Of a DNA stretch of 64,000 bases, positions 1 through 64,000 are shown in pieces. Origin of the DNA: a virus. The translations under genes and the position numbers were made by a program. The notes beneath the pieces were generated by a model that was given only the letters and a program-made list of their open reading frames with translations, did not search any database and was not told where the DNA came from. Each line of letters opens with the position of its first letter. Positions within the stretch are counted from its first letter, which is position 1. The stretch lies in the IMG/VR virus record IMGVR_UViG_3300020185_000011, one strand, 5' to 3'.

Positions 1-2
1 AA

Positions 3-1058
3 CTGAGTGGAAAGGGTTATGACCTAAAAAATATCAACGCAGGTAGTCTAGGTGCAGTTGCAGACCAACTTGCACAACAAGCAGAGGCTGCACAAGCAAC
101 ACTCGACAAAAGACGGTCTTCTCTAGAGAAGAATAAAGCATCGAAACAAGCAAAACAACAAGCTAAGAAGTCGCCCGAGACAACAGTTAGAGAACTACAG
201 TACCCTATCGGAGAAGAGTTGCAGAACTTTCTCATATTCACAACTTTACCTAGAACTGCTAGGAACGCAGATGGTGCTAATAACAAAAATTTGTTACACA
301 CAGAAAAGCTTGAGATTGCATTATACGTTCCCGATGAAATAAGTGAAGGGGATGTGAAAGCAAACTACTCAGCACAGTCAGTTGGTGCTGGTCTTAGACG
401 AGGACTTGCAATAAAAGATTCATTCAATGGTAAAATGGATGGTTCAACATTACAGGCAACTGGAACTGCATTAGAGGGAGCAGTCCAAGATGGTATGAAC
501 AAACTAGGTTCTATGCTCACTGGTGGTGCAAACAACTTCCTTGCTGGAAGAGCAGCCAACCCTATGGAAGAACAGATGTTCGAAGGAGTGGGTTTCAGAG
601 ATTTTTCTTTTGATTATGAGTTCTTTCCTAGAAATGGTGACGAAGCAACTGCAGTAAAAGATATCGTATGGGGGTTCAAGACTGCAATGTTACCCGACAC
701 ATATGGAGAAGCAGAGGGTGATACTGCAATTGAAAATTATTTCAACTATCCCAACATGTTTAAATTACATTGGGAAGGGCCGATTGCAGCTAAATTTGAT
801 GACTTCTTACCCATGGTATGTACATCATGTAATGTCTCACATTCAAACAAACTATTTGAAGATGGGTATCCAGTGTCAACAAAAATGTCACTAAGTTTCA
901 CAGAAATCAAAATACTCACACAGGAAAACTATCAGACAATATCCAAGTCAGCAAAGAAACAAGACTTAGGTGGTGGGATGACCTCATTGGCTGAAAGAAG
1001 ACAAGAAACCGTTGCAGCGTCAAATAAAGATAAAACAGCTCAAGGTGGTGGGGGTTAA
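3..1058 (+). CDS. gp48: Baseplate tail-tube cap gp48-like (5' truncated by window)
   Basis: Frame is open from position 3. Contains NPMEEQMFEGVGFRDFSFDYEFFPRN and YFNYP..F motifs typical of gp48/gp54-like proteins; lies before gp53. Confidence 0.8.
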   Translation: MSGKGYDLKNINAGSLGAVADQLAQQAEAAQATLDKRRSSLEKNKASKQAKQQAKKSPETTVRELQYPIGEELQNFLIFTTLPRTARNADGANNKNLLHTEKLEIALYVPDEISEGDVKANYSAQSVGAGLRRGLAIKDSFNGKMDGSTLQATGTALEGAVQDGMNKLGSMLTGGANNFLAGRAANPMEEQMFEGVGFRDFSFDYEFFPRNGDEATAVKDIVWGFKTAMLPDTYGEAEGDTAIENYFNYPNMFKLHWEGPIAAKFDDFLPMVCTSCNVSHSNKLFEDGYPVSTKMSLSFTEIKILTQENYQTISKSAKKQDLGGGMTSLAERRQETVAASNKDKTAQGGGG

Positions 1059-1061
1059 ACT

Positions 1062-1772
1062 ATGGCAAACGAATATTTCAACAATTTTCCAACAACACAA
1101 TATAAACTAAGTGACGGACGATGGATTACTATCAAGGACTTTTTCAGAAAGTCAAAGATAGACCAAAGTGCTTTACACAAAGTTATTGATTACGAATACT
1201 ATGAACTGCAAGATGGTGAAAGACCCGATGTAGTTGCAACCAAAATATATGGTAACGGTGATTTACATTGGACTCTATTACTAGTTAATGAAATGGAATC
1301 ATACTATGACTGGCATAAAGACACTCCAACCTTTGAAGCATTTCTAACTGAAAAATATCCAGGCCAATATCTAACCTTCGCAAATACATCTGATATAATC
1401 GATGGGAATGGTAAATTCTTACTGGGTGAAAAGATTACTTCTAACGATGGTAACACTGCACACGTTCTTAAAGTGGAACCTACATATAATAGAATTGGTG
1501 TACAGGGTAATAGAGAGTTTACTGGTGGAGATACAATAACAGGTTCAGAAAAAACTGCAACCATTTTAAGTGCAATCAATCAAATTGATGGTATAGCATA
1601 TTACAAAAATGATGAAGGTTTAAAGTCAAACAGCTTCGTCAATGGTTATACTTCAGTAACACTCTGGCAAGACGAGTTCGATAAAAACGATTCAAAAAGA
1701 TTAATAAAAATTATCAGACCACAATACATTCGAAGGGTTGTGCAAGAGTTTGATAAAATAATGAGTTCATAA
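1062..1772 (+). CDS. gp53: Baseplate wedge subunit gp53
   Basis: YFNNFP start, LysM-like GERPDVVATKIYG..LHWTLLLVN, C-terminal KRLIKIIRP. Confidence 0.85.
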   Translation: MANEYFNNFPTTQYKLSDGRWITIKDFFRKSKIDQSALHKVIDYEYYELQDGERPDVVATKIYGNGDLHWTLLLVNEMESYYDWHKDTPTFEAFLTEKYPGQYLTFANTSDIIDGNGKFLLGEKITSNDGNTAHVLKVEPTYNRIGVQGNREFTGGDTITGSEKTATILSAINQIDGIAYYKNDEGLKSNSFVNGYTSVTLWQDEFDKNDSKRLIKIIRPQYIRRVVQEFDKIMSS

Positions 1773-3223
1773 TGGCCCAAGGAAATTTTGTTGAAGGTGG
1801 ATTTTCCATCGAAGCATTCACAATAATAAACCAGCATGGAGAGACAGTTGTCATCGATGCTTTGACTGTGGGTGTAACATTATATGAATCAATCTTCTCA
1901 AAGTTTTGTTCGGGGCAAGCATCGGTTATCGATGGTCTAGATATTCTGAAAAACTACAGATTTACAGGACAGGAATTCTTGCGTTTATCCATTAAACAAA
2001 AGGAAGGATTTGACGAAGAGGCTCCAAAAGAATTTACTATCGATAAGACATTTAGAATCTATAAAGTATCAAACGTTCAGAGACCTAAAGAAAGTACACA
2101 ATCATATGTTTTATTCTTCTGTGACCCTAGACAATTCTATGTAAACAAAAAACGATTGAGTAAAACCTTTAGGGGTACAAAGGGTCAAATGTTACAAGAT
2201 GCATTGTTAGATGAAACACATTTCTATCCCGAAGAGTTTGACTTGTACGAAGAGACAACTCCAGCAAACCATCAATTCATTTGTCCTAACTGGACGGTCA
2301 ATAGATTTATCGATTGGTGTGTTACCACCTCTCATTCTGAAAAGAGTGATGGATGGAGAAACTCTATGTTCTTCTATCAGACACTTAACGGCGGGTTTAG
2401 ATTTGGGTCGATTGATGGAATGTTCCAAAGGGAGTTTCCAGTTGAGTTTACAATGAAACCAACATCAGCTGATGTAGAGTCTTCAGAAAAAGATTTGAAT
2501 GCTCCAGGCGGTCTTAACAGTAGAATCCTAAGTTATTATAAACCACAACAATTTGATACTCTTTCAGCTATGATTGGTGGGGCATATGGTGCTTCAATGA
2601 AAGTCTATGACCCAGTTAGAAAATTAGAAGAAGATGTGATTTACGATTACAAGGAAACCATGGACAGAGGTACACACCTTTCTGGCTTCCCACTTATTAT
2701 AACAGATGAAGATGAAGTCAGTCTATCTGCTCATAACCAAACAGATGATAGAACATCACCCGATGCAATTGAAGTTGATGTAGACCTTGCAATGAATAGA
2801 GAATTTAAAACCATAGTAGATTATACTTACACATCAAATCACACCTTTGATAATGCAGACTCTATTGCATCAGACGAAGTTTTCCAAGGAATTAAAAATA
2901 AAGACAATGCAAAATTAGAGAGAAGAGCTCTCTTAGAAATACTAGAACAACACAAGATGATAGTTACTATACCATTGAGAACCGACCTCTCTTGTGGAAC
3001 TGTTATCAAACTAAAAATCCCAGGCGCAGAAACATTGGATGGTAATGTAAGTGAAAACCTAAATGATGATAGATATCTGATTACAGATTTAAGTTTAAAT
3101 TTTGAACCAGCAAATGCTTCGGGAATAATGCATTTAGAGTGCGTTAAAGAAAGTTATACAATGGATATTGCAGATGCACCAGGCTTAGCAGAATCCGATA
3201 AAGCAGTGAAGGGGACAGATTAA
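1772..3223 (+). CDS. Baseplate hub-like protein
   Basis: 483 aa between gp53 and gp5; LYESIFS, FFYQTLNGGFRF and C-terminal YLITDL motifs of hub/gpD-like proteins. Confidence 0.6.
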   Translation: MAQGNFVEGGFSIEAFTIINQHGETVVIDALTVGVTLYESIFSKFCSGQASVIDGLDILKNYRFTGQEFLRLSIKQKEGFDEEAPKEFTIDKTFRIYKVSNVQRPKESTQSYVLFFCDPRQFYVNKKRLSKTFRGTKGQMLQDALLDETHFYPEEFDLYEETTPANHQFICPNWTVNRFIDWCVTTSHSEKSDGWRNSMFFYQTLNGGFRFGSIDGMFQREFPVEFTMKPTSADVESSEKDLNAPGGLNSRILSYYKPQQFDTLSAMIGGAYGASMKVYDPVRKLEEDVIYDYKETMDRGTHLSGFPLIITDEDEVSLSAHNQTDDRTSPDAIEVDVDLAMNREFKTIVDYTYTSNHTFDNADSIASDEVFQGIKNKDNAKLERRALLEILEQHKMIVTIPLRTDLSCGTVIKLKIPGAETLDGNVSENLNDDRYLITDLSLNFEPANASGIMHLECVKESYTMDIADAPGLAESDKAVKGTD

Positions 3224-4581
3224 TGGAACATTATTTTTATGGTATAGTCGAAGACAGACAAGACCCTCTTATGATAGGTAGGGTTCGTGTACGTATACAC
3301 GGAATACATACCGACAATAAACAACTAATTGCAACACCCGATTTACCATGGTGTCAAGTAATTCTTCCAACCACTGCAGCTGGACTTTCGGGTATAGGAA
3401 CTCAACATGGACTTGTAGAAGGTTCTACAGTATTTGGATATTTCAGAGATGGGGATTTAAAGCAAGACCCTATCATACTAGGAACAACAGCAGGTATCCC
3501 TCAAGTAGGGTACAAAGAATCTGTTACAGATGAACTTATTACTAGGGCAACCGATAGAGGGTTCAATGACCCTAGAAAGTTAACCGTAGAAGATTACAAT
3601 GATACATCCGATGGGCCCAATCCAAAACAGGATGTTAGAAGAGGGTTTGGTTTAACGAGTGCATTAGATACTGCACCCAAAGAACCTAAAACAATTGACA
3701 TCAAGTATGATGCAACAGGTTCAACCATTGAAGAGACAGAACTAACAGAAGATGATTTGCCTTTCTATCCATTATACACCGACCAGTCTGATTTGTCAAG
3801 TTTTGCAAGAGGCGTATCTAAAGAGGGTACTCTTTATGAGCATAAACTATCAGATAACTTAGAAGGATTCTTAGATAGTGCAGAAGCACCAGTCTACCCA
3901 TACAACAAAGTTACAGCAACAGAGTCGGGTCATCTAATTGAAGTTGATGATACTCCAACTGCAGAAAGACTAAACATACATCACAGGTCGGGAACATTCC
4001 ATGAGATACATCCCGATGGGTCAGAAGTTTCTAGAATAGTAAATGACCACTATCAAGTAGTGTGTAAAAACGATAGTATTTTCATAGCAGGTAATGCTGA
4101 TATAACTGTAGAAAAGGGTAATGTAACTATCAATGTGAATACTGGTAACGTAACAACAAACGTATTGAAGGGTGATATGACCACAACAGTATCAGAAGGA
4201 AATGTTCTTACAACCGTATCAAAAGGTAATGTCAATCTAGATGTGACCGAAGGTAACGTAGATGCACAGATAGGTGGAACATTAAATGCAGATGTAGTGG
4301 GTAACACAACATTCACTTCACCAACTACAAAAATGACTACAAATTTAACAGTTGACGGTACGGTTCATATCACTGGTAAACAAACTAACGATAAAACAAT
4401 ACATGCAACTGGGGATATATCAACCTCTGCTGGTAACGGCCCAACACTTGCAACTCATTACCATAAGACTAAATCAATGGATACTGGTAGTGGTGCAAAT
4501 GCTGGTAAGACTAATAAGTCCGAGAGACCAGGCCCAGGCTCTGCCCCAACAGATTTTCCTGTAGTTCCTGCTGAAGAATAG
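3223..4581 (+). CDS. gp5: Baseplate central spike gp5-like (no lysozyme domain)
   Basis: OB-fold GIVEDRQDPLMIGRVRVRIHG, YPYNKV.TESGH..EVDDTP..ERL..HHRSGTF, VxxGNV beta-helix repeats. Confidence 0.9.
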   Translation: MEHYFYGIVEDRQDPLMIGRVRVRIHGIHTDNKQLIATPDLPWCQVILPTTAAGLSGIGTQHGLVEGSTVFGYFRDGDLKQDPIILGTTAGIPQVGYKESVTDELITRATDRGFNDPRKLTVEDYNDTSDGPNPKQDVRRGFGLTSALDTAPKEPKTIDIKYDATGSTIEETELTEDDLPFYPLYTDQSDLSSFARGVSKEGTLYEHKLSDNLEGFLDSAEAPVYPYNKVTATESGHLIEVDDTPTAERLNIHHRSGTFHEIHPDGSEVSRIVNDHYQVVCKNDSIFIAGNADITVEKGNVTINVNTGNVTTNVLKGDMTTTVSEGNVLTTVSKGNVNLDVTEGNVDAQIGGTLNADVVGNTTFTSPTTKMTTNLTVDGTVHITGKQTNDKTIHATGDISTSAGNGPTLATHYHKTKSMDTGSGANAGKTNKSERPGPGSAPTDFPVVPAEE

Positions 4582-4592
4582 AATGATGCGAG

Positions 4593-4600
4593 TATAAATA
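4593..4600 (+). promoter_or_regulatory. T4-type late promoter TATAAATA (further copies at 11733, 20165, 24811, 28508, 44486, 47066, 49747, 56973, 58236; TAAATA variants ending at 25414, 34874, 39382, 52856, 61751)
   Basis: gp55 consensus placed upstream of structural genes; gp55 is encoded in the window. Confidence 0.8.
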
Positions 4601-4605
4601 GATAT

Positions 4606-5025
4606 ATGTCAGACCAACTAGTAAATAACGGAAAGACCGTTGCAAACAAAAACATATATTCTGATATGGATATAACCATGAGAGCTCATCCAGTAACAGG
4701 TGATGTCACTCTTAAAACGGATACGGATGCAATACGTAGAGCAGTAAGAAACATTGTTCTAACCAACAAATATGAAAGACCATTTAAACCAAACTTTGGT
4801 GGGTCTATCAGAAACATGTTATTTGAATTAGACACGGATAGAAAGGTACGTAGAATGCAAAGAACTTTAGTAGAGACCATAGAAAAGTTTGAACCAAGAG
4901 TTTCAAATGTGTCTGTAAGATTTGATGATGTTGACAACAACAATATGGATGTAACCGTATTTTATAACATTAACGAGGGTGTTCCAAATAACGATTTGAC
5001 ATTCACAGTAACAAGGGCACGATAA
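4606..5025 (+). CDS. gp25: Baseplate wedge subunit gp25
   Basis: YSDMD, AIRRAVRNIVLT..YERPFKPNFG, FEPRV. Confidence 0.9.
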   Translation: MSDQLVNNGKTVANKNIYSDMDITMRAHPVTGDVTLKTDTDAIRRAVRNIVLTNKYERPFKPNFGGSIRNMLFELDTDRKVRRMQRTLVETIEKFEPRVSNVSVRFDDVDNNNMDVTVFYNINEGVPNNDLTFTVTRAR

Positions 5026-5026
5026 G

Positions 5027-6898
5027 ATGGCAACAAATAGTTCACAAATAAATGTAACAGATTTAGACTTTGATTCAATTTCAGATAACCTTAAGTCGTA
5101 TCTAAAAGGACAACAACAATTTAAAGATTACGATTTCGAAGGGTCAAACATGTCAGTCTTGATTGACCTTCTTGCATATGCATCTCATATTGGTGCAATC
5201 AATACTAACATTGCAGCTTCGGAATTATTCCTAGACTCTGCACAAATGAGAAAGAATGTAGTATCACGTGCAAAGGATTTAGGATTTATTCCAGCGTCTG
5301 AAGCAGCGTCCGAAGCAACAGTAGATGTTGCATGTAGTGGTGTAAGAAATGCAGACGGTACATTGCCAACCACTTCAGAAATGCAACTTTTAAGAGGAAC
5401 AGTTTTTCAGACAGTATACGATGGAACCAACTACGATTTTGTAGTGTCATCAACAGTAAGACCAAGTCAGAATGGAACTACTTATAATTACACGGATGTA
5501 AACCTTGTACAGGGAACTTATGCAACAGACATCTATGTGTTTGATAATCAAATTGCAAATCCAAAGTTTGTGCTTAGTAATCAAAGGGTAGATAAATCTA
5601 AATTAAGTGTTGTGGTCACAAGTAGCGGTGTATCATCTAACTATGCATTGTCAACAGATATCTCAGCAATTACTACAACCTCTAAAGTATATTACACTCA
5701 AGAAAACGAAGAAGGATACATTGAACTTTATTTTGGTGATGGTGTTCTTGGTGCTAGTCTTAAAGATGGTGATTCAATTGCAGTGACTTATATTGTAGTG
5801 GATGATGCTCATGCAGATGGTGCTAACTTATTTACAATGGTGGGTGGTATCAATGGATTTTCAGATGTAAGGACAACTAGAGTCATTCCAGCTACAGGTG
5901 GTGCAGAGAAAGAATCTATCGACTCAATCAAATTTAAAGCAACAAAGTTTTACACATCTCAAAATAGATTGGTAACACTGAATGACTACAAAGCAAAGGT
6001 CAGTGAGTATTACCCAAACGCAGATGCAGTTGCAGTATGGGGTGGTGAAGACAATGACCCACCCGAATATGGTAAAGTGTTCATTGCACTTAAACCCAAA
6101 AACTCAGACTACTTATCTGATACAGAGAAGAAGTTAGTTCAAAGCAAACTCAACAAACTAAATATGTTGACTGTTAGACCTACTATCATCGATGCAGACA
6201 TAGTCAAAATTTTAATTACATGTGTATTCAAATATAACGAGAATGCAACACAATACTCTAACGGAGAATTGGTGACACTAGTAACAAGTGCAATCAATAC
6301 GTTCGACAATACTAACCTTTCAAACTTTGATTCTGTATTCAGACATTCGAATCTTGTTAAAGCTATTGACGAAACGGATGGTTCAATTCTTTCTAACACA
6401 TGTAATATCAGATTACGAAAAGCAACTACTATAAAGACTGGTCAAGAGACAGGATATACAAGTGTTTTTGGTAATGCATTATACAATCCAAACGATGGAT
6501 ATAATGCAGCGGGTGGTGGTATCACCCAAACAACAGGTTTCTATACTCAAGGGGATGCAGTTAACATTCATTATTTCGATGATGATGGTAAAGGTAACCT
6601 AAGACGGTTCTACTTATCAAGTGGTGCCAGAGTTTATTTGGATAGTACAGCTGGTACAGTGGATTATCCGAATGGGAAAGTAACAATCAATGCCATCAAT
6701 ATTACCTCAACGGTTAATACTGATTCAACGATTGATTTCACAGTTATACCAGCAGGTAATGATGTGGTTGCAACACTAGGTAATCTAGTAGATATCGACC
6801 CATCAGATGTTAGTGTAACAGGTGAAGTAGACACCATTGCAAGTGGTGAGTCGAGTGCTGGTGTTGGGTATAAATCCACATCAACCTCTTCATATTAA
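5027..6898 (+). CDS. gp6: Baseplate wedge subunit gp6
   Basis: LDFDSI..NLK.YL, FKDYDFEGS, ESIDSIKF.A...Y.SQNR.VT..DY, WGGEDNDPP.YGKVFI. Confidence 0.92.
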   Translation: MATNSSQINVTDLDFDSISDNLKSYLKGQQQFKDYDFEGSNMSVLIDLLAYASHIGAINTNIAASELFLDSAQMRKNVVSRAKDLGFIPASEAASEATVDVACSGVRNADGTLPTTSEMQLLRGTVFQTVYDGTNYDFVVSSTVRPSQNGTTYNYTDVNLVQGTYATDIYVFDNQIANPKFVLSNQRVDKSKLSVVVTSSGVSSNYALSTDISAITTTSKVYYTQENEEGYIELYFGDGVLGASLKDGDSIAVTYIVVDDAHADGANLFTMVGGINGFSDVRTTRVIPATGGAEKESIDSIKFKATKFYTSQNRLVTLNDYKAKVSEYYPNADAVAVWGGEDNDPPEYGKVFIALKPKNSDYLSDTEKKLVQSKLNKLNMLTVRPTIIDADIVKILITCVFKYNENATQYSNGELVTLVTSAINTFDNTNLSNFDSVFRHSNLVKAIDETDGSILSNTCNIRLRKATTIKTGQETGYTSVFGNALYNPNDGYNAAGGGITQTTGFYTQGDAVNIHYFDDDGKGNLRRFYLSSGARVYLDSTAGTVDYPNGKVTINAINITSTVNTDSTIDFTVIPAGNDVVATLGNLVDIDPSDVSVTGEVDTIASGESSAGVGYKSTSTSSY

Positions 6899-6947
6899 TT
6901 ATGCATAAAGTGGTCTAAGACTGTAGGTTCAGTGCTTAGAGTAGCAT

Positions 6948-6964
6948 TCCTCGAAAGAGGTTTT
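6948..6964 (+). terminator. Short GNRA hairpin with T-tract (possible terminator or attenuator)
   Basis: CCTC-GAAA-GAGG-TTTT between gp6 and the next gene. Confidence 0.35.
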
Positions 6965-6996
6965 AATTAAATTAGTCAATTTTAGGAGAAATAAAA

Positions 6997-7470
6997 ATGG
7001 CAGATAAGAAAATAACAGCTTTAACAGCAGTTGCTGATTCAGAAATCGGTGCTGATGATTTATTGCACATTGTAGATAACCCAGGCGGAACTCCTGTAAA
7101 CAAAAAGATGACCATTGGTCAGATGTTTGAAAACATTCCAACTCACTTAGCAGTAGATGATATTGCTACATTGACAGCAACAGCGTCAAACCTTGCATCA
7201 ACTTTTGCAACGTTCATTGATGGTACTGCTTTCAGTGGTGATGTTGCATTCACTTTGGATAACGGAACAGACGTAGGTCAGTTGAAAATTATCCTTGCTT
7301 CAACCGAACCAGCTTCAACTCATAAAGCTAATATTACTGTAACATCTTGGGGTTACTCCACAGATACTACAGAGCAAATTAAGTTAGACGCTCGTGGTGA
7401 AGCAGTAGTGTTGATGTGGAACGGAACTTCTTGGTTCCTTGTCTCATCACTAGGTGCAACTTTAAGTTAA
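6997..7470 (+). CDS. Virion structural protein (hypothetical)
   Basis: AGGAG RBS; MADKKITAL..D.L.IVD N-terminus common in phage structural proteins. Confidence 0.6.
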   Translation: MADKKITALTAVADSEIGADDLLHIVDNPGGTPVNKKMTIGQMFENIPTHLAVDDIATLTATASNLASTFATFIDGTAFSGDVAFTLDNGTDVGQLKIILASTEPASTHKANITVTSWGYSTDTTEQIKLDARGEAVVLMWNGTSWFLVSSLGATLS

Positions 7471-7484
7471 GGTTAAACTAAAAT

Positions 7485-10400
7485 ATGTCTCACCAAGATT
7501 TTTCAATAGATAAGCTAAGTCATAGACTACCTTCATTACTTCCCGAGTATTTGAAGGAAGAGTCTCCGATGTTTGAGGCTTTCCTCAATGCATACTTTGA
7601 ATATCTAGAGTCAGAAATCTTGGTCTTTGAAACCAGTTCTAAAACTGAGTTTGCAAAGAGTGACATAGATGGTGTTTCATTAGAAGATGGTACAGGTGCT
7701 ATATTATTAGAACCTGCTACCATCTCACCATCACCCGACCAAGATAGTTCAAAAATACTATACGATGGTTATAACGACAGTGACGAACAATTTTTATCTC
7801 CATACAAAGTTGGAGAATACATTGTAGGTAATACTAGTAAGACTGTATCTAAGATAGTAGTCATCAATGGTAATACATTATACCTACAAACAATATCGGG
7901 AACAGGTTTTGCCAAAGGCGAAATCATTAAAGGACGAGAAGGTGGACGAGAAACTTCCGTTACTTCATATAAAGAAAATACAATTCTCGCAAACAATCGA
8001 CTATTAGACTATTCTGATATCGACCATACAACGGAAGATTTTTTAAACTACTTCCAAACAGATTTAGCACCATCTTTCGATTTGGGTCTCACAATGAACA
8101 AGAGACTTACAATCAAAAACATCAAAGACCTATATCAACAAAAGGGTACGGAAGATTCATTAAAGTTCTTAATGAGACTTCTATATGGGGACGATGCAGA
8201 GGTGCGATACCCTTATAACGAAACTATATTTGCATCTGATTCAGATTACTCTCAAGAAAGAAGAGTAAATGTTAAGATGACCATACAAGGTCGAGTTCCA
8301 GTTGCAACAGACAAGATTGTAGAGTATAGAGATTCAACTAAGACTGCAATTCAAGCCGAATCAGTTATTGAATCTGTATATGTTCTTGACATCAATAACG
8401 ATGAATACTCATTAGAAATTACAGACAATCACAAAGGAACCTTTACTGCTGGTGCTGAAGTAGACCTAGTTGACAGAGATGGGGTTACCATAGAAACTGC
8501 AACCCTTCAAGGTTTAATACATTCTATAAACCATGATGCATCTTCAACATATGTCGGTGTAGACTCAGAAGATGGTAAGATGCTATCTGAAACAGGGGAT
8601 TCTACATTACTAGAAGATGGTGGGTTCATTCTAAAAGAACCTGTAGATTTTGACCTATTGTGGGAAGATGGTGGTGGTATACTACTTGAAGGTGGTAATG
8701 CTGGTTCCATGTATAGCAATGCTGACACAATTAATTTCCTCGGTGCAAAGGATAACCTAGATTCAGTAGAATGTCAAACTAACGTAAGTGGTTTATCACT
8801 TGGTGGAGTTGAAAGGATATTCATTGATTTGGGTGGAACAAATTACGAAGGTGGAGAGATGGTTGTCTTTGACAACACTGCCACAGGTGGTTCGGGTGCA
8901 GCTGGTATCATAGGTTCAGTGGGTGACGAAGTCATTCAAGAAAACCATGAGACATTTGGTCAATACGAATACATTGCAACAGCTGGTCAAACACTTTTCA
9001 ATGGTGATGACATCCATGGTAAGAGTTTGTTCTTTAACGATAACTCCATTACAGTATTTAAGAATGGTATAGAAAAAACAGCAAATACATCACATACAAA
9101 ACATGACTACTCTCACAAAAATGATAGAGTAGTATTTGAAGAACCTTGTAGTGCTGGTGATGTTGTAGAGATTGTCATCGAATACTATAGAATAGTATAT
9201 GAAGATGGCAGAGCAATAAACTATAACTCTGAAGATGGAAGAATCAGAGAAGTTATAATTTCAGACCCAGGCGCAGGTTATCACACTCTTCCAAAAGTAT
9301 ATCCAGGCGGTTACATATTCCTTGATGATGTAAGTCAATTTGTTGAGGGTGAATTAATAACTCAAGTAGAAAACTTTGAGACAACTGCAACAGGTAAAGT
9401 ACTAGAAGTAGACGTACAGAAAAATAGATTAACTATCCTCAGAGATAGTACACATACAGGTGTGTTTAAAGATGGAGCTCCTATCACGAGTCAGCTATCT
9501 AACCAAAGTACCATTATTAGAAATCAGAATGTTGCAACAGGTAATGGTGCGACATTATTTGCATACTCATCAACCATTGGTGCTATTGAAAAGTTAAACA
9601 TACTAGACCAAGGTAATAGATTCACCTCAGATGCAGTAGCAAGTCCTACATCAACTTTCCCGATGATGATTACAACCCCAACATCATCCCTAAACCAAGG
9701 AGAAAAAATTGTTGGTGATATTTCGGGTGCAACTGCAGACGTTCTTAGTTATGACCAAGACAGACACGTTCTTAAGTATACAAATTTAAAAGGTTCTTTC
9801 CTACAGGATGAAAGAGTTGCATATGCTAATGAAGACTCATTCAAAGTTATGTTCGATGACCCTTACAATGGTCGTGGTAGTTTTGGTGGAGAAGGTCTTA
9901 TACAAGAACATTTTGTTGGGGACAAATCTTGGTTAGACACAACTGCAGCCAATATACATGACAGTCACAGATACCAATCTCATTCTTACATAGTTAGAGT
10001 TGGTGAATCCATTAACAAATGGAGAAGTGTAGTTAAAGATTTACTACATCCAGCTGGTCATATATTCTTTGGTGAAGTTGCAATCCATAAAACTGTTAAA
10101 AGTACAGATGTACCTCAAGGTCGTTTCTCAGAGGAAGACCTCAACCTCGAAAACAGAATGGGTATTATATCAACTACATTCGTACCCATGGTTGTTATGC
10201 AATTACATCCAACAGACAATGTATTGTTGGAAACTTCAGATAGAAATAGTGAAGACCACTTAGCCTTAGAAGATGGTCTTGCACCCGACCATGAGTTGTA
10301 TTCAGTATCAAACATACATCTATTGGAGAATGAAAACTCTAGAGATAATTTTGCACATTTCTCTAAACAAACACTTAAGGAATTACAAACTTATCTTACA

Positions 10401-11729
10401 GATTACTTGGTTCTTGAAACACAAGAAGACGGTAAACTATATGAAAACAATAGCATTCTGTTAGAAGATGGGTTTAAAGTTATTAACGAATTAGCGAGAC
10501 CCGAGAGTAAAGTTACGGATGCAAGATTCATTGCACCACCAAGAGTTAATAATCCAATCATACATTACAATGATGCTGGTTCGCCAGAGTCAGATGGTGT
10601 ATTAGATGCATCATCCATATTGCATCATTCTAGATTACAGGCTAGACACGTAAACATTTTTAAAATTGTTTCTAAGTCTGAACCACTACAAAGAAAAACA
10701 ACAAGAACTGATACCAATCCTAAACACGCTCATGTAAATGTTACAGTCAGTGGTGGTAAATTTAAAATGGACTTAGCCGATGAGGCAGGTGCAATTCAAA
10801 TCAAACAAGGATACAACTACTACTTTACAGTTCCAAAAACACATATACTTAAGTTCTCAACAACGCCAGACGGAACTCATGGTGGTGGTACCATTTATAC
10901 AACTGGTGTTATAAACTACACCCACAACAATTCAGCTGATTTATATAACATGACTCATTTGATTGTTGATGGTTCAACACCCGACACTCTATACTACTAT
11001 TGTACACTTCACAGTGGTATGGGTGGAAGAGTAGCAAAAAGTGTTCCATCATTTGATACGGTATTATCTTTATACCCAACAGATACTTATGGAACTAATG
11101 TAGAGATATCTGGCATCGGTGGTAATATGAACAGTGCTGTTTATGACCAATCAACACCACCAAATCTTATATCTTTACCAACAAGAACTTCTTTAGATGG
11201 AAAAGTACAAACCACAATCCAAACACTAAACGAAGAAACGTTAGTATTGGAAACTGGAGACAAGATTGTACAAGAACAGATTGATAACTTCATGAGAATG
11301 GAACCTACCCATGCACAGAATACAGCTGCAGAGGAAGGAGACTTCATTCAATATGAAAACGGAGACATCATGTTCTTGGAAGATGCAACCATCTCAAGAG
11401 AAGAGGAGTACTTTGTGACAGAACGAACTCAAGACTATGCAAGAGCAAATGCAAGTTATGGATTCGGAACAACTTTGAGAAGACTAAATATGTTATCAAG
11501 TCAACAATCATATGACATATCATATTACCTAAAAGATGAAACTGATGGCGATGATATATTATTAGAAGATGGGCATGGAAACGTAATGGTGGAAACACCT
11601 AAATATGAAGGACTGAGAATATCATCCTTTGACAACTACTTCCCAAATAGATATTCAGATGAATATGAGAAGAGTTTTGCAAATAAAAGAACAAATTTGA
11701 CCTATTCCGCTTATGTTAAGTCGGGTTAG
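7485..11729 (+). CDS. gp7: Baseplate wedge initiator gp7-like, extended
   Basis: LPEYL...FL.AYFEYLE, IKNIKDLY..KGTEDSLKFL.RLLYG, D..RYQ.HSY..R, KDLLHPAG; lies between gp6 and gp8. Confidence 0.75.
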   Translation: MSHQDFSIDKLSHRLPSLLPEYLKEESPMFEAFLNAYFEYLESEILVFETSSKTEFAKSDIDGVSLEDGTGAILLEPATISPSPDQDSSKILYDGYNDSDEQFLSPYKVGEYIVGNTSKTVSKIVVINGNTLYLQTISGTGFAKGEIIKGREGGRETSVTSYKENTILANNRLLDYSDIDHTTEDFLNYFQTDLAPSFDLGLTMNKRLTIKNIKDLYQQKGTEDSLKFLMRLLYGDDAEVRYPYNETIFASDSDYSQERRVNVKMTIQGRVPVATDKIVEYRDSTKTAIQAESVIESVYVLDINNDEYSLEITDNHKGTFTAGAEVDLVDRDGVTIETATLQGLIHSINHDASSTYVGVDSEDGKMLSETGDSTLLEDGGFILKEPVDFDLLWEDGGGILLEGGNAGSMYSNADTINFLGAKDNLDSVECQTNVSGLSLGGVERIFIDLGGTNYEGGEMVVFDNTATGGSGAAGIIGSVGDEVIQENHETFGQYEYIATAGQTLFNGDDIHGKSLFFNDNSITVFKNGIEKTANTSHTKHDYSHKNDRVVFEEPCSAGDVVEIVIEYYRIVYEDGRAINYNSEDGRIREVIISDPGAGYHTLPKVYPGGYIFLDDVSQFVEGELITQVENFETTATGKVLEVDVQKNRLTILRDSTHTGVFKDGAPITSQLSNQSTIIRNQNVATGNGATLFAYSSTIGAIEKLNILDQGNRFTSDAVASPTSTFPMMITTPTSSLNQGEKIVGDISGATADVLSYDQDRHVLKYTNLKGSFLQDERVAYANEDSFKVMFDDPYNGRGSFGGEGLIQEHFVGDKSWLDTTAANIHDSHRYQSHSYIVRVGESINKWRSVVKDLLHPAGHIFFGEVAIHKTVKSTDVPQGRFSEEDLNLENRMGIISTTFVPMVVMQLHPTDNVLLETSDRNSEDHLALEDGLAPDHELYSVSNIHLLENENSRDNFAHFSKQTLKELQTYLTDYLVLETQEDGKLYENNSILLEDGFKVINELARPESKVTDARFIAPPRVNNPIIHYNDAGSPESDGVLDASSILHHSRLQARHVNIFKIVSKSEPLQRKTTRTDTNPKHAHVNVTVSGGKFKMDLADEAGAIQIKQGYNYYFTVPKTHILKFSTTPDGTHGGGTIYTTGVINYTHNNSADLYNMTHLIVDGSTPDTLYYYCTLHSGMGGRVAKSVPSFDTVLSLYPTDTYGTNVEISGIGGNMNSAVYDQSTPPNLISLPTRTSLDGKVQTTIQTLNEETLVLETGDKIVQEQIDNFMRMEPTHAQNTAAEEGDFIQYENGDIMFLEDATISREEEYFVTERTQDYARANASYGFGTTLRRLNMLSSQQSYDISYYLKDETDGDDILLEDGHGNVMVETPKYEGLRISSFDNYFPNRYSDEYEKSFANKRTNLTYSAYVKSG

Positions 11730-11770
11730 TGTTATAAATAGTATTATATAATTTCGGGAGAGAAATAAAA

Positions 11771-13240
11771 ATGGCAGCAATAATAACAGAGAAGTTTCGT
11801 ACACATAATGCGAAACAATTTAAAGAGGACTTCTCATCAGCAGAAACTTCCTCTTCAACTTATATATTCATAGGAAGGTCATTTGCATGGCCGAATGATG
11901 CAGTTCCTACAGACCCAACAAACTCAGTTGGTGAAGAGTTGGACGCATGGTCAGACATGATTGCACTAAAGAAAGTGCCTACTGGCGATGTAACTCATGG
12001 ACTAGTTAGATATAACTGGACTGCAAACACAACTTATGACGAATATCAACACGATGTAGGTTCAGTTGGGAACAACTCAACAGCAACTAGTGCATCAAAC
12101 GTTTACGATTCTAGATTTTATGTGATGACAGAAGACTATAACGTGTACAAATGTATCAGAACAGGTAGAAGTTCAGGCGGTGCTGTCGTTGCCTCTACTG
12201 TAGCACCTAGTGGTACATCATCAACTGCAATTATCGAAACTGCAGATACAGGAGCGGGAACAGGTAGAGGATACAAATGGAAATACATGTATTCAATCTC
12301 AGCTTCAGACGTAATCAAATTCGTAACTAACGACTTTATCCCAGTTAAAACAATCGGTGCTCAAACAGAAATCTTTGGAACAGGCAATAACGGTGGTTTA
12401 GGAACCGTTGCAACAAACGATAGTACTGCACAATGGGACGTAGAAAATGATGCAGTAGATGGAGCAATCTATCATGCAGTAGTAACTGCAGGCGGAAGTG
12501 GATACACAAACGGAGATGGTACATACGAAAACGTTGCAATCGATGGAGATGGTACAGGTGGTGTTTGTTCAATCCACGTATCAAGTGGTGTTATCACACA
12601 CGTAACAGTTACAACTCCAGGCTCTGGTTACAGACGTGCGAGTGTAGACATTGCAGCTGCAGTGCCAGGCGGAACTGGTGCAGCTATTAAAGTTATCCTT
12701 TCACCAATCATAGGACATGGTGCAGACCCAGTAGAAGAACTAGGTGGAAACTACATTATCATCAACTCTAGATTTGAGTTTGGTGAAGGTGATGGAGACT
12801 TCCCAACAGATAACGATTTCAGAAGAATCGGCCTAGTACAAGACCCATTCAAAAATGGTACAACAACTATTGGTTCAGACTCTTCTATGACAGCATACTC
12901 ACAAATGACTTTGTCAAGTGCAAGTGGTTTATCACCCGATGATATAATCATGGATGCATCTACAGACGGAGTTGGAGTAGCAGTTTCTAGAATCGTTTCT
13001 ATAAACGGAACAGTTATATCTCACATACCTGTAGCAAACAGTGAAGGTGGTTATGCAAACTTTGCTCAAGCAGACGTAGTCTACAAGGGTGGTTCAAACA
13101 TTGGTACGGTGTCTTCAGTTAACGCTGCTCACCCCGAGGTTGAACATTACTCAGGCAACATCATGTACATAGAGAATCGTGGTGCTGTTTCAAGAGCTGC
13201 AGACCAAATCGAAGATATTAAATTAATTATTGAAATGTAA
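11771..13240 (+). CDS. gp8: Baseplate wedge subunit gp8
   Basis: MAAIITEKFR, FYVMTEDYNVYKC, GYKWKYMY, GHGADPVEELGG, DQIEDIKLIIEM. Confidence 0.9.
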   Translation: MAAIITEKFRTHNAKQFKEDFSSAETSSSTYIFIGRSFAWPNDAVPTDPTNSVGEELDAWSDMIALKKVPTGDVTHGLVRYNWTANTTYDEYQHDVGSVGNNSTATSASNVYDSRFYVMTEDYNVYKCIRTGRSSGGAVVASTVAPSGTSSTAIIETADTGAGTGRGYKWKYMYSISASDVIKFVTNDFIPVKTIGAQTEIFGTGNNGGLGTVATNDSTAQWDVENDAVDGAIYHAVVTAGGSGYTNGDGTYENVAIDGDGTGGVCSIHVSSGVITHVTVTTPGSGYRRASVDIAAAVPGGTGAAIKVILSPIIGHGADPVEELGGNYIIINSRFEFGEGDGDFPTDNDFRRIGLVQDPFKNGTTTIGSDSSMTAYSQMTLSSASGLSPDDIIMDASTDGVGVAVSRIVSINGTVISHIPVANSEGGYANFAQADVVYKGGSNIGTVSSVNAAHPEVEHYSGNIMYIENRGAVSRAADQIEDIKLIIEM

Positions 13241-13244
13241 TACT

Positions 13245-13262
13245 GGGGAGCAATCCCCCTTT
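13245..13262 (+). terminator. Hairpin after gp8
   Basis: GGGGA-GCAA-TCCCC followed by CTTT. Confidence 0.4.
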
Positions 13263-13288
13263 ACATTTTATACCAAGGCTAAAAGACT

Positions 13289-16200
13289 ATGGCAGAGAAG
13301 ACAGACTTAAATATATCACCTTATTATGACGACTATTCCGAAGATAAGAAATTTCATAAAGTTCTTTATAGAGCAGGCCGTCCTTTACAAGCAAGGGAAT
13401 TAACACAGTCTCAGTCAATCCTACAAAACCAAATCTCTAGACTTGGAGACCACTTCTTTGAAGAAGGGACTATCATCCAAGGCGCACAAGCAAACATCGA
13501 TATGGATGTTTACTATGTCAAAGTTAAAGCTGCAAACCCTAATCCAAGTGGTAATACTGCAGTAGAAACTTATAGAGAATCATTTCATGGAAAGTATGTC
13601 AGAGGTCAAACTAGTGGTGTTGTAGCAAAGGTAGTAACATCAACTGCAGAAACATCTGCAGATAAATTAACTCTATTTGTTAGACCAGTTCAACAAGGTA
13701 CAACAGCCACTAACGATTTCTTATTCCAAGCATCCGAAACATTGGAGTTGGTAGGATACGATTCAAGTGGTACGGTATCTGCAGATTCAGCTTCACAAAA
13801 CGATTTCGAAATTCAACCAACCTCAGAATCACCAGTAGGTAGAGCATCACTTGCAGAAATATCTGAAGGTGTAGTATTTGTAAGAGGATTCTTCACTAAG
13901 GTTGATAAACAAATTATCCTACTAGAAAAATACAATGGAGCACCATCTTATAGAGTAGGTCTAGATATCACCGAAACATTGGTGACTTCATCTGCAGACG
14001 GTACATTATTAGACAATGCAGCGGGTTCTTCAAATGAGAACGCTGGTGGTGCAGATAGATTACAATTTAACCTAGTACTAGGTAAACATAAACTAGATTC
14101 AATATTAGGTACATCCTTTGTTGAATTGACAAGAGTGAACAAAGGTGTCATAACACTTAAGATTGATAAAACAAAATATGCAGAGATAGAAAACACTCTT
14201 GCAAGAAGAACCTTTGAAGCAAATGGTGACTTCGTTGTAAATCAATTTACTGCTTCTTCAAGAGAACACTTAGACACAGGTGATAACTTAGGTTTCTATG
14301 CAGCTGCAAATGGTGGAGATGCAAATAGGTTTGTATTCATGGTATCGCCAGGTAAGGCATATGTAAGAGGATATGAAATCGATAAAGTTGGTACAACAAC
14401 TCTCTCCATAAACAAAGCAAGAACAACAGAAACATTAAATAATGTATCAGCACCTATTAGATTAGGAAACAAATTACGAGTATATAATACTCATGGTCTA
14501 CCCGAGTTCGGTAATGAAACTGGACAGGATACTATTGACCCACACAATCCAGTACTATTGTATGATGGATTAAAATCAACTTTAGGTATATCAGACACAG
14601 ATGCTTTAAACTTAAACTCCTCAACAGGAAATATTGGTACTGCAAGAGTTAGAAACGTAGACCATGTCAGTGGTGTAGACACAAGTGATGTCTATGGTAC
14701 AGATGCATTATTCAATATGTATATGTTTGATATCAAGATGTTCACCAAACTTACTGGTACGATTGCAAACACATTCGTAACAGGTGATAAAGTCACTGGT
14801 AGTGCAACTGGTACAACTGCTATTGTTCACCATGTCGAGGGAAGTAATCTTTTTGTTCATGATGTACAGGGTGCATTCTCAACTTCTGATAATATCTCAG
14901 CAGTTGGTTCGGGTTCAAATGCAACACTTACAAGTTGTTCTGCAGTTAGAGCATATAATATTGACCGTGCAAGGTCAGTTGCCCAGTTACCAAACGTTGC
15001 TGGTAGAGAAATCTTTACTGCAGATGTCTTCTTAGATGCAGACCAAGTTCTAGCTGGAACAATTACAATGGCCTCGGACTCCGCTACCGTTACAGGTTTT
15101 GCAACTCAGTTCATAAAAGAATTAAAAGAAGGTGACCAACTATTAGACCAAGCAGGTAATGTTAGAGTCATTGCTTCAGTACAATCAGAAACAAGTTTAA
15201 CTTTGACCGCGGATGGTTCTTCATCATACAGTGGTAATGCAGTTCGAAGACGTGCAAAACTGGTTGACCAAAACCAAACTGCAAACATCCATGCATGGCC
15301 AAGAGATTGGGTTAAAACACACAGCCCAGATTTTGTTACAGTAAGAAGACAGGTCACTAAATTAGTTTCCAGTGGTGGTTTCAGTATCACTACTAATGCT
15401 GGAGAAACATTCGGTGCAAGAAACACAGACAATTTTGCAATCTCAGTAAGAGAACCAGCAGGTGGTTATGCAGCTGGTGATGTACTAAACATCGAAGACT
15501 TGAGTCCAAATGTGACTACTTCGGGTTCAACAGAAACATTGGCATGCACCGTTGCATCATCAAATAACAATGCAGTTATTGATATAACTTACACAGTTAC
15601 AATTTCAGACCCGACTGCAAGAGGCAAATCTTTAGCACAAGCAAGATGTCTTAAAGTAGGAAGTCCTAGAAGTTCAAACGGTTTCTATGGAACTGCATAC
15701 GATGATAAAGATATCACATTAGGTGTTGCAGACGTACATAAGATTATTGCAGTATACGAAGGTGTTGACGGAACACCAATCACACCTAACGGTGTTATTA
15801 CCACATCAAGTGGTACGTTTGTTAATTATGAAGAACTCATAGGACAAACATCAGGCGCAAGAGCAATACTCATTAACAACGGTGGTGGTAATGCATCATA
15901 TTGGTATTACACATCTAAAGACGGTGCAACATTCGTTGGTGGTGAAACAGTAGTAGGACAGACATCTATTGCAGTTGGAGTTTTAGGTGCAACTATTAGT
16001 CAAGGTTCACCCGACATTAAAGATAGATACTTCTTTGACAATGGTCAAAGAGATGGGTTTTATGACCTATCTAAATTAACACTTAAGCCTGGGCAACCAA
16101 CACCTAACGGCCCAATCATGGTATTGTTCGATTACTTCAGAGTATCGGGTGGTGGTGACTTCTTTGATGTATCCTCATATTCAGCAATCGATTATTCTCA

Positions 16201-19200
16201 GATTCCAGTTTACTCTCCAAACAAAGTAGACTTGGGTGGTTTAGAACCCGATGGAACATTTGAACTTTCAGATTGTCTTGACTTTAGACCAGTGGTAGGT
16301 CAGATTATTGGTAGTACCACTTTTGGAACAAACAATTCACAAGACCCATCAAGTCCAGTTGACATATCAAACTCCACTAGTGGAGCAGTGTATGCACCAT
16401 TTGGTTATGAGAGTGGTCGTTCTTTCTTAGGTGCAAGAAGTGGTATCTCCGAAACAAATGCTAACGCAGTGGACGTTCCTGTTAGTGGAACATCTCTTAA
16501 AGGTGACATCTCATTCTATGTTGGAAGAATCGATAAAATCTTCTTACACAAAAAAGGTAAGTTTGAAATATCTCAAGGAACACCAGCTTTATCACCAACT
16601 AAACCAACAGGGTTAGACGATTGTATTCAGTTGTTTGAATTATCAATTCCTGCTTACACTAATAAACTATCAGATGTACGAGTAAGAAGTTTTGACCATA
16701 GACGATATACCATGAAGGATATCGGTAAGATACAAAACAGGGTTACCAACCTTGAAAGAATTACATCTCTTTCTCTATTAGAAAAAGATACACAAACAAA
16801 ACAAATTTTAGATGCAGACGGTTTTGACAGATATAAGTCAGGCTTCTTAGTAGATAACTTTAGAGGTCATAAGATTGGTGATGTAAACCATCCCGACTAT
16901 AACTGTGCTATCGATACTGCAATGGGTATGTTAAGACCCAAAGCATTTACACAATTCTTTGGTGTTACACAGAACGAAGGTGCATCATCTAACTATCAAA
17001 AGACTGGTGATATAATCACTTTACCATATGACGAAGTTAGTTATGTTAACCAAAACAAAGCGTCTCGTTCAATCAATGTTAACCCTTATCACGTGTTTGC
17101 ATTTATCGGTAATGTTAAACTATCACCCGATACAGATATTTGGCAAGACACCGAAAGACTACCCGATGTTTCAATAAACAGAGAGGGTAACTTTGATGCA
17201 GTTCTAGCTGAAAACGCAAACGCATTAGGAACAGTTTGGAACTCATGGCAAACAACATGGGTTGGTGAACCTACTACAACATCTTCAGAAGTACAAGCAA
17301 CCTCTAACGGTTCATGGAGTGGAGACCCACTACAAGGTGGACAATGGGTTGCTGGTTTACAAATTACTAGAGAGATTACAGACACACCCGAAATCCAAAC
17401 AAGGACTGGTGTAACAACTACAGTTGTTGAAGATTTAGTAGAAACAAGAAATGACAGAATAGTATCAATGTCTTTGATACCATTTATTCGTGCAAAGACT
17501 ATTGAAATTGATGCAACAAACTTAAAACCAAATTCAAACCATTACTTCTACTTTGATAACATCATAGTAAACAAATATGTAAGACCTTACAATGCAAACT
17601 ATTCACAAGATAGTGGCACTACAGTTGCTTCACATTGTAAAACAGATGGTAATGGAAGACTAAGAGCATATTTCGAATTGCCTAATACTGCAGTTCAAAG
17701 ATTCCCAACAGGGTCAAGAGAATTAAGAATTACTTCAAGTTTATATAATATGCCTAACCCTGCTTCACAGGGAACTACATTATATACTGCTCAAGGTATA
17801 TTACAAGCTTCTCAAACAGAAATTATCTCTACAAGAAATGCAAGAGTAATTAGAGAAGACCGTTCAATGCAAAGGGACTTCTCAAGAAGAGGTGAAAGGT
17901 TAAACTCAGAGATACATGATACAACTGCACCCGATTTACCGCCAAGACCAGTTAACGAGGTTCCAGTGGATAACAATCCGCCAGAACCACCCCCAGTAAC
18001 ACCAATACCTGGCCCATTGCCCGCTGAAGTGGATATAATACCACCTATCTCGATTCAAGAAATAATCGTGGAAATTCCAAACATTATACCCGAGATTGTG
18101 TTTGTACCACCAGTATTAACATTCCCAACTCCACCACACGTGCCACAAGTAATGGTCATCCAAGATAGAAGAGAGATGCCTGAGTTGCAGCTAGAAAGAC
18201 CTATGATTCAAGTCTTGAATGGTGGTAACCCAAGAGGATGGGGAGACCCACTTGCTCAATCATTCTTGGTTGACACTGTAGGTGGATTAGATTTAACCTC
18301 AATAGATTTATACTTTGCAAAGAAAGACACTTTCATGCCTTGTTCAGTACAAATCAGAAACATGGTTAATGGATATCCAGGCCAGTTAGTACTACCATTC
18401 TCAGATGTTACTAAAAATCCCGATGATATTAATGTATCTGCAGATGGTTCAGTGAAAACTACATTCACATTCGATTCTATGGTTCATTTGAACGAAGATA
18501 CTGAATACTGTTTTGTAGTTTACTCAAACTCAAATGAATACGAAGCATATATCTCAAGAATGGGAGAAACAGATTTAACAACTGCAGAAACTATTAGTGG
18601 TCAACCATATGCTGGTTCATTGTTCTTATCACAGAACGCATCTACATGGACTGCAGAACAAACAGATGACCTTAAGTTTAACTTGAAGGCTGCAAAATAT
18701 CAGATTGATAAGGTTGGTAGTGTACATTTCGAAAATGATGCTCTTCCAGCTGCAAACCTACAGGTTAATCCAATCGAAACTTTTGCAAACAATAAAGTGA
18801 AAGTATATTCTTACTTCCATGGTCTCTATGATGACACATTTAACAGAGATAATGTGACACTAGCAGGAATCACTGGAGATAAACAGAATTCTGCAGTAAA
18901 CATTACAAGTTTCTCACAGATTGGTGGTGATACACTACCAGCAGATGGAACAATCGACTGTACAGGTGATACCCATAGTGGTGGAACAGGTAGTGGAATC
19001 AAGTGTGAAGTCATCATATCAAGTGGTGCAATTACAGATGTAAACATTCTCAAATGTGGACAAGGTTATACTGCAGCTGATAACATTACAATTACAAATA
19101 TTGGTAGTTCGAATGCAGATGTAAGTGTGGTATTAGGAGCAGTCGAAGACACATTAGGTGGTTGTCCTATATCTCTTATCAATGCAACACATAGTACTAT

Positions 19201-20104
19201 TTCTGATAGAGGAATAGACTCATTTAGACTTGCACCTTCTCTTTCAGCGTATGATTTATCAAGTAACTACGTGTTCGAGACTACAGTAGGTGGTGGTGCT
19301 AATGCAACATCAACAAGAAACTACTACTTTGACTCATTACACACAATGATTCCTTCAGTACAATTGAAAGGAACAATCATTAGTGCAAACGTTCTTACAA
19401 CACCGATGTATTCACCCGAAGGAATTATTGACGGAAATGTATATCAAAGAAGAACTGCAAATAGATTTGTAACAATGAACGATAACGTATTCTTTGGTTC
19501 ACCATCAATCGTAGCTTCACCCGAAAACGAAGCTTCAGAGATGTCATCACAGAAATCATTCAACTTACAGTTACAGTTAATGTCATTCAACCCTAACATA
19601 TCACCTATGATTGATGTTCAAGCAGCGGGTTGTCTAGGTACAGGAAACAGAATTAATAATATAGACAGTGCAACTAGTACTAAGAACAATGGTACAACAA
19701 CTTCTCTACCAGCTGGTACACCATTCGTACCATCAACAGAGTCAGAGGGTGATTCAAATGCAATGGTCTATGTAACAAGAAAGGTTAACCTTAAGACTCC
19801 AGCAACATCCTTAAAAGTTATTGCAGATGTCTTTAGACCACCAACATCTGAAGTTAAATTTATGTATAAAATCATCAAGAATGATGAAGAAACTCTACTA
19901 GATGATGTAGGTTTTGAATACTTCAATACAGATGGTTCACCCGATGTTTCAACAGCAGAAGATGCAAGAAACTTTAAAGAATATGAGTTTACTGCAAATG
20001 ATTTACCCGAATTTAGTGGATTCGTAGTTAAAATAGTAGGTCAAGGAACAAGTACATCTATAGTACCAGCGGTAACTGCACTAAGATGTATGGCACTTGC
20101 ATAA
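13289..20104 (+). CDS. VrlC-like / DUF4815 large virion structural protein
   Basis: TDLNISPYYDDY, LQARELTQ.QSILQNQI, RYTMKDIG.I..R..NLE, SGFLVDNF, DPLAQSF motifs. Confidence 0.8.
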   Translation: MAEKTDLNISPYYDDYSEDKKFHKVLYRAGRPLQARELTQSQSILQNQISRLGDHFFEEGTIIQGAQANIDMDVYYVKVKAANPNPSGNTAVETYRESFHGKYVRGQTSGVVAKVVTSTAETSADKLTLFVRPVQQGTTATNDFLFQASETLELVGYDSSGTVSADSASQNDFEIQPTSESPVGRASLAEISEGVVFVRGFFTKVDKQIILLEKYNGAPSYRVGLDITETLVTSSADGTLLDNAAGSSNENAGGADRLQFNLVLGKHKLDSILGTSFVELTRVNKGVITLKIDKTKYAEIENTLARRTFEANGDFVVNQFTASSREHLDTGDNLGFYAAANGGDANRFVFMVSPGKAYVRGYEIDKVGTTTLSINKARTTETLNNVSAPIRLGNKLRVYNTHGLPEFGNETGQDTIDPHNPVLLYDGLKSTLGISDTDALNLNSSTGNIGTARVRNVDHVSGVDTSDVYGTDALFNMYMFDIKMFTKLTGTIANTFVTGDKVTGSATGTTAIVHHVEGSNLFVHDVQGAFSTSDNISAVGSGSNATLTSCSAVRAYNIDRARSVAQLPNVAGREIFTADVFLDADQVLAGTITMASDSATVTGFATQFIKELKEGDQLLDQAGNVRVIASVQSETSLTLTADGSSSYSGNAVRRRAKLVDQNQTANIHAWPRDWVKTHSPDFVTVRRQVTKLVSSGGFSITTNAGETFGARNTDNFAISVREPAGGYAAGDVLNIEDLSPNVTTSGSTETLACTVASSNNNAVIDITYTVTISDPTARGKSLAQARCLKVGSPRSSNGFYGTAYDDKDITLGVADVHKIIAVYEGVDGTPITPNGVITTSSGTFVNYEELIGQTSGARAILINNGGGNASYWYYTSKDGATFVGGETVVGQTSIAVGVLGATISQGSPDIKDRYFFDNGQRDGFYDLSKLTLKPGQPTPNGPIMVLFDYFRVSGGGDFFDVSSYSAIDYSQIPVYSPNKVDLGGLEPDGTFELSDCLDFRPVVGQIIGSTTFGTNNSQDPSSPVDISNSTSGAVYAPFGYESGRSFLGARSGISETNANAVDVPVSGTSLKGDISFYVGRIDKIFLHKKGKFEISQGTPALSPTKPTGLDDCIQLFELSIPAYTNKLSDVRVRSFDHRRYTMKDIGKIQNRVTNLERITSLSLLEKDTQTKQILDADGFDRYKSGFLVDNFRGHKIGDVNHPDYNCAIDTAMGMLRPKAFTQFFGVTQNEGASSNYQKTGDIITLPYDEVSYVNQNKASRSINVNPYHVFAFIGNVKLSPDTDIWQDTERLPDVSINREGNFDAVLAENANALGTVWNSWQTTWVGEPTTTSSEVQATSNGSWSGDPLQGGQWVAGLQITREITDTPEIQTRTGVTTTVVEDLVETRNDRIVSMSLIPFIRAKTIEIDATNLKPNSNHYFYFDNIIVNKYVRPYNANYSQDSGTTVASHCKTDGNGRLRAYFELPNTAVQRFPTGSRELRITSSLYNMPNPASQGTTLYTAQGILQASQTEIISTRNARVIREDRSMQRDFSRRGERLNSEIHDTTAPDLPPRPVNEVPVDNNPPEPPPVTPIPGPLPAEVDIIPPISIQEIIVEIPNIIPEIVFVPPVLTFPTPPHVPQVMVIQDRREMPELQLERPMIQVLNGGNPRGWGDPLAQSFLVDTVGGLDLTSIDLYFAKKDTFMPCSVQIRNMVNGYPGQLVLPFSDVTKNPDDINVSADGSVKTTFTFDSMVHLNEDTEYCFVVYSNSNEYEAYISRMGETDLTTAETISGQPYAGSLFLSQNASTWTAEQTDDLKFNLKAAKYQIDKVGSVHFENDALPAANLQVNPIETFANNKVKVYSYFHGLYDDTFNRDNVTLAGITGDKQNSAVNITSFSQIGGDTLPADGTIDCTGDTHSGGTGSGIKCEVIISSGAITDVNILKCGQGYTAADNITITNIGSSNADVSVVLGAVEDTLGGCPISLINATHSTISDRGIDSFRLAPSLSAYDLSSNYVFETTVGGGANATSTRNYYFDSLHTMIPSVQLKGTIISANVLTTPMYSPEGIIDGNVYQRRTANRFVTMNDNVFFGSPSIVASPENEASEMSSQKSFNLQLQLMSFNPNISPMIDVQAAGCLGTGNRINNIDSATSTKNNGTTTSLPAGTPFVPSTESEGDSNAMVYVTRKVNLKTPATSLKVIADVFRPPTSEVKFMYKIIKNDEETLLDDVGFEYFNTDGSPDVSTAEDARNFKEYEFTANDLPEFSGFVVKIVGQGTSTSIVPAVTALRCMALA

Positions 20105-20105
20105 G

Positions 20106-20306
20106 ATGGGTATTAAAGTCGAAGGACAATCCAATCTTTATAGAGACGAAAGTTCTCATGCTATTATAAATACAGATGTAGAACAGTATAGATTACATAT
20201 GGTTAGGAAACAACGGTTTCTAGCACAAAGGAACGAGATAGACACACTTAAGAGTGAAGTATCAGAAATGAAAAGTATGCTTCAACAATTATTGGATAGG
20301 ACGTAA
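20106..20306 (+). CDS. Small conserved T4-like hypothetical protein (coiled coil)
   Basis: KVEG..NLYRDESS.AIINTD plus C-terminal coiled coil; ATG at 20106 follows the VrlC stop. Confidence 0.7.
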   Translation: MGIKVEGQSNLYRDESSHAIINTDVEQYRLHMVRKQRFLAQRNEIDTLKSEVSEMKSMLQQLLDRT

Positions 20307-21916
20307 TGGCAAAAACAGTAGACACATACTCAACTATTGAAGAGTTTAGACAAAAGTACAATGAACTAGCAGTTAATGTTGGTGATATCTCTGGCCTAAG
20401 AACAGAGAATCAAGAAACAGTTATTGATGCTCTGAATAGTTTAGAAGATAAATCATTCTTCTTCCAAGAGTTAATCTACACATGTACCAGTGGACAAACA
20501 GAATTTGGTTTGGGTACATCAATGCAAGTTGATGATTTTAACAACACACTTAGATTAAGAAAGGATAGATTCCAAGTATTCAAAAATTCTACTCTATTAT
20601 TAGAGGGTGCTGATTATTCTATATCTGCTGTTACTGGAAACATTTATTTCAAACTATCTCTAACAAGTGGTGCAACAGCAGGTGATAAACTTGTTGTCTA
20701 CTCATTCACAGGTTCATACTTAGGAACATCTACAATTGGTGCTCAATCAATTGGGTTCTTTACAGAGACAGCTGCAAATACAATTTATAATAACAACGAT
20801 AGTGGTGTTATTATCAATGGTAATTATGCAGATGCAGCCAACAGGGTAACAGCTCTTAGTGGTGGAAACACAATTGCAATGTATGGTCAAACTTTGCATG
20901 ATGGAAACTTTACAGTAGACACTGGACATACAATCACTGCACCAACCTTTACCGATTCAACAGCAACGATTACAGGCGGTGTGGGTACAGGTTTTAGTGC
21001 TATCACCTCAACAATATTTAACGGTAACCTAAGTGGTACGACTGCAGTTCTAACTTCAACAGTTCAAGCTGGTGGAGACATTACTTCATCTACAGACATA
21101 ATTGCTGGAAGTGAATTCGTAATCGGAAGTGCAAGAATAGATGAAACAGATTTAGAAAAAATCGATGACCTAACAAACGGAACTGTAATTGCTAGTAAAG
21201 CAGTTGCAGTAGATTCAAATAAAGATATTGGTGGATTCAGAAACATTACTGCAACAGCAGATATTACTGCTGGTAGTGAATTCATAATCGGAAGTGCAAG
21301 AGTAAATGAGACTGAACTAGAGATACTAGACGGTGCAACTTTAACCACTACAGAGATTAACTATCTTGACGGAACTACACTAGGAAGTGTTACTGCTAGT
21401 AACGTAGTTGCAGTTGATTCATCAAAAGATATCAGTGGATTTAGAAACATTACTGCAACTGGAGAGATAGAAGGTGGTTCACTTGATATCAACGGAAATG
21501 CAGACATTAGTGGTACCGTTTCCTTTGGTGGGGATGTTGACATTGATGGTGACTTAACATTCAATGGTACAACTTTCCAAGAATACGCACAAGACAGAGT
21601 TAAAGGATTACTAGACCACAATGGTCACTCAAACATAACTGCATCATATGAAGATTCAAATGATAAAATTATTCTTACTGCAGCTCCTCAATATGGGGAT
21701 AATGATGTTGCAGACTTAACAGTTGGCGGTACAGGTATTACCGAAACATACACTGGAGATGGAAACAGTTTGACATTCTCTACAGACCCAGGCGATGGAT
21801 TGAAAAATTCAGGCAGTGGAGTATCAGACAAAATTATGTTGGATTATGAAATAGTGTCAAACGCACCCACTTCCGTAGGGAGTACCGATGTTGGACACTT
21901 ATGGTTTGTGATATGA
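20306..21916 (+). CDS. Fibre/structural protein 1 (candidate carrier of zipper pair A/B)
   Basis: T.EEFRQKYN N-terminus, duplicated internal unit (..VAVDS.KDI.GFRNITAT..), ends APTSVGSTDVGHLWFVI. Confidence 0.6.
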   Translation: MAKTVDTYSTIEEFRQKYNELAVNVGDISGLRTENQETVIDALNSLEDKSFFFQELIYTCTSGQTEFGLGTSMQVDDFNNTLRLRKDRFQVFKNSTLLLEGADYSISAVTGNIYFKLSLTSGATAGDKLVVYSFTGSYLGTSTIGAQSIGFFTETAANTIYNNNDSGVIINGNYADAANRVTALSGGNTIAMYGQTLHDGNFTVDTGHTITAPTFTDSTATITGGVGTGFSAITSTIFNGNLSGTTAVLTSTVQAGGDITSSTDIIAGSEFVIGSARIDETDLEKIDDLTNGTVIASKAVAVDSNKDIGGFRNITATADITAGSEFIIGSARVNETELEILDGATLTTTEINYLDGTTLGSVTASNVVAVDSSKDISGFRNITATGEIEGGSLDINGNADISGTVSFGGDVDIDGDLTFNGTTFQEYAQDRVKGLLDHNGHSNITASYEDSNDKIILTAAPQYGDNDVADLTVGGTGITETYTGDGNSLTFSTDPGDGLKNSGSGVSDKIMLDYEIVSNAPTSVGSTDVGHLWFVI

Positions 21917-21917
21917 T

Positions 21918-23636
21918 ATGTCTGAAGAAACTTTTGTAAATATAGCAACGGAGATACAGCAACCTTACATTGCTCGTGTTCCTGTAAATGCTCAACAACC
22001 AAACATTAGACAGGTTGCTGTACAGTCACCAGCACAAGCACGTCAACCATCAACATACCAATACAGGTCTCCATTCATATACAATACTCCTGTAAGCGCA
22101 CAGCAACCTAACGTTAGGGATGCACGTCAACCTTTCACTTATACAAGACAAGGTCAGACCCCAACAACTTATCAGCATAGAAGTCCATTCACATATGCAA
22201 GACAAGGTCAACAACCAGCAATATATCAACATCAACAACCATACCCATATATTGCAGTAGCACAACAACCAAATGGTAGGGATGCACAACAACCTTATCC
22301 ATATATTGCACAAGCAAGACAGCCTGGATTCTATCAGCACCCTAGTCCATTTACATATCAAAATCCTGTAAATGCACAAGAACCAAATATTAGAGATGCA
22401 CAGCAACCGTATCCATACATTGCAGCTGGACAACAACCTACTATTAAGAATCAACAAGAACCTAATATACGTAATAGTCAAACACCATTCACATATAGAA
22501 ACCCAGTGAATGCACAAGAACCTAATATTAGAGATGCAAGACAGCCTGCTACATATCAGCATCAGTCTCCACTTACTTACAACTTTAGGTCTCCATTCAC
22601 GTATCAACATAGGTCACCATTCACATATAGAAATCCTGTAAGCGCACAAGAACCTAATATTAGAAACGCAAGACAGCCTGCTGAATATCAGCATCAGTCT
22701 CCATTCACTTATCAGAATCCTAGTAATGGTCAAGAGCCTAATATACGTAATAGTCAGACACCATTCACATATCAGAATCCAGTGAATGGACAACAACCTA
22801 ATATTAGAAGTGCCCAGCAACCGTATCCATACATTGCAAATTCACAAACACCATTTACGTATCAATATAGAAGTCCATTCACATATGCAAGGCAAGGACG
22901 AACACCATTTACTTATGCTGTGCAAACACCAGCAAATACATCTTCACAACAACCTTTGATTGCTCAGAGACCTTACATATTTGATGGTATCGATGGGGAT
23001 GATTCGAATCCAGCACCAACTACAACTTGGGGCCCAGGCGCTCAAGCTCAATATACTGTGGGTTCTCCTGCTTTTCCAATCTCTACAAATAGAGCATGGG
23101 ATAAGGCTGTTAGTTCTTTCGGTACTACGGCTAATAGTGCTACAGCATTTTTTAGATTCACTTATGGTGGAACAACATCAGCTGATGTTGATGTAGAATG
23201 GGCGGGAACTTTCCAACCAGCCACCAAGTTCTTCCCTGTATACGAAGATACTATAAACCATCATTCCCCAAGTGGAATTGACAGTACGTGGTCATGGGAA
23301 GCAAAATGGAATTCTACTGGAGACTCCAACTTGAACGAGCTGGGTATCAGTTTTGCTCCTCATCAATGGAGCACTTCTACAGGTAGTTACAAAGCAAAAG
23401 ATACATATTATAATATATGGAATGGGTCTTCTACGTCAAATTTGGTAGAATTCAAATGGAGAGCATCTGTGGGTAATCAGGGCGAATCAGAAGCATCGGT
23501 ACAGAGTACAGGTGTCGTATTTACCGTAAAAGTATCCAAGACAGGACAAACATCATTATACACTAGTTATAGTGCTGGGACAGTTAGACCAAGCGCATTC
23601 AACACTGGTGGCGGTGGTGGTGGAGGCTTCCAGTAA
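21918..23636 (+). CDS. Repeat protein A: Pro-punctuated 6/8/10-aa units plus ~220-aa C-terminal globular domain
   Basis: 44 units over aa 16-351; non-repetitive W/S/T-rich C-terminus ending GGGGGGFQ. Confidence 0.85.
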   Translation: MSEETFVNIATEIQQPYIARVPVNAQQPNIRQVAVQSPAQARQPSTYQYRSPFIYNTPVSAQQPNVRDARQPFTYTRQGQTPTTYQHRSPFTYARQGQQPAIYQHQQPYPYIAVAQQPNGRDAQQPYPYIAQARQPGFYQHPSPFTYQNPVNAQEPNIRDAQQPYPYIAAGQQPTIKNQQEPNIRNSQTPFTYRNPVNAQEPNIRDARQPATYQHQSPLTYNFRSPFTYQHRSPFTYRNPVSAQEPNIRNARQPAEYQHQSPFTYQNPSNGQEPNIRNSQTPFTYQNPVNGQQPNIRSAQQPYPYIANSQTPFTYQYRSPFTYARQGRTPFTYAVQTPANTSSQQPLIAQRPYIFDGIDGDDSNPAPTTTWGPGAQAQYTVGSPAFPISTNRAWDKAVSSFGTTANSATAFFRFTYGGTTSADVDVEWAGTFQPATKFFPVYEDTINHHSPSGIDSTWSWEAKWNSTGDSNLNELGISFAPHQWSTSTGSYKAKDTYYNIWNGSSTSNLVEFKWRASVGNQGESEASVQSTGVVFTVKVSKTGQTSLYTSYSAGTVRPSAFNTGGGGGGGFQ

Positions 23637-24661
23637 TGGCAACAGGACAACAACCATACGCATATCGTAACCCTATAATTGTAGGATATAGGATGCCTTC
23701 TATTGAGAACGCACAACAACCGTATCCATACATTGCAAATGCACAACAACCAAACATAAGGGATGCAAGACAGCCAGGAACATATGCAAGACAAGGGCAA
23801 ACGCCTTTTACTTATCAGCACCAGTCTCCATTCACTTACAGGAATCCTAGTAATGCACGTCAACCTGCTACATATCAGCATCAGTCTCCATTCACTTACA
23901 GAAACCCTGTAAATGGTCAAGAACCTAATATACGTAATAGTCAGACACCATTTACTTACAACTTTAGGTCTCCATTCACATATAGAAGTCCAGTGAATGC
24001 TCAAGAACCTAATATTAGAAACATACAACAACCTAATATTAGAAATCAGCAAGAGCCTAATATACGTAACAGTCAGACACCATTTACTTACAACTTTAGG
24101 TCTCCATCCACTTACAGGAATCCTAGTAATGCAAGGCAACCAGCGACTTATCAACATAGGTCACCACTTACATATAACCATAGGTCACCGTTTACCTATG
24201 CAAGACAGGCAATAAGACAAGTATCATATCAGCATCAATCACCGTATACGTATCGTAATCCTTCTAATGCACAAACAAATGTTGTTAAGGAAAGTCAGAC
24301 TCCATTCACATATGCTAGACAAGGTCAAACACCGTTTACGTATCAATATAGAAGTCCATTCACATATCAGAGAACAGGACGAACACCAGTGAATGCCAAT
24401 ACGGATATACAATATCCTTATATTGCAAGTGGTCAAGAGCCTAACATTAGAAACAGACAATTACCGTATCCATATATTGCAGCGGGTCAGACACCGTTTA
24501 CATATCAGCATAGGTCACCTTTCACTTATCAGAATCCAGTGCAAGGTCAAGAGCCTAATATTAGAAATTCACAAACACCGTTCTTCTATAATGCTGGTAG
24601 TCAAGTATCATATCAACACAGAAGTCCGTTCACATATCAAGTCACTTACAATACTACTAGG
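21963..24661 (+). repeat. Coding repeat arrays of A (21963-22970) and B (23654-24661)
   Basis: 18/24/30-nt units encoding PFTY.., PNIR.., PYPYIA.. and PVxAQE. Confidence 0.9.
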
Positions 24662-24805
24662 GTCATACCTAGATATGCAAGGGTCAAAGGTGTGTTCATA
24701 AATGACAATGGAACTTTAAGGAAATTAGACGAAGTTCACGTAAATGACAACGGAACGGCAAGAAAAATACACCAATCTGTACCAACTGCTCAGTATCAAA
24801 CTTAA
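23636..24805 (+). CDS. Repeat protein B (mirror partner of A)
   Basis: TAATG coupling to A; ~44 units over aa 7-342; C-terminal VKGVFINDNG..K..VHVNDNG..K segment. Confidence 0.85.
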   Translation: MATGQQPYAYRNPIIVGYRMPSIENAQQPYPYIANAQQPNIRDARQPGTYARQGQTPFTYQHQSPFTYRNPSNARQPATYQHQSPFTYRNPVNGQEPNIRNSQTPFTYNFRSPFTYRSPVNAQEPNIRNIQQPNIRNQQEPNIRNSQTPFTYNFRSPSTYRNPSNARQPATYQHRSPLTYNHRSPFTYARQAIRQVSYQHQSPYTYRNPSNAQTNVVKESQTPFTYARQGQTPFTYQYRSPFTYQRTGRTPVNANTDIQYPYIASGQEPNIRNRQLPYPYIAAGQTPFTYQHRSPFTYQNPVQGQEPNIRNSQTPFFYNAGSQVSYQHRSPFTYQVTYNTTRVIPRYARVKGVFINDNGTLRKLDEVHVNDNGTARKIHQSVPTAQYQT

Positions 24806-24823
24806 AAAGGTATAAATAGTTAC

Positions 24824-25153
24824 ATGGCTATTCTTGCAAACATATTCATCGACCAACATACAGACTTCAGTATTACTGTAGATGTAACCGATGCAACTGG
24901 AAATGTTCTTAACTTAACAGGTTATACTGCAGCTGCACAAATGAGAAAGACTTATACTTCCTCAAGTGCAAGTGCAACATTTACAACATCAATATCAGCA
25001 TCCGATGGTAAGGTAACATTATCATTAACTGATACACAAAGCGGAGCATTGGAGCCAGGTCGTTATGTATATGATATGACTGTAACTAGTGGTTCAACAA
25101 CTACTAGAGTAATAGAAGGACAGGCCATCGTAACCCCAAGTGTAACGAGGTGA
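24824..25153 (+). CDS. Small virion protein (BppU/baseplate-upper-like Ig fold)
   Basis: NLTGYTAAAQMRK, GRYVYDM, RVIEG...VTP.VTR. Confidence 0.6.
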   Translation: MAILANIFIDQHTDFSITVDVTDATGNVLNLTGYTAAAQMRKTYTSSSASATFTTSISASDGKVTLSLTDTQSGALEPGRYVYDMTVTSGSTTTRVIEGQAIVTPSVTR

Positions 25154-25157
25154 TAAT

Positions 25158-25403
25158 ATGGCGATTAGAGGAACATTAAGTAGAGTTGTAACCGTTGGTG
25201 GTAAAGTCACTGGTGGTGGAAACATCAAAGCAACACAGGTTGCTATGGGTGGAACTTCGGCATCTTCTACAGACATCACTGCAAAATCTATCAATGAACT
25301 TGCAGACGTAAACGCATCTGAAACAGACGATGGATTATTGTCTTATGATGCAACTTCAGACAAATGGACAACGACTACCGTACTAGACGGTGGAACGTTT
25401 TAA
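25158..25403 (+). CDS. Small fibre-associated protein ending LDGGTF
   Basis: GAGG RBS; L.DV....DG.L.YD....KW motif. Confidence 0.6.
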   Translation: MAIRGTLSRVVTVGGKVTGGGNIKATQVAMGGTSASSTDITAKSINELADVNASETDDGLLSYDATSDKWTTTTVLDGGTF

Positions 25404-25551
25404 TTGTCTAAATACTAGTACAAATCAAGGTTGTCGACAGTGAGGCAACGACCCACATTGTGAGTGGACAGACTACATTATGAACTCAACTTTTCTCGGG
25501 ATAGTGAACGAGAGACATAAACTAATTAATTTTATTTAAAGGAAAATAAAA

Positions 25552-27165
25552 ATGGCAACAGTAATTCAGATTAAAAGAAGTACAGGTGTATCTGCACCAG
25601 CTATCTCCGACCTTTCGGAAGGTGAATTAGCGTACGTACAGGATAGGTCGAATTCAGGCGCCGGAGCAAAACTTTACATTGAATCCGTAGATTCTGATAA
25701 CAGTACTCCTTTAATACAAGCCATCGGTGGTAAGTATTACACGGATATGTTAGCAGGTTCAACTGCAACACCATCTAACTTCAAAGTTGGTAACGGTGCT
25801 TCAGCAGGTGCAAGTGTTCAGTTAATGGAAGACAGTGATAATGGAACGAACTTCGTTGCATTAAAAGCTGCTGACACATTAGGTGCTTCGACAACCTTTA
25901 CTCTACCTACAGCGGATGGTTCTGCTAACCAAGTCATCGGTACAGATGGCAGTGGTAACTTATCATTCTTATCAACAACATCAACACTAGCAGGTGCAAC
26001 GGATTCAGATATTTCTGCTCCAGCAGCAGGACACGTTCTTGTTCATGACGGAAGTGATTCATTCGACAACGTAGCATTAAGTGGTGACGTAACATTAGCA
26101 TCTAGTGGTGCAGTAACAATCGGAAACGATAAAGTTACAACTGCTAAGATTCTAGACAGTAATGTAACAGTAGGAAAAATCGACTTCTTAGTAGACGAAG
26201 ACAATATGGCTTCTGACTCTGCAGTCAAAGTTCCTTCTCAGCAATCTGTAAAAGCATATGTAGATTCACAAGTAACAGCACAGGACTTAGACCTTGCTGG
26301 TGATAGTGGAACTGGTGCAGTCGACTTAGACTCTCAGTCAATCACATTTACTGGTGGAACTGGTGTAACAACTTCTGTATCGGGTCAAGCAGCGACTTTC
26401 GCTATTGGTCAGGCAGTTGCAACAACATCTAACGTAACTTTCAACAACGTAGACGTTGATGGAACACTTACATCGGATGACATCACATCTACAAATATCA
26501 GTGTTGCAGGTAATGCTACTATTACTGGAAACTTAACAGTTCAAGGCACAACAACAACTGTAGACTCAACAACAGTATCAATTGCAGACCCAGTGTTTGA
26601 AATTGGTTCAGATAGTTCAGATGATAATCTAGACCGTGGTATTAAATTCAAATATAACGATGGAGCTGCTAAACTTGGTTTCTTCGGTATGGACGAAAAT
26701 ACTCAGAAATTTACTGCATTAAAAGCTGCAACAGATAGTTCATCTGTATTCAGTGGAACAGCAATGGACGCAGTATTCGGTGGATTAGAAGCAACTGGTC
26801 TTGCATTAAGTGGTTCAATTACTTCATTAGACGGTGCAGCTCCAACAGCTGGACAGTTGATGGTTGGTAATGGTTCTAATGGAGACATGGAACTTGCAAC
26901 TCTAACTGCTGGTGAAGGTATTGACGTAACTAATGCAGATGGTGCTATCACTATTGCATCAGAAGTTGGTACAGGTTCTAACCTTGGTGTCGTTATCGTT
27001 GCAGCTGGAGAAGGGATGGATGCATCATACTCTGGCGGAACAGTAACAGTCGCTGGTGAAGATGCAACAACATCTAACAAAGGTATCGCAAGTTTTGCTT
27101 CTGCAAACTTCACGGTAACTTCGGGTGCAGTTACAGTCACTGGTATTGACGGCGGAACATTTTAA
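25552..27165 (+). CDS. Tail-fibre-like protein
   Basis: IQIKRS...AP....L.EGELA N-terminal domain; G/S/T-rich fibre motifs; ends IDGGTF. Confidence 0.7.
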   Translation: MATVIQIKRSTGVSAPAISDLSEGELAYVQDRSNSGAGAKLYIESVDSDNSTPLIQAIGGKYYTDMLAGSTATPSNFKVGNGASAGASVQLMEDSDNGTNFVALKAADTLGASTTFTLPTADGSANQVIGTDGSGNLSFLSTTSTLAGATDSDISAPAAGHVLVHDGSDSFDNVALSGDVTLASSGAVTIGNDKVTTAKILDSNVTVGKIDFLVDEDNMASDSAVKVPSQQSVKAYVDSQVTAQDLDLAGDSGTGAVDLDSQSITFTGGTGVTTSVSGQAATFAIGQAVATTSNVTFNNVDVDGTLTSDDITSTNISVAGNATITGNLTVQGTTTTVDSTTVSIADPVFEIGSDSSDDNLDRGIKFKYNDGAAKLGFFGMDENTQKFTALKAATDSSSVFSGTAMDAVFGGLEATGLALSGSITSLDGAAPTAGQLMVGNGSNGDMELATLTAGEGIDVTNADGAITIASEVGTGSNLGVVIVAAGEGMDASYSGGTVTVAGEDATTSNKGIASFASANFTVTSGAVTVTGIDGGTF

Positions 27166-27203
27166 TTAATATTTCACTAATCAATCAATACTAGGAGAGT
27201 AAC

Positions 27204-28031
27204 ATGGCAACAGTTATTAATTTTAAAAGAAGTTCGACTCAGAATGCAGTCCCGACTACTGGTGATTTATCACTAGGTGAAGTCGCGATTAATACCTATC
27301 ATGGTAGAATGTATACTGAAAAGAACGATGGGTCAGCAGCGATTACTGAAATCGGTTCTAACCCTAAAACTCTTTCTGTTAATGATGCCTACTCCTTTCC
27401 TACTAGTGACGGAACTTCAGGCCAAGTACTACAAACAGATGGTTCAGGCGCACTATCATTCACTTCTCAAGCATCAAGTGGAGTTGTAACGTTTACCTAC
27501 ACAATTGGTTCAACAACGACTGTTATCACAGGTAATGATGATAACAGTAATACGTTGCTCTATACAGCAGGTACGGAACAAGTTTATTTGAATGGTGTTA
27601 AGTTAATCGATGGCGGTGTCGACTACGCTGCAACAAATAGTAGTACTATCACACTAGAAGCAAATGCTTTAAGTGGAGATGTGCTAGAAGTAGTAGCAAT
27701 TACAGAAGCAGCTAACCTTGTACAAGGTTATTATACTGCATCTGTTTTAACTGCGACCACAGCAGACCAAGTATTATCTTCAAATGCAGTTGCAATTAAG
27801 GGCATCAAGTATGTAATTAATGCAACTCATGCTTCGGCAGGGACACATGCATGTGAAGTTTTACTTATTAATAACGGCTCGAATGCATACTTCGTACAAT
27901 ACGGAGATGTGTATTCAACAGCAAGTTTGTTCACATTGAGTGCAGATGTTGATTCGGGGAATATGAGATTACTCGTAACTCCAACCAACACTAACACTAC
28001 AATTGATACATTCCAAATTAGACATTCTTAA
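27204..28031 (+). CDS. Fibre-like structural protein
   Basis: Paralogous KRS..P....L..GE.A.N N-terminus; PTSDGTSGQVLQTDGSG; C-terminal domain shared with the next two genes. Confidence 0.65.
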   Translation: MATVINFKRSSTQNAVPTTGDLSLGEVAINTYHGRMYTEKNDGSAAITEIGSNPKTLSVNDAYSFPTSDGTSGQVLQTDGSGALSFTSQASSGVVTFTYTIGSTTTVITGNDDNSNTLLYTAGTEQVYLNGVKLIDGGVDYAATNSSTITLEANALSGDVLEVVAITEAANLVQGYYTASVLTATTADQVLSSNAVAIKGIKYVINATHASAGTHACEVLLINNGSNAYFVQYGDVYSTASLFTLSADVDSGNMRLLVTPTNTNTTIDTFQIRHS

Positions 28032-28044
28032 GGGGGATTGAACT

Positions 28045-28458
28045 ATGGCTAAATCTAATGCATTTAAAATAGCAGAATTAATCCGTGTCTTACAGTATAA
28101 TACATCTACAGATGAGATTAGTACGACTAAACCTATGAGCGATAAGAATACCACACGTAGTGATGCCACTACGACTGCAACTACCCAAATTAATTTGGAT
28201 ACGTTTGCCCATGCAACTCATAGAGCTGCAAGGTATGTGGTTGCAATGTCTTCGGCGGGAGAGTTTCATTCAACTGAAATCATGTTAGTTCATGATGGAA
28301 GTGATGTGACACTAACTCAATACGGCACGTTAAAAAGTGGTTCTGCTTTGGCAACATTTGATGCTGACATTAGTGGTGATGACCTCAGATTGAGAATCAC
28401 ACCTGCTAGTGCCACTTCAACCGTTACTAAATTTATTAGGACAACAGTAGACGCATAG
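28045..28458 (+). CDS. Structural protein (shared QYG-containing domain)
   Basis: RAARYVV..GEFHSTEIMLVHDG..TQYG..LATFDADI..LRLR. Confidence 0.6.
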   Translation: MAKSNAFKIAELIRVLQYNTSTDEISTTKPMSDKNTTRSDATTTATTQINLDTFAHATHRAARYVVAMSSAGEFHSTEIMLVHDGSDVTLTQYGTLKSGSALATFDADISGDDLRLRITPASATSTVTKFIRTTVDA

Positions 28459-28477
28459 ACAAAGATTAAAATCTTTT

Positions 28478-28505
28478 AAGGGGAACTTCGGTTCCCCTTT
28501 TTTTT
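28478..28505 (+). terminator. Rho-independent terminator with cUUCGg loop
   Basis: GGGGAAC-TTCG-GTTCCCC followed by T8. Confidence 0.85.
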
Positions 28506-28520
28506 GCTATAAATAGTACT

Positions 28521-29354
28521 ATGGCAACTCAATCCAAATTTTTTGCAGACGTAGGCATCCAAACATCGGGAGATACATCTATTGGTGGAAATCTCGTAGT
28601 CACTGGTGACCTAACTGTAAATGGAACTAACACAGTCATAGATTCTACAACTCAATCGGTTACAGATTCATTGATAGAACTTGCAAGTGGTAACACCACT
28701 GCAGATACAGTAGACATAGGAATCTATGGTAACTATAATGATGGTTTAAGTGGAGAAGGGGGTGCAAGTGAATATACAGGTCTATTCAGAGATGCTTCAG
28801 ATTCAACATGGAAATTATTTGATGGTTTAGAAGTTGAACCCACATCTACTGTTAATTTAAGTGGAAGTGGTTATGCATTAGCAGACTTACATGTTGGTGA
28901 CTTAGTTGCAACAACATTGACTGCAACAAATAGTTTAACAGGTGCAAGTATCAACTATCCAACCTCGGATGGTACTTCGGGTCAAGTACTTACTACAAAT
29001 GGTAGTGGTACATTAACATTTCAATCAGCAGCTGGTTTAGATGGTGGTACACTTACCACAACATCTACAAGTGAAACAAGTATGGATACATTCTCTACTA
29101 CTGCATATAGAAGTGCAAAGTATGAAGTATCTATTTCAGATGCAACAAGTGGAGTATATCAATTTACAGAATTAGCAATTGTTCATAATGGAACAACTGC
29201 AAGTGTGTCTCAGTACGGTACAGTTCTTACAGGGAATTCAGAACTTGCAACATTTGGTGTAGATATCAATATAGGAACTCTAAGAATTAGAGCAACTTCT
29301 GCTTCTACAAACTCAACCGTCTATAAATTTAAAAAGATTTTAGTAGATGTATAA
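28521..29354 (+). CDS. Fibre-like structural protein
   Basis: GNLVVTGDLTVNG, YTGLFRDASD..WKLF, shared C-terminal QYG domain. Confidence 0.65.
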   Translation: MATQSKFFADVGIQTSGDTSIGGNLVVTGDLTVNGTNTVIDSTTQSVTDSLIELASGNTTADTVDIGIYGNYNDGLSGEGGASEYTGLFRDASDSTWKLFDGLEVEPTSTVNLSGSGYALADLHVGDLVATTLTATNSLTGASINYPTSDGTSGQVLTTNGSGTLTFQSAAGLDGGTLTTTSTSETSMDTFSTTAYRSAKYEVSISDATSGVYQFTELAIVHNGTTASVSQYGTVLTGNSELATFGVDINIGTLRIRATSASTNSTVYKFKKILVDV

Positions 29355-29431
29355 AATACGTTACTTATGAGTGGGCAGAATCGATAAATAAATGTATCAC
29401 CCCTCGAGGTAAACCCTAAAAGGACACATAT

Positions 29432-29650
29432 ATGGCAACACAAAATACATTCGTAATAGAATACGGTCTGACAGTTGGGTCGACAGAGATTATTTCCTCA
29501 GCAGGAAAATTAGCTGCGACTGCAATATCATTACTTACTTCAGATAACCTCACAGAAGGTTCAACTAATCAATACTTTACTTCAAGTAGATTTAACTCTT
29601 CATTCGATACTAGATTATCAAATGCAGTTATTGATGGGGGTACTATCTAA
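29432..29650 (+). CDS. Small fibre-associated protein ending IDGGTI
   Basis: AGGA RBS; D.L.EGSTN.YFT motif; paralogous to the N-terminus of the next gene. Confidence 0.6.
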   Translation: MATQNTFVIEYGLTVGSTEIISSAGKLAATAISLLTSDNLTEGSTNQYFTSSRFNSSFDTRLSNAVIDGGTI

Positions 29651-31977
29651 TGGCAGGTGAAAAGAATTTTATACTTAAGAACGGTCTATCCGTAGGAACA
29701 AACGATGTTCTAGATAGTTCGGGTGACTTAGTAGCAGCTGCATTCGGAACTGCAGCTCTAGAGGTCATCGATGACCAAGTCAATACCTTACTAACAGCAG
29801 GAACAGGTGTATCATTATCATATGACGACTCTGCTGGAACACTTACAATCAACGGACAACAAGGTGATATCACTGGAGTTAATGCTGGTGCTGGTTTAAC
29901 TGGTACTGCAAGTTCGGGTGATGCAACATTAAACATCGGTGCTGGTACAGGTATTACTGTAAATGCAGATGACATTGCAATCGACCTTAAAGACGAAGAC
30001 GATATGTCTTCGAACAGTGCATCTCACGCTGCATCACAACAATCAATTAAAGCTTATGTTGATGCAAGTATTCTAACAAAAGACAACACAGACGAAATCA
30101 CAGAAGGGTCAAGTAACCTTTACTTTACAGATGCAAGAGCAAGAGCTGCTCTATCAGCAACTGGTGATATATCATACAATAGTTCAACTGGTGTATTCAG
30201 TTTCACAAACGATGCTGGTGACATCGAATCAGTAGTTGCTGGTTCGGGTTTAACTGGTGGTGCAACAAGTGGAGCTGCAACATTAAACATTGGTGGTGGA
30301 ACAGGTATCTCAGTAGCTGCAGATGCAATCTCAGTAAACATGGGTGCATTTGATTCAGATGACTTAGGTGAAGGGACAACCAATCTCTATCATACTTCAG
30401 AAAGAGTTCAAGATGTAGTTGGTGCTCAATTAGCAACTAACGGTTCACACACTGGTCTTACAGCAACTTACGATGATGCTGGTGACGGTGCAGTTGACCT
30501 TGCAGTATCTTCAGAGTATATTGCAGATACAGTTGGTGCAATGGTATCATCAAATACAGAAAGTGGTATTACAGTTGCTTACCAAGATGCAGATAACACT
30601 TTAGACTTTACAATTGGAACACTTAACCAAGATACAACAGGATTAGCAGGAACTGCTACTGCACTTGCAAATGCAAGAACTATCTCGGGTGTTTCCTTTG
30701 ACGGTACAGCAAACATCACACTAAACACTAGTGGAATTACAGAAAATACAAACCTTTACTATACAAACGAAAGAGTAGATGACAGAGTTGGTGCATTAAT
30801 TGTTGGTGGTACAAACATCACTGCAACCTATGATGATGCAGCTGGAACACTTACAATTGACGGAAACGCAGCGGACATCACAGGTGTTACAGCAGGTGAC
30901 GGTCTAAGTGGTGGTGGTTCAACTGGTGCAGTTACCTTAAACCTAGACGCATCAGTCGCTGGTGACGGTCTTGCACATTCAAGTGGTGTTCTGTCAGTCG
31001 GAGTAGACGATAGTTCAATCGAAACAAATACAGATGCATTAAGAGTCAAAGCACTTGGTATTACTAATGCCATGTTAGCAGGTTCTATTGCAAACGCAAA
31101 ATTATCAAACAGCACAATAACAGTTGATGGTCAATCAGTTGCATTGGGTGGTTCGGTCACAACAACTAACACTCAACTATCTACAGAACAAGTAGAAGAC
31201 ATCGTAAATGGATTAGTAGTTGGTGGAACAAACATCACTTCTACATATGATGATGCAGCTGGAACACTTACACTTGCTGGTTCATCAGATGCAGATATCA
31301 GAGGTTTATTATCTGCTGGTGGAGATTTATCATACAACAGTGGAACTGGTGCATTCTCATTCACAGAGAGAACAGATGCAGAAGTAAGAGGTCTAGTATC
31401 AGTAACAGACAGTGGTGGAGATGGTTCACTTTCATATAATAGTTCAACTGGTGCAATAACTTACACAGGGCCAAGTGCATCTGAGACAAGAGCTCATTTA
31501 AGTGCTGGAACTGGTGTATCATATAGTGGTGGTGCATTCAGTATTGGTCAGGCAGTTGCAACTTCAAGTAACGTAACGTTTGGAAACTTAACATTAAGTG
31601 GTAACCTAACAGTTAATGGTGCCACTTCAACAGTAAGTTCAACTAACACAACCATCGAAGATTCTTTGATTGAGTTAGGAACAGGGACAACTGGTGCTCC
31701 AGCTGGAGACGCAGGTATTGTCATTGAAAGAGGTGATGAAAGTAACGTGTTTATGGGTTGGGACGACAGTGCATCAAGTTTTGCATTCGGAACAACTACT
31801 GCAACAGGTTCTTCAACTGGTGCTTTATCAGTAACACCAGCAGCGGTATCTACAGGTGCATTAACAATAACGAATGCATCTAACAGTGGTGGAACTGCAA
31901 GAAATGTTTACCAATCAACTTCTGCACCTGGCGGTTCAGATGGAGCGGTTGGTGATATGTGGATTCTTTACTCCTAA
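29650..31977 (+). CDS. Tail-fibre-like protein 2 (candidate carrier of zipper pair C/D)
   Basis: Repeated TYDDAAGTLT, EGSSNLYFT..R and ISYNSSTG units; ends APGGSDGAVGDMWILYS. Confidence 0.7.
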   Translation: MAGEKNFILKNGLSVGTNDVLDSSGDLVAAAFGTAALEVIDDQVNTLLTAGTGVSLSYDDSAGTLTINGQQGDITGVNAGAGLTGTASSGDATLNIGAGTGITVNADDIAIDLKDEDDMSSNSASHAASQQSIKAYVDASILTKDNTDEITEGSSNLYFTDARARAALSATGDISYNSSTGVFSFTNDAGDIESVVAGSGLTGGATSGAATLNIGGGTGISVAADAISVNMGAFDSDDLGEGTTNLYHTSERVQDVVGAQLATNGSHTGLTATYDDAGDGAVDLAVSSEYIADTVGAMVSSNTESGITVAYQDADNTLDFTIGTLNQDTTGLAGTATALANARTISGVSFDGTANITLNTSGITENTNLYYTNERVDDRVGALIVGGTNITATYDDAAGTLTIDGNAADITGVTAGDGLSGGGSTGAVTLNLDASVAGDGLAHSSGVLSVGVDDSSIETNTDALRVKALGITNAMLAGSIANAKLSNSTITVDGQSVALGGSVTTTNTQLSTEQVEDIVNGLVVGGTNITSTYDDAAGTLTLAGSSDADIRGLLSAGGDLSYNSGTGAFSFTERTDAEVRGLVSVTDSGGDGSLSYNSSTGAITYTGPSASETRAHLSAGTGVSYSGGAFSIGQAVATSSNVTFGNLTLSGNLTVNGATSTVSSTNTTIEDSLIELGTGTTGAPAGDAGIVIERGDESNVFMGWDDSASSFAFGTTTATGSSTGALSVTPAAVSTGALTITNASNSGGTARNVYQSTSAPGGSDGAVGDMWILYS

Positions 31978-32028
31978 TCTAGGAGTTTAGAATTCTAATA
32001 AATAACAGTATTATTAATGGATAATTAA

Positions 32029-33459
32029 ATGGCAACAGGTTCACAAAAGGTCAAAACACCAGCAGGTTGGAATTCAACCCAAGGTGCATGGGTAAAGACA
32101 GGTTCTTCCACATGGAAAGCAGTCGACCAAATCTATATTAAAACCCCTACTGGATGGAACAATGCATCAGGGCAGACTGCAACTCAAATTCCATATCCGT
32201 ACATTGCAAATGGACAACAGCCAAACATAAGGGATGCTCAACAACCATATCCATACATTGCAAATGCACAACAACCAAACATAAGAGATGCACAGCAACC
32301 GTATCCATATATTGCTAATGCACAAGAACCAAACATAAGGGATGCACAGCAACCATATCCTTATATAGCGAATGCAAGACAACCTTCTACGTACCAACAT
32401 AGGAGTCCGTTTACATATGCAAGACAGGGACAAACACCGTTCACTTATCAACATAGGTCTCCATTTACATATAGAAACCCAGTAAATGGTCAAGAACCTA
32501 ATATACGTAATAGTCAAACACCTTTCACTTATAGAAATCCAGTGAATGGACAAGAGCCTAATATTAGAGATGCACGTCAACCTTCTACGTATCAGCATAG
32601 AAGTCCATTTACGTACAATCATAGGTCACCATTTACGTACAGTCATAGGTCTCCATTCACATATAGAAGTCCAGTGAATGCTCAAGAACCGAACATTAGA
32701 GATGCAAGACAACCTGCTACGTATCAACATAGGTCACCGTTAACATATAGTCATAGGTCTCCGTTTACATATCAGCACAGGTCTCCATTTACATATAGAA
32801 GTCCTGTAAGCGCACAGGAACCTAATATTAGAAATGCACGTCAACCTGCTACGTATCAGCACAGGTCACCTTTAACATATAGTCACAGGTCACCATTCAC
32901 GTATCAACATAGGTCACCATTTACATATAGAAGTCCTGTATCTGCTCAAGAACCTAATATACGTAATGCAAGACAACCTTCTACGTATCAACATAGAAGT
33001 CCGTTAACATATAGTCATAGGTCACCATATACATACAGTCATAGGTCTCCGTTCACTTACAGAAACCCTGTATCTGCTCAACAACCTAATATACGTTCGG
33101 CACAACAACCTAATATACGTTCGGCACAACAACCGTTTACGTTCCAAAATCCGTTTACTTATCGACAACCAAGTAATGCTAGACAACCGAATAATGCAAG
33201 GAACCCATTTACGTATAGAGTACCGTATATTGCAAATGCTAGACAACCGAATAGTGCAAGGAACCCATTCACTTATAGAGTACCTTACATTGCTAATGCA
33301 AGACAACCGAATAGTGCAAGAAGCCCATTCACTTATAGAGTACCTTACATTGCTAATGCAAGGCAACCTGTTATTTCTCAGTCACCGTTTACATATAGTC
33401 ATAGGTCACCATTCAACTACTACTTTACTGGGGGTGGTGGCAACTTCTGTGAGCCATAA
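32029..33459 (+). CDS. Repeat protein C
   Basis: N-terminal VKT..GW..WVKTG..WK..IYIKT..GW segment; 55 Pro-started units over aa 55-460; ends GGGGNFCEP. Confidence 0.85.
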   Translation: MATGSQKVKTPAGWNSTQGAWVKTGSSTWKAVDQIYIKTPTGWNNASGQTATQIPYPYIANGQQPNIRDAQQPYPYIANAQQPNIRDAQQPYPYIANAQEPNIRDAQQPYPYIANARQPSTYQHRSPFTYARQGQTPFTYQHRSPFTYRNPVNGQEPNIRNSQTPFTYRNPVNGQEPNIRDARQPSTYQHRSPFTYNHRSPFTYSHRSPFTYRSPVNAQEPNIRDARQPATYQHRSPLTYSHRSPFTYQHRSPFTYRSPVSAQEPNIRNARQPATYQHRSPLTYSHRSPFTYQHRSPFTYRSPVSAQEPNIRNARQPSTYQHRSPLTYSHRSPYTYSHRSPFTYRNPVSAQQPNIRSAQQPNIRSAQQPFTFQNPFTYRQPSNARQPNNARNPFTYRVPYIANARQPNSARNPFTYRVPYIANARQPNSARSPFTYRVPYIANARQPVISQSPFTYSHRSPFNYYFTGGGGNFCEP

Positions 33460-34752
33460 GCCGATGAAAAACATGACAAGAAATAATATTAAACTAACAG
33501 GAGTTTTAAAGTGCCTATAGGTAATAGACAACAACCTACTATTAAGAACGCACAGCAACCTGTCGCGTCTCAGAATCCGTTCACATATGCAAACAGATAT
33601 CCAGCGAGTGCTCAACAACCTTTTACGTTCCAAGCACCATTTACATATAGTGCAAGATATCCAGCGAGTGCTCAACAACCTTTTACGTTCCAAGCACCAT
33701 TTACATATAGTGCAAGATATCCAGCGAATGGACAGCAACCGTTTACGTTTCAGAATCCGTTTACTTACAGACACCCTATGTCTGCGAGACAACCTAACAA
33801 CGCAAGGAATCCATTTACATACAGTTATAGGTCTCCATTTACGTACAACTATAGGTCACCATTTACATATAGAAGTCCTGTAAATGGTCAAGAACCTAAT
33901 ATACGTTCTGCACAAGAGCCTAATATTAGAAGTCAACAAGAACCTAATATACGTTCTGCACAGACTCCGTTCACTTATCAATATAGAAGTCCGTTCACTT
34001 ATAGAAACCCTGTATCTGCTCAAGAACCTAATATTAGAAACATACAGCAACCTAACATTAGAAGTCAGCAAGAACCTAATATACGTAATAGTCAAACACC
34101 GTTCACTTATCAGCACAGGTCTCCTTTCACTTATAGGAACCCTGTATCTGCACAAGAACCGAACATTAGAGCTGCACAACAACCTAATATTAGAAGTCAA
34201 CAAGAACCTAATATTAGAAACAGTCAAACACCGTTTACGTACAATCACAGGTCTCCATCTACATATAGGAACCCTGTATCTGCTCAAGAACCTAATATAC
34301 GTTCTGCTCAAGAACCTAATATACGTTCTGCACAAGAGCCTAACATTAGGGATGCTCAGACTCCGTTCACTTATCAATATAGAAGTCCGTTCACTTATCA
34401 GAATCCTAGTAATGCACGTCAACCTGCTACATATCAGTACAGGTCACCGTTCACTTATCAGAATCCAGTAAGCGCACAGGAACCTAATATTAGAAATGCA
34501 CAGCAACCGTATCCATACATTGCAGCTGCTCAAGAACCTAATATACGTAATGCACAGACTCCGTTTACTTATCAGAGAACAGGTCAAACACCGTTCACTT
34601 ATCAGCACAGGTCTCCATTCACGTATGCAAGACAGGGTCAAACACCGTTTACGTATCAACATAGAAGTCCGTTCACATATCAAAGAACAGGTCAAACACC
34701 GTTTACGTATCAACACAGAAGTCCATTCACATATGCAAGACAGGGTCAAACC
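32191..34752 (+). repeat. Coding repeat arrays of C (32191-33408) and D (33535-34752)
   Basis: Same unit alphabet; each array is 1218 nt; includes an exact 60-nt tandem at 33601-33720. Confidence 0.9.
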
Positions 34753-34815
34753 CCCGAAGCAAGATGGGATGGAGTGGTATCACAACAGTGGCCTGCAACC
34801 CCAATTACATCATAG
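33511..34815 (+). CDS. Repeat protein D (mirror partner of C)
   Basis: AGGAG RBS with GTG start; 55 units over aa 9-414. Confidence 0.85.
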   Translation: MPIGNRQQPTIKNAQQPVASQNPFTYANRYPASAQQPFTFQAPFTYSARYPASAQQPFTFQAPFTYSARYPANGQQPFTFQNPFTYRHPMSARQPNNARNPFTYSYRSPFTYNYRSPFTYRSPVNGQEPNIRSAQEPNIRSQQEPNIRSAQTPFTYQYRSPFTYRNPVSAQEPNIRNIQQPNIRSQQEPNIRNSQTPFTYQHRSPFTYRNPVSAQEPNIRAAQQPNIRSQQEPNIRNSQTPFTYNHRSPSTYRNPVSAQEPNIRSAQEPNIRSAQEPNIRDAQTPFTYQYRSPFTYQNPSNARQPATYQYRSPFTYQNPVSAQEPNIRNAQQPYPYIAAAQEPNIRNAQTPFTYQRTGQTPFTYQHRSPFTYARQGQTPFTYQHRSPFTYQRTGQTPFTYQHRSPFTYARQGQTPEARWDGVVSQQWPATPITS

Positions 34816-34835
34816 GAACTTACCCGACAGTGAAC

Positions 34836-34862
34836 AAACCCCTCGAAAGAGGGGTTTTTTTT
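34836..34862 (+). terminator. Rho-independent terminator after repeat protein D
   Basis: AAACCCCTC-GAAA-GAGGGGTTT followed by a T tract. Confidence 0.85.
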
Positions 34863-34879
34863 ATCCTCTAAATACCAGT

Positions 34880-36460
34880 ATGAAAAATATAAGCACCCTT
34901 GAAGAAGCAAAAGAGTTAATTATCCCACAAGATTGGGACAAACTAAGAGACCAAGATAGAAGACACATTGGTAATTTCCATCTAGGTTCATTTAATATAG
35001 AACCAGGCTTTAGTAAAACTAGTGAAACATATAAAATTCTAGACTGGTTATTCAAAGAGATTCTTCCACCTGTAAAAATTGCAAAGTGGTCAGACTTTGA
35101 ATACCTAAGAAAGGAAAATAGATTTGGTGGGTTCAATGGTTTGAGAAATGAATCAGTAACCTATCACAAGTTCCTACCAAGAGGTTATGCAGAGAAACCT
35201 AGAAAGGTTATCCCAGGCGTAGCAGGTATGGATATGAAAGATGCTGATGGATATGTCGATATAGACACATTAATCGATTGGGATACCGTTGAAAATAGAG
35301 ACCAAAGTGCAGAAGGGTCATTACTATCGATGTATTATCATGGTGCAAAAGCACATTGGTTAATTCAAAGTATTCAAGAGGAAGGTCTTAGAGCTCCTAT
35401 TCAAGGATATGTTATCAGTCATGGTATTACTGGTAATAATGTAGAACCAACTTATACATTTAGAATACATCCAGGCTCTATTAGGAGTGGTGTGTTTGAA
35501 GAATTGAATGATAATGATATGGAAATTATGGTAATAGATAATTTTGATGTCGTGAAAGTTGAACCATCAAGCCTAGACGATGTGTTAGAAATGTGGTATA
35601 ATAAGTTAACGAGATTAGGTAAAGCATATCATTGTTCATTTACGTATGTTGATGGATGTATTGAATACAATACTGCATTGATGGACTTAGATTTCAGAGA
35701 AGAAGTACATGCATTCAACAAACAAGTCTTTGAACTTGCAAAGGGTAAACCCCTAACAATTTATATTGGACATGATAGTAGGCATGGAGATTTGTCTAAG
35801 TGTTCTAAGTTTGCAATCCTAGAAAGTATTAAAAGTGGATTCGGTAAAGGCTGGATGCACGACCAAGTTAAATGGGAACCCGAAGTCAAGATACTTGACA
35901 TTGCTGAGATTCCCGAGTATACTAGAGAGTATGCTAATCAAAGTACTGAATTTACATACAGTAGATTTCTAATACCTTACCTAGAGAACTATGAAGGGTT
36001 TAGTATCTTCATTGATGATGATTTCATCTTCAACAAAAGCATACTACCTATGTTCTACTATCTAAACCCAAACGATGCTGTTGCATGTATTAAATACCCA
36101 CAATACGAACATGATGCAACCAAGTTTGACGGTGAAGTTAATATCGATTATCCAAAGAAGCTGTGGTCTAGTATGATGGTGTTCAACAACGGACATGAAG
36201 ACTGTAAGAAGTTAACACCCGAAGTTGTCAACACATGGACAGGAAAACAGTTACATCAATTCGAATGGACTGATAAGATTTCACCTATACCCGAACACTA
36301 TATCTTTGTGGAAGGGTATGATAATCACGAAGAAAAGTATAATTATAGTGGTATTCACTATACTCGTGGTGGCCCATGGGTAAAAGGCATGGATTATTCT
36401 ACCATAAATAATCTTGAAGACTTTTTAAAAGTGAAAAGAAAGTTGCCAATTGGCGATTAG
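34880..36460 (+). CDS. Glycosyltransferase (C-terminal GT-A, CDI-like) fused to an uncharacterised N-terminal domain
   Basis: IYIGHDSR, QSTEFTYSRFLIPYL..YEG.SIFIDDDF (DxD), WSSMMVFN, IHYTRGGPW. Start reassigned to ATG 34880, after the terminator and late promoter. Confidence 0.8.
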   Translation: MKNISTLEEAKELIIPQDWDKLRDQDRRHIGNFHLGSFNIEPGFSKTSETYKILDWLFKEILPPVKIAKWSDFEYLRKENRFGGFNGLRNESVTYHKFLPRGYAEKPRKVIPGVAGMDMKDADGYVDIDTLIDWDTVENRDQSAEGSLLSMYYHGAKAHWLIQSIQEEGLRAPIQGYVISHGITGNNVEPTYTFRIHPGSIRSGVFEELNDNDMEIMVIDNFDVVKVEPSSLDDVLEMWYNKLTRLGKAYHCSFTYVDGCIEYNTALMDLDFREEVHAFNKQVFELAKGKPLTIYIGHDSRHGDLSKCSKFAILESIKSGFGKGWMHDQVKWEPEVKILDIAEIPEYTREYANQSTEFTYSRFLIPYLENYEGFSIFIDDDFIFNKSILPMFYYLNPNDAVACIKYPQYEHDATKFDGEVNIDYPKKLWSSMMVFNNGHEDCKKLTPEVVNTWTGKQLHQFEWTDKISPIPEHYIFVEGYDNHEEKYNYSGIHYTRGGPWVKGMDYSTINNLEDFLKVKRKLPIGD

Positions 36461-36471
36461 TATGTTATAAT
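36443..36471 (+). promoter_or_regulatory. Sigma70-type promoter
   Basis: TTGCCA-17 nt-TATAAT with extended TG. Confidence 0.65.
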
Positions 36472-36491
36472 AGTAACGAGGAACTATAATT

Positions 36492-37049
36492 ATGAATGCA
36501 TTTATATACGACAGTGATGGTACAATTTTTGTCCGTAAACCAAACGGACTGGAATACAACTATGAGAATGTCGACAAACCTGCTTTTGATTTTGAATATG
36601 ATGTTGTCATCTATGATGATATCGAAGTAAAGATTGAGAAGTGGGAAGACGGTCTAAACTTTGACCAACAACAAAAAGTTGCACTTTCAAGAGAAGAGTG
36701 TGAAATTATTGAACAATACATTGAGAATAGTGAACCACCTATGGGTCATAGTCTCAATAGTCAAATCGTTGACAGTCTCTATAGAACTACAGATAAATAT
36801 GTTGACGAAGAGTGTAGACAATACAGATTCAAAGACTTGAATGAAGCAATGTATGCTGGTAGAGAAGGTTCATCCCATCCCCATAGAAACAATGCAAGAA
36901 GAGCTCTTGAATATGCAGACGCAATCAATTGTGTTCTTGCACAACTTGTAGACGAAGTCCAACAAACTAGAGAAGATTTCTTAAAGGACTATGACGCTTA
37001 TCAGAGTGAACTACCAAGTCCATACGTACCCGAAGATACCAGAGCTTAA
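36492..37049 (+). CDS. Hypothetical protein (possibly tail-fibre-assembly-like)
   Basis: GAGG RBS; acidic 185-aa ORF; only weak remembered resemblance of the C-terminal helices to fibre chaperones. Confidence 0.5.
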   Translation: MNAFIYDSDGTIFVRKPNGLEYNYENVDKPAFDFEYDVVIYDDIEVKIEKWEDGLNFDQQQKVALSREECEIIEQYIENSEPPMGHSLNSQIVDSLYRTTDKYVDEECRQYRFKDLNEAMYAGREGSSHPHRNNARRALEYADAINCVLAQLVDEVQQTREDFLKDYDAYQSELPSPYVPEDTRA

Positions 37050-37052
37050 GTA

Positions 37053-37757
37053 ATGTTCGAAAATGTTGAGTTAGAGTTCATCAAGGAACCCTTTCATATC
37101 AAAGATATGCCTTTGAAAAATATGTATATCCTTGATGACTATCTATCTCCAACATTACATCATGCAATAGACGAACAGATAGTTCGAAAGTCTTACTGGG
37201 CAAAGACCAACCAAGTGAATTCAAACTCACCTACAGGATTACCGCACCATAGTTTTTGGGGTGCTGGGTTTTTCAGAGGAGAGAATCAAGAAATAGAACA
37301 CGGTATGGAACCTAAAGACACATACTTAATGGGATGGTTCAATAGAAAGCTACAAACTGATTTTGGTTTTATGTGGGAAAGGTTTCAATACTTTGGATTG
37401 AACTCACAAACTCAAGGATTGGAAGGAACCACACATTCAGATTGTGATATGGAAGATGATTGGAATCTATCATTCTTATATTATCCAAATAGATTTTGGA
37501 ATGATTCATGGGGTGGGTCTTTACGATTGTATGATGAACCACAACAAGGAATCCATGGAAGAGCAGACCACATTAAAAATCATCAAACACAAGAAATATA
37601 TTTTAAACCAAATAGATTGTTGATATTTGACGGAAGAATACCACATGGTGCAGATGCACCATCTCCAAAGGCACGATATATGGATAGACGTTCTTTGGTA
37701 ATAAGAGGAGACGAAATTAGTATAAGAACTTTATGGGGTGAAGATGCCTACGATTGA
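37053..37757 (+). CDS. 2OG-Fe(II) oxygenase (prolyl-hydroxylase-like)
   Basis: HSD ... LYYPN..W...WGG.L ... KPNRLLIFDGRIPH...P.....R.SL. Confidence 0.85.
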   Translation: MFENVELEFIKEPFHIKDMPLKNMYILDDYLSPTLHHAIDEQIVRKSYWAKTNQVNSNSPTGLPHHSFWGAGFFRGENQEIEHGMEPKDTYLMGWFNRKLQTDFGFMWERFQYFGLNSQTQGLEGTTHSDCDMEDDWNLSFLYYPNRFWNDSWGGSLRLYDEPQQGIHGRADHIKNHQTQEIYFKPNRLLIFDGRIPHGADAPSPKARYMDRRSLVIRGDEISIRTLWGEDAYD

Positions 37758-38670
37758 ATTCACAACTTACGATAAGAGAACCACAGAGTTATGGAGACCT
37801 GTTTTAGCTAAAAAGGTTGTTCCCGATTGGTGGAAGACCATGAAAGTTCAAGAGATGGTTCGTGGGAATAAGACTCAAACTATTAGGTCATGTCCAGCAA
37901 TGGACGACTGGTTAAAGAGTGGTTGGTACATATGTGCAAAAACAGATATGCAAGTAAAGGTAAATGAAGACGGTAGGTCAATGACAGACCCAAACAATCC
38001 CCTTCATTCTCCAACTCATCCAGCTGCACAAGGTGGTCATAACTTTACCTACCTACCCAAAGAGGATGCACCCACTAAAGATGCATTTAAAATGAGAGCT
38101 CCTTGGAATATTATTACACCACCAGGCTATTCATGTCTATATCTAGACCCCTTTCTATTTCAGAATACTCATTTTGCAACATGGCAGGGAATCATCGATA
38201 CAGATACATTCAATGTGAATATGGATAATTCTCAGATTATATTCTATCCTAAAACGAATAAGGACTTTGTAATCAAAGAGGGTACACCACTAGTACAGGT
38301 CGTTCCTTACAGAAGAGAAGTGTGGAATGCATCCTATATAACTTATGATAATAAATCATGGCAAGAGAATCGTTCTGTAAGAACTACACATAGAGTAGGA
38401 GAGGACGGTGAGAAACTCAAGACCATGGACGAATGGAATAGGTCACCCGAACTCAGAGAAGAGAAGAGACACATAGAAGGAATGGCTGGTGCATACAGAA
38501 GAATTAAATATTGGAATGAAAAGGGAAGGATGTTCAAAGAAGATAATCCACCACCCGAATGTCCTATGCACAACCCCGATGTAAATGACGAGGTAGAGAT
38601 GGAAAGGGATTATAAAAAAGAACAATTGAAACAAACTGATTTGAATTGGGATGGTCAAGATGACAGTTAG
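37744..38670 (+). CDS. Conserved hypothetical (DUF6065-like), often next to 2OG oxygenases
   Basis: TIRSCPAM.D.L..G, PW.I.TPPGYSCL, GIIDTD, GTPLVQVVPY.R. Confidence 0.55.
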   Translation: MPTIEFTTYDKRTTELWRPVLAKKVVPDWWKTMKVQEMVRGNKTQTIRSCPAMDDWLKSGWYICAKTDMQVKVNEDGRSMTDPNNPLHSPTHPAAQGGHNFTYLPKEDAPTKDAFKMRAPWNIITPPGYSCLYLDPFLFQNTHFATWQGIIDTDTFNVNMDNSQIIFYPKTNKDFVIKEGTPLVQVVPYRREVWNASYITYDNKSWQENRSVRTTHRVGEDGEKLKTMDEWNRSPELREEKRHIEGMAGAYRRIKYWNEKGRMFKEDNPPPECPMHNPDVNDEVEMERDYKKEQLKQTDLNWDGQDDS

Positions 38671-39370
38671 ATTAGCATTCCCTACTGCTATATTTGAAAG
38701 AGATTTACTTGACAAAGAAAAGTATGGTAACGATGCTGTTACAATTGAATACATCGATTCTCTTAGAAATGAAATGGATGCATGGAGACAAAGAGACCCG
38801 AAGGGAAGGCAGATTTCAAATAGATATACTGGTTGGCAGTCGGAAGATGGTATAGAACAACATCCAAGTTTTGCAAAGATTATAAGATGTATTGAAGCTG
38901 CATTGAGAGAAGAGGTGCAGACATTCTTTGGAGTAAATCCAAATGCAGCCCAAATTAAAATAGACAACACATGGGCAAACATAAATGATAAAGGTGCGTG
39001 GAACACACCACACTTACATAATGGTTGTTGGTATAGTGGAGTATGTTATATACATGGTGACGGTGACGAGGGAGACCTCAATATGATTAATACCGATGCT
39101 AAAGTAGTTGCAGACCACCCATCTTTGCAACGACACCAAGAGAGTATTCAGTACCAACCTAAAACTGGAAGACTCATATTGTTTCCTAGTGGTGCAATGC
39201 ATATGGTAGAACCCAATCCCACAGACAAAGATAGATACTCAATCTCTTTCAATTGTAGAGTACAATACATTGGTAATCCCTCAGATGCAAGAAAACCGTG
39301 GAGAAACCCACCGCCTGAAGATGAATTTACTTTTGAATTAGATTCAAATGGCGACCCCATAATCAACTAG
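38660..39370 (+). CDS. 2OG-Fe(II) oxygenase, TIGR02466-like
   Basis: FPTAI, WANIN..G.WN.PHLH, SGVCY, G.LILFPS...H.VEPN....RYSISFN. Confidence 0.85.
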   Translation: MTVRLAFPTAIFERDLLDKEKYGNDAVTIEYIDSLRNEMDAWRQRDPKGRQISNRYTGWQSEDGIEQHPSFAKIIRCIEAALREEVQTFFGVNPNAAQIKIDNTWANINDKGAWNTPHLHNGCWYSGVCYIHGDGDEGDLNMINTDAKVVADHPSLQRHQESIQYQPKTGRLILFPSGAMHMVEPNPTDKDRYSISFNCRVQYIGNPSDARKPWRNPPPEDEFTFELDSNGDPIIN

Positions 39371-39387
39371 AAATTCTAAATAGTAGT

Positions 39388-39648
39388 ATGGAAATTACTA
39401 TTACACCTTATCTATTATGGAACCTCGTTACGGTATTCGTAATCGTACCCATTGGTTTTCTATTAAGAAGTTCATTATCAGAACTATCTAGGCTCTCAAT
39501 ACTAGTCAACAAGACTAGAGAAGAGATAGCAAAGGACTACGTCACAAGAGAAGAAATAGAACGTGATATGACCAAGTTACTTGACCAAATGAACCGTATT
39601 TCAGACAAAATAGATAAACTTACATCTAAGACTTATTTCCAAGAATAA
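39388..39648 (+). CDS. Small membrane protein with coiled coil
   Basis: N-terminal hydrophobic helix; TREEIAKDYVTR. Confidence 0.6.
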   Translation: MEITITPYLLWNLVTVFVIVPIGFLLRSSLSELSRLSILVNKTREEIAKDYVTREEIERDMTKLLDQMNRISDKIDKLTSKTYFQE

Positions 39649-39684
39649 AAAACGCATAAATAGTATTAAACAGGAAATACTATT

Positions 39685-40500
39685 ATGGCACAACCCAATT
39701 CAAAAGCAACCCTCAAAGAGTATGTGAAGAGAAAACTAGGCGCACCTGTGTTGGAAATCAACGTGGATGATGACCAGTTTGATGATAGAATTGATGAAGG
39801 ACTTCAATACTTTAGAGAATACTGCTATGATGGTAGTATCAAGTGTTATCTTAAGCACGAACTAACCCAAAATCAGATAGATTCATTCAAGACAAACGAA
39901 TCTCATTCTGCAGCTACGGCTGGTAGTCATGCTGTGGATAACCAAACTTACAAAGAGCAACAGAACTATCTTACCCTACCCGAACACGTATTATCCGTTT
40001 TAAACATTTTACCATTCAATGACAAACATAATCTAAACATGTTTGACTTAAGATATCAATTAAGACTAAACGATATGTATGACTTGACATCAACCAATGT
40101 CTTGTATTACGAGATGGTTCAACAGAACATTTCAATGATGGATAACATCCTAGTTGGAAGAACTCCAATTAGATACAATATGCATTCTAATAGATTGTAT
40201 CTAGATTTAGATGCAGATAGTCTTACAGCTGGTGAGTTCTTAATTATTGAGTGTTATAGAAAGATAGACCCAACCGACATGACAGATATCTATAATGATA
40301 TGTGGTTAAAGAAATACTGTACTGCATTAGTTAAGTATCAGTGGGGTGAAAACCTATCGAAGTTTTCGGGAATTGCATTGCCTGGCGGAGTTACATTAGA
40401 CGCTACACAGATGAAGTCCGAAGCACAAGAGGAAATTACAAGATTAGAAGAAGAGTCTAGACTGAATTTTGAAATGCCAGTCATGGACTTAATGGGATAA
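39685..40500 (+). CDS. gp13: Neck protein gp13
   Basis: RKLGAPVLEINVDDDQ..DRIDE, WLKKY.TAL.K.QWG.NLSKF.G..LPGGV. Confidence 0.92.
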   Translation: MAQPNSKATLKEYVKRKLGAPVLEINVDDDQFDDRIDEGLQYFREYCYDGSIKCYLKHELTQNQIDSFKTNESHSAATAGSHAVDNQTYKEQQNYLTLPEHVLSVLNILPFNDKHNLNMFDLRYQLRLNDMYDLTSTNVLYYEMVQQNISMMDNILVGRTPIRYNMHSNRLYLDLDADSLTAGEFLIIECYRKIDPTDMTDIYNDMWLKKYCTALVKYQWGENLSKFSGIALPGGVTLDATQMKSEAQEEITRLEEESRLNFEMPVMDLMG

Positions 40501-40504
40501 AAAC

Positions 40505-41368
40505 ATGCCGACAAATGTATTTTTTAACCATGCAGTTAATACTGAACAGATGTTATATGAAGACATCGTTGTTGAGTCACTTAGGATGTTTGGACACGAG
40601 ACGTATTATCTTCCAAGAGAGATTGTAGAAGAAGACACGATTCTTGGTGAAGATGTGCAGTCTAAATTTGGAGATGCGTACTCAGTAGAGATGTATCTAG
40701 AAAATACAGATGGATTTGAGGGTGATGGAGACCTCATGTCCAAGTTCGGTGTACAAGTAAGAGACCAAGCAACATTCGTTATATCCCTAAGAACATGGGA
40801 ACGATTCATTTCTCTAGATTCAAACCTTACAACATCATTGAGACCCAACGAGGGAGATTTAATTTACTTCCCTATGAGTGGTTCAATGTTTGAAATCAAA
40901 TTCGTAGAACACGAGAACCCATTCTATCAAGTTGGAAAACTATTCGTATTTAAACTACAGTGTGAATTGTTCGAATACAGTGGAGAGGATTTCGATACTG
41001 GAACAGTGGTAGACTTAGTGGAGAATGAACAAGCCTATACAATAGAAATGCAAGTTTCAAATACAAGTGGAGACTTTGTGATTCAAGAAGTTCTTAATTA
41101 TAGTGGAGCTGCAACAGGTGAAGTCATCGGTTGGACACCTGGCCCTACTGGGAATATCCGTAAACTTACTATCAAAGATGTTACTAGAACGCTTGCAGTT
41201 GGTGACACCCTAGTTGGTGCATCAAGTGGTAAGACAGTGGTCATAGAATCGATTACAGATGTGCTAACGTTTGCTAATGACGGTGATGCACAGAATAAAG
41301 ACTTTGAAGACAAGGCAGATGGATACTTAGACTTCTCAGAGACAAACCCATTCGGTGAGGTCACATAA
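40505..41368 (+). CDS. gp14: Neck protein gp14
   Basis: YYLPRE, RPNEGDLIYFP, FEIKFVEHENPFYQ.GK, DFSETNPFG. Confidence 0.92.
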   Translation: MPTNVFFNHAVNTEQMLYEDIVVESLRMFGHETYYLPREIVEEDTILGEDVQSKFGDAYSVEMYLENTDGFEGDGDLMSKFGVQVRDQATFVISLRTWERFISLDSNLTTSLRPNEGDLIYFPMSGSMFEIKFVEHENPFYQVGKLFVFKLQCELFEYSGEDFDTGTVVDLVENEQAYTIEMQVSNTSGDFVIQEVLNYSGAATGEVIGWTPGPTGNIRKLTIKDVTRTLAVGDTLVGASSGKTVVIESITDVLTFANDGDAQNKDFEDKADGYLDFSETNPFGEVT

Positions 41369-42441
41369 TGTTCGGTACCTATTTTTATAATGAAACTTTC
41401 AAACGAGCAGTATCCATTTTTGGAACACTGTTCAATAACATTACAATTAAGAAAACCAAATCAGATGGTACAGTTCTAACAGAACAAAAGGTACCAATAT
41501 CATACGGGCCAAAACAAAAGTTCTTACAAAGACTAGCAGAAGATGCTGACCTTGGTGATGGTATGAGAACTGCAATTAGTATGCCTAGACTTGCATTCGA
41601 ACTTACAGGGTTTGAATATGATGCATCTAGACAACAAAACAAACTAATACGTCATTCTAAATCCGATTTGGAAAGTTCAGATACAGGAAAGAGAGGATTT
41701 CAGTATCAACCAGCACCATATAATTTAACATTTAATCTATCAATTCTTGCAAAGAACATGAATGATGCACTACAAATAGTAGAACAAATACTACCATATT
41801 TCCAACCCGAATATACGGTTACTATGAAGATGATTGATTCTATGACAGACCATAGAGATGTTCCAATTATTCTAAGTACCGTATCAATGGAAGACCAATA
41901 CGAAGGTACGTTCGAAGAAAGACGTGTTATAGAATACACATTGGAGTTTCAGATGAAACTGTACTTCTTCGGCCCAGTATATACTGGTGAAATTATTAAG
42001 AATGTTATCGAAAGAACATACATATCAGACGGAGTGCAAGGACAAGTTAAGACTGCAAGTGGTCTATTCACTACCAGTGAAATAGAAGATAGTGGATTGG
42101 TTAAAGAGGTCAAATCATATGAACCTGCTTTTGCAGCTGTTTCAAATGCAGTATCTTCGTCCACCACAATAACATTCCCAACAGCAATAAATACAAAGAT
42201 AAGTGTAAACGATGAAGTGTTCGGTACTAATTTAGGAACGAATCCAACTATATCCTCTATTGCTGAGGATAGATTGAGTATTGTAGTATCAAGTGCAGTG
42301 ACACTAGATGCAAAAACCAATCTTAAGTTTGTTGGGTCGGTTAATCCCAATGACACCTTTGTTGTTGCAGAGACAGTAACGTTTTATGATGATGGTTCTA
42401 CTAGAAGTTTTGCAGGCGATAGGACTACAGATGCGAGTTAA
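41368..42441 (+). CDS. gp15: Tail sheath stabiliser/completion gp15
   Basis: FGTLFNNI, VPISYGPKQKFL.RL, LQIVEQILPYFQP. Confidence 0.92.
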   Translation: MFGTYFYNETFKRAVSIFGTLFNNITIKKTKSDGTVLTEQKVPISYGPKQKFLQRLAEDADLGDGMRTAISMPRLAFELTGFEYDASRQQNKLIRHSKSDLESSDTGKRGFQYQPAPYNLTFNLSILAKNMNDALQIVEQILPYFQPEYTVTMKMIDSMTDHRDVPIILSTVSMEDQYEGTFEERRVIEYTLEFQMKLYFFGPVYTGEIIKNVIERTYISDGVQGQVKTASGLFTTSEIEDSGLVKEVKSYEPAFAAVSNAVSSSTTITFPTAINTKISVNDEVFGTNLGTNPTISSIAEDRLSIVVSSAVTLDAKTNLKFVGSVNPNDTFVVAETVTFYDDGSTRSFAGDRTTDAS

Positions 42442-42443
42442 TA

Positions 42444-42863
42444 ATGGCAAAAGATACGATAGATAAACAGTTAGATGATATCCTAGATATCAACACTGAA
42501 ATCAAACAAGAGGTAGAGATACTTCCTAAACAACTTCCCACTACTAAAGACAGGGGAGAATCCATAGTAAACGATTACAAATATGCTCGTGAAAACTTGT
42601 ATGGTTTAGTAGAGCGTGGACAAGATGCAATCGATGGTATATTGGATGTTGCAAAAGAAACGGAACATCCACGTGCATACGAAGTTGCTGGGCAGCTTCT
42701 GAAAACAGTCGGTGATACTGCAGAAAAACTTTTAGACCTACAGAAGAAAATTAAAGAATTAGAAAAGGACGAAGAAGGTCAGAAAATTGGTACACAACAC
42801 AATCACCTATACGTAGGTTCAACTTCAGAACTACAAAAGTTTCTAAAAAAGAATAAAGAATAA
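42444..42863 (+). CDS. gp16: Terminase small subunit gp16
   Basis: DYKYARENLY, HPRAYEVAGQL, VGSTSELQK. Confidence 0.92.
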   Translation: MAKDTIDKQLDDILDINTEIKQEVEILPKQLPTTKDRGESIVNDYKYARENLYGLVERGQDAIDGILDVAKETEHPRAYEVAGQLLKTVGDTAEKLLDLQKKIKELEKDEEGQKIGTQHNHLYVGSTSELQKFLKKNKE

Positions 42864-44449
42864 TGGTACAACCAACAAATGAGGGGTACTTAGGTAATAA
42901 TCTCATCAAGAGAGCTGGGATTGATATCCAGTATACTAAAGAAGAACTTGCAGAATACGTCAAGTGTTCTGAAGACCCTTGTCATTTCATTGAAAACTAC
43001 ACACAGATTATCTCACTAGATGAAGGTATGGTGCCATTCAAACTCCGTGGTTATCAAGACAAACTTATAAATCACTACAACACCAATCGATTCAATGTAG
43101 TTCTTGCATCACGTCAGAGTGGTAAGTCAATCACATCATGTGCATACTTATTGTGGTATCTAGTATTTCATCCCGAGGTTACTGTAGCGGTTCTTGCAAA
43201 CAAAGGTGCAATTGCAAGAGAGATGATTGCACGTATTGTTACCATGCTAGAATCAGTTCCATTTTTCCTTCAACCAGGCGTGAAGATTCTTAACAAAGGG
43301 TCAATTGAATTTGCAAATGATAGTAAAGTGGTTGCAGCTGCGACATCTTCAAGTTCGATTCGTGGTATGTCTATTAACTTACTATATCTAGATGAGTTTG
43401 CATTCGTAGAAGACGCTGCAACTTTCTATACTGCAACATATCCAGTGGTAACATCGGGTAAAGAGTCTAAGGTCATCATTACCTCTACTGCAAACGGTGT
43501 TGGTAATATGTTTCATAAAATATATGAGAGTGCAGTACACGGACAATCAGAGTACAAAGACTTTCTTATTAACTGGTTTGATGTGCCAGGCCGAGATGAT
43601 GAATGGAAAGAACAGACTATTGCAAACACATCTGAAGCACAGTTTGAACAAGAGTATGGTAACTCATTCCTAGGAACTGGTAATACTCTTATTAATAGTA
43701 ATACACTATTGGAGATGAAAGCAGTTGACGGAGAGTATGAAAAGGATGGTTTTGTTATGTATGATAGACCAGTAGAAGGTCACGAATACATCTGTACAGT
43801 TGATGTTGCGAAGGGTAGAGGAATGGATTGGTCGACTTTTAGTATATTCGATGTTTCCACACAGCCGTTCAAACAGGTTGCTGTGTATCGAGACAATATG
43901 ATAAGTCCTCTTCTCTTCCCCGATATTATAAATAAGTTTGTAACACCTTACAATAAACCAATTGTAATAATTGAGAATAATAACGAAGGTGCTATGGTGG
44001 CAAATCAATTACACTATGATATCGAGTACGAGAACGTCTTTACTCAAGGTTTTGCAAAAGCAGAAGACATTGGTGTCACAATGTCGAGAAAGATTAAACG
44101 TATCGGTTGTTCTACAATGAAAGAGTTGTTGGAAGAACATAGATTGGAGTTGGTAGATAGACCTACAATCACTGAACTTATGACCTTCATAAATAAAGGT
44201 ACTAGTTTCGAAGCTGATAGAGGTTATCACGATGACATGGTAATGAATGTTGTCATGTTTAGTTGGTTTATCACCACAGAATATTTTTATCACTTGACAG
44301 ATACACAAGTTAAAGACTTGTTATATGCAGAACAACAGAAGATTATTCAAGACGACTTGCTTCCAGCAGGAGTATTTGGAGAACCAACTGAACAGGCTGC
44401 ATCGTTTGTAGACAATGAAGGTGATAGATGGTATCACAAAAACATGTAG
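42863..44449 (+). CDS. gp17: Terminase large subunit gp17
   Basis: SRQSGKS Walker A, LYLDEFAF, STANG, DVAKGRG.D.S, HDD.VM. Confidence 0.95.
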   Translation: MVQPTNEGYLGNNLIKRAGIDIQYTKEELAEYVKCSEDPCHFIENYTQIISLDEGMVPFKLRGYQDKLINHYNTNRFNVVLASRQSGKSITSCAYLLWYLVFHPEVTVAVLANKGAIAREMIARIVTMLESVPFFLQPGVKILNKGSIEFANDSKVVAAATSSSSIRGMSINLLYLDEFAFVEDAATFYTATYPVVTSGKESKVIITSTANGVGNMFHKIYESAVHGQSEYKDFLINWFDVPGRDDEWKEQTIANTSEAQFEQEYGNSFLGTGNTLINSNTLLEMKAVDGEYEKDGFVMYDRPVEGHEYICTVDVAKGRGMDWSTFSIFDVSTQPFKQVAVYRDNMISPLLFPDIINKFVTPYNKPIVIIENNNEGAMVANQLHYDIEYENVFTQGFAKAEDIGVTMSRKIKRIGCSTMKELLEEHRLELVDRPTITELMTFINKGTSFEADRGYHDDMVMNVVMFSWFITTEYFYHLTDTQVKDLLYAEQQKIIQDDLLPAGVFGEPTEQAASFVDNEGDRWYHKNM

Positions 44450-44532
44450 TAATAGTAATAATGCTATTAGTAGGAAATTAAAAGTTATAAATAAAACAGT
44501 AAACAACTTTTTACATTAACAGGAGAAAAAGT

Positions 44533-46527
44533 ATGGCATTTCAAGTATCACCAGGCGTACAGGTCAAAGAAGTTGACCTTACAAATGTTGTACCAGCAGT
44601 ATCAAGCACAAGTGGTGCTTTCGCTGGTTCATTTCAATGGGGCCCTGTTGATGAAGTAAAGACAGTTTCAGACGCAAAGGGTTTAGTCGATGAGTTTTCA
44701 GAACCAGCTAATACTAACGCTGGAGCAGAAGACTTCTATTCAGCAGAAGCATTTTTAAGGTATGGTTCATCTTTAAGAGTAGTAAGAGTTAACTCCACAG
44801 GTTTGTTAAGTGCAAACGGTGCTGGGTCAACTGCTTCATTACTTAAAAATCATGACGAATACGTACAATCATATGAGAGTGGAGCTCTCAATGGAACAGT
44901 AGGTCAATGGATTGCAAGATGTCCAGGCGCATTAGGTAACTCAATTAAGGTTTCAGTATGTGCTTCATCCGATGCATATTACAATGATGCAGCGACTACA
45001 ACTAGTGGAGAAGAGGCAGCTGGTCAAACAGTTATTACTCTTGCAGCTGGTGGTGGTGTATTATTGAAAGTAAGAGACATCGTCACATTCGGTGCAGTCA
45101 CACAACAGTACAGAATTACAGCAATCAACACAGACAACATCACAGTCGAAGCATTAAATCAACCAGTAGGAACAGGACTAATTGCTACAGTGGCAAGTGG
45201 AACAGCAGTCAATAGATACTGGGAATTTTATGCATCTTTCGACAAAGCTCCAGGCAAGAGTGCATCTGCACTTGCAGCTGGTGGTTCAAATGACGAAATG
45301 CACGTTGTAGTTGCAGATGAAGATGGAACAATCAGTGGAACACCTCACAGCATCTTAGAAACATATGCATTCGTGTCAATGGCATCAGATGCAAAAGATT
45401 CTGCAAACAATTCAAACTATTATAAGAAAGTAATCGGTAACAAATCTGAATGGGTATACTGGAGTGGACATAATACATCTATTATAACACCAGCAAACCA
45501 AGACAGAACTCACCTAGCATCTGCTACAACATCTTTCTTATTCCCAACATTACCAGCAACTACTTCACTAAGTGGTGGTGCAAATGGAAGAACTCCAACT
45601 GCAGCTCAGAAGTACGGTGCATGGGAAGACCATTTCAAAGATGGGGATTTACATGACATCTCATTCTTGATTGTTGGTTCAACAAGAACTGATAACGGTT
45701 TGGGTGTCGACCAAGATACAATTGCAGACTGGACAACACTTGCTAACCAAGCAGTATTAGTTGCAGAAAATAGAAAGGATTGTATTGCAATCGTTTCTCC
45801 AAGACGTGCAGACGTTGTTGGTGTTACTTCAGAGTCAACACAAGCAACTAACGTCATTACAACTGCAAATACAATGTCTTCAAGTTCATATGCCGTAATC
45901 GACAGCGGTTGGACATACCAGTATGACCGATTCAATGATAAGTACTGTTACGTACCAGCTAATGGTCACACAGCAGGCATCATGGCAAGGTCAGACCTTC
46001 TTAGAGATGCATGGTTCTCACCAGCAGGATTCTCTAGAGGACAATACCTAGGTATCACAAAACTTGCATTCAATCCTTCACAATCATCAAGAGATGACTT
46101 GTACAGAGCAAGAGTTAACCCAGTAGTAACATTCCCAGGCCAAGGTACAATCCTTTATGGTGATAAGACTGCATTAACAAGTCCTTCTGCATTCGACAGA
46201 ATCAATGTAAGAAGACTGTTCATCGTCCTAGAAAAGGCAATATCAACTGCAGCTAAATCACAACTCTTTGAATTCAACGATGCATTCACAAGAGCTCAAT
46301 TTAGAGCAGCTGTTGAACCTTTCTTAAGAGATGTTAAAAACAGAAGAGGACTAGTAGATTTCTCAGTAGTTTGTGACGAAACAAACAACACTGATTCAGT
46401 CATCGATAGAAACGAATTTGTATGTTCTATCTTTGTGAAACCTTCTAGAAGTATTAACTTTATCACTCTTAACTTCGTGGCTGCAAGGTCGGGGGTTGAG
46501 TTTAGTGAAATATATGGTGCAGTTTAA
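44533..46527 (+). CDS. gp18: Tail sheath protein gp18
   Basis: SPGVQVKEVDLT, WFSPAGFSRG, FDRINVRRLF, SINFITLNFVA. Confidence 0.95.
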   Translation: MAFQVSPGVQVKEVDLTNVVPAVSSTSGAFAGSFQWGPVDEVKTVSDAKGLVDEFSEPANTNAGAEDFYSAEAFLRYGSSLRVVRVNSTGLLSANGAGSTASLLKNHDEYVQSYESGALNGTVGQWIARCPGALGNSIKVSVCASSDAYYNDAATTTSGEEAAGQTVITLAAGGGVLLKVRDIVTFGAVTQQYRITAINTDNITVEALNQPVGTGLIATVASGTAVNRYWEFYASFDKAPGKSASALAAGGSNDEMHVVVADEDGTISGTPHSILETYAFVSMASDAKDSANNSNYYKKVIGNKSEWVYWSGHNTSIITPANQDRTHLASATTSFLFPTLPATTSLSGGANGRTPTAAQKYGAWEDHFKDGDLHDISFLIVGSTRTDNGLGVDQDTIADWTTLANQAVLVAENRKDCIAIVSPRRADVVGVTSESTQATNVITTANTMSSSSYAVIDSGWTYQYDRFNDKYCYVPANGHTAGIMARSDLLRDAWFSPAGFSRGQYLGITKLAFNPSQSSRDDLYRARVNPVVTFPGQGTILYGDKTALTSPSAFDRINVRRLFIVLEKAISTAAKSQLFEFNDAFTRAQFRAAVEPFLRDVKNRRGLVDFSVVCDETNNTDSVIDRNEFVCSIFVKPSRSINFITLNFVAARSGVEFSEIYGAV

Positions 46528-46538
46528 GGAGATAAAAC

Positions 46539-47036
46539 ATGGCAACAATAGACCAATTTAAAGCACAACTAGTCGGTGGTGGCCCAAGAGCTAACCGATT
46601 TAGAGTATTCCTACCTAGAGCTGGTAACAATATCGAGTTCATGTGTAAGGGTGCAAACATCCCAGCAGGAACTTTAGGCGAAGTCATCATTCCTTTTAGA
46701 GGACATAACCTTAAACTAGCAGGAGAACGTACTTTTGCAGACTGGTCAATAACCATCATCAATGACATGGAATTTTCAGCAAGAACTGCTCTAGAAGCAT
46801 GGCAGACTGAAATTCAAGCAATGGACAGTGGTGAAGGTGCTACAACAACGGACTACTTATTAAGTAGAGCATTTGTAGAACAGTTAAACAAAGACGACTC
46901 TGTACTAGCGAGATATGAGTTCTTCAACATGTTCCCTAAAAACATCGGTGAAATAACATTAGGTTATGACACAGTAGATGCAGTAGAGGAATTTACAGTT
47001 GATTTGACCTTCTCTCACTGGGAAAGAGTTCTTTAA
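46539..47036 (+). CDS. gp19: Tail tube protein gp19
   Basis: GGPRANRF, FRG..LKLAGERTF.DW..TIIND, EEFTV. Confidence 0.92.
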   Translation: MATIDQFKAQLVGGGPRANRFRVFLPRAGNNIEFMCKGANIPAGTLGEVIIPFRGHNLKLAGERTFADWSITIINDMEFSARTALEAWQTEIQAMDSGEGATTTDYLLSRAFVEQLNKDDSVLARYEFFNMFPKNIGEITLGYDTVDAVEEFTVDLTFSHWERVL

Positions 47037-47078
47037 GAACAGTGAATAACACCACTTTAAGGTGGTATAAATAATAGT

Positions 47079-48617
47079 ATGGAATTTTTAGGATTTGAAA
47101 TATCCCGTAAAAGGGATGAACTAAGAGCGAAGGAGTTGCCGAAGGCACCTTCTTTCGTTCCACCAGTTGACGATGACGGTACGCCCGTCATTCAACAACA
47201 AAGTGGTTTCGTGGGTGGTGGAGCATACGGTGCTTACATCGACATGGAAGGTGGTATCAAGAATGAGGCAGAACTCATTCGTAGATATCGTGAAGTATCT
47301 TTGGTGCCAGAATGTGATTCTGCAATCGAAGATATAGTTAATGAGTGTATCACATCGGATAGTTCTGATAGGATAGTCACACTCGACCTCAGAGATGTTA
47401 AACTCTCTGATAGTATCAAAACAAAGATACAAAACGAGTTTTACAACATCCTATCAATGATGAAGTTCAATCAGAACTCTCATGAAATTTTCCGAAAATG
47501 GTACGTAGATGGAAGGGTATACTTCCATAAGGTCGTTAACGCTAAAAATCCTAAAGGCGGAATAGTAGATTTAAGAAACATTGACCCTATTAAAATTAAG
47601 AAGGTCAGAAACATTGAGAAAGAAAGAGACCCCAAGACTAAGGTCGAAAGGATTTCTAAGATAGAAGAGTTTTTCGTTTTCAATGATAAGGGATTTGATA
47701 AATCCAGTGCAGCTGAAGGAAACACTGTACGAATTGCACCCGAGGCAGTTACATATACGACTTCGGGATTACTTGACTACACTAAGAATGTAGTCATCGG
47801 GTATCTGCACAAGGCATTGAAGACTGCAAATCAGTTATCAATGATGGAAGATGCACTTGTTATCTATAGGATATCAAGAGCTCCCGAAAGAAGAATATTC
47901 TACATTGACGTAGGTAACCTTCCAAAGGCAAAGGCAGAACAGTATCTTGCTGATGTAATGAACCGATACAAGAACAAGTTGGTTTATAATGCAGATACAG
48001 GTGAAATCAAAGATGATAGAAAACATATGAGTATGTTAGAAGATTTTTGGTTACCTAGAAGAGAAGGTGGTAGAGGAACAGAGATTACTACATTGCCAGG
48101 CGGACAAAACCTAGCAGATATAGATGATATAGAATACTTTAAGAAGAAGTTATATCAGTCTCTTAATGTACCATCATCTAGAATGGAAGCAGACAATGGG
48201 TTTAACATGGGTCGTGCTTCAGAGATTTCTAGAGATGAACTTAAGTTTAATAAGTTCACAAACAGACTTCAGAAGAAGTTTGGAAGAGTTTTTACAGATA
48301 TTCTTAAGACACAATTAGTACTTAAGGAAATTGTAACAGGAGAAGAGTTCGATAAATTCAAGGACTTTCTCTTGTATGATTATGCAACCGACAACCATTT
48401 TACAGAGTTGAAGGATGCAGAAATTTTAAGAGAGAGACTAGATACTCTCTCACAGGCAGCTGACTATGTTGGTAAATACTATTCAGACGAGTATGTTAGA
48501 AAGTATATACTGAGACAGACAGAAGAAGATATCCGTATCATTGACCAACAGATTAAAGATGAAGGTGGCAATGAAGATGGTGGTAACGAAGACGATGACG
48601 ACTTCGGTGGTTTTTAG
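47079..48617 (+). CDS. gp20: Portal protein gp20
   Basis: WYVDGR, IYRISRAPERRIFYIDVGNLPK.KAEQY, EDFWLPRREGGRGTEITTLPGGQNL. Confidence 0.96.
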   Translation: MEFLGFEISRKRDELRAKELPKAPSFVPPVDDDGTPVIQQQSGFVGGGAYGAYIDMEGGIKNEAELIRRYREVSLVPECDSAIEDIVNECITSDSSDRIVTLDLRDVKLSDSIKTKIQNEFYNILSMMKFNQNSHEIFRKWYVDGRVYFHKVVNAKNPKGGIVDLRNIDPIKIKKVRNIEKERDPKTKVERISKIEEFFVFNDKGFDKSSAAEGNTVRIAPEAVTYTTSGLLDYTKNVVIGYLHKALKTANQLSMMEDALVIYRISRAPERRIFYIDVGNLPKAKAEQYLADVMNRYKNKLVYNADTGEIKDDRKHMSMLEDFWLPRREGGRGTEITTLPGGQNLADIDDIEYFKKKLYQSLNVPSSRMEADNGFNMGRASEISRDELKFNKFTNRLQKKFGRVFTDILKTQLVLKEIVTGEEFDKFKDFLLYDYATDNHFTELKDAEILRERLDTLSQAADYVGKYYSDEYVRKYILRQTEEDIRIIDQQIKDEGGNEDGGNEDDDDFGGF

Positions 48618-48626
48618 GAGTAAATT

Positions 48627-48803
48627 ATGAGTAGTGAAATATCAAAACAAATCGTTGACCAAATAGAAGCAGGTCAACTTGAAGCTGCAAAAGGTTCTAT
48701 CGGTGATGGAATTAAGAAAGCAGCTGCAGATGCAGTAGACATGAAGAGAGTTAATGCTCAAGTCGACTGGATGAATACACCACAGGAACCTACAGGAGAG
48801 TAA
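48627..48803 (+). CDS. Small prohead core protein (gp67 position), 58 aa
   Basis: Not in the ORF track; AGGAG RBS, MSSEISKQIVDQIEAG...; syntenic after the portal gene. Confidence 0.6.
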   Translation: MSSEISKQIVDQIEAGQLEAAKGSIGDGIKKAAADAVDMKRVNAQVDWMNTPQEPTGE

Positions 48804-48804
48804 G

Positions 48805-49113
48805 GTGAAGTCATTTAGAACAGTACAATCTGAGTTGAACGAGGCAAAACTAAAATTGCCTAGTGGTTCAAAGGAGCTCAAGGTTGATGTTTTAAAGATT
48901 GGTGGAAAGAAAGTTTCAGTTTCTTTTGTACAGAATAAAAGAAATAAAGTAGATGTTTATATGGATGGGAATTTGTTTAGTGGTGATTCACCTTACAAAG
49001 ATTTGAAATCTGCTGAAAAAGAGATGAAAGACATTAGAAAGATTATGTCAAACATGTCTGAAGAAGGAATAAACATAGAGGAAATAATACATGAAATTAA
49101 TATCAGAGTATAA
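48805..49113 (+). CDS. Prohead core protein (gp68 position)
   Basis: Between portal and gp21; MKSF..LNEA N-terminus. Confidence 0.55.
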   Translation: MKSFRTVQSELNEAKLKLPSGSKELKVDVLKIGGKKVSVSFVQNKRNKVDVYMDGNLFSGDSPYKDLKSAEKEMKDIRKIMSNMSEEGINIEEIIHEINIRV

Positions 49114-49744
49114 CGATTATCAAATGACACCAGTTGTCATTGAAGAAAACGCAAAGGGACAGAAGGAATACTTCATCGAAGGTGTTTTCATGCAGTCTGA
49201 AATTAAGAACCGTAACGGCCGTGTATATCCTAAAGAGATAATGGAAAAAGAAGTAAACCGTTACAGAAAAGAATTCGTTGAGAAAGATAGAGCATTTGGA
49301 GAACTCGGACATCCCGAGGGCCCGACTATTAATCTTGACAAAGTGTCACACTTAATCACATCTTTAGAAGAAGATGGTAACAATTATGTGGGACGTGCAA
49401 AGATTTTGAGCACACCAAACGGTCAAATCGTAAGAAATTTGATTGATGACGGTGCCAAACTAGGAGTATCATCTAGAGGATTAGGTTCCTTGGAAGAAAA
49501 AGGTGGAGCTCAATACGTGAAAGGGGACTTTCAATTAGCAACAGCAGCCGATATAGTTGCAGACCCTTCTGCACCCGAGGCCTTCGTTGAAGGTATATAC
49601 GAAGGTGTAGAGTGGATTATGTCTAATGGTATATTGAAAGCAGTTGATTCAGAGCAGATGCGAACCGAATTAAGGGGTGCAAAACTGAATAAATTGGAAG
49701 AAACCAAGTTAAATCTATGGAAAAGGTTTGTTGAAAGCCTATAA
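49091..49744 (+). CDS. gp21: Prohead protease gp21
   Basis: IEGVFMQ..KNRNGRVYP, GELGHP, GVSSRG.GSL, DIVADPSAP.AFV.GI.E. Confidence 0.95.
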   Translation: MKLISEYNDYQMTPVVIEENAKGQKEYFIEGVFMQSEIKNRNGRVYPKEIMEKEVNRYRKEFVEKDRAFGELGHPEGPTINLDKVSHLITSLEEDGNNYVGRAKILSTPNGQIVRNLIDDGAKLGVSSRGLGSLEEKGGAQYVKGDFQLATAADIVADPSAPEAFVEGIYEGVEWIMSNGILKAVDSEQMRTELRGAKLNKLEETKLNLWKRFVESL

Positions 49745-49782
49745 CATATAAATAAAAAAGTAAACTCAAACAGGAGAAAAAC

Positions 49783-51123
49783 ATGGCAGAGTTAGAAAAT
49801 AACCTAGAAAGTACAGAAGTAGAAGTTTCTGAAGAGAAGCAACCTACAGACGGTGCTCAAAAAGGTGACGCGAAACCTGTTAAGCAAGGTTCATCAGATG
49901 CCGAGAAAATCGAAAGCGGTAAAGCTGAAGTCGTCAAACCCGAAGAAAATCCTGTTGACAAAGCAGTTGATGCACAAAAGAAAGCAGAGAATGTGAAACC
50001 AGTTAGTGGTGATGCACATCAAAAGAATGCTGGAAAAGGTGACAGTCAACCTAAACTTGCAAAAGTTTCAGAAGAAGAAGAGTCTAAAGATGTTGTTAAG
50101 GCAACAAAAATGGAATCAATCAAAGCTATCGTCAACAACATGAAGGAAATGACTAAGGAAGAACTTCAAAGTAGATTCAGTTCTATTTCAGAAGACGAAG
50201 TTGACGAGACCTTGACTAAAGCAGAAGTAGCTAGAAAAATTGTAGAATCACTAAAGTCTATGGACGAAGAAGCAGTTGCAGAACTTGCTGAAAAGTGGTC
50301 TGAAAAGGAAGAAGAGGAAGAAGAAGTCAAAGAGGAAATCGTTGACGAAGAAACTTCTGCAGAGCTCGAAGCAAACCTAGTCGAGATTGAAGTAGAAGAC
50401 GACCTATCTAAAATCTCTGAAGCACTAGACCTTTCAGAAGAAAGTGCTGAGAAAGCAAGAACTATCTTCAAGGCTGCAGTCTCATCTAAAGTAGAAGAGA
50501 TTAAAGAGTCTTTAGAAACCCAATATTCAGAAGAATTAAAATCCTCAGTGGAAAAAGTCAAAGCTGACCTCGCAGAAGGCGTTGACAAATATCTTTCATA
50601 TGTTGCAGACGAGTGGACGAAAGAAAACGAACTTGCAATAGAAAGAGGATTGAGAGCAGAGATGACAGAGAACTTCATCGATGGTTTGAAAACATTGTTC
50701 ACAGAACACTATGTTGACGTGCCAGAAGATAAGTACAACGTTATCGATGAACTCGCAAATCGTCTCGATGAGATGGAGCAAAAGCTTGATGGTGAAGTCA
50801 GTAAAAATATTGATATCACAGAAGAGTTAGATGCCCTCAAGAGAAGTAACGTGGTTAAGGCAGCTGGTGACAGTTTGTCCGAGTCACAAAAAGAGAAGCT
50901 AGAATCATTATCTAATGGTGTAGACTTCAAAGATGAAGCAGACTTCGCTGAGAAGATTGCAGAAATCGCTGAAGCTTACTTTCCAAAAGAAAGTGATAAA
51001 CTAGTTGAGGATACTATTGTAGAAGAAGGAACAGGGGAACTTGATGAAAAGAAAGAACCACTACTTGCTCCCGACATGCAACAGTACACTCAAGCAATAA
51101 CTAAACTAAAACCATTAGGTTAA
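49783..51123 (+). CDS. gp22: Prohead core scaffold gp22
   Basis: Very acidic coiled coil; KA.TIF.AAV, YL.YV..EW..EN.LAIE.G. Confidence 0.9.
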   Translation: MAELENNLESTEVEVSEEKQPTDGAQKGDAKPVKQGSSDAEKIESGKAEVVKPEENPVDKAVDAQKKAENVKPVSGDAHQKNAGKGDSQPKLAKVSEEEESKDVVKATKMESIKAIVNNMKEMTKEELQSRFSSISEDEVDETLTKAEVARKIVESLKSMDEEAVAELAEKWSEKEEEEEEVKEEIVDEETSAELEANLVEIEVEDDLSKISEALDLSEESAEKARTIFKAAVSSKVEEIKESLETQYSEELKSSVEKVKADLAEGVDKYLSYVADEWTKENELAIERGLRAEMTENFIDGLKTLFTEHYVDVPEDKYNVIDELANRLDEMEQKLDGEVSKNIDITEELDALKRSNVVKAAGDSLSESQKEKLESLSNGVDFKDEADFAEKIAEIAEAYFPKESDKLVEDTIVEEGTGELDEKKEPLLAPDMQQYTQAITKLKPLG

Positions 51124-51141
51124 ATTTAAAGGAAAAATAAA

Positions 51142-52446
51142 ATGTTTTTATCAGAAAACTTACAAGAAAAGTGGGAGCCGATTCTAGAACACTCCGATTT
51201 ACCAAAAATCGAAGACAACTACAAGCGTGCTGTTACTGCTGTTATTCTTGAAAACCAAGAGAAGGCCCTTTTCGAAGAGCAAGGAAACTTGGAAGAAGCA
51301 GCACCTTTAAATGCTACTGGAAGCGCGGTTGCAAACTGGAATCCTATTTTGATTTCATTAGTAAGACGTGCTATGCCAAATCTCGTTGCATACGACATTT
51401 GTGGTGTTCAACCAATGACAGGCCCAACTGGACTTATCTTTGCTATGAAAGCAAGATATAACGATGATACTGACGCCGATAGAGCTGCAAAATCAGAAGC
51501 ACTTCATAACGAAGCAAGAACTGATTACTCTGCATCTCCTCAAGGAACAGGTACTTCACTAGGTTCAGACCCAATAGGTGACCCTTTCGACACATCATCT
51601 CCTTCATACGCATCCACTACAAGTGGTGGTATGAGTACTGCTTCTGCTGAAGCATTAGGTGATGGAGCAGGAAATCACTTTGCAGAGATGGCATTCTCAA
51701 TCGAGAAAGCTACTGTCACTGCTAAATCCAGAGCATTAAAAGCTGAGTACACACTCGAACTTGCACAAGACCTCAAAGCAATCCACGGTCTTGACGCAGA
51801 ATCAGAACTTGCAAATATTCTTTCATCAGAAATTCTTGCAGAAATCAACCGTGAAGTTATCAGAAATGTTAACTTACAAGCAAAAACTGGTGCAGCTTCA
51901 ACAGCTTCAGCAGGTACTTTCAACCTAGACGTTGATGCTAACGGTAGATGGTCTGTTGAGAAATTCAAAGGATTATTGTTCCAAATCGAAAGAGAATCAA
52001 ACTTCATCGCTAAAGATACACGTAGAGGAAAAGGTAACTTTATCCTATGTTCATCTGATGTAGCTTCTGCTCTTTCAATGGCAGGTGTATTAGATTACAC
52101 TCCTGCTCTTAACACAAACTTAAACGTTGACGATACTGGTAATACTTTTGCTGGTCTTCTAAACGGAAGAGTTAAAGTATATGTTGACCCATATGCTGGT
52201 GTTGACTACTTAACAGTAGGTTATAGAGGAACTAACCCTTATGATGCTGGTCTTTTCTATTGCCCATACGTTCCATTACAAATGGTTCGTGCAGTAGGTG
52301 AGAACACATTCCAACCAAAAATCGGTTTCAAAACTAGATATGGTATGGTTTCAAATCCATTCGTAGGTGCTACACCTGCTGACGGACTTGCATCCGCTGG
52401 AACTAACCAGTACTACAGAAAGATGGCAGTGTCTAACATTCTGTAA
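51142..52446 (+). CDS. gp23: Major capsid protein gp23
   Basis: LISLVRRAMPNL.AYDICGVQPMTGPTGLIFAM, SRALKAEY..ELAQDLKAIHGLDAE, FQPKIGFKTRYG. Confidence 0.97.
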   Translation: MFLSENLQEKWEPILEHSDLPKIEDNYKRAVTAVILENQEKALFEEQGNLEEAAPLNATGSAVANWNPILISLVRRAMPNLVAYDICGVQPMTGPTGLIFAMKARYNDDTDADRAAKSEALHNEARTDYSASPQGTGTSLGSDPIGDPFDTSSPSYASTTSGGMSTASAEALGDGAGNHFAEMAFSIEKATVTAKSRALKAEYTLELAQDLKAIHGLDAESELANILSSEILAEINREVIRNVNLQAKTGAASTASAGTFNLDVDANGRWSVEKFKGLLFQIERESNFIAKDTRRGKGNFILCSSDVASALSMAGVLDYTPALNTNLNVDDTGNTFAGLLNGRVKVYVDPYAGVDYLTVGYRGTNPYDAGLFYCPYVPLQMVRAVGENTFQPKIGFKTRYGMVSNPFVGATPADGLASAGTNQYYRKMAVSNIL

Positions 52447-52480
52447 GGAACTTAGGTTCTCATTCCTTAATTGGAATACT

Positions 52481-52508
52481 AAAACCCCTCTCACGAGGGG
52501 TTTTTTTT
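52481..52508. terminator. Probably bidirectional intrinsic terminator after gp23
   Basis: AAAA-CCCCTC-TCAC-GAGGGG-T8. Confidence 0.8.
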
Positions 52509-52796
52509 AGCATGACTGAATCGTTCAATGTCTTGGGTATGACCCCAATTCTTTACACCGTGTCCTTCTAGTGGGGCCTTACCCCAATTTTATTAAGGTC
52601 AATAGGTAGTGACCATACGGAAGTTCGTTTACCACACCATTCCAATTTGTCAGAAATTTCAAGTGCTTCTCTGTTCGGATTCTATCCACACCTCACGATT
52701 ATATGCCACGTCTTAATTGACTTTAACAGTGTGGAACACCTTGTCTATACGGAACAACCTCTCACAACCATCTAACTTCCGTCTCGACTTCCTACC
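52481..52796 (-). ncRNA. Candidate structured ncRNA (~310 nt)
   Basis: No ORF; own minus-strand sigma70 promoter; nested inverted repeats; ends at the gp23 terminator. Confidence 0.55.
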
Positions 52797-52801
52797 TTAC
52801 A

Positions 52802-52831
52802 AGTATACCAAAATATGATATCCATTGTCAA
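52802..52831 (-). promoter_or_regulatory. Sigma70-type promoter (minus strand)
   Basis: TTGACA-18 nt-TATACT with TG extension on the reverse strand. Confidence 0.65.
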
Positions 52832-52861
52832 GGCACATATTTATACGCGATAAATAAGTAT

Positions 52862-53659
52862 ATGAAGATGATTAAGTATGGTGAGGGGTTGGAAGGTTTC
52901 TTTAAATGGAAGAATCCAATCACAGATGACGAACACACAATGTACCTTCCAACGGAAGCAAGAGTTAAAAAGGTTATCGATTGTAAAGGTGAAGACTGGT
53001 TTGATGGTAAGACTATCCTAGAACTAGGAACTGCACATGGATTGATTGGTAGACACTTTGAGAAGTTGGGTGCAACTGTAAGTTATGCAGATGCTAGACA
53101 AGAACTACTGGATTCCATAGAAACAGACTCAGAAAAGTTATGTATCAATCATAATGACGAATGGTCTTTCAATAGAAAGTGGGATTTGATTATACACTTT
53201 GGTACTCTATATCATGTTAAAAACATCTATGATGATTTGAGAAGAGCATTTAATCATACGGATGAAATGTTCTTAGAGACTGCAGTCAATTCATTACCAA
53301 TGCCAGCACCATGGTTTAGACAAGAAGAGTGGTCGGGTGTACATGGAGCTCCAGGCGAAAAGAAGAAGAAAAATTCTAGAGTCTTTAATGGGTTCGACCA
53401 GTGGGAAGCTTCATTTAATGATACACATGTAGAAGAATACTTAGACGAGATAGGTAAGACCTACACAAGATATGATGATGAAGATTTGGATAATGAATTT
53501 GGTATAATCATACCTAACGAAGTCTACAGAAGAGACGTGTATAGTTGGACACTAGAAGATGTACACCCTAAGAATCCTATGGAACCAGTTAAGTTTGCAT
53601 CAATACCACCAAATTATGTTCACTTCCGTAGGTTCTGGCATATCAAAACACCTAAATAA
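52862..53659 (+). CDS. Class I SAM-dependent methyltransferase
   Basis: ILELGTAHG motif I, YADAR, WDLIIHFGTLYH. Confidence 0.75.
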   Translation: MKMIKYGEGLEGFFKWKNPITDDEHTMYLPTEARVKKVIDCKGEDWFDGKTILELGTAHGLIGRHFEKLGATVSYADARQELLDSIETDSEKLCINHNDEWSFNRKWDLIIHFGTLYHVKNIYDDLRRAFNHTDEMFLETAVNSLPMPAPWFRQEEWSGVHGAPGEKKKKNSRVFNGFDQWEASFNDTHVEEYLDEIGKTYTRYDDEDLDNEFGIIIPNEVYRRDVYSWTLEDVHPKNPMEPVKFASIPPNYVHFRRFWHIKTPK

Positions 53660-53677
53660 GTATATACGGAGAACAAT

Positions 53678-53896
53678 ATGTCAAATTATGAAAAGAGTGT
53701 ACAAGTTTTAGAGGGCCCATGGGAAGCAAAAATATTTCCACAAGGTCGAGAGAACACAAATGTAATCTCTAGAAAAACTGTAACCACTTATATCCAAGAA
53801 GGATATCTATGTGAGGAAACTACAACAAGAGAGTATAGGGGTGACGATTATCACGACATCACTACTAACAAACGGATAACAAGAGTCCATGGCTGA
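53678..53896 (+). CDS. Hypothetical protein
   Basis: GGAG RBS and a late-promoter-like CTAAATA upstream. Confidence 0.6.
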   Translation: MSNYEKSVQVLEGPWEAKIFPQGRENTNVISRKTVTTYIQEGYLCEETTTREYRGDDYHDITTNKRITRVHG

Positions 53897-54425
53897 CATC
53901 AATAAATCCCTTCTCAATAAGAACAACTTTAGACTTCTTATTGATAGGATACCAACTGCAGAATACTTTGTCAAGAAGTGTAATATTCCAGGCGTGTCAT
54001 TCTCAGAATTAGCACATGGTGCTGGGGTTGGGTTGGATGCATATTTTCCAGGCGACAAAGTTACATTTGAAAATCTATCTGTAGACTTCTTGGTGGATGA
54101 AGACCTAGAGAACTTCAAAGAAGTGTACGAATGGATGAATGCAATTGTACCAATTAAAGACCCTAAAGATTATGAGACCTATGTTGGTACCAGTAGAAAT
54201 CTAATAGGAACGTCTTCGGATAAGGGAGATGCAGGCTCAGAAGTATCTGATATCACTCTTATTACAACAACAAACAAAAACATACCCAATAGATACTTTA
54301 GATTTCATGACTGCTTTCCAATCGGTCTAAGTGGATTAGAGTTTGAATCGGGTGCAGATGGTGAATCTGTGGTTGCAACTATTGAGTTTAAATTTACTTA
54401 CTACGACATAGAAACCACTAGTTAG
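53889..54425 (+). CDS. gp3: Tail tube terminator / completion protein gp3
   Basis: NIPG, PGDKV.FE.L.V.FLVDEDLEN..E.Y.WM, FP..LSGLEF. Confidence 0.88.
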   Translation: MADINKSLLNKNNFRLLIDRIPTAEYFVKKCNIPGVSFSELAHGAGVGLDAYFPGDKVTFENLSVDFLVDEDLENFKEVYEWMNAIVPIKDPKDYETYVGTSRNLIGTSSDKGDAGSEVSDITLITTTNKNIPNRYFRFHDCFPIGLSGLEFESGADGESVVATIEFKFTYYDIETTS

Positions 54426-54453
54426 ATTCACGTTTTCGTGATATAATATTATT

Positions 54454-54897
54454 ATGACTTTAGAAGAATTGAAAGCCCAGTGGGCAGGTGACTGTGAAAT
54501 AGATGACATTGAATTGGATACTGCATCCTTAGAAGTACCTAAGCTTCATGCAAAATACCAAGACTTACTTACCAATAAGATTCTAGTCCTTAAGAAATAC
54601 CAAGAACAATACAACACCTTACTTAAAGATAAGTGGTTATGGTTTAATGGTAAAATGGATGACGATAGAATCAGAGAGTTAGGGTGGAACCCCGACCCTT
54701 TTGATGGTCTTAAGATTATGAAGAATGATATGAACATCTTCTTCAATGCAGATAAAGATTTACAAGAACTCAATGCAAAGATTGAGTATCTCAAAGTTAC
54801 GGTAGACTTTCTCAAAGAGTGTATGCAAAATATCACTTGGAGACACCAAACGATTAGAAACACAATCGATTGGAGAAAGTTCATGGCAGGACAATAA
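54454..54897 (+). CDS. uvsY: Recombination mediator UvsY
   Basis: W..DCEID..ELD..SL.VPKLHAKY, R...I.N.IDW.KF.AG. Confidence 0.9.
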   Translation: MTLEELKAQWAGDCEIDDIELDTASLEVPKLHAKYQDLLTNKILVLKKYQEQYNTLLKDKWLWFNGKMDDDRIRELGWNPDPFDGLKIMKNDMNIFFNADKDLQELNAKIEYLKVTVDFLKECMQNITWRHQTIRNTIDWRKFMAGQ

Positions 54898-55607
54898 TGA
54901 ATTTACAAAATTACATGTGGACATATCCGTCTCTATTAACTTCAGAGGAAGTTGAATTTATCAATGGTAAAGCTTTAGACTTCCCTCTAGAGGAAGGTGC
55001 AGTTGGTCAAGGTGGAAGGTTAGACCTAGACCCCGATGCAGAACAAGCTCATATGGAAAGAGGAAACGGTAGTGGTGGTAAAGTTGTTGATAACATAAGA
55101 GCATCAGATGTTCGTTGGTTGCATGGAGACCACCTAGAAATCTTGGGAGATGTATTCACCAAGATTACCGAAGCAGTTACCATGGGGATGAAACAGAGTG
55201 GATGGAATGTTGACATAGAACAAGTAGAACCATTTCAGCATACAACTTACCATGCACAACAAGGTGAACGAGGTGGATTCTATACATGGCATACAGATGC
55301 TGGAGATAAACCATACGAAAATAGTGGTATGATTAGAAAGTTAAGTATGTCTATTCAGCTGACAGACCCCGATGAATATGAAGGTGGTAACTTCCAGTGG
55401 ATAGAAGATGTCCGTGCAAAGGACACACTTACACGTGAAGATTATACACGAGACATGAGAGATTTCTATAGACAAATTCCCAACTCATCAAAACAAAAGG
55501 GGTCATTGATATTGTTCCCTTCCTTTGTACATCATCAAGTGACTCCTGTCACTAAGGGAACTCGAACCAGTTTAGTCGGTTGGTTTATAGGATATCCATA
55601 CAAATAA
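54897..55607 (+). CDS. 2OG-Fe(II) oxygenase (PKHD/P4H-like)
   Basis: FYTWHTD, RKLSMSIQL.DP.EYEGG, FPSFVHHQVTPVTKGTR.SLVGW; TAATG coupling to uvsY. Confidence 0.88.
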   Translation: MNLQNYMWTYPSLLTSEEVEFINGKALDFPLEEGAVGQGGRLDLDPDAEQAHMERGNGSGGKVVDNIRASDVRWLHGDHLEILGDVFTKITEAVTMGMKQSGWNVDIEQVEPFQHTTYHAQQGERGGFYTWHTDAGDKPYENSGMIRKLSMSIQLTDPDEYEGGNFQWIEDVRAKDTLTREDYTRDMRDFYRQIPNSSKQKGSLILFPSFVHHQVTPVTKGTRTSLVGWFIGYPYK

Positions 55608-55608
55608 A

Positions 55609-57033
55609 ATGAAAGTCATAGTATCAAAGGTGGACGAATGTTTCATGAGGGTAGACTGTGATGACGGTTTAGCCAAAGACCTTCATGACTATTTCTCTTT
55701 CACTGTACCAAACGCAAAGTTCATGCCAAGTTATAAAAACAAATGGTGGGACGGTAAAGTATATCTTTTCTCAATCAAAACACATAAGATTTATATTGGG
55801 TTACTTCCATACGTAGATGAGTTCTGCAGAGAACGAGGTTACGAGTTTGAAGGTATTCAAGATGTTATTGGTAAGAAGCAAAGAAACAACGGGCCGATAT
55901 CAATAGAAGATTGGATTAGTATATTAGACCTTCCATTTGAACCAAGAGATTACCAGTTAGAAGCTTTTAAAACTGCAGTTCAATATGGTAGGCAACTATT
56001 ATTATCACCCACTGCAAGTGGTAAGTCTCTAATCATTTATTTACTTGCAAGATACTATGACTCTAAGACAGTCATCATTGTACCCACCACATCATTAGTG
56101 GAACAGATGACTAAGGATTTTAAAGACTACGGATACAAAGACCCTATCTGTAAAATTTATCATGGTCAAGAAGTTTTCGATGCACCAATCACAGTTACCA
56201 CATGGCAGTCATTTAGTAAAGCACCAAAGGAAGTAATGCAATCATTCGATGTTGTAATAGGAGACGAAGCTCATCTGTTTAAAGCAAATGTACTGAAAGG
56301 TATACTTGAAAAGATGAAGACTACTGCTGTACGTATTGGATGTACTGGTACACTGGACGGAACAGAAGTACACAGACTACAACTAGAAGGTTTATTCGGC
56401 CCTGTCAAAAAGGTCATAAGCACAAAGGAGTTGATGGATTCGGGAACGATTGCAAATTTAAAAATAGAATGTGTCATACTTCGTCATACTAAACAGAAAA
56501 AAATGTCATACCAAGATGAGATGGATTATCTAGTATCACATCAAGAAAGAAATCATTTCATAACTAATCTTGTGGGGTCACTGAAAGGTAATACCCTAGT
56601 ACTATTTCAATACATTGAGAAACATGGACAACCACTATGGGAAATGTTCAACCCCATGGTCACACGAAGAAAGGGAACGCTCCACTATGTCAATGGTGGG
56701 ACAGATGTAGAAGACCGAGAAGCAGTTAGAGAAATAGTAGAGAGAAGTAACAATAACGTCATACTAGCATCATACGGAACTTTCTCTACAGGTGTTAACA
56801 TCAAACGAATAGACAATATTGTCTTCGCATCCCCAAGTAAAAGTCGAATCAGAAACCTTCAATCTATAGGTAGAGGACTTCGTAAGGCTGACGGTAAAAC
56901 AGAGATGAAATTGTTTGACATATCAGATGATATGCAATGCGAAAATCATACCCTAAATCACCTCAAAGAACGTATAAATATATACAACGAAGAAAACTTT
57001 ACATACGAGATAAGGCAGTTCGATTTAAAATGA
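55609..57033 (+). CDS. uvsW: UvsW helicase
   Basis: PRDYQ, SPTASGKS, GDEAH, SYGTFSTGVNI, LQSIGRGLR. Confidence 0.93.
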   Translation: MKVIVSKVDECFMRVDCDDGLAKDLHDYFSFTVPNAKFMPSYKNKWWDGKVYLFSIKTHKIYIGLLPYVDEFCRERGYEFEGIQDVIGKKQRNNGPISIEDWISILDLPFEPRDYQLEAFKTAVQYGRQLLLSPTASGKSLIIYLLARYYDSKTVIIVPTTSLVEQMTKDFKDYGYKDPICKIYHGQEVFDAPITVTTWQSFSKAPKEVMQSFDVVIGDEAHLFKANVLKGILEKMKTTAVRIGCTGTLDGTEVHRLQLEGLFGPVKKVISTKELMDSGTIANLKIECVILRHTKQKKMSYQDEMDYLVSHQERNHFITNLVGSLKGNTLVLFQYIEKHGQPLWEMFNPMVTRRKGTLHYVNGGTDVEDREAVREIVERSNNNVILASYGTFSTGVNIKRIDNIVFASPSKSRIRNLQSIGRGLRKADGKTEMKLFDISDDMQCENHTLNHLKERINIYNEENFTYEIRQFDLK

Positions 57034-57491
57034 CAAGACCCTCAGATTTAACACCACAAAAATACGAAGTTGTAAAACTAAAAACTGGTAGTGAAGTGGT
57101 GGGTATGGTAAGAGACACAACTAAAGGTATTGAGATAACACTACCTATGATGTGTCAGTTAACCGTGCAAAATAAACTTGAAACTCTTGCAACCTTCTAT
57201 CCGTATGCACCTCTTAGTGATGACCCAATCATCGTTATTCCAAATGACCAAATACTATACCGTAGTAATATGAACCAGCAGTTCGTTCCATTCTATGATG
57301 AAGCTTCATCAAGGTGGTTGGAGATGGTAGAAACACAAACCATTCCTCTAACCAATAAAAAGAACACACCCGATGATGTACGTAGAGACTATCTAACGAA
57401 AGTAATGGAGTCCCTTGTCCCCGAAGACATAGACTTAATCGATGAAGACTTCGACCTTGAAGACTTCGACCCCAATAAAACTATCCATTAG
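57030..57491 (+). CDS. Conserved T4-like hypothetical downstream of uvsW
   Basis: VVKLKTGSEVVG Sm-like start; ATGA overlap with uvsW. Confidence 0.65.
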   Translation: MTRPSDLTPQKYEVVKLKTGSEVVGMVRDTTKGIEITLPMMCQLTVQNKLETLATFYPYAPLSDDPIIVIPNDQILYRSNMNQQFVPFYDEASSRWLEMVETQTIPLTNKKNTPDDVRRDYLTKVMESLVPEDIDLIDEDFDLEDFDPNKTIH

Positions 57492-57577
57492 GATTTTTAT
57501 TTGTCTAAATAAGTGCGTATAATTGGTGTCTATATACTATTATACAAAATTTTTATAACTTAATTAAAAGGAAAACC

Positions 57578-57742
57578 ATGACCACAGCAACTTTGTTTGC
57601 GAAGAGCATGGTACGAAAAGCTAGAGAAGTCAAAGAGAACAAACGTGTTTGTGCAATCTGTGACACTATCGAATTTCTAGTGCTGTTAACTCTTCCATTT
57701 GCTCTACCATTCTTAGTAATTTCATTCAGTTCACCGTACTGA
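57578..57742 (+). CDS. Small membrane protein, 54 aa (CxxC plus TM)
   Basis: AAGGA RBS; MTTATLFAKSMVRKAREVKENKRVCAICDTIEFLVLLTLPFALPFLVISFSSPY. Confidence 0.6.
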   Translation: MTTATLFAKSMVRKAREVKENKRVCAICDTIEFLVLLTLPFALPFLVISFSSPY

Positions 57743-57743
57743 A

Positions 57744-57845
57744 ATGAGTTCTAAGAAACTAAACAAGCTACGGGAACAGACAGAGATAGTATGTCTCTGT
57801 CTTGTTTTCATCGCATCCATTATAGGTTTAATTCCTAATGTCTGA
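57744..57845 (+). CDS. Small membrane protein, 33 aa
   Basis: MSSKKLNKLREQTEIVCLCLVFIASIIGLIPNV; abuts the previous stop. Confidence 0.45.
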   Translation: MSSKKLNKLREQTEIVCLCLVFIASIIGLIPNV

Positions 57846-57921
57846 TATTTGGTTATTGATTAGTGGGTTGACCTTTCAACTTATAGTACTAATAGCCCTT
57901 CACCTTTATAACCCAAAATGA
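57838..57921 (+). CDS. Small membrane peptide, 27 aa
   Basis: MSDIWLLISGLTFQLIVLIALHLYNPK; overlaps neighbours at both ends. Confidence 0.4.
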   Translation: MSDIWLLISGLTFQLIVLIALHLYNPK

Positions 57922-58121
57922 TACATGTACCTTGGTTTCAAAAACCCGAAAACGAAAGAACTGCTTTGCAGATTGTTAACCTATCACCCAGTGAAAGTTC
58001 TATAGAAAAGTTAGTTGAGATGCATCCCATGAGACAAGTCTTTTGGGCATCGATAATTCAAATCTCTGTATTTGGATTCATGTTACTTTCATTCTATATC
58101 ATTGACAAGTTTGTGTCATGA
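57918..58121 (+). CDS. Small membrane protein, 67 aa
   Basis: ATGA coupling; C-terminal TM helix. Confidence 0.6.
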   Translation: MIHVPWFQKPENERTALQIVNLSPSESSIEKLVEMHPMRQVFWASIIQISVFGFMLLSFYIIDKFVS

Positions 58122-58240
58122 TAAAGTATTCCTTTGCTGTGATTCTTCTTATGCAATGGACGTTCCTCGAACGAGAGCCTGGAGCGTTACGTGCAGTCCG
58201 AGAATTGGAACAATTCAAACGACACGTTCAGACGTTATAA
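58118..58240 (+). CDS. Small protein, 40 aa, hydrophobic N-terminus
   Basis: ATGA coupling; MIKYSFAVILLMQWTFLEREPGALRAVRELEQFKRHVQTL. Confidence 0.45.
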   Translation: MIKYSFAVILLMQWTFLEREPGALRAVRELEQFKRHVQTL

Positions 58241-58371
58241 ATACAATTGTACATAAGAAGATAGAGTTAGTTATTACTAGCTAAGTATATCCCCCTTGGG
58301 ACATATTCATTTTATCACAGTTTTTCTATTTGTACAGTGGCTTTTAAAATTTATTTTTATTAAGAAAGCCC

Positions 58372-58400
58372 CTTACAATACCACATAAAAAGGGTATAAT
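58372..58400 (+). promoter_or_regulatory. Sigma70-type promoter for gp55
   Basis: CTTACA-17 nt-TATAAT; the ATG begins 7 nt after the -10 box (leaderless geometry). Confidence 0.55.
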
Positions 58401-58406
58401 GTATAC

Positions 58407-58964
58407 ATGACTAAGAAAAAAGACCCCAAAAAAGCAGAACACTACGTTAACAACAAAGAGTTTACAGCTGCAGTTGCAGAGTTTAATACTTTAGTTGCAA
58501 AGGCAGAATCTGCTGGGAAAGAACCCCCTCGAATGACTGAATACATTGGTGAGTGCATCTATAAGATTGCAACCCGATTATCCACTCGACCCAATTTCAT
58601 CAACTATACTTACCGTGACGAAATGATTTGTGATGCAATCGAAAATTGCATACAATACATTGGTAACTTCAACGTTGAAAAGTCCAACAATGCATTTGCA
58701 TATGTTACTCAGATTTGTTATTACGCTTTCTTAAGAAGGATACAGAAGGAAAAGAAACAAGTCTACATCAAACAAAAACAAATCATGGAATCATCTATTA
58801 CTATGGATTCATTTGCAACCATCGATGGTCAACACGACCCAAGTTTATCGAACACGAATGTGGAATGGATGCAAGAGAATATGAATCGTGTAGAGTATGA
58901 ACCACGTAAATCAAAAAACAAAAAGAAGAAAGCTAACAAGAACTTAGAAAACTTTACTGAATGA
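58407..58964 (+). CDS. gp55: Late-transcription sigma factor gp55
   Basis: HYVNNKEF, YIGEC..KIA..LS.RPNF.NYTYRDEMI.D.IENC, AF.RRIQKEKKQ. Confidence 0.95.
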   Translation: MTKKKDPKKAEHYVNNKEFTAAVAEFNTLVAKAESAGKEPPRMTEYIGECIYKIATRLSTRPNFINYTYRDEMICDAIENCIQYIGNFNVEKSNNAFAYVTQICYYAFLRRIQKEKKQVYIKQKQIMESSITMDSFATIDGQHDPSLSNTNVEWMQENMNRVEYEPRKSKNKKKKANKNLENFTE

Positions 58965-60031
58965 AGATAGCGATATTAAATGATACCCATTGTGGTGTCC
59001 GTTCAGATATGGTTGAAATGTCCAAGTATCAAGGACGTTTCTATGAAGAGATATTCTTTCCATATCTAGATGAGCATAACATCAAACAGATTATCCATAT
59101 GGGTGATTACTTTGATAGACGTAAGTATGTCAACTTTGCATCGATGAAAGCAAACATCGAACACTTTGTTGAGCCTATGAATGAAAGGGGAATCAAGATG
59201 GACTTGATTCTAGGTAACCATGATACATATTATAAAAACACGAATGATGTTAACTCACCCGAGTTATTATTATACAATCAACCTAACATTACCGTTCATG
59301 CCGACCCTATTGTAAAGGAGTATGATGATTTTCCTATTGCATTAGTTCCATGGATTAATCCCGAGAACTATGCTGACATGGTAGAGTTTATGCAGACAGC
59401 TCCAGCAACACACTGTATGGGTCACTTTGAAATAGAAGGTGCATTACTATTACCTAATATGACATGTCAACATGGACTAGACATATCTTATCTTAAGAGA
59501 TTCGAACAAGTCTACAGTGGTCATTTCCATCATAAATCAGAAGTAAAGAATGTAAGATACCTAGGTTCCCAAATGGAATTCACTTGGTCTGATTACAATG
59601 ATAAAAAGTATTTTCATATTTTTGATACAGAGACAAAAGAGATTACCCCAGTTCACAATCCTCTCACTATGTTTGAGAAAGGATATTATGACGATGGTAA
59701 GATAAAAGATTTTGATGAGTTACAAAACATGGACTACTCAAAATTCGACGGCAAGTTTGTAAAAATTATTGTTGTTAACAAAGACAATCCGTATTGGTTT
59801 GATTCATTCCTTGATAAAGTACATGCATCTAATCCTTTACACGTTGCAGTTGTTGATGATAATAAACACATGGACTTCTTTGATGATGATGAAATCGAAG
59901 GAGTAGATGATACCCTAACCATATTATCCAAGTATGTTGATGGGTTGGAGATACAAGGTAAGAAAGAGAAGCTCGATGAGATAATGAAGAGCTTATATAA
60001 TGAAGCATTGGATGAACATACTTACTTATGA
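58961..60031 (+). CDS. gp47: Recombination endonuclease subunit gp47 (Mre11-like)
   Basis: DTH.G, GD.FDRR, GNHD, GHFE, SGHFH. Confidence 0.93.
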   Translation: MKIAILNDTHCGVRSDMVEMSKYQGRFYEEIFFPYLDEHNIKQIIHMGDYFDRRKYVNFASMKANIEHFVEPMNERGIKMDLILGNHDTYYKNTNDVNSPELLLYNQPNITVHADPIVKEYDDFPIALVPWINPENYADMVEFMQTAPATHCMGHFEIEGALLLPNMTCQHGLDISYLKRFEQVYSGHFHHKSEVKNVRYLGSQMEFTWSDYNDKKYFHIFDTETKEITPVHNPLTMFEKGYYDDGKIKDFDELQNMDYSKFDGKFVKIIVVNKDNPYWFDSFLDKVHASNPLHVAVVDDNKHMDFFDDDEIEGVDDTLTILSKYVDGLEIQGKKEKLDEIMKSLYNEALDEHTYL

Positions 60032-61743
60032 TAAATTTCAAAAAGGTGAGATGGAAGAATTTACTTTCATCGGGAAATAAATTTACTGAAATACAATTAG
60101 ACGGACATCAAACCACCCTTATTCTTGGTGACAATGGTGCTGGTAAATCCACACTATTAGATGCATTGTGTTTCGGATTATACGGACGTGGATTTCGGAA
60201 TCTAAAAAAAGAACTTCTTATTAATAGTATTAATGAGAAAGCTTTGGTAGTAGAAATAGAGTTCTCTATTGGTAAGAAAAGTTATAAAATTATCCGTGGC
60301 GCAAAACCAAACATCTTTGAATTGTATGTTGACGATATCCTAGTCAATCAAGATGCAACAGTGAGAGACTACCAAGACCATCTAGAGAAACATATACTTA
60401 AGATGTCTTATCGTTCATTTACACAGGTTGCAATATTGGGTTCTGCAAACTTCACACCTTTCATGCAACTCAGAGCAAAGGATAGAAGGAAGTTGGTAGA
60501 AGACTTACTGGATATCAACATTTTCACAACCATGATGCAACTTTTAAGAAAGAAGAAAGCTGCACATCAAATCGATTTGAAAGATACTCAACATCAAGTA
60601 GAGATTCTAGAAGAAAGACTCAATGGTCTGAACGAACAAGTCAAAGTCATGACAGAAAATCGAATGGCAAAGATTACACAGTTCGAAAAGAATGTAATAG
60701 ACACCAACATTAATATAGGTGAGCTAATGGATGTTATAGATACTAACAGTCAAGAGATTGATAAGATTCAATTAACAATTTCAGACAAGGATTCTATTTC
60801 TAAAAAGTTGAAAGACTTACAAGAAATGGAGAAACAACTTGAAACTGCAAGAAAGAAAGCACTTAAGGAAGTCGAATTCTATGAAGAGAATGATGAATGT
60901 CCAACATGTAAGCAAGGTTTAGATGAGGAACATAAGAAGGAACACCTCGAATCAAAGACTAAGAAGGCAACGGAGATTGCACATGCACTCCAACAAATTG
61001 AAGATGGAGTTACCGATGCATCAAAACGAATATCAGAAATCGGAGACATCCAATACGACATCGACAATATCCAGCGACAAATAGGATTACACCAAACCGA
61101 AATCCTATCCAATCAAAAATACATACAAAAAATTAACGGTGAAATCGAAGCACTAAAAATCGAATCCGATGGTGGTACAGATGTACATGAAAGAATAACC
61201 AAAGGTGAAGATGAGTTAGATGTTCTACACACTAAACACAAATCTTTAATAGACAAGACTCACTACTATGAGATTGCAACAATGCTTCTCAGAGACCAAG
61301 GTGTGAAGGAAAAGATTATTAAACAGTACGTTCCTATCATGAACAAGCTTATCAATAAGTACCTTGCACAATTAGAGTTCTATGTTGGATTTGAATTAGA
61401 TGAATCCTTTGATGAAACAATCAAGTCAAGATTCAGAGACGTATTCAAATACGAAAACTTTTCACAAGGTGAGAAGATGAGAATCGACCTTGCACTACTA
61501 TTCACATGGAGAAGTGTTGCAAGAATGAAGAACTCAGTAAACACCAACCTACTCATCCTAGACGAAGTCTTTGACTCATCTTTAGATGTTGCTGGTACAG
61601 ATGAATTTTTAAAGCTGTTAAACACCTTGACAGATGGAGTAAATGCATTTATTATTAGTCATAAGGGCGATACATTATATGATAAGTTCAGTAATGTATT
61701 GAGATTTGAGAAGTATAAAAACTTCTCTAGACTGGCAGATTAG
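60028..61743 (+). CDS. gp46: Recombination endonuclease subunit gp46 (Rad50-like)
   Basis: GDNGAGKST, CPTC hook, FSQGEKMRIDLA, LILDEVFD. Confidence 0.95.
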   Translation: MINFKKVRWKNLLSSGNKFTEIQLDGHQTTLILGDNGAGKSTLLDALCFGLYGRGFRNLKKELLINSINEKALVVEIEFSIGKKSYKIIRGAKPNIFELYVDDILVNQDATVRDYQDHLEKHILKMSYRSFTQVAILGSANFTPFMQLRAKDRRKLVEDLLDINIFTTMMQLLRKKKAAHQIDLKDTQHQVEILEERLNGLNEQVKVMTENRMAKITQFEKNVIDTNINIGELMDVIDTNSQEIDKIQLTISDKDSISKKLKDLQEMEKQLETARKKALKEVEFYEENDECPTCKQGLDEEHKKEHLESKTKKATEIAHALQQIEDGVTDASKRISEIGDIQYDIDNIQRQIGLHQTEILSNQKYIQKINGEIEALKIESDGGTDVHERITKGEDELDVLHTKHKSLIDKTHYYEIATMLLRDQGVKEKIIKQYVPIMNKLINKYLAQLEFYVGFELDESFDETIKSRFRDVFKYENFSQGEKMRIDLALLFTWRSVARMKNSVNTNLLILDEVFDSSLDVAGTDEFLKLLNTLTDGVNAFIISHKGDTLYDKFSNVLRFEKYKNFSRLAD

Positions 61744-61756
61744 GATAAATAGTATT

Positions 61757-63100
61757 ATGAAAACTTTCTCAGAACTACTCGACCCAAAACTAGAAGATAT
61801 CAAACTAGATATCCCTTCATTAAATGAAGCACTAGAAGTTAAAGACTTGCCTTCAGAAGTAATCGATGGTTTAACAATTGAGAAACATAAGAAATCTAAT
61901 AGTAAGACTACAGTTTTTGTTGTCAAGACACAAGACAGAGACGGTGATAGAGACGAGGTAGAAAAGAAGTTAAGGAATGCAGATATCACTGCAGAGGTGA
62001 AGGGAAGTTCCCTATCAAGTTTTGACCCTATCTTCATCCCATCATTGAATGGAGACCGTGCAATCATCATGTTTAAACCCAAGAGTGGTGGCATGAATGA
62101 GACAACACTAAACTCAAGTATCACAGAGTTGTTCCCTTGTATTGCATGGGAGAAAGGCTACAAACCTAGTTCAGTTTCATCATTCTATGAGTGGATACTT
62201 GAACAGAATGTAGATAAGTTAAAGTGTGTTGGTAGTTCAGACAAACAAGCTGCAAAAGACTTCATTGCACAGGCAGAAGACTCATCTAAGTTTCAAGAGA
62301 AAGTAGAGAATGCAATAGGTATTACAAAGTATATCTATGATGAAATGAAAGCGAAGTCAATCAAGAATGTTTTTTGGGGATACCGTGCAAAACCAGCTGG
62401 TGTTCCATCCAAACATCCAGGCGACATCTTCCTTCAGTTTACGGATGGTGCAATCTTAGGAACCTCTCTCAAAGCAGGTGGTAAGAAAACTTCTGAACCT
62501 AAACTCAACACATATGTTAACCCAATCTTTCAAGCATTTAAAGAAGGAAGCAATGTACCTAAGTTATCTCAGAAGTTACATAAAGAAGTATACTCTAAGA
62601 TTGAGGGTATGCCTTCTGCAAAAACATATGACAGTAAAGATAGAAAGATTACCCAACAAGTCCTAAAGGATTTTGATAAGAATAATAATGGTAAGTACGA
62701 ACAGTACTATAACGAACACTTAGAGATAGTCAGGCAAGCACTGATAGACCTATTCAATAAGAATGGTAAACAGGGTGGGAAAGCATTCGACTATATAAAG
62801 AAAGAGATTTTACGTGAAGCCCCAGGCGTACCAACTAAAGTAATTAAGGGTATCGGTTCCACGTATGAACAGGTTACAGATGATGATGAACTCGGAGTAT
62901 TTTTACCAGTAGTTAAGTTCATCAAAGCAGAAGCTTCAAAGTCATCAAAACAGAATTGGTTCCTACACCTTGCATCGAAAGATACAACGTACACCATGCA
63001 GATGTCAGTGAGAACTAACAAGGCAGGACATGCTGGACTTAAGAAACTCGGACAATTTTATAACCTTGCCGTAAAATATAACGGACTACTAAAGAAATAA
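61757..63100 (+). CDS. Hypothetical; possible PD-(D/E)xK nuclease-like internal virion protein
   Basis: Start reassigned to ATG 61757 after a late promoter; PGDIFLQF...GTSLK motif. Confidence 0.55.
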   Translation: MKTFSELLDPKLEDIKLDIPSLNEALEVKDLPSEVIDGLTIEKHKKSNSKTTVFVVKTQDRDGDRDEVEKKLRNADITAEVKGSSLSSFDPIFIPSLNGDRAIIMFKPKSGGMNETTLNSSITELFPCIAWEKGYKPSSVSSFYEWILEQNVDKLKCVGSSDKQAAKDFIAQAEDSSKFQEKVENAIGITKYIYDEMKAKSIKNVFWGYRAKPAGVPSKHPGDIFLQFTDGAILGTSLKAGGKKTSEPKLNTYVNPIFQAFKEGSNVPKLSQKLHKEVYSKIEGMPSAKTYDSKDRKITQQVLKDFDKNNNGKYEQYYNEHLEIVRQALIDLFNKNGKQGGKAFDYIKKEILREAPGVPTKVIKGIGSTYEQVTDDDELGVFLPVVKFIKAEASKSSKQNWFLHLASKDTTYTMQMSVRTNKAGHAGLKKLGQFYNLAVKYNGLLKK

Positions 63101-63102
63101 TT

Positions 63103-63720
63103 ATGTACCAATTGATAGAAGAAGCCTCAAAGGTGTTAAGAACACCACCCCTCGTATTTGATTTCGAAAATCGTACCGATGCTGAAGAGATTGAAAAATC
63201 TTTAACAGAAGCAATGGAAAAGTTTGGTGGAATCGGTCTAAGTGCAAACCAAGTAGGATTGGATGCAAGAGTTTTTGTAATGAAATCTCAAGACCAAGGG
63301 ATAGTTGCATTTTTTAATCCCGAAATAACAAAGGTATCACAAGAGACCGACTTGATGAAAGAAGGATGCTTATCGTTTCCCGATATATACCTTATGATAA
63401 AACGTGCAAAGTTGATTGAGTTGAAGTATCAGAACGCACAAGGTGAAGATAAAGTGGTCAGTCTAGAAGGTCTTGCCTCTAGATGTGTCCAACATGAAGT
63501 TGACCATCTAAATGGTATCATCTTCCTACAACGTGCATCTAAATTGAAGTTAGATAGAGCATTGAAGTCACGTCCCAAAGAACGTGCAAAGAGAATAGAA
63601 TATGAAAAACGACAAGCATTTGCAAAGTACATCCAAAACAGTGCTGCAGCCAATAGTGATTCCCAACCTTCTGAGTCAGAAGGACAGTCTGAATCTGATA
63701 AACTATCATCTACAGCATAA
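63103..63720 (+). CDS. def: Peptide deformylase
   Basis: GIGLSANQVG, EGCLSFP, QHEVDHLNG. Confidence 0.93.
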   Translation: MYQLIEEASKVLRTPPLVFDFENRTDAEEIEKSLTEAMEKFGGIGLSANQVGLDARVFVMKSQDQGIVAFFNPEITKVSQETDLMKEGCLSFPDIYLMIKRAKLIELKYQNAQGEDKVVSLEGLASRCVQHEVDHLNGIIFLQRASKLKLDRALKSRPKERAKRIEYEKRQAFAKYIQNSAAANSDSQPSESEGQSESDKLSSTA

Positions 63721-64000
63721 ACATTTAAGAACAGTTGGTGACGGTTCTGATTATCGTGCTATAGACTTTTGTCACATAAAGACTCCATGGGTTCGTGATA
63801 TCTTTAGACGTTCTGCACAGGTCTGTACATCCCACATCTTTAAAGAAACAGGACAACATTTCTATCCCGAAATGTTAGCACTCAATGAATGGGACATAGG
63901 TGGGGTTCAGAACCCACACTTTGATACCTATTCCAACTCAGAAATCAATGAGAATGCTGTTCCCGAAGAGGGAAACTCTAGGGAATGGACGTGTATTCTG
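63602..64000 (+). CDS. 2OG-Fe(II) oxygenase, 3' truncated (start 63602 or 63641)
   Basis: Open to the window end; IVIPNLLS, NEW..GG..NPHFD, REWTCIL. Confidence 0.7.
   Translation, partial: MKNDKHLQSTSKTVLQPIVIPNLLSQKDSLNLINYHLQHKHLRTVGDGSDYRAIDFCHIKTPWVRDIFRRSAQVCTSHIFKETGQHFYPEMLALNEWDIGGVQNPHFDTYSNSEINENAVPEEGNSREWTCIL

Follow-up and report, generated by a model that had tools for sequence, protein, structure and literature searches.

The window, the 64,000-nucleotide stretch deposited as IMG/VR record IMGVR_UViG_3300020185_000011, comes from the genome of an uncultured marine T4-like phage that has a gp18 sheath and a gp23 capsid protein, the latter closest to the capsid proteins of Methylophilales and Pelagibacter phages. 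Its block of baseplate and fibre genes includes two neighbouring genes, A and B, each of which holds a long array of short proline-started units. The relevant features are the following.

20306..21916, plus strand: upstream fibre-like gene (536 aa), directly preceding the type I pair in every case (same gene order at each type I and fused-form locus)
21918..23636, plus strand: gene A, upstream chain of the type I pair (ORF of 572 aa; orthologues in L002, L004, L006, L009, P0001 and others)
21918..21962, plus strand: A residues 1–15, conserved N-terminal motif, proximal end in the proposed layout (invariant columns in alignments A1 and A2)
21963..22970, plus strand: A array, residues 16–351 (44 Pro-started units, 336 aa)
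22971..23600, plus strand: A C-terminal domain, residues ~352–561, predicted β sandwich (AF2), fold-back (distal) end in the proposed layout
23601..23633, plus strand: A C-terminal poly-Gly tail (sequence)
23634..23638, plus strand: TAATG, in which the A stop and the B start share one base (sequence)
23636..24805, plus strand: gene B, downstream chain of the type I pair (ORF of 389 aa)
23654..24661, plus strand: B array, residues 7–342 (336 aa), mirror complement of the A array (a+b=358)
24662..24802, plus strand: B C-terminal tail, residues 343–389, conserved β-hairpin-like motif (invariant columns in alignment A3)
24824..25153, plus strand: downstream gene (109 aa), always immediately after the type I pair (PHROG 1084 and 3304, synteny)
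32029..34815, plus strand: sister pair, type II, with C at 32029..33459 and D at 33511..34815 (same code, other unit order)

The order of this module is retained in all loci. The 109-residue product carries the PHROG annotation 'L-shaped tail fiber protein assembly', and type II pairs are always preceded by a fibre-like gene of 775 aa and followed by a conserved cassette with 2OG-Fe(II) oxygenases. The A/B gene overlap reported in the initial annotation is real and amounts to a single base. The N-terminal motif of A is also common to the single-chain forms described below. For B there are 77 related loci and 455 homologues, every one unnamed; its residues 350–381 weakly match PHROG 13729, likewise unnamed.

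Cutting both proteins at proline divides the arrays into units of 6, 8 or 10 residues with every spacing even, and confirms that A (residues 16–351) and B (residues 7–342) each contain 336 residues of such units, as previously read. The units are either aromatic (PFTY-type) or non-aromatic (PNIR-, PVNAQE- and PYPYIA-type). In arrays of this type glycine is confined to the 10-residue units and histidine occurs once per 8-residue aromatic unit; HxH motifs are absent. Since proline recurs every 6–10 residues at even spacings, the sequence is compatible with an extended strand and leaves no room for long helices.

The initial annotation had also proposed that A read forward matches B read in reverse, in unit length and with opposite class. 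We scored this with a parse-free test: A[i] was set against B[c−i], and A unit starts facing B unit ends were counted. In a single register (1-based a+b=358, A16–351 against B342–7), 39 of the 44 B prolines fall on A unit boundaries, without a gap across 336 residues. The runner-up mirror register scored 26 and forward alignments at most 21, while the mismatched combinations A/D and C/B and each chain set against itself gave 20–26 in the same test. Shuffling the order of the B units produced a mean of 19.6 (sd 1.6) and a maximum of 30 in 5000 trials, against the observed 39 (z=12); an equally good match in shuffled controls, the outcome named in the annotation as a refutation, thus did not occur. 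When neighbouring unit-length pairs were kept, the maximum was 26 in 400 shuffles (z=11), so that a palindromic 8-6-6-8 super-repeat is insufficient as a trivial cause of the match. Unit-token shuffles with di-unit counts kept also stayed under the observed value. With units classed by whether position 4 is aromatic, 41 of 44 facing A/B units are complementary, aromatic opposite non-aromatic. All four unit pairs quoted as examples in the annotation stand at their places in the printed register, where the B units that have lost their proline keep in step and two matched 10-residue units with a 2-residue insertion are also present.

An inverted repeat in the DNA was rejected as the origin of the mirror: the inverted repeats between A and B are only 14–30 nt long (70–87%) and lie outside the mirror register, and blastn among the A, B, C and D genes returned matches on the same strand exclusively. 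Two antisense ORFs (22050..22610 and 23567..24157, minus strand) encode sequences that differ from the arrays and look like by-products of repeat composition.

The sister pair follows the same arrangement, with 56 of 60 D prolines in one mirror register with C and unit-order shuffles reaching at most 37. A/B and C/D have a common unit vocabulary, with stretches of as many as 11 units identically ordered, and their DNA is 64–80% identical, on the same strand only. The earlier claim of a second, independent mirror pair therefore stands as to the mirror match and the different unit order, but 'independent' is too strong, since the two pairs are paralogues and not unrelated replicates. Matches of the Pfam family Cementoin to C (under the cut-off) and D (just over it) were taken as compositional.

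Among IMG/VR marine viral contigs, the mirror rule is kept in 45 distinct adjacent pairs that differ in unit order and in length (arrays of about 270–560 aa). The fraction of prolines fitting one register has a median of 0.89 across these pairs, against a cross-locus mean of 0.47, and 1172 of 1245 boundary-matched unit pairs from 32 non-redundant pairs are complementary. Between the window and the orthologous loci L002, L004, L006 and L009, unit order varies in mid-array blocks with conserved sequence between them, and complementarity is retained. Within this set each chain fits its own partner best (30–39 on the diagonal, 19–27 off it), with the exception that the window and the near-identical L002 swap partners with equal fit (36–39).

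The upstream chain varies at its distal end, where it carries a β sandwich, a Hint-like domain, some other domain or poly-Gly alone; such variability at the distal end is a trait seen in fibres. In type II relatives the upstream chains have the same poly-Gly and then a Hint-like domain. Hint/intein-like motifs (Cys at the start after Gly, His-Asn at the end) occur in P0029, P0042, P0091 and P0049; in these relatives of chain C the Vint profile is above its cut-off in P0091, and the remaining Hint profiles are below theirs. None of the four window proteins A, B, C and D has a Hint-like domain.

In two loci (L010 and L025) one ORF with an A-like start and a B-like end occupies the slot between homologues of the same flanking genes. 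We found 21 proteins of this fused type. In one of them, P0003, the N-terminal arm (residues 28–165) is complementary to the C-terminal arm (residues 425–288). The arms of the fused forms are self-complementary around a central domain, which, judged by sequence, fits a fold-back hairpin. The occurrence elsewhere of one chain at the orthologous locus is what the gene-fusion (Rosetta stone) criterion takes as a sign of interaction, here between A and B. An AF2 model of P0003 with 18 aligned relatives (pLDDT 34.5) left the arms unmodelled and contained no helices; pLDDT exceeded 55 only at the strand of the N-terminal motif and at the C-terminal hairpins, and the counterpart of the B tail was modelled as short strands.

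Facing units covary at even positions only, and in an antiparallel direction. With y for an aromatic unit, n for a non-aromatic unit and a number for the position within it, the values are y2-n6 0.98 bit (Z 42), y2-n8 0.76 and y6/y8-n2/n4 0.73–0.79 in 8-mers, y6-n2 0.84 in 6-mers and y2-n10 0.87 in 10-mers, all covariation counts being inflated by within-gene block duplications and shared ancestry. Odd positions of equal variability are weakly coupled, and the odd positions Thr3, Arg7 and Ile3 are almost invariant. Leu at y2 stands opposite Gln or Glu in 48 of 53 cases from 12 loci, and such sub-rules are independent of which chain carries the unit.

Database searches returned no Pfam family for A or B, no PHROG for A, no PDB relative at E <0.3 by sequence and no informative family in the ESM Atlas. 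Megablast and tblastn of B, the A tip domain and the N-terminal part of C, with tblastn covering 50,697 phage records under the low-complexity filter, returned no match among cultured or deposited phages. AF2 predicts the A tip domain to be all β (alignment A4, pLDDT 65, pTM 0.67), with no significant fold match in the PDB (Foldseek E >0.005; VIA Z ≤4.8); its best BFVD matches (TM 0.39–0.50) are unnamed phage proteins. Literature searches on the unit motifs and related concepts found nothing relevant. The proposed A/B fibre design is without earlier description: no family, solved structure or paper matches it. Complex prediction of A 1–130 with B 226–389, with alignments, gave an ipSAE of 0.00 in both runs and neither supports nor opposes binding.

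We propose that A and B are probably the outgoing and returning antiparallel strands of a long thin virion-fibre shaft in this T4-like marine myovirus. The two arrays would pair physically, side by side and in an extended β conformation, in a part of the virion that may contact the host. At the proximal end the N-terminus of A would lie beside the C-terminal tail of B, and at the distal end the β-sandwich domain of A would meet the N-terminus of B. Each unit would face one of equal length and opposite class, a PFTY-type unit opposite a PNIR-, PVNAQE- or PYPYIA-type unit, with the even-numbered side chains of both chains on one face, large opposite small and proline opposite proline. The aperiodic order of lengths and classes would serve as a barcode that permits one register only, and would prevent both self-mispairing of A and B and mixing with the paralogous C/D of the same cell.

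The initial annotation had likewise read the pair as a heterodimeric fibre, of about 110–115 nm. The pairing in that reading is backed by the 45 pairs, the own-partner fit, the self-complementary single chains and the antiparallel covariation; the length is just 336 residues multiplied by about 0.33 nm, and the conformation of the arrays is a guess, since AF2 left the fused-form arms unmodelled (pLDDT 34.5). The proposed ribbon lacks a clearly hydrophobic face, which counts against it. To our knowledge an isolated two-stranded ribbon of more than 100 nm is unprecedented, and further copies or partners might be needed. Phage fibres are as a rule trimers, and a simple 1:1 duplex leaves trimers unexplained, which also counts against an A/B ribbon.

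Alternatively, the chains would pair level by level without an extended ribbon, in the form of either (a) three A·B hairpins making a six-stranded antiparallel needle, for which the T4 gp37 tip is the model, or (b) a two-chain cross-β stack in which each unit would be a rung and the rod would be much shorter, about 20 nm. In favour of this, phage fibres are usually trimers, and according to PMC9659904 gp37 forms just such a six-stranded antiparallel β needle from three fold-back chains. The almost invariant odd positions could make a generic second interface, and a stack would likewise demand equal unit length at each level. We nevertheless consider this arrangement unlikely: successive units in a chain are unequal (6, 8, 10), which is awkward for solenoid rungs, and the arrays are devoid of gp37-like HxH iron sites.

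It is very improbable that A and B make no contact and instead line a third scaffold with opposite polarity, such as the trimeric fibre encoded just upstream, which would then be the source of the mirror relation. A fibre-like gene does precede every pair (536 aa in type I, 775 aa in type II), but these upstream proteins have no matching 6/8/10 pattern and are near-constant in length and identity whereas the arrays range from 270 to 560 aa, and the two chains match each other directly, in unit class and in residue sub-rules. In a further reading the arrays would be flexible, unstructured and possibly modified spacers that do not pair, their mirror having arisen as a by-product of repeat duplication, for instance by symmetric expansion around the gene junction; against this, reversal of order combined with a switch of class is not the product of any known mutational process. 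Spacers would suit the disordered AF2 arms and the 2OG-Fe(II) oxygenase cassette after the type II pair, and since segments that pair lie at equal distances on either side of the A/B junction, a single DNA swap centred on it would move both. However, inverted DNA similarity in register is absent, all DNA matches being same-strand; mid-array variable blocks of orthologues, with conserved sequence between them, are still complementary; and covariation affects one side-chain parity only. The chances of the spacer reading are, in our estimate, slight in the extreme.

Beyond the antiparallel fibre shaft that we favour, we see an even chance that the units constitute a modular protein 'duplex code', with antiparallel unit-by-unit recognition, three length classes, two types and finer residue rules. 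Under such rules Leu at position 2 would stand opposite Gln or Glu and Ala opposite Ser or Thr, and aperiodic order would give each pair a unique register and keep the paralogous pairs of a single virion orthogonal to each other. If true, the code would do in protein what hybridisation does in nucleic acids, and would be readable, predictable and re-programmable. If the pairing is physical, it would represent a novel principle for assembling and addressing a protein fibre, a long heteromeric shaft in which ordered short complementary units encode both the choice of partner and the register. It would also explain how two similar fibres in one cell avoid mixing their chains and how fibre length can change with pairing kept, and would offer protein designers natural, apparently orthogonal β-type pairing modules. 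The module is conserved in 45 of the 45 related loci that we retrieved, all on contigs of marine viral metagenomes and none in a cultured phage; we therefore take it to mark an unrecognised component with which marine T4-like phages adsorb, namely those with capsid proteins nearest to the ones of Methylophilales and Pelagibacter phages.

Cross-strand side-chain contacts of the kind proposed are found in the tandem β-zipper (bacterial adhesin repeats on fibronectin modules) and in single-layer β sheets such as that of OspA. Both have a long extended strand antiparallel to its partner without a large hydrophobic core, in parallel to our proposal for A/B; the zipper is a disordered peptide on folded domains and the OspA type a short sheet in one protein, and neither consists of two complementary arrays. 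The T4 gp37 needle is a homotrimer with one chain per hairpin; it measures about 15 nm and contains iron coordinated by His (Bartual et al. 2010, cited through PMC9659904). A/B would resemble the needle so described in having antiparallel strands along the fibre axis, and the single-chain forms L010 and L025, by sequence logic, in an out-tip-back topology. Unlike gp37, the A/B hairpin is usually split over two genes, with 270–560 residues per arm, and is made of coded 6/8/10 units without HxH and without sequence similarity to gp37. In the triple-stranded β helix of T4 gp5, three parallel copies of one chain repeat an octapeptide at a constant period (PMC3004832). A/B as proposed would share with it a fibrous β structure of a phage built from short repeats, an eight-residue one among them; a gp5-like triple β helix was rejected, the A/B period being variable and the two chains different and in reverse order. 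Collagen or polyproline II was set aside because the glycine at every third residue and the period of 3 do not occur in units of 6, 8 and 10, and an α-helical coiled coil because proline occurs every 6–10 residues throughout and AF2 predicts no helix. Like heterospecific coiled coils (Fos/Jun type, antiparallel pairs) and register-specific collagen heterotrimers, A and B would use a repeating complementary residue pattern along extended chains to set partner and register. Those systems are helices of invariant period (heptads, Gly-X-Y triplets), whereas in A/B the recurrent proline excludes helices, all periods are even and the unit length itself would be part of the code.

The DNA is that of a T4-like myovirus with a G+C content of ~38%. 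Its capsid protein shares 67% identity with the counterpart in Methylophilales phage Melnitz and 65% with the one in Pelagibacter phage HTVC008M. On one side of genes A and B lies a 536-aa fibre-like gene, on the other a 109-aa gene with a match to a PHROG whose annotation is tail-fibre assembly. The stop codon of A and the start codon of B share the overlap TAATG.

Genes discussed in the text
21918..23636, gene A, 572 aa, in the baseplate/fibre block
23636..24805, gene B, 389 aa, in the baseplate/fibre block
32029..33459, gene C, paired with D
33511..34815, gene D, paired with C
37053..37757, 2OG-Fe(II) oxygenase (Pfam PF13640)
38651..39370, second oxygenase (PF13759)
44533..46527, gp18-type sheath
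51142..52446, gp23-type capsid protein

The fibre-like proteins encoded just upstream of each pair (536 and 775 aa) both finish on a short Gly-x-x-Trp motif that is similar in the two (21906-21916 and 31960-31977), possibly a common joint to the pair that comes next. Opposite each of the four repeat genes there is also a long antisense open frame (22050-22610, 23567-24157, 32167-32622 and 33856-34422, all on the minus strand); most likely these frames are not genes but a by-product of a repeat composition that keeps stop codons out of the opposite strand.

Proteins A to D are mostly built of proline-started units of 6, 8 or 10 residues that fall into two classes, aromatic (y; typically PFTYRN, PFTYQHRS or PFTYARQGQT) and non-aromatic (n; PVNAQE, PNIRNSQT or PYPYIANAQQ). 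The initial annotation had claimed that A read forward matches B read in reverse. We examined this by a parse-free test in which residue i of A is set opposite residue c-i of B, and a unit start in A is expected opposite a unit end in B. A single register, a+b=358 (1-based; A16-351 against B342-7), accommodates 39 of the 44 B prolines, compared with 26 for the second-best register and 21 for the best forward alignment; A against D, C against B and every self comparison score 20-26. Shuffling the unit order of B gave 19.6±1.6 (maximum 30 in 5000). Since the frequent 8-6-6-8 block is mirror-complementary to itself, a shuffle that preserves neighbouring length pairs was also needed, and this reached at most 26. 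These results confirm the mirror relation. In the written-out register the y units all lie opposite n units of equal length, in A/B as in C/D, and 41 of 44 A/B unit pairs are complementary under a simple rule; the unit pairs cited as examples in the annotation and the proline-less units of B are found there too. The two members of one matched 10-residue pair each resemble an 8-mer plus two extra residues. For C and D, 56 of 60 prolines fall into the mirror register, which runs ungapped over about 410 residues (336 in A/B). Hence A/B is a real mirror pair, but the description of it as a second, independent one holds only in part: A/B and C/D are paralogues with a common vocabulary and shared runs of up to 11 units, and not fully independent replicates. 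One irregular unit pair, A aa 136-143 against B aa 215-222 (about 22323-22346 and 24278-24301), is kept in 5/5 orthologous pairs. It sets an aromatic 8-mer with a second proline opposite a proline-less unit with Val-Val-Lys, perhaps serving as a fixed landmark in the shaft or as a kink.

Searching IMG/VR with B returned 77 loci, 64 of which contain exactly two adjacent same-strand repeat ORFs, giving 45 distinct pairs with arrays of about 270 to 560 residues. The median fraction of prolines in one ungapped mirror register is 0.89 for a chain's own partner, against a mean of 0.47 for cross-locus chains, and facing units belong to opposite classes in 1172 of the 1245 unit pairs whose boundaries coincide (32 non-redundant pairs). 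Close A/B orthologues (loci L002, L004, L006 and L009) keep the proximal unit order and differ in mid-array. Among these and the window, each A fits its own B at 30-39 and a foreign B at 19-27, except that the window and the near-identical L002 fit either's partner equally (36-39). That each A fits best with its own B despite differing array middles indicates that complementarity has been maintained through changes in both genes. Among 1.84 billion representatives, clustering at 50% identity gives the family 164 clusters, and the Atlas clusters nearest B are labelled 100% viral.

A nucleic-acid effect can be ruled out as the cause of the mirror: A and B lie on the same strand, DNA similarity among A, B, C and D (64-80%) is all same-strand, and inverted DNA repeats between A and B are short and out of mirror register.

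Facing unit pairs were pooled and tested for covariation against partners shuffled within each locus. Strong couplings involve even positions only and are antiparallel in every case.

Mutual information between positions of facing units
8-mers, y2 with n6: 0.98 bit (Z 42)
8-mers, y2 with n8: 0.76 bit
8-mers, y6 and y8 with n2 and n4: 0.73-0.79 bit
6-mers, y6 with n2: 0.84 bit
10-mers, y2 with n10: 0.87 bit
10-mers, y2 with n8: 0.79 bit

The odd positions y5, n5 and n7, which are equally variable, couple weakly. Across 12 loci and on either chain, 48 of 53 cases of Leu at y2 have Gln and Glu opposite, at n6 and n8; Ala at y2 has Ser and Thr opposite in 21 of 30, and y8 opposite the PY.A subtype of n8 has Asn/Gln or Ala/Tyr at 6/8 in all 98 cases with those residues; these counts are inflated by block duplication and shared descent, neither of which explains coupling at a single parity. 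Tyr4 has a small residue opposite throughout. Even-only coupling fits a register in which proline would lie opposite proline, with the even-numbered side chains of the two partners on one face.

Loci L010 and L025 have a single ORF of about 490-530 aa in place of the pair, flanked by homologues of the 536-aa and 109-aa genes; it has an A-like start, a non-repeat middle and a B-like end. By the classical gene-fusion argument, this single-chain form points to an interaction of A with B. Protein P0003 matches the ORF of L010; its C-arm (425-288) is complementary to its own N-arm (28-165) unit by unit in one register. The fused form would also give the topology: out, tip, back. We found 21 fused-type proteins, the more divergent of which score poorly on the proline measure. 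One single-chain protein, P0019 (502 aa), joins a type I N-terminus to a type II C-terminal tail (Arg-Trp-Asp-Gly ... Gln-Gln-Trp-Pro), so that the proximal end modules seem interchangeable.

In type I (A/B-like) pairs the upstream chain has a short conserved N-terminus and the downstream chain a hairpin-like tail; in type II (C/D-like) pairs these are a 55-residue N-terminal module and a short Trp-containing tail. The order is identical in every locus (2271-aa protein, 69, 536, pair I, 109, 81, 537, 275, 137, 277, 775, pair II, 526, 185, 2OG oxygenase), which indicates that phages of this clade carry both pairs. Aperiodic unit order would fix one register and stop the two pairs of one phage from mixing; scores across the pairs, A/B against C/D, are at background level. 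After the type II pair there always come the 526-aa gene, the 185-aa gene and the 2OG-Fe(II) oxygenase (34880-39370 in the window, with the same order in some 30 loci of type II). A lead is that the arrays may be hydroxylated or glycosylated, which could be part of the reason for the failure of structure prediction.

AF2 modelled the fused form with a pLDDT of 34.5, reaching ~57-60 only in the N-terminal strand and C-terminal hairpins. The picture of a β-ribbon rests on even proline spacing, β-prone composition and the parity of covariation; as an extended ribbon, the shaft would measure 336 × about 0.33 nm ≈ 110 nm. A serious variant is a three-hairpin bundle like the gp37 needle, which consists of three hairpins (PMC9659904). 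The variable part is the distal end of the upstream chain: in A, a C-terminal domain predicted by AF2 as a β sandwich (pLDDT 65, pTM 0.67), for which no significant structural relative was found, elsewhere other domains, and in type II relatives a Hint-like domain or poly-Gly alone. Such a layout is usual for receptor-binding fibres, which is the likely role here. In many relatives of C, poly-Gly leads straight into a C-terminal Hint/intein-like domain, which starts with Gly-Gly then Cys-Phe and ends with Val-His-Asn (proteins P0029, P0042, P0091 and P0049; type II upstream chains of L026, L033, L035, L037, L038, L041, L051, L054, L063, L068, L072, L074 and L075). The ends of C (33430-33459; poly-Gly, then Asn-Phe-Cys-Glu-Pro) and A (23601-23633; poly-Gly, then Phe-Gln) resemble that end with the domain missing. 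Self-cleavage may occur at this distal fibre end, which adjoins the partner's N-terminus.

No fitting family was found in Pfam, PHROG, PDB or Atlas, deposited phage records gave no match, and the unit motifs did not appear in the searchable literature. The mirror phenomenon in the sequences is real and conserved, and we found no earlier description of it; physical antiparallel pairing of A with B is strongly indicated by the comparative evidence. The closest working likeness is the fold-back needle of T4 gp37, although A/B depart from the gp37 family in sequence and HxH. Heterospecific coiled coils follow a similar logic, from which A/B would differ by using extended strands and by making unit length part of the code.

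What the first reader, a model, noticed from the sequence alone, without database searches (positions are those of the whole stretch)
21963..34752. Residue-level pairing rules can be read off the mirror alignment
Seen: all five PLTY units (three in C, one in A, one in B) face the only five units ending QQE, so F->L is accompanied by small->Q. This fixes the register at i+j = unit length. In that register F mostly faces A/G/S, Y faces R/V/A, H faces N and Pro faces Q/R, including the internal Pro of PYPY facing Q in ARQG. At unit junctions all 18 QEP triplets in C/D face an RSP, and core RQP triplets face QTP. Inference: knob-into-hole, cation-pi and R/E salt-bridge cross-strand pairs. All spacings are even, matching beta-strand alternation. 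The code could serve as a programmable protein hybridisation alphabet.
Basis: partly seen in the sequence, partly recalled or inferred. Interest (0 to 1): 0.85.

Follow-up and report, generated by a model that had tools for sequence, protein, structure and literature searches.

The report
Pairing code of mirrored fibre proteins
Two pairs of neighbouring phage tail-fibre genes encode proline-punctuated repeat proteins that are exact mirror-image complements of each other, and changes in about 47 related phages show that the two chains line up head-to-tail with residue-by-residue pairing rules, a fibre design not described before.

Summary
The counts in the window are exact: 5/5 PLTY units face the five QQE units, 18/18 QEP face RSP in C/D, F faces A 56/79, H faces N 29/34, and Pro faces Q/R 197/206.

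The mirror itself is far beyond chance. C against reversed D gives 56 coincident Pro, against a maximum of 31 in 2000 unit-order shuffles. It is not encoded as a DNA inverted repeat.

The mirror holds in 47 distinct related pairs from IMG/VR, whose D-type chains range from 253 to 562 aa. Length changes are compensated: a 44-aa block and a 2-aa unit change are each matched in the partner gene.

Across the family, covariation sits only on two same-parity antidiagonals. It is the only register with side-chain volume anticorrelation, and recent double substitutions there are compensatory (L>F with Q>A, S>F with N>A, H>Y with N>T).

Some relatives fuse the A and B chains into one ORF with mirrored arms.

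Best reading: an antiparallel, in-register beta-type zipper. No structure could be predicted, the P-on-P register is not excluded, and E faces S rather than R.

The scan's earlier notes are all on this same genome.

The parts
21918..23636 (+). Gene A (572 aa). Repeat arm is aa 16-395 (nt 21963-23102), followed by a ~170-aa non-repeat C-terminal domain ending in a Gly run.
   Evidence: no Pfam or PHROG family
23636..24805 (+). Gene B (389 aa). Repeat arm is aa 7-345 (nt 23654-24670), followed by a small C-terminal beta-like domain (VKGVFIN...KIHQSVP). Its ATG overlaps A's stop (TAATG), which suggests translational coupling.
   Evidence: mirror with A: 39 coincident Pro, z = 10
32029..33459 (+). 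Gene C (476 aa). Conserved N-terminal domain (aa 1-54, KTPxGW motifs), repeat arm aa 55-462 (nt 32191-33414), tail GGGGNFCEP.
33511..34815 (+). Gene D (434 aa, GTG start behind AGGAG). Repeat arm is aa 2-415 (nt 33514-34755), followed by a conserved C-terminal tail (PEARWDG..QQWPATPITS).
   Evidence: mirror with C: 56 of 60 Pro coincide, z = 11
33460..33510 (+). C-D spacer of 51 nt, in the same frame as both genes, with three TAA codons and the ribosome-binding site of D. In the antiparallel model this is where the two chain ends meet (the distal tip).
32737..33024 (+). The three PLTYSHRS units of C (nt 32737-32760, 32869-32892, 33001-33024), 44 aa apart.
33919..34206 (+). The three PNIRSQQE units of D (nt 33919-33942, 34051-34074, 34183-34206), 44 aa apart. 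They face the three PLTY units of C.
22569..22592 (+). PLTYNFRS unit of A. It faces PNIRNQQE of B (nt 24032-24055).
24164..24187 (+). PLTYNHRS unit of B. It faces PTIKNQQE of A (nt 22437-22460).

Best explanation
A/B and C/D are two heteromeric fibre modules in the tail-fibre (host-recognition) region of a T4-like marine myophage.

In each module the two gene products lie antiparallel and in register over about 340 residues (A/B) or about 410 residues (C/D). Every Pro-delimited unit of 6, 8 or 10 residues faces a unit of the same length but of the complementary type:
- the aromatic P-x-T-Y units face P-N-I-R-x-x-Q-x when they are 8 residues long;
- they face P-V/S-x-A-Q-E when 6 long;
- they face P-Y-P-Y-I-A-x-x-Q-x when 10 long.

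The backbone is most likely an extended beta ladder, because all spacings are even and couplings occur only between same-parity positions. The directly facing residues most likely obey i+j = unit length. Under that register:
- Pro faces the penultimate R or Q;
- position 2 (F/L/S/A/G/D) faces position L-2 (A,G / Q / A,N / S,Y / S / R);
- position 6 (H,Y / A,N,S) faces position 2 (N / Y);
- the last residues face each other (E-S, Q-T, Q-S, N-N/S).

The aperiodic order of unit lengths acts as a barcode. It sets one register and keeps the two pairs of one virion apart.

Shown here: the mirror, its conservation, compensated indels, the parity and position of covariation, size compensation, and natural single-chain fusions.

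Inferred: beta conformation, direct contact, which end is distal, and any higher oligomer (for example three heterodimers in a six-stranded needle). If the arms are fully extended at about 3.3 A per residue, they would span roughly 110-135 nm.
For: 1. Mirror in the window: z = 11 (C/D) and z = 10 (A/B) against unit-order shuffles, and always above the best parallel alignment.

2. Conservation. 78 IMG/VR loci carry the genes as adjacent pairs. Of 47 distinct C/D-type pairs, whose D-type chains range from 253 to 562 aa, 39 place at least 79% of all D-type prolines (36 at least 80%) on one ungapped antiparallel diagonal.

3. Compensated length changes. The relative G001/L009 has one more 44-aa block in C and one more in D. 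A 6>8-residue unit in its C is mirrored by a 6>8 unit in its D.

4. The units are complementary, not identical. xTY units face NIR, PVxAQE or PYPYIA units in about 2000 unit pairs, and xTY8 never faces xTY8. There is no inverted DNA repeat between C and D.

5. Covariation. The contingency tables show F-A 736, F-G 132, L-Q 64/74, D-R 7/8, N-Y 100/100, A-Y 77/88, H-N 355 and E-S 358/371.

6. Side-chain volumes anticorrelate only at offset -2 (r = -0.23). At offset 0 the correlation is +0.12.

7. Double substitutions between close relatives peak at offsets -2 (54) and 0 (50), against a background of about 16-30. At -2 they are compensatory in at least six comparisons.

8. Rosetta-stone fusions. 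In L043, L056, L059, L077, L078, L080 and at least 30 database proteins, one ORF has an A-like N-terminus and a B-like C-terminus. Its two arms mirror each other about the middle of the chain.

9. The termini that would lie together (N-terminus of C, C-terminus of D) are the most conserved parts. The opposite ends are variable and carry different tip domains.

10. Non-cognate combinations in the window match only 23-26 Pro, against 39 for A/B and 56 for C/D.
Against: - There is no structural evidence of any kind. The repeats have no PDB, Pfam or PHROG relative.
- Covariation counts are over unique unit pairs that share ancestry and concerted evolution, so the large counts overstate the number of independent events.
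- Offset 0 (Pro facing Pro) carries nearly as much mutual information as offset -2. For the 10-residue units it carries slightly more.
- The co-substitution profile has an unexplained value of 47 at offset +1.
- Eleven of the 47 pairs fall below 80%; nine of them are visibly split by one whole-unit indel of 8 or 18 aa. L015 is out by 88 aa, and L017 by 44 aa on ORF lengths alone. These may be assembly collapses or real unpaired loops.
- A bare two-stranded ribbon over 100 nm long is physically unusual, so the true assembly is probably a higher oligomer that these data cannot see.
Confidence: 0.7

Rival explanations
1. Same antiparallel zipper, but the directly facing residues are Pro on Pro (i+j = L+2). 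The couplings at the reader's register would then be the diagonal neighbours of a twisted beta ladder.
For: Offset 0 has the second-highest mutual information (0.168 bits). It exceeds offset -2 for position 2 of the 10-residue units: 0.69 against 0.57, and a conditional MI of 0.40 against 0.28. Co-substitutions number 50 at offset 0 and 54 at -2. Both registers keep Pro at the same class of ladder site.
Against: Side-chain volume correlation is positive at offset 0 (+0.12) and negative only at -2. The double substitutions at -2 are obvious size or charge swaps (L/Q to F/A, S/N to F/A, D-R, and the junction S>N with N>S in three comparisons), whereas those at 0 are not. L facing E and F facing Q/E make poorer chemical sense.
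Confidence: 0.2
2. The two chains do not touch. Both are laid in opposite directions on a third component, for example the large fibre proteins encoded just upstream (20306-21916 and 29650-31977), and the mirrored unit lengths reflect that shared template.
For: Each pair follows a large tail-fibre-like gene. A bare two-stranded ribbon seems too flimsy to stand alone.
Against: A shared template does not predict size-compensating or charge-compensating changes between specific positions of the two chains. It does not predict that couplings are limited to same-parity antidiagonals. The upstream proteins have no matching 6/8/10 periodicity. Single-chain fusions of the two arms exist.
Confidence: 0.06
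3. The facing rules are a by-product of repeat history (duplication of blocks, concerted evolution, composition) with no structural meaning.
For: The 44-aa super-repeat has a palindromic length pattern (8 8 8 6 6 8). C against its own reverse already matches 41 Pro and D against its own reverse 37. The three C/D facings of PLTY and QQE are copies of one block.
Against: No mutational process produces a protein-level mirror of complementary unit types without a DNA inverted repeat, and none is present. The aperiodic ends are mirrored too, and no shuffle of 2000 approaches the observed match. The mirror is maintained through large changes in length across 47 pairs, with compensating indels in separate genes.
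Confidence: 0.03

Closest known systems
Needle domain of the phage T4 long-tail-fibre tip (gp37). As I recall it (Bartual et al. 2010, PDB 2XGF), it is a six-stranded antiparallel needle in which each chain of a trimer runs to the tip and folds back. Its iron-binding histidines along the needle are described in PMC6957217.
   Same: Both are components of T4-like myophage fibres. Extended strands run along the fibre axis. There is a fold-back (up-and-down) antiparallel topology, which the single-ORF relatives here would share. A variable distal tip sits at the turn.
   Different: There is no sequence relation: no Pfam or PDB hit. There are no HxH motifs. The arms are about 340-410 residues instead of tens. 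The two arms are usually separate gene products. The repeats are Pro-punctuated units of 6/8/10 residues with a unit-type and residue-level complement. Trimeric state is unknown here.
Tandem beta-zipper binding (bacterial fibronectin-binding repeats adding antiparallel strands to successive fibronectin F1 modules; recalled from the literature, not tested here)
   Same: An extended chain pairs antiparallel with its partner by beta-strand addition. The order of short sequence motifs determines which partner segment is bound.
   Different: That system pairs a disordered peptide with folded domains of a host protein. Here two repeat chains of the same phage appear to zipper with each other, symmetrically, over their whole length.
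Register-specific multi-chain fibrous proteins: heterodimeric coiled coils (knobs-into-holes, e/g salt bridges) and heterotrimeric collagen
   Same: Specific partner choice and register are encoded in a short periodic repeat through size and charge complementarity. Length is tunable by repeat number.
   Different: The periodicity here is 2 residues with Pro-delimited blocks of 6/8/10, not heptads or Gly-X-Y triplets. The chains are antiparallel. The unit-length barcode has no counterpart in those systems.
Beta-solenoid or triple-beta-helix phage fibres and spikes
   Same: Short strands delimited by turn residues, in phage adhesion organelles.
   Different: A solenoid needs a constant coil length. 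Here the unit-length string is aperiodic (10 8 10 8 ... 6 6 8 6 6 8 8 8 8 ...) and only pairwise mirrored, which fits a linear ladder and not stacked coils.

Membership tests
T4 gp37-type fibre needle | Sequence homology to gp37 or its trimerisation regions | tested here: not met
   No Pfam-A family for A or B. C and D give only a marginal compositional hit to Cementoin. PDB phmmer finds nothing below E = 0.45. The Atlas feature search lists a gp37_trimer cluster only at rank 9 with score 0.82, which is in the chance range.
T4 gp37-type fibre needle | HxH metal-binding motifs lining the needle | tested here: not met
   0 HxH motifs in A, B, C and D. There is a single His per aromatic 8-residue unit.
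T4 gp37-type fibre needle | Fold-back antiparallel topology within a trimer | not testable with these tools
   Antiparallel pairing is inferred from the mirror and covariation. Single-ORF fusions support a fold-back. Oligomeric state is unknown. Two AlphaFold2 runs gave pLDDT of about 39.
Collagen-like / polyproline-II fibres | Three-residue periodicity (Gly-X-Y) or spacing in multiples of 3 | tested here: not met
   No Gly-X-Y runs. Family-wide Pro-Pro spacings of 12 or less: 5549 even and 290 odd, with 8 the commonest.
Beta-solenoid repeat proteins | Constant coil length so that equivalent sides stack | tested here: not met
   The unit-length strings are aperiodic outside the 44-aa blocks and match only the reversed partner.
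Cementoin (PF10511, trappin transglutaminase-substrate repeats) | Score above the Pfam gathering threshold with a real matched domain | tested here: inconclusive
   D scores 29.5 bits against a cut-off of 27, but no single stretch passes. C scores 21.6 bits, below the cut-off. The match is most likely compositional (Gln/Pro-rich hexapeptides). The repeats contain almost no Lys.
Phage tail-fibre module (functional class, not a homology family) | Location among baseplate and fibre genes of a tailed phage, with conserved synteny | tested here: met
   Baseplate hub, wedge and sheath PHROGs lie in the window. Neighbouring genes hit tail-fibre PHROGs. The same paired arrangement is found in 78 viral contigs. 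The region corresponds to the 'host recognition cluster' described for marine T4-like myophages (PMC7029224).

The most novel reading that the evidence does not exclude
These genes encode a natural protein 'duplex'. Two different chains hybridise antiparallel over hundreds of residues. A unit-length barcode sets the register, and a small residue-pair alphabet (F-A/G, L-Q, D-R, H/Y-N, A/N-Y, E-S, Q-T, Pro-R/Q) sets local fit. The result is a new class of fibrous protein whose partner specificity and length evolve by matched repeat gain and loss in two genes, and which could be copied as a designable, orthogonal beta-type hybridisation system.
Probability: 0.55. Interest if true: 0.92.

Novelty: categorically new. 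Interest (0 to 1): 0.82.

Why it matters
If the chains pair as the covariation indicates, this is a fibre-building principle not known in nature. Two gene products zipper antiparallel with a readable pairing code. Their lengths co-evolve by compensating repeat changes in separate genes.

Consequences if true:
- It would explain a large, unannotated gene family in abundant marine and freshwater T4-like phages. That family comprises 217 IMG/VR stretches and over 400 database proteins, all hypothetical.
- It would give a handle on how such phages vary fibre length and tip domains for host recognition.
- It would offer protein designers a beta-strand counterpart to heterodimeric coiled coils, with built-in orthogonality, since this one virion carries two non-cross-matching pairs.
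- The rules are directly testable with peptides and co-expression.

Tried and rejected
Structure prediction
- AlphaFold2 without an alignment, on a read-through construct joining the end of C to the start of D (table 6, P0121:330-634), gave mean pLDDT 39. It is unusable.
- AlphaFold2 on the natural single-ORF relative L056:149-1612 with a 34-sequence alignment gave mean pLDDT 39.6. Only the small C-terminal domain reached about 70.
- Complex prediction on C 1-175 and D 290-434 with 44-row alignments returned 'no answer' (ipSAE 0.00, controls not run). This is neither for nor against binding.

Database searches
- Pfam, PHROGs and the PDB sequence search found no family for the repeats.
- The ESM Atlas feature search gave nothing at 0.9 or above, and the Atlas holds no model.
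- Megablast and tblastn against cultured phages gave only a 126-nt fibre match to Methylophilales phage Melnitz, plus two low-identity hits (Pseudomonas phage YA3, Vibrio phage F23s1). Those two lie in early or regulatory regions and look compositional, so I did not pursue them.

Other checks
- A DNA-level explanation was rejected. There are no inverted repeats between C and D, and the facing pairs do not follow codon-anticodon (antisense) relations, by inspection of F-A, Y-R and H-N.
- Full-text searches for the motifs PFTYQHRS, QEPNIR, PYPYIA and EPNIRN returned 0 papers. Keyword searches for antiparallel or two-chain fibres found nothing matching.
- The window's own assembly is not held; the nearest record, G001, was used instead.
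Full report
WHAT IS THERE

The window is the structural region of a T4-like myophage. It holds baseplate hub, wedge, sheath and scaffold PHROGs, has a GC content of about 38%, and has only a 126-nt match to any cultured phage.

After a 2271-aa structural gene comes a fibre-rich stretch. It corresponds to the 'host recognition cluster' described for marine T4-like phages (PMC7029224). In it lie four repeat genes on the + strand: A 21918-23636, B 23636-24805, C 32029-33459 and D 33511-34815.

A's stop overlaps B's start (TAATG). C and D are 51 nt apart, in the same frame, and D starts at a GTG behind AGGAG. None of the four has a Pfam, PHROG or PDB relative for its repeats.

The repeats are units that begin with Pro and are 6, 8 or 10 residues long. 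All Pro-Pro spacings inside them are even.

CHECK OF THE OBSERVATION

The unit-length string of C read forwards equals that of D read backwards over about 55 units. A and B do the same, apart from a few merged units.

Without gaps, 56 of D's 60 prolines coincide with prolines of C in the antiparallel alignment. The best parallel alignment gives 40. Shuffling D's unit order gives a mean of 20.6 and a maximum of 31 in 2000 shuffles (z = 11). A/B gives 39 (z = 10).

- 5/5 PLTY units face the five QQE units.
- 18/18 QEP in C/D face RSP.
- F faces A 56 and G 12 of 79.
- Y faces R, A or V.
- H faces N 29/34.
- Pro faces Q or R 197/206.
- The inner Pro of PYPY faces Q7 of PFTYARQGQT.

Two qualifications apply. 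RQP faces QTP only 6/12 times in C/D (8/8 in A/B). The three C/D cases of PLTY facing QQE are copies of one 44-aa super-repeat, so they are not independent.

IT IS NOT A DNA OR HOMOLOGY ARTEFACT

There is no inverted DNA repeat between C and D.

The facing units are of complementary types, not the same type. Aromatic xTY units face PNIR, PVxAQE or PYPYIA units in about 2000 unit pairs of the family. xTY8 never faces xTY8.

RELATIVES

A scan of IMG/VR found 217 related stretches, and 78 loci were fetched. In nearly all of them the repeat ORFs occur as adjacent pairs with nearly equal unit numbers.

In 71 distinct pairs the best antiparallel match always equals or exceeds the best parallel one; the single tie (12 against 12, L083) is an A/B-type pair. 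Of 47 distinct C/D-type pairs, whose D-type chains range from 253 to 562 aa, 39 put at least 79% of all D prolines (36 at least 80%) on a single ungapped antiparallel diagonal. Most of the rest are split by one whole-unit indel.

The nearest relative (G001/L009) supplies two compensated length changes. It has an extra 44-aa block in C and an extra 44-aa block in D. A 6>8-residue unit in its C is matched by a 6>8 unit at the mirror position in its D. It also has five PLTY units and five QQE units. At the position where the window has PFTY facing ..SAQE, it has PLTY facing ..SQQE.

REGISTER AND PAIRING RULES

I collected unique facing unit pairs, with their flanks, from all pairs and computed shuffle-corrected mutual information between positions within fixed unit-type classes.

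Couplings are concentrated on two antidiagonals of the same parity. Offset 0 (Pro-on-Pro) gives 0.168. Every other offset gives 0.067 or less. This is the pattern expected for an antiparallel beta ladder, in which a side chain meets its direct partner and one diagonal neighbour.

Three things favour -2 as the direct register:
- It has the highest mutual information and the higher conditional mutual information for three of four unit classes.
- Side-chain volumes anticorrelate only there (mean r = -0.23, against +0.12 at offset 0).
- Double substitutions between close relatives at that offset are compensatory. They include L>F with Q>A, F>L with K>Q, S>F with N>A (twice), F>V with A>K, H>Y with N>T (several), H>A with T>Y, and S>N with N>S at the junction in three comparisons. 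Co-substitution counts peak at -2 (54) and 0 (50), over a background of about 16-30.

- Position 2 of an aromatic unit against partner position L-2: F-A 736, F-G 132, L-Q 64/74, S-A/N/R, A-S/Y, G-S, D-R 7/8, R-Y 10/10.
- Position 6 against partner position 2: H-N 355, Y-N 80, A-Y 77/88, N-Y 100/100.
- Last residue against last residue: E-S 358/371, Q-T and Q-S about 300 each, N-N/Q/S.
- Position 4: Y faces A, R or V, whereas F faces N 64/78.
- Pro faces R or Q in 98% of cases.

So 'knob-into-hole' complementarity is supported. A direct R/E pair is not, because E faces S. E does co-occur with Arg in the neighbouring column of the partner: 339/358, against 173/285 when the last residue is Q. In addition, the junctions usually carry exactly one Arg among the two penultimate residues.

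TOPOLOGY

In several relatives the A/B slot is a single ORF of 445-613 aa. It has an A-like N-terminus and a B-like C-terminal domain. In the closest of these proteins, and in L056 unit by unit, the two arms are mirror images about the middle of the chain. That is a Rosetta-stone argument for a fold-back hairpin.

The ends that would lie together (N-terminus of C, C-terminus of D) are the most conserved parts of the family. The opposite ends vary. They are bare, as in the window's C (GGGGNFCEP); or a Hint/intein-like domain follows a Gly run and a Cys; or there is a globular domain of about 170 aa, as in the window's A. I therefore read the conserved end as proximal and the turn end as the distal, host-facing tip. 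This is inference.

SPECIFICITY

Non-cognate combinations in the window match only 23-26 prolines, against 39 for A/B and 56 for C/D. The unit order can therefore keep the two pairs apart.

WHAT COULD NOT BE SHOWN

No structural model was obtained. Two AlphaFold2 runs had pLDDT of about 39, and the complex job gave no verdict.

The oligomeric state, the beta conformation itself and the exact register therefore remain inferences. The counts are inflated by shared ancestry. The number of clearly independent events is of the order of ten double substitutions and several indels.

L015 and L017 have partners that differ by 88 and 44 aa. This may be repeat collapse in short-read assemblies or real mismatches.

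COMPARISON AND NOVELTY

The nearest known idea is the fold-back antiparallel needle of T4 gp37. There is no homology to it, no HxH motif, and the scale and two-gene organisation differ (PMC6957217).

Collagen-like and solenoid readings fail on periodicity. Motif and keyword searches of the paper library found no description of these proteins. All database homologues are unnamed.

I rate it as a new kind of fibre architecture. The caveat is that the claim rests on sequence covariation alone.

Noticed in passing
L025:9989-11959, L026:7421-9532, L048:10001-11614 (C-type genes of relatives); window 33430-33459: In many relatives the C-type protein continues, after the Gly run, with a Hint/intein-like domain of about 150 aa (Gly run then CFAPGS ... 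ending AHN/VHN). Precomputed Pfam hits are PF14890, PF14623, PF01079 and PF05203. The window's C stops right after the equivalent Cys (GGGGNFCEP). A self-cleaving or ligating domain at the point where the two chain ends meet could process or covalently close the tip.
   Followed up: partly
L056:149-1612, L077:2690-4159, L043:2341-3939, L080:2315-4153; proteins P0073, P0043, P0079, P0075: There are natural single-ORF versions of the A/B pair. They have an A-like N-terminus (M.DEIYIN), an irregular middle and a B-like C-terminal domain. Where the ungapped test detects it (the closest proteins, and L056 unit by unit), the two repeat arms mirror each other about the chain centre.
   Followed up: yes
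L039:9998-11815, L040:10001-12205, L061:9998-11362, L071:5532-7166; window 23103-23633: Other C-type relatives, and the window's A, carry a non-repeat C-terminal domain of about 170 aa at the end that would be the fibre tip. This is possibly the receptor-binding part. No family was found for A's domain.
   Followed up: no
L015:8912-12063 and L017:2326-5609: In two contigs the partners differ by 88 aa and 44 aa, which are whole super-repeats, so the mirror breaks. This is either repeat collapse in assembly or natural mismatched pairs with an unpaired loop.
   Followed up: no
window 34496-36460: The listed 654-aa ORF overlaps the end of D in another frame. Its first ~130 residues look like out-of-frame repeat sequence. 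The real gene probably starts near 34883 (MKNISTLEE...). It matches phrog_28018 and, weakly, glycosyltransferase family 8.
   Followed up: partly
window 37053-39370: Downstream genes include a 2OG-Fe(II) oxygenase (38651-39370, phrog_81, E = 7e-36) and two further PHROG matches (phrog_274, phrog_7084). A hydroxylase next to Pro/Asn-rich fibre genes could modify them.
   Followed up: partly
window 22050-22610, 23567-24157, 32167-32622, 33856-34422 (minus strand) and 33884-34471 (+): Long open frames on the opposite strand and in another frame lie inside the repeat genes. These stretches have a strong negative GC skew (-0.16 to -0.20). The frames are most likely open by composition and are not genes.
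   Followed up: no
window 32029-32190 and 34756-34815: The N-terminal domain of C (two KTPxGW hairpin-like motifs) and the Trp-containing C-terminal tail of D (RWDG..QQWP.TP) are nearly invariant across the family. In the antiparallel model they sit at the same end, which makes them a likely joint attachment site to the virion.
   Followed up: partly

What the first reader, a model, noticed from the sequence alone, without database searches (positions are those of the whole stretch)
32029..34815. Two adjacent proteins (C and D) are protein-level 'reverse complements': a sequence-encoded antiparallel zipper
Seen: cutting both translations at each unit-initial Pro gives 55 units each. Both arrays total exactly 406 aa (5x10, 28x8, 22x6). 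C read N->C is 10,8,10,8,10,8,10,8,10,8,6,6,8,6,6,8,8,8,8,6,6,... and D read C->N gives the same length series at all 55 positions. The aligned units are complementary rather than identical. P[FSALY]TYxxRS faces PNIRxxxx; PFTYARQGQT/PFTYQRTGQT faces PYPYIAxxxx; PFTYR[NS] faces PV[SN][AG]QE; PFTFQx faces PN[NS]ARx; PYIANARQ faces PFTYxxRY. In 54 of 55 pairs an aromatic xT[YF] unit faces a non-TY unit, the exception being near the end. Both chains use both unit classes, as DNA strands use all bases. Inference: C and D form an in-register antiparallel two-chain beta-ribbon fibre, about 135-140 nm if extended. I know of no described fibre built on such a pairing code.
Basis: partly seen in the sequence, partly recalled or inferred. 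Interest (0 to 1): 0.97.

Follow-up and report, generated by a model that had tools for sequence, protein, structure and literature searches.

The report
Mirror-complementary phage fibre protein pair
Two neighbouring genes of an uncultured marine T4-like phage encode repeat proteins whose units, read in opposite directions, match in length and are of opposite type; over 40 related gene pairs follow the same rule, which points to a long two-protein antiparallel fibre held in register by a pairing code with no described precedent that I could find.

Summary
C (32029-33459) and D (33511-34815) each hold 55 Pro-initiated units totalling 406 aa. C read N->C equals D read C->N in unit length at 55/55 positions. 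A TY unit faces a non-TY unit at 54/55. There is no DNA inverted repeat, and codon-position statistics show both frames are real genes.

In 42 non-redundant adjacent pairs (40 from IMG/VR contigs, plus A/B and C/D of this window), the cognate partner scores highest or ties for highest for 38. Opposite class holds in 1485 of 1591 unit pairs. A 44-aa block occurs 2, 3, 4 or 5 times in relatives, the same number in both partners. TY content of one chain predicts non-TY content of the other (r=0.96).

Pro-Pro spacings are even in 3866/3870 cases, a beta-strand period. Covariation within facing units runs antiparallel. Cross pairs (A-D, C-B) score at background.

No Pfam, PHROG or PDB family, cultured-phage homologue or paper was found. 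Binding, stoichiometry and fold are inferred; structure predictions gave no answer. The scan holds only first-reader notes on this same genome, none on other DNA.

The parts
32029..33459 (+). Gene C (X-type chain), 476 aa
   Evidence: ORF. Differences from relatives fall mainly at third codon positions (19/24/125), so the frame is coding. More than 443 metagenomic homologues were found.
32029..32190 (+). C N-terminal cap, aa 1-54. Trp-rich and non-repeat, conserved across the X family. In the antiparallel register it lies beside the C-terminal tail of D.
   Evidence: Conserved N-terminus in all X proteins printed. tblastn matches start at residue 1 in nearly all loci.
32191..33408 (+). C repeat array, aa 55-460: 55 Pro-initiated units of 6, 8 or 10 aa (406 aa)
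   Evidence: The DNA tandem arrays are 54 nt x3.6, 132 nt x4.3 and 60 nt x3.2.
33409..33459 (+). C tail (aromatic residues, a Gly run, then ...EP) and TAA stop. This is the 'tip' end, which meets the N-terminus of D.
   Evidence: The YYF..GGGG..EP tail is conserved in close relatives; the Cys is not.
33460..33510 (+). 51-nt spacer with three in-frame TAA codons and an AGGAG ribosome-binding site (33499-33503) 7 nt before the GTG start of D
   Evidence: Spacer length and relative frame vary among loci, so these are two genes and not a read-through.
33511..34815 (+). Gene D (Y-type chain), 434 aa
   Evidence: ORF. Third-position bias of 27/27/86 against the relative. An adjacent same-strand partner of X is present in almost all of the 78 loci.
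33535..34752 (+). D repeat array, aa 9-414: 55 units (406 aa). It is the mirror complement of the C array.
   Evidence: The DNA tandem arrays are 60 nt x2.6, 132 nt x3.7 and 54 nt x3.1, the same periods as in C but in reversed order.
34753..34815 (+). D C-terminal tail (P-x-x-RWDG-x-x-SQQWP...), conserved in the Y family. It faces the C cap.
   Evidence: The same tail ends every Y protein printed.
21918..23636 (+). Gene A, 572 aa. First chain of a second, independent pair: array at about aa 16-350, then an all-beta C-terminal domain of about 228 aa.
   Evidence: A-B Pro coincidence is 39/45, against A-D 25/60. 32 of 34 classifiable unit pairs are of opposite class. Unit strings.
23636..24805 (+). 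Gene B, 389 aa, the mirror-complement partner of A
   Evidence: The register holds even where B has lost unit-initial Pro residues.
29650..31977 (+). Upstream fibre-like structural gene (775 aa). Context only; membership in the system is not shown.
   Evidence: Hits to phrog_697 structural protein and phrog_1833 tail fiber protein. Found upstream of X in 76 of 78 loci.
34901..37757 (+). Conserved downstream genes: a GT8-like glycosyltransferase, a 185-aa ORF and a 2OG-Fe(II) oxygenase. Context only; any modification role is speculative.
   Evidence: Pfam Glyco_transf_8 at 19 bits, below cut-off, and 2OG-FeII_Oxy_3 at 35 bits, above cut-off. Present in 77, 76 and 46 of 78 loci.

Best explanation
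C and D are two structural proteins of a marine T4-like myovirus. They are encoded in its tail-fibre and baseplate gene region. The proposal is that they associate side by side, antiparallel and in one unique register, to form a long heteromeric beta-ribbon fibre.

Each chain is a continuous extended strand. A Pro occurs every 6, 8 or 10 residues, always an even number, so every Pro lies on the same edge or face of the strand. In the inferred register (C residue i opposite D residue 470-i), Pro faces Pro. That is the only parity that keeps the Pro residues of both chains off the inter-chain hydrogen-bonding positions.

Between two Pro-Pro pairs, an aromatic 'TY' unit (P-x-T-Y/F...) always faces a non-aromatic unit of the same length (PNIR.. 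or PYIA.. 8-mers, PYPYIA.. 10-mers, PV/N.A/GQ/R. 6-mers). The recurrent cross-strand pairs are Y:A or Y:G, F:Q or F:E, H:R, R:I, T:Q and S:N.

The order of unit lengths and classes acts as a barcode. Only the cognate partner, at one offset, satisfies all pairs. This fixes the register of an otherwise low-complexity repeat. It also keeps the two pairs of the same phage, A/B and C/D, from cross-pairing.

The conserved end (C N-terminal cap plus D C-terminal tail) is probably the attachment end. The variable end (C C-terminus plus D N-terminus) is probably distal; in relatives it carries a globular or Hint-like domain.

Shown: the mirror, the complement, and their conservation and covariation. 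Inferred: direct contact, beta geometry, stoichiometry, and a fibre on the virion.
For: 1. Exact mirror and complement in the window: 55/55 lengths and 54/55 classes. The Pro coincidence score is about 12 SD above the unit-order shuffles.

2. Homologous pairs. In 42 non-redundant adjacent X/Y pairs, one gapless antiparallel offset aligns on average 86% of the Pro residues, against 50% for non-cognate partners. The cognate partner scores highest, or ties for highest, for 38 of 42.

3. Opposite class holds in 1485 of 1591 unit pairs, or 93%. The main pairings are PNIR8|TY8 (542), TY6|other6 (497), PYPYIA10|TY10 (186) and PYIA8|TY8 (177).

4. Written as unit strings, X equals the reverse complement of Y, apart from a few units and unparsed positions, in 13 displayed pairs with very different orders. 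The 44-aa block is present 2, 3, 4 or 5 times in close relatives, the same number in both genes. Array lengths of X and Y correlate at r=0.85.

5. Parity of composition. TY units in X against non-TY units in Y give r=0.96; TY in X against TY in Y gives r=-0.03. The TY fraction of X ranges from 0.10 to 0.80 and is anticorrelated with that of Y at r=-0.885.

6. Pro-Pro spacings are even in 3866 of 3870 cases. This two-residue period is that of a beta-strand, not of PPII or alpha.

7. Covariation within facing 8-mers, counting unique unit pairs only: TY position 2 couples with partner positions 6 and 8 (z 41, 28). Positions 6 and 8 couple with partner positions 2 and 4 (z 30-41). Same-end couplings have z<6. 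This is the pattern of antiparallel neighbours on one face.

8. It is not a DNA artefact. There is no inverted repeat, and both genes have the same strand skew. The C and D blocks also differ in composition: 3 TY8 + 1 PNIR8 against 1 TY8 + 3 PNIR8.

9. The frames are real genes: third-position substitutions dominate, and D has a ribosome-binding site.

10. Context: the pair lies between baseplate-wedge genes and the terminase, sheath and portal genes, directly after a tail-fibre-like gene, in conserved synteny.

11. Orthogonality within the window: A-D scores 25/60 and C-B 23/45, both at background, against A-B 39/45 and C-D 56/60.
Against: There is no experimental or structural evidence of binding. 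Stoichiometry is unknown, and phage fibres are usually trimers.

A free two-stranded ribbon of about 400 residues has no solved precedent, and its stability is uncertain.

Mutual information is also high at neighbouring even shifts: 1.64 at shift -2 against 1.41 at shift 0. The exact residue register is therefore not fixed by the sequence data alone.

A few pairs (L007, L009, L015, L041) differ by whole 44- or 88-aa blocks between partners. This is either short-read assembly collapse or evidence that mismatches are tolerated.

The covariation counts are not corrected for shared descent beyond removing identical unit pairs.

Presence in the virion has not been tested; no cultured phage with this family was found.
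Confidence: 0.62

Rival explanations
1. The antiparallel X-Y contact is real, but the assembled object is a higher-order bundle or sheet, for example three X/Y ribbons around a three-fold axis like other phage fibres. It would not be an isolated two-chain ribbon.
For: The established rule that phage tail fibres are trimers. The neighbouring fibre-like genes hit phrog_697 and phrog_1833. One face of the TY units is aromatic (F, Y, H at even positions) and could pack against other ribbons.
Against: With even spacing, every Pro lies on one edge, which would hinder lateral sheet growth. Both faces are largely polar and there is almost no aliphatic core: I+V+L is about 6-8%. The sequence carries no three-fold signal.
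Confidence: 0.22
2. X and Y do not touch each other. Both lie in opposite directions along a third periodic scaffold, for example the upstream fibre protein, and the mirror reflects shared spacing on that scaffold.
For: A fibre-like gene precedes both pairs, at 20306-21916 before A/B and at 29650-31977 before C/D. The latter is conserved upstream of X in 76 of 78 loci.
Against: A shared scaffold explains equal lengths. It does not explain opposite unit classes (93%), the composition parity, or the antiparallel residue-level covariation between facing units. Array length varies about two-fold among relatives, but the length of the upstream gene in those relatives was not measured.
Confidence: 0.06
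3. The proteins are extended or disordered Pro-rich substrates for modification (hydroxylation, glycosylation, cross-linking), like extensins. On this view the mirror has no structural meaning.
For: A GT8-like gene and a 2OG-Fe(II) oxygenase of the prolyl-hydroxylase-type Pfam family lie just downstream, in conserved synteny. C and D give weak Pfam hits to Cementoin, a transglutaminase-substrate repeat. Fold predictors gave low confidence.
Against: Disorder cannot explain a mirror, a complement and compensated copy numbers conserved over 42 pairs. It also cannot explain strictly even Pro spacing. Modification and pairing are not mutually exclusive. Synteny in a conserved phage module is weak evidence of a functional link.
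Confidence: 0.06
4. The mirror is a by-product of a DNA-level process, such as inverted duplication, antisense coding or gene conversion between the two genes.
For: Both genes are built from tandem DNA repeats of the same periods (54, 132 and 60 nt) in reversed order.
Against: There is no inverted repeat between the genes. Both have C>G on the same strand. The reverse complement of Pro codons cannot give Pro-initiated units without GG in every unit. The facing blocks have different unit composition, so they are not copies of each other. Unequal crossing-over in one gene cannot by itself change the other, yet copy numbers match.
Confidence: 0.02

Closest known systems
Streptococcal antigen I/II (SpaP/SspB) stalk, where the Ala-rich repeats and the Pro-rich repeats of one chain fold back and intertwine (own knowledge: Larson et al., PNAS 2010)
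   Same: A long fibrillar stalk is built by the antiparallel association of two different repeat arrays. Their repeat numbers must match, and the two arrays lie in mirrored positions around a distal domain.
   Different: There it is one chain, an alpha-helix wound with a PPII helix, and only 3-4 long repeats. Here there are two genes and both chains mix both unit classes. The units are 6-10 aa with a strict two-residue (beta) period, there are 30-70 units, and there is no sequence similarity.
Heterodimeric coiled-coil zippers (Fos/Jun type, SMC/Rad50 antiparallel coiled coils)
   Same: Partner choice and register are encoded by a periodic pattern of complementary residues along two chains. Orthogonal pairs can coexist in one cell.
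   Different: Here there are no heptads, Pro is 14% of the array, and the period is 2 rather than 3.5. The code works at two levels, unit length and unit class, which coiled coils lack.
Perutz polar zippers and two-stranded antiparallel beta-ribbons; single-layer beta-sheets such as OspA (own knowledge)
   Same: Gln/Asn-rich extended strands are paired antiparallel, exposed to solvent on both faces, and stabilised by cross-strand side-chain pairs.
   Different: The known examples are short or intramolecular and carry no partner-specific code. Here the proposal is about 400 residues per chain, between two different proteins.
Trimeric phage fibre folds: T4 gp5C and gp12 triple beta-helix (8-residue VxGxxxxx repeats), adenovirus triple beta-spiral, T4 gp34-37
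   Same: A phage fibre context, short beta repeats that include octapeptides, and a conserved N-terminal attachment end with a variable distal end.
   Different: Those are parallel homotrimers of one gene with a uniform repeat length. Here there are two complementary genes in antiparallel order with mixed 6/8/10 units. There is no hit to any fibre Pfam, PHROG or PDB family.
Collagen and extensin-type Pro-rich structural proteins with dedicated prolyl hydroxylase and glycosyltransferase
   Same: Pro-rich repeats, Tyr-rich sequence, and neighbouring 2OG oxygenase and glycosyltransferase genes.
   Different: There is no G-X-Y or SPPPP motif. Pro spacing is even rather than in threes. Modification was not tested.

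Membership tests
Known phage tail-fibre or fibre-shaft families (Pfam, PHROGs, PDB) | Significant sequence match to a curated fibre family or to a solved fibre structure | tested here: not met
   C and D have no PHROG family and no Pfam family except weak Cementoin repeat hits. phmmer against PDB gave nothing below E=0.45. tblastn against 50,697 cultured-phage records gave only two low-identity repeat matches, in Pseudomonas and Vibrio phages. The N-terminal cap gave none.
Collagen-like triple helix | Gly at every third residue (G-X-Y) with a period of 3 | tested here: not met
   Gly is 1.0-1.5% of the arrays. Pro-Pro spacings are 6, 8 or 10 and are even in 3866 of 3870 cases.
Coiled-coil zipper | Heptad periodicity and helix-compatible composition | tested here: not met
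   Pro is 14% of the array and recurs every 6-10 residues. The aliphatic content is very low.
Triple beta-helix of the T4 gp5C type | A uniform octapeptide VxGxxxxx repeat in a single gene forming a parallel homotrimer | tested here: not met
   The units are mixed 6, 8 and 10 aa, start with Pro and lack the V-x-G motif. Two complementary genes lie in mirrored order. The trimeric state itself cannot be tested here.
Hint/intein-bearing autoprocessing proteins | A Hint domain with an N-terminal Cys/Ser nucleophile and a C-terminal His-Asn | tested here: not met
   The window's C ends 16 aa after the array and has no Hint domain. Some X homologues (L017, L018, L025, L037) carry a C-terminal domain that hits Intein_splicing/Hint at 24-31 bits, below the 35.8 cut-off; in the L018 protein it starts G|CF and ends HN. 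The Cys in the tail of C is not conserved.
Cementoin (trappin transglutaminase-substrate repeat, PF10511) | Score above the gathering threshold with at least one domain that passes on its own | tested here: inconclusive
   D scores 29.5 bits against a cut-off of 27, but no stretch passes on its own. C scores 21.6 bits, below the cut-off. This most likely reflects the composition of Q-rich hexapeptides.
Proposed new class: mirror-complementary X/Y fibre pair | Adjacent same-strand genes, Pro-initiated even-length units, X unit string equal to the reverse complement of the Y unit string, and conserved X N-terminal cap and Y C-terminal RWDG..SQQWP tail | tested here: met
   C/D meets all of these features. 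A/B meets the mirror and complement features but has different end domains.

The most novel reading that the evidence does not exclude
This is a natural protein-protein pairing code analogous to nucleic-acid complementarity. Two polypeptides form an antiparallel beta-duplex several hundred residues long, and a 'sequence' of units specifies both partner and register. There are three unit lengths and two classes, and each unit pairs only with the opposite class of equal length. The code evolves by compensated expansion and contraction, and it supports several orthogonal duplexes in one virion. If this is true, it is a new architectural principle for fibrous proteins and a ready-made, programmable design rule for hetero-specific beta-sheet assemblies.
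Probability: 0.5. Interest if true: 0.95.

Novelty: categorically new. Interest (0 to 1): 0.9.

Why it matters
Fibrous proteins that fix partner and register through a readable code are so far essentially limited to coiled coils and collagen. An antiparallel beta-duplex with a two-level code (unit length and unit class) would be a third principle.

It would explain how a low-complexity repeat fibre of more than 100 nm avoids slipping. It would also explain how two such fibres, A/B and C/D, assemble without cross-pairing in the same infected cell.

The family is abundant in marine metagenomes: more than 443 homologues and 217 confirmed stretches in IMG/VR contigs. It is unnamed everywhere and was not found in the cultured phages searched. 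It is therefore likely to be a major unrecognised virion component of an uncultured lineage of ocean T4-like myoviruses.

The natural series of pairs with 30-70 units and compensated block numbers amounts to an evolutionary experiment on co-evolving repeat arrays. The rules can be tested directly with co-expressed fragments, and they would interest protein designers working on hetero-specific beta-sheet interfaces.

Tried and rejected
1. DNA-level origin of the mirror. The inverted-repeat search found only a 14-nt chance match, and both genes share the same strand skew. Rejected.

2. Complex prediction on C 1-200 with D 270-434, the matched cap-end halves: 'no answer', score 0.00, partner pLDDT below 50, controls not run. 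This is no evidence either way.

3. AlphaFold2 without an alignment on the natural read-through of the hairpin tip (window 33133-33813, table 6, P0147). Mean pLDDT was 39 with no secondary structure. Uninformative.

4. Search for a fused single-chain X-Y form longer than 833 aa: none found, which is weak evidence. The relative frame of X and Y varies among loci, so read-through or a split gene is not supported.

5. C-terminal domain of A. Only 6 clusters were found among 1.84 billion representatives. The AF2 model with a 7-sequence alignment was all-beta with pLDDT 58. Foldseek against PDB gave nothing at E<=0.001, only weak pilin and lectin-like beta-sandwich rows. The fold stays unassigned.

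6. Names and relatives. Cluster look-up gave only 'hypothetical'. The ESM Atlas gave nothing at 0.9 or above. megablast of 12 kb of the window against cultured phages gave no match.

7. Literature. Four full-text searches, including the unit motifs as strings, found nothing relevant.

8. Mutual information was tried as a way to fix the exact residue register. It is high at several even shifts, so it cannot separate shift 0 from shift -2. The Pro-faces-Pro register rests on a hydrogen-bond parity argument, which is inference.

9. The own genome is not held. The nearest record, G001, is the L001 contig and adds no further pairs.
Full report
**What is there.** The window comes from a T4-like marine myovirus. 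It carries baseplate-wedge, tail-sheath, portal, scaffold and large-terminase genes. The portal is 56% identical to those of Methylophilales phage Melnitz and Pelagibacter phage Mosig, and 54-56% identical to those of cyanomyoviruses. No close cultured relative was found.

C (32029-33459, 476 aa) and D (33511-34815, 434 aa) are adjacent genes on the + strand, directly after a tail-fibre-like gene. D starts at a GTG with AGGAG 7 nt upstream, and relatives have ATG there. Compared with relatives, substitutions fall mainly at third codon positions (for example 19/24/125 for C), so these frames are coding. The long ORFs in other frames and on the other strand are by-products of the repeats.

**Check of the observation.**
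- 55 units per protein, 406 aa per array (5x10, 28x8, 22x6);
- the C length series equals reversed D at 55/55 positions, against 17/55 in parallel;
- a TY unit faces a non-TY unit at 54/55, with pair 54 the exception.

A test that needs no parsing counts Pro residues coinciding at one gapless antiparallel offset. It gives 56 of 60 at C+D=470, against 35 at the next best offset and 40 for the best parallel offset. 5000 shuffles of D's unit order give 19.9 +/- 2.9, with a maximum of 32.

**Not a DNA artefact.** No inverted repeat joins the genes, and both have C>G on the + strand. The arrays are tandem DNA repeats with the same three periods in reversed order: 54, 132 and 60 nt in C, and 60, 132 and 54 nt in D, with similar copy numbers. 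The facing 44-aa blocks differ in make-up, with three TY8 plus one PNIR8 in C against one TY8 plus three PNIR8 in D. They are not copies or antisense of each other. Because of the tandem structure, the 55 positions are not independent. The weight of evidence therefore has to come from other pairs.

**Other pairs.** The same window holds a second pair, A (21918-23636) and B (23636-24805). It follows the same rules but has a different unit order. A-B scores 39/45, and 32 of 34 classifiable unit pairs are of opposite class. The cross pairs A-D (25/60) and C-B (23/45) are at background.

C has more than 443 metagenomic homologues, none of them named. 78 IMG/VR loci were fetched, and nearly all have an adjacent X/Y pair on the same strand. 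The following results come from 42 non-redundant pairs:
- The best antiparallel offset aligns on average 86% of the Pro residues with the cognate partner, against 50% with non-cognate partners. The cognate scores highest, or ties for highest, for 38 of 42.
- Facing units are of opposite class in 1485 of 1591 cases.
- Written as strings of six unit types, X equals the reverse complement of Y, apart from a few units and unparsed positions, in pairs whose strings are otherwise quite different.
- Among close relatives the 44-aa block occurs 2 (L014), 3 (L011), 4 (this window) or 5 times (L001, L004), and the number is the same in both genes.
- Array lengths of X and Y correlate at r=0.85.
- Composition obeys a Chargaff-like parity. 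TY units in X predict non-TY units in Y (r=0.96) but not TY units in Y (r=-0.03). The TY fraction of X ranges from 0.10 to 0.80.

The mirror is present.

**Structural reading.** Pro-Pro spacings inside the arrays are even in 3866 of 3870 cases. This is the two-residue period of a beta-strand kept without a slip over hundreds of residues.

At the offset that maximises coincidence, Pro faces Pro. By inference from antiparallel-sheet geometry, this is the only parity that puts the Pro residues of both chains on non-hydrogen-bonded sites. The recurrent cross-strand pairs at that offset are Y:A, Y:G, F:Q, F:E, H:R, R:I, T:Q and S:N.

Within facing 8-mers, counting unique unit pairs only, position 2 of the TY unit covaries with partner positions 6 and 8. 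Positions 6 and 8 covary with partner positions 2 and 4 (z 28-41). Same-end couplings stay below z=6. This is the pattern expected for antiparallel neighbours on one face.

Mutual information alone does not separate shift 0 from shift -2, so the exact register remains an inference.

**Function.** The X N-terminal cap and the Y C-terminal tail are conserved across the family and meet at one end. The other end varies. It is a short Gly-rich tail in C, a globular extension in L032 and L063, and a sub-threshold Hint/intein-like domain after a poly-Gly G|CF site in L017, L018, L025 and L037.

A conserved end and a variable end is the usual layout of a phage fibre, with a proximal attachment and a distal tip. 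Together with the gene neighbourhood, this supports a virion fibre. That remains inference. If fully extended, 406 residues would span about 135-140 nm.

The GT8-like gene and the 2OG oxygenase downstream are syntenic in most loci. Their link to C and D is untested.

**What failed.** The complex prediction gave no verdict. The single-sequence AF2 run on the read-through tip was unstructured. The C-terminal domain of A has no recognisable fold. No fused form, PDB relative, cultured-phage homologue or paper was found.

**Verdict.** The best explanation is an antiparallel, register-coded hetero-duplex fibre (confidence 0.62). The main rival is a bundle of such ribbons (0.22). Binding, stoichiometry and fold need experiment. 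I rate it categorically new, interest 0.9.

Noticed in passing
L018:4001-6100 (also L017, L025, L037): Some X homologues carry a C-terminal domain of about 170 aa after a poly-Gly run. In L018 it starts G|CF, like the Hedgehog cleavage site, and all four end with HN. It hits Pfam Intein_splicing, Hint or Vint at 24-31 bits, below the cut-offs. In L018 the short tail after HN resembles the N-terminus of Y proteins in other loci. This may be autoprocessing or a covalent link at the tip of the duplex.
   Followed up: partly
L007, L009, L015, L041 (X/Y pairs): In these contigs one partner is longer than the other by one or two 44-aa blocks. For example, X of L007 fits Y of L008 better than its own Y. 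L014 and L015 share the same X but differ by one block in Y. These could be uncompensated evolutionary intermediates, recombinants, or short-read assembly collapse of the 132-nt tandem repeats.
   Followed up: partly
window 22950-23636 (C-terminal 228 aa of A): An all-beta domain with invariant Trp and Gly positions. It was found in only 6 clusters of 1.84 billion representatives, always at the end of a repeat-array protein. The AF2 model had pLDDT 58 and no significant PDB fold match. It is a candidate distal or receptor-binding domain.
   Followed up: yes
L031, L032, L053, L057, L062, L063, L071: In these relatives X has a globular C-terminal extension of 130-200 aa instead of the Gly-rich tail. 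X and Y are separated by about 280-530 nt, which may hold an extra small gene.
   Followed up: no
window 34901-39370: A GT8-like glycosyltransferase (19 bits, below cut-off), a 185-aa ORF and a 2OG-Fe(II) oxygenase of the prolyl-hydroxylase-type Pfam family (35 bits) follow D; further ORFs beyond them were not characterised. They are syntenic in 77, 76 and 46 of 78 loci. This may be a modification cassette for the Pro/Tyr/Ser/Thr-rich chains, or just conserved gene order.
   Followed up: partly
window 32167-32622(-), 33022-33366(-), 33856-34422(-), 33884-34471(+), 34496-34900(+): Long ORFs in other frames and on the opposite strand run across the arrays. The 5' extension of the glycosyltransferase ORF also overlaps D. 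All are stop-free by-products of the repeat composition, not genes. The substitution pattern supports only the C and D frames.
   Followed up: partly
window 33448-33450 (Cys474 of C): The single Cys in the tail of C, noted by first readers as a possible relic, is Tyr or Phe at the same place in close relatives (L008, L011, L014). It is not a conserved feature.
   Followed up: yes
window 20306-21916 and 29650-31977: Each mirror pair is preceded by a fibre-like gene that ends in a similar short hydrophobic motif (..G-H-L-W-F-V-I and ..G-D-M-W-I-L-Y-S). This could be a shared docking element for the following pair.
   Followed up: no

Follow-up and report, generated by a model that had tools for sequence, protein, structure and literature searches.

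The question raised by this locus is how two adjacent repeat genes of an uncultured marine phage, here called C and D, come to carry the same succession of repeat lengths in opposite directions, and what such an arrangement might do for the proteins. The window (the whole stretch of 64,000 nt that was analysed) carries T4-type structural genes, among them a major capsid protein (51142-52446) with 64-68% identity to those of Methylophilales phage Melnitz and the Pelagibacter phages HTVC008M and Mosig, and its stretch is present at 0.89 or more of the sampled words in 20 runs from 11 marine metagenome studies. The four repeat genes A, B, C and D lie on the + strand amid fibre-like genes, flanked on one side by a large VrlC-like gene (13289-20104) and on the other by neck and head genes. 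This region is named the host recognition cluster in the pelagimyophage survey (PMC7029224), where proteins of the A-D type are not mentioned. Genes adjoining A-D match tail-fibre and structural families in PHROGs. A T4-type late-promoter motif, TATAAATA, stands at 28508..28515 (+) upstream of the fibre-like gene run that ends in C and D, and a second copy at 20165-20172 precedes the run containing A and B; with 12 sites against 5.4 expected, these are putative late promoters.

Mirrored unit orders in the repeat genes

Gene C (32029..33459, + strand, 476 aa) consists of an N-terminal domain of 54 aa (32029-32190), which is 83-100% identical across 80 IMG/VR loci, an array of 55 proline-initiated units (aa 55-460, nt 32191-33408), a glycine run and a short tail. 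Gene D (33511..34815, + strand, 434 aa, GTG start) likewise has 55 units (aa 9-414, nt 33535-34752). Units are defined by cutting the proteins before each unit-initial proline, which yields pieces of 6, 8 or 10 residues, and lysine is nearly absent from the arrays. The spacer between the genes (33460..33510, + strand, 51 nt) holds three in-frame TAA codons and an AGGAG (33499-33503) 7 nt 5' of the GTG of D, and so D is translated on its own. Directly 3' of the pair is a glycosyltransferase-8-like gene (34832..36460, + strand), found in 51/51 related loci at 43-89% identity, and the synteny of the C/D neighbourhood is kept in these 51 loci.

Tandem Repeats Finder detects the same three periods in the two genes, 54, 132 and 60 nt in C and the reverse order in D. 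At the N-terminal end of the C array is a 54-nt (10+8 aa) array of 3.6 copies (32191..32384, +), followed by 132-nt (44-aa) blocks (32524..33093, +, 4.3 copies) and, at the C-terminal end, a 60-nt (20-aa) array (33174..33368, +, 3.2 copies). D opens at its N-terminal end with a 60-nt array (33595..33749, +, 2.6 copies) that is the partner of the last one in C, continues with 132-nt blocks (33833..34322, +, 3.7 copies, four blocks) that are the partner of the C block array, and closes at its C-terminal end with a 54-nt (8+10 aa) array (34582..34751, +, 3.1 copies), partner of the first one in C. Through a single antiparallel register the C arrays overlay 97-100% of the matching D arrays. The 44-aa blocks number four in each gene (C aa 177-352, D aa 129-304) and share the unit pattern 8,8,8,8,6,6, as a reading made beforehand from the letters and open reading frames (the sequence-only reading) had said. 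The exact 60-nt tandem which that reading noticed in D (33601-33660 against 33661-33720) has 0/60 mismatches and its near-identical counterpart in C (33241-33300 against 33301-33360) has 2/60, the C copy preceding 33241-33300 differing at 7/60 positions; the two near-identical C copies (33241-33360) face D 33583-33702, at the exact D repeat.

When C is compared with reversed D, 55 consecutive units agree in length with 0 mismatches and 0 gaps, an alignment score of 55 against 10.8 +/- 2.4 (maximum 22) in 300 shuffles of unit order. Expressed in residues, one gapless antiparallel register (C index plus D index constant) extends over 407 aa with 56/56 shared unit boundaries, and the second-best register, slid by one block, has 31/56. 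Facing units are moreover of opposite type, aromatic against polar, in 54/55 cases for C/D and 41/44 for A/B. This second pair begins with gene A (21918..23636, + strand, 572 aa), whose array (aa 16-351, nt 21963-22970) gives way to a non-repeat C-terminal domain of 220 aa, and is completed by gene B (23636..24805, + strand, 389 aa), whose array (aa 7-342, nt 23654-24661) mirrors that of A and is followed by a 47-aa C-terminal domain. A and reversed B share one register over 336 aa, with a few boundaries lacking a proline.

Non-partner pairings (A-D, C-B, A-C, B-D) give mirrors of only 89-101 aa or 13-15 units, where C/D reaches 407 aa and A/B 309-336 aa, and so the earlier statement that the orders of A/B and C/D differ overall while having local stretches in common is borne out. 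The accompanying suggestion, that aperiodic order enforces both register and choice of partner, agrees with these in-silico figures (56 boundaries against 31 for the slid register, and at most 15 units for non-partners), which point to such a specificity. In four genomes having both pairs, and close enough for the simple test, cognate pairs far exceed crosses. In more distant genomes C/D cognates still far exceed crosses, and there proline boundaries pick up only part of the A/B mirror; for distant A/B-like pairs this simple boundary test gives short mirrors only, and A/B-like pairs elsewhere, on other contigs, mirror over 127-321 aa.

The mirror is one of proteins and not of DNA strands, in keeping with the earlier remark that the DNAs are not complementary. 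D as the DNA reverse complement of C is rejected, since C against the D minus strand gives only 10-nt matches (E 2.3), and these trace to the PNIR motif, whose codons form a near-palindrome in DNA. Translated antisense, C has no resemblance to D, and in the same direction the two genes are 73-78% identical over the block arrays.

Paired length changes among related phages

With the non-repeat N-domain of C as query, 80 IMG/VR loci were collected, nearly all with a C-like gene next to a D-like one, and removal of duplicates left 52 distinct C/D pairs. Among these there are 38 different unit orders, and the mirrored spans run from 155 to 517 aa, the longest exceeding the shortest more than threefold. 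In 45/52 pairs the two proteins align antiparallel without a gap, starting at the first unit past the N-domain, and 7/52 require gaps. The array lengths, measured separately for each gene, correlate with r=0.984. The mirror is kept also where the gene order is D then C. Using a tree built from the conserved gene 3' of D, which is found in every locus, contrasts more than 0.02 apart in this flanking gene (n=31) give r=0.98 between change in C and change in D; the direction of change is the same in 26/31, and the remainder are a few residues in size. Standardised independent contrasts gave an r of -0.25 that is meaningless because the unmatched variants sit on zero-length branches, and raw contrasts split by distance were used in their place. 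The compensating length changes in partner genes that the sequence-only reading proposed from one genome are thus found across lineages. Frequent unmatched lengths in related phages, an outcome named beforehand as counting against the proposal, were not seen.

Changes of one gene alone occur only between near-identical contigs, in five contig pairs, and all are of whole repeat units. One D gene (L024) has one extra 132-nt block next to a C that is 100% identical to the C of L023, and the extra block is 99% identical to the one beside it, too alike for short reads to count. Elsewhere D is without one block (L015), C is without two blocks (L017), or C is without one 54-nt unit (L037 and L030), and several separate contigs each gave the matched state of the L016 type. 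The unmatched variants may be either short-lived unpaired intermediates removed by selection or assembly errors, and both fit equally; whichever origin they have, the fixed differences between lineages, as judged from the contigs, are matched. Given the seven gapped pairs and these five one-gene cases, mismatch may be tolerated to some degree, or the assemblies may be wrong. For every contig, and for the window too, copy numbers depend on short-read assemblies. Logan per-run contigs from four studies supply fragments of 150-340 nt inside the arrays that are identical to the window but give neither copy number nor C-D linkage, with the joints confounded by repeats and by related phages.

The nearest relative (G001), with 27% of the window's sampled words in common, gives a closer view of one such step. 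Its C and D proteins have 526 and 480 aa, and each of the two contains five 44-aa blocks where its counterpart in the window has four; its D homologue starts with ATG at the same place as the window's GTG, and its C and D are in different reading frames. DNA identities that differ by a few percent are only suggestive here, and would place the extra blocks second in C and fourth in D, at positions that are partners in the register. The 60-nt tandems, which the sequence-only reading had taken for matched duplications, are indeed matched in the two genes, but a gain in copy number is not seen relative to this phage, as the 20-aa copies are three per gene in both. What has changed is copy 3 of C and copy 1 of D, again register partners, where an 8-aa unit in G001 is a 6-aa unit in the window, in both genes. 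Because there are three copies everywhere and this 8-to-6-aa change is paired, the near-exact 60-nt repeats are read as the trace of a recent homogenisation at facing positions of both genes, and not of a gain of copies.

Proposed pairing geometry and competing explanations

Across the 52 pairs the proline-to-proline unit lengths are even in 4,283/4,283 cases, and so an unbroken two-residue period is kept over hundreds of residues, which is what an extended beta strand would show. A single residue offset has, over 14,215 facing positions, the lowest variance of summed side-chain volume (1637, against 2070-3397 at other offsets), and mutual information peaks at this same offset, at 1.69 bits. 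The pairings favoured there are F/Y with A, Y with R, N with T and proline with Q or R. We infer from this pattern two antiparallel strands with steric and Tyr-Arg complementarity.

Most probably, then, one long virion fibre is built from two different chains, C and D, and a second fibre from A and B, the antiparallel strands of each evolving in length by matched steps. Within a fibre the partner chains, C with D and A with B, would run alongside each other in opposite directions in an extended beta-type conformation, with each proline-initiated unit of 6, 8 or 10 residues facing a partner unit of equal length and opposite kind. Aromatic units (of the PFTY and PYPYIA kind) would face polar ones (of the PNIR, PVSA and PNNA kind), bulky F or Y being set against A, G or S, Y against R and proline against Q or R. 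With unit lengths in aperiodic order, the right partner would fit over the whole length in one register only. Taking 0.33 nm per residue, one would expect a shaft of about 134 nm from C/D and of about 111 nm from A/B. As to how many chains make up a fibre, one option is a six-stranded (CD)3 needle, by analogy with the tip of T4 gp37.

As to how such lengths might evolve, the 54-, 60- and 132-nt tandem repeats would slip or recombine easily, and for this reason each gene would often gain or lose units alone; repeat slippage or unequal exchange within each array is the likely source of the length variants. Variants of one gene only would not last, and the lineages that persist would be those in which the change is matched by the partner gene, selection being the presumed cause. 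Fibre length would in this way evolve in paired steps, and the adjacency of the genes would keep matched sets inherited together. The proposal that coupled insertions and deletions set the length came through the comparison of 52 pairs intact as far as the arrays are concerned; that the chains pair physically, and that what they make is a fibre, is what we infer from it.

Several points indicate which end of the putative fibre is which. Since the N-domain of C is conserved, the C-terminus of C is variable and A has the 220-aa domain at its C-terminus, the C N-terminus together with the D C-terminus would form the attached end, and the end at the C/D junction would be the tip. Among relatives the C-terminus of C carries nothing, a Hint domain or other domains; in many C homologues a Hint domain, starting with Cys and ending with His-Asn, follows the glycine run (Vint in P0003, 30.3 bits against a cut-off of 27). 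The C of the window has no such Hint or intein-like C-terminal domain and stops 5 residues after the glycine run.

A different geometry for the same C/D pair, in which each unit is a rung or strand of a two-chain beta-solenoid or of a cross-beta (amyloid-like) stack and the product is about 26 nm long, some 5 times shorter, is unlikely, yet it is the best of the alternatives. The units are short, rich in Q, N and Y, and bounded by prolines as turns could be, and rungs would likewise stay matched if unit lengths are equal in the two chains. No extended ribbon appears in the AlphaFold2 predictions, either for the tip hairpin (an in-frame read-through of the C end, the spacer and the D start with TAA as Gly, run with no alignment; pLDDT 39) or for the whole short pair of L034 (one TAA between the frames, 65-row alignment; pLDDT 44), where only the N-domain forms a small sheet; at these values both models are uninformative. 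An unbroken strand needs every unit length to be even, as is found, whereas a design of rungs and turns does not, and the single best residue offset, at which big residues face small ones throughout the unit and at its proline too, also speaks for strands that run side by side.

Less probable still is that C and D make no contact, each forming a homo-oligomer of its own, with lengths set by a third partner of both or by a length requirement that they share. That phage fibres are as a rule homotrimers favours separate oligomers, and a correlation of lengths alone would fit a shared ruler. But a shared length has no explanation for the identical reversed order of 55 unit lengths, and it leaves unaccounted for the opposite types at 54/55 facing units, the big-small pairing at one offset, and the matched change between 6- and 8-aa units at partner positions. 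That the matching is an assembly artefact or a by-product at the level of DNA, through inverted duplication or gene conversion and with no meaning for the proteins, is hardly credible: short-read assemblers do handle repeats badly, Logan contigs break inside the arrays and one of the unmatched cases (L024) is a near-exact to exact 132-nt tandem copy, but assembly errors would destroy a 55-unit match and not create matches in 45 independent contigs from different samples, reverse complementarity is absent, and conversion cannot copy one array into the other in reverse order because the partner sequences differ.

Known fibrous proteins and a possible meaning of the code

Searches by sequence place the array proteins near nothing described. 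No PDB chain is found at E<=1, and so there is no similarity by sequence to gp37 or to solved fibres; Pfam and PHROGs hold no relative of A-D; and among 50,697 cultured phage records no relative was found by megablast or tblastn with the repeat part (possibly masked) and the N-domain. Nor was a fused single-chain form of at least 761 aa found, a result of little weight. The Cementoin family (PF10511, transglutaminase substrate repeats) gives D 29.5 bits against a cut-off of 27, with no single stretch passing, and C 21.6 bits, and is read as compositional. In the literature searched no description of mirror-coded proteins was found, the pelagimyophage survey (PMC7029224) and the work on the "two-protein chain-like fibre" of phage A1002 (PMC13730344) having other subjects, and we could not find a prior description of a two-chain fibre design of adjustable length.

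The nearest structural likeness is perhaps to the needle at the tip of the T4 long tail fibre, where gp37 forms a six-stranded antiparallel beta structure of three intertwined chains (Bartual et al. 2010, as summarised in PMC9659904). On that summary, both would be thin fibre shafts of extended strands running in both directions, in which the lengths of the up and down strands must match, and both belong to T4-type phages and to the host-recognition gene region. Still on that summary, the gp37 chain folds back on itself, whereas here the two directions are two genes. A single gene coding for a there-and-back chain of the gp37 type is not what is found at this locus, as C and D have their own starts and D a ribosome-binding site, and as the frames differ in the nearest relative. 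The shaft here differs also in having 336-406 residues per strand, a small alphabet of proline-initiated units and a readable complement rule. The gp37 needle is said to bind iron through HxH motifs, and of these there are 0 in all four arrays (A-D).

Other fibrous proteins share single features of this arrangement. Alpha and beta spectrin form an antiparallel heterodimer of 106-residue helical repeats, and are alike in having two different repeat chains side by side in opposite directions; spectrin is not known to have a length code that runs from unit to unit, a rule of opposite types, or repeats gained and lost in matched fashion to this extent. Register-specific collagen heterotrimers and the heterodimeric coiled coils of the keratin type have parallel chains and a fixed period (3 or 7). 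With these the likeness is that the sequence pattern of a fibrous protein fixes the choice of partner and the axial register, and the difference is that here the chains would be antiparallel, with three even unit lengths in aperiodic order. Runs of G-x-y triplets, as in collagen-like fibres, are found in none of the four arrays.

Overall we lean, at only slightly better than even odds, towards seeing in this an analogue of base pairing between proteins, in which the order of units (three even lengths and two kinds) sets partner, register and length, and the duplex evolves by compensatory slippage. If true, this would be a new assembly principle, a fibrous protein made from two genes with complementary strings of repeats and with its length set through paired repeat changes. 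The code would then be readable from sequence and would predict the pairing fibre chains in any such phage, and it could be copied to make two-chain protein rods of chosen length, protein design thereby gaining a natural and simple pairing code for antiparallel two-chain rods. The arrays also offer a clean case of co-evolution between proteins, with 38 unit orders almost all of which are matched, readable by eye and without statistical coupling methods. The genes lie in the host-recognition region of abundant uncultured T4-like phages of the sea, and because they do so and are widespread in marine metagenomes, fibre length may be a tunable trait in the contact between oceanic phages and their hosts.

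Order, alphabet and opposite strand of the paired arrays

The mirror relation, by which the unit lengths of C match those of D read backwards, holds irrespective of which gene stands first, since one clade of IMG/VR loci (L041-L049, L074 and L080) has D preceding C with the relation still intact. A different dialect of units is seen in another such locus, L034 (2383-4041), where 8-residue units of the PYIA kind lie opposite PFTY-type 8-residue units and runs of PNNA-type 6-mers lie opposite runs of PFTF-type 6-mers, and so the unit alphabet is larger than that of the window, while the mirror rule is the same. Two long open frames on the minus strand (32167-32622 and 33856-34422) run antisense to the repeat arrays and are not counted as genes, being by-product readings that arise because the codons of the PNIR motif are near-palindromic and stop-prone codons are lacking.

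The end of C and the spacer before D

In many homologues of C (for example P0001, P0003, P0009 and P0036) a Hint/intein-like domain directly follows the Gly run, beginning with Cys and ending in His-Asn before a short tail. C of the window (end at 33409-33459) and some other C proteins stop a few residues past the Gly run, with Glu-Pro as the final residues, and the tails of some homologues lacking the domain resemble the tail found after it in others. Its presence or absence together with these similar tails suggests that a putative self-cleaving domain has been gained or lost at the presumed fibre tip. A Gly run is also found at the end of A.

In the window the spacer (33460-33510) holds three TAA codons between C and D, and both genes are in one reading frame. 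Read-through from C to D is rejected and the shared frame taken as coincidence, because the frames of C and D differ in the nearest relative, G001.

Late-promoter motifs and neighbouring enzymes

The T4 late-promoter motif TATAAATA occurs at 12 sites in the window (20165, 24811, 28508 and nine others), whereas 5.4 would be expected; all but one lie on the plus strand (11 of 12), mostly immediately upstream of structural genes. One site (20165) precedes the gene run with A and B, and another (28508) precedes the run that ends in C and D. Beyond the fibre gene, C and D, the order continues through 34832-39370 with a glycosyltransferase-8-like gene, a 185-aa ORF, a 2OG-Fe(II) oxygenase (37053-37757) and, after an ORF of 310 aa, another 2OG oxygenase (38651-39370). 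Every one of the 51 related loci keeps the whole order, from the fibre gene to this last oxygenase, with identities of 40-95%. Being rich in Pro, Tyr and Thr, the fibre proteins might be substrates of the neighbouring enzymes, with hydroxylation and glycosylation as candidate reactions.

Occurrence in the sea

Across 11 studies, 20 public metagenome runs of marine origin each contain 0.89-0.95 of the words sampled from the region of C and D (32029-34815), which shows a wide marine distribution of this phage type.
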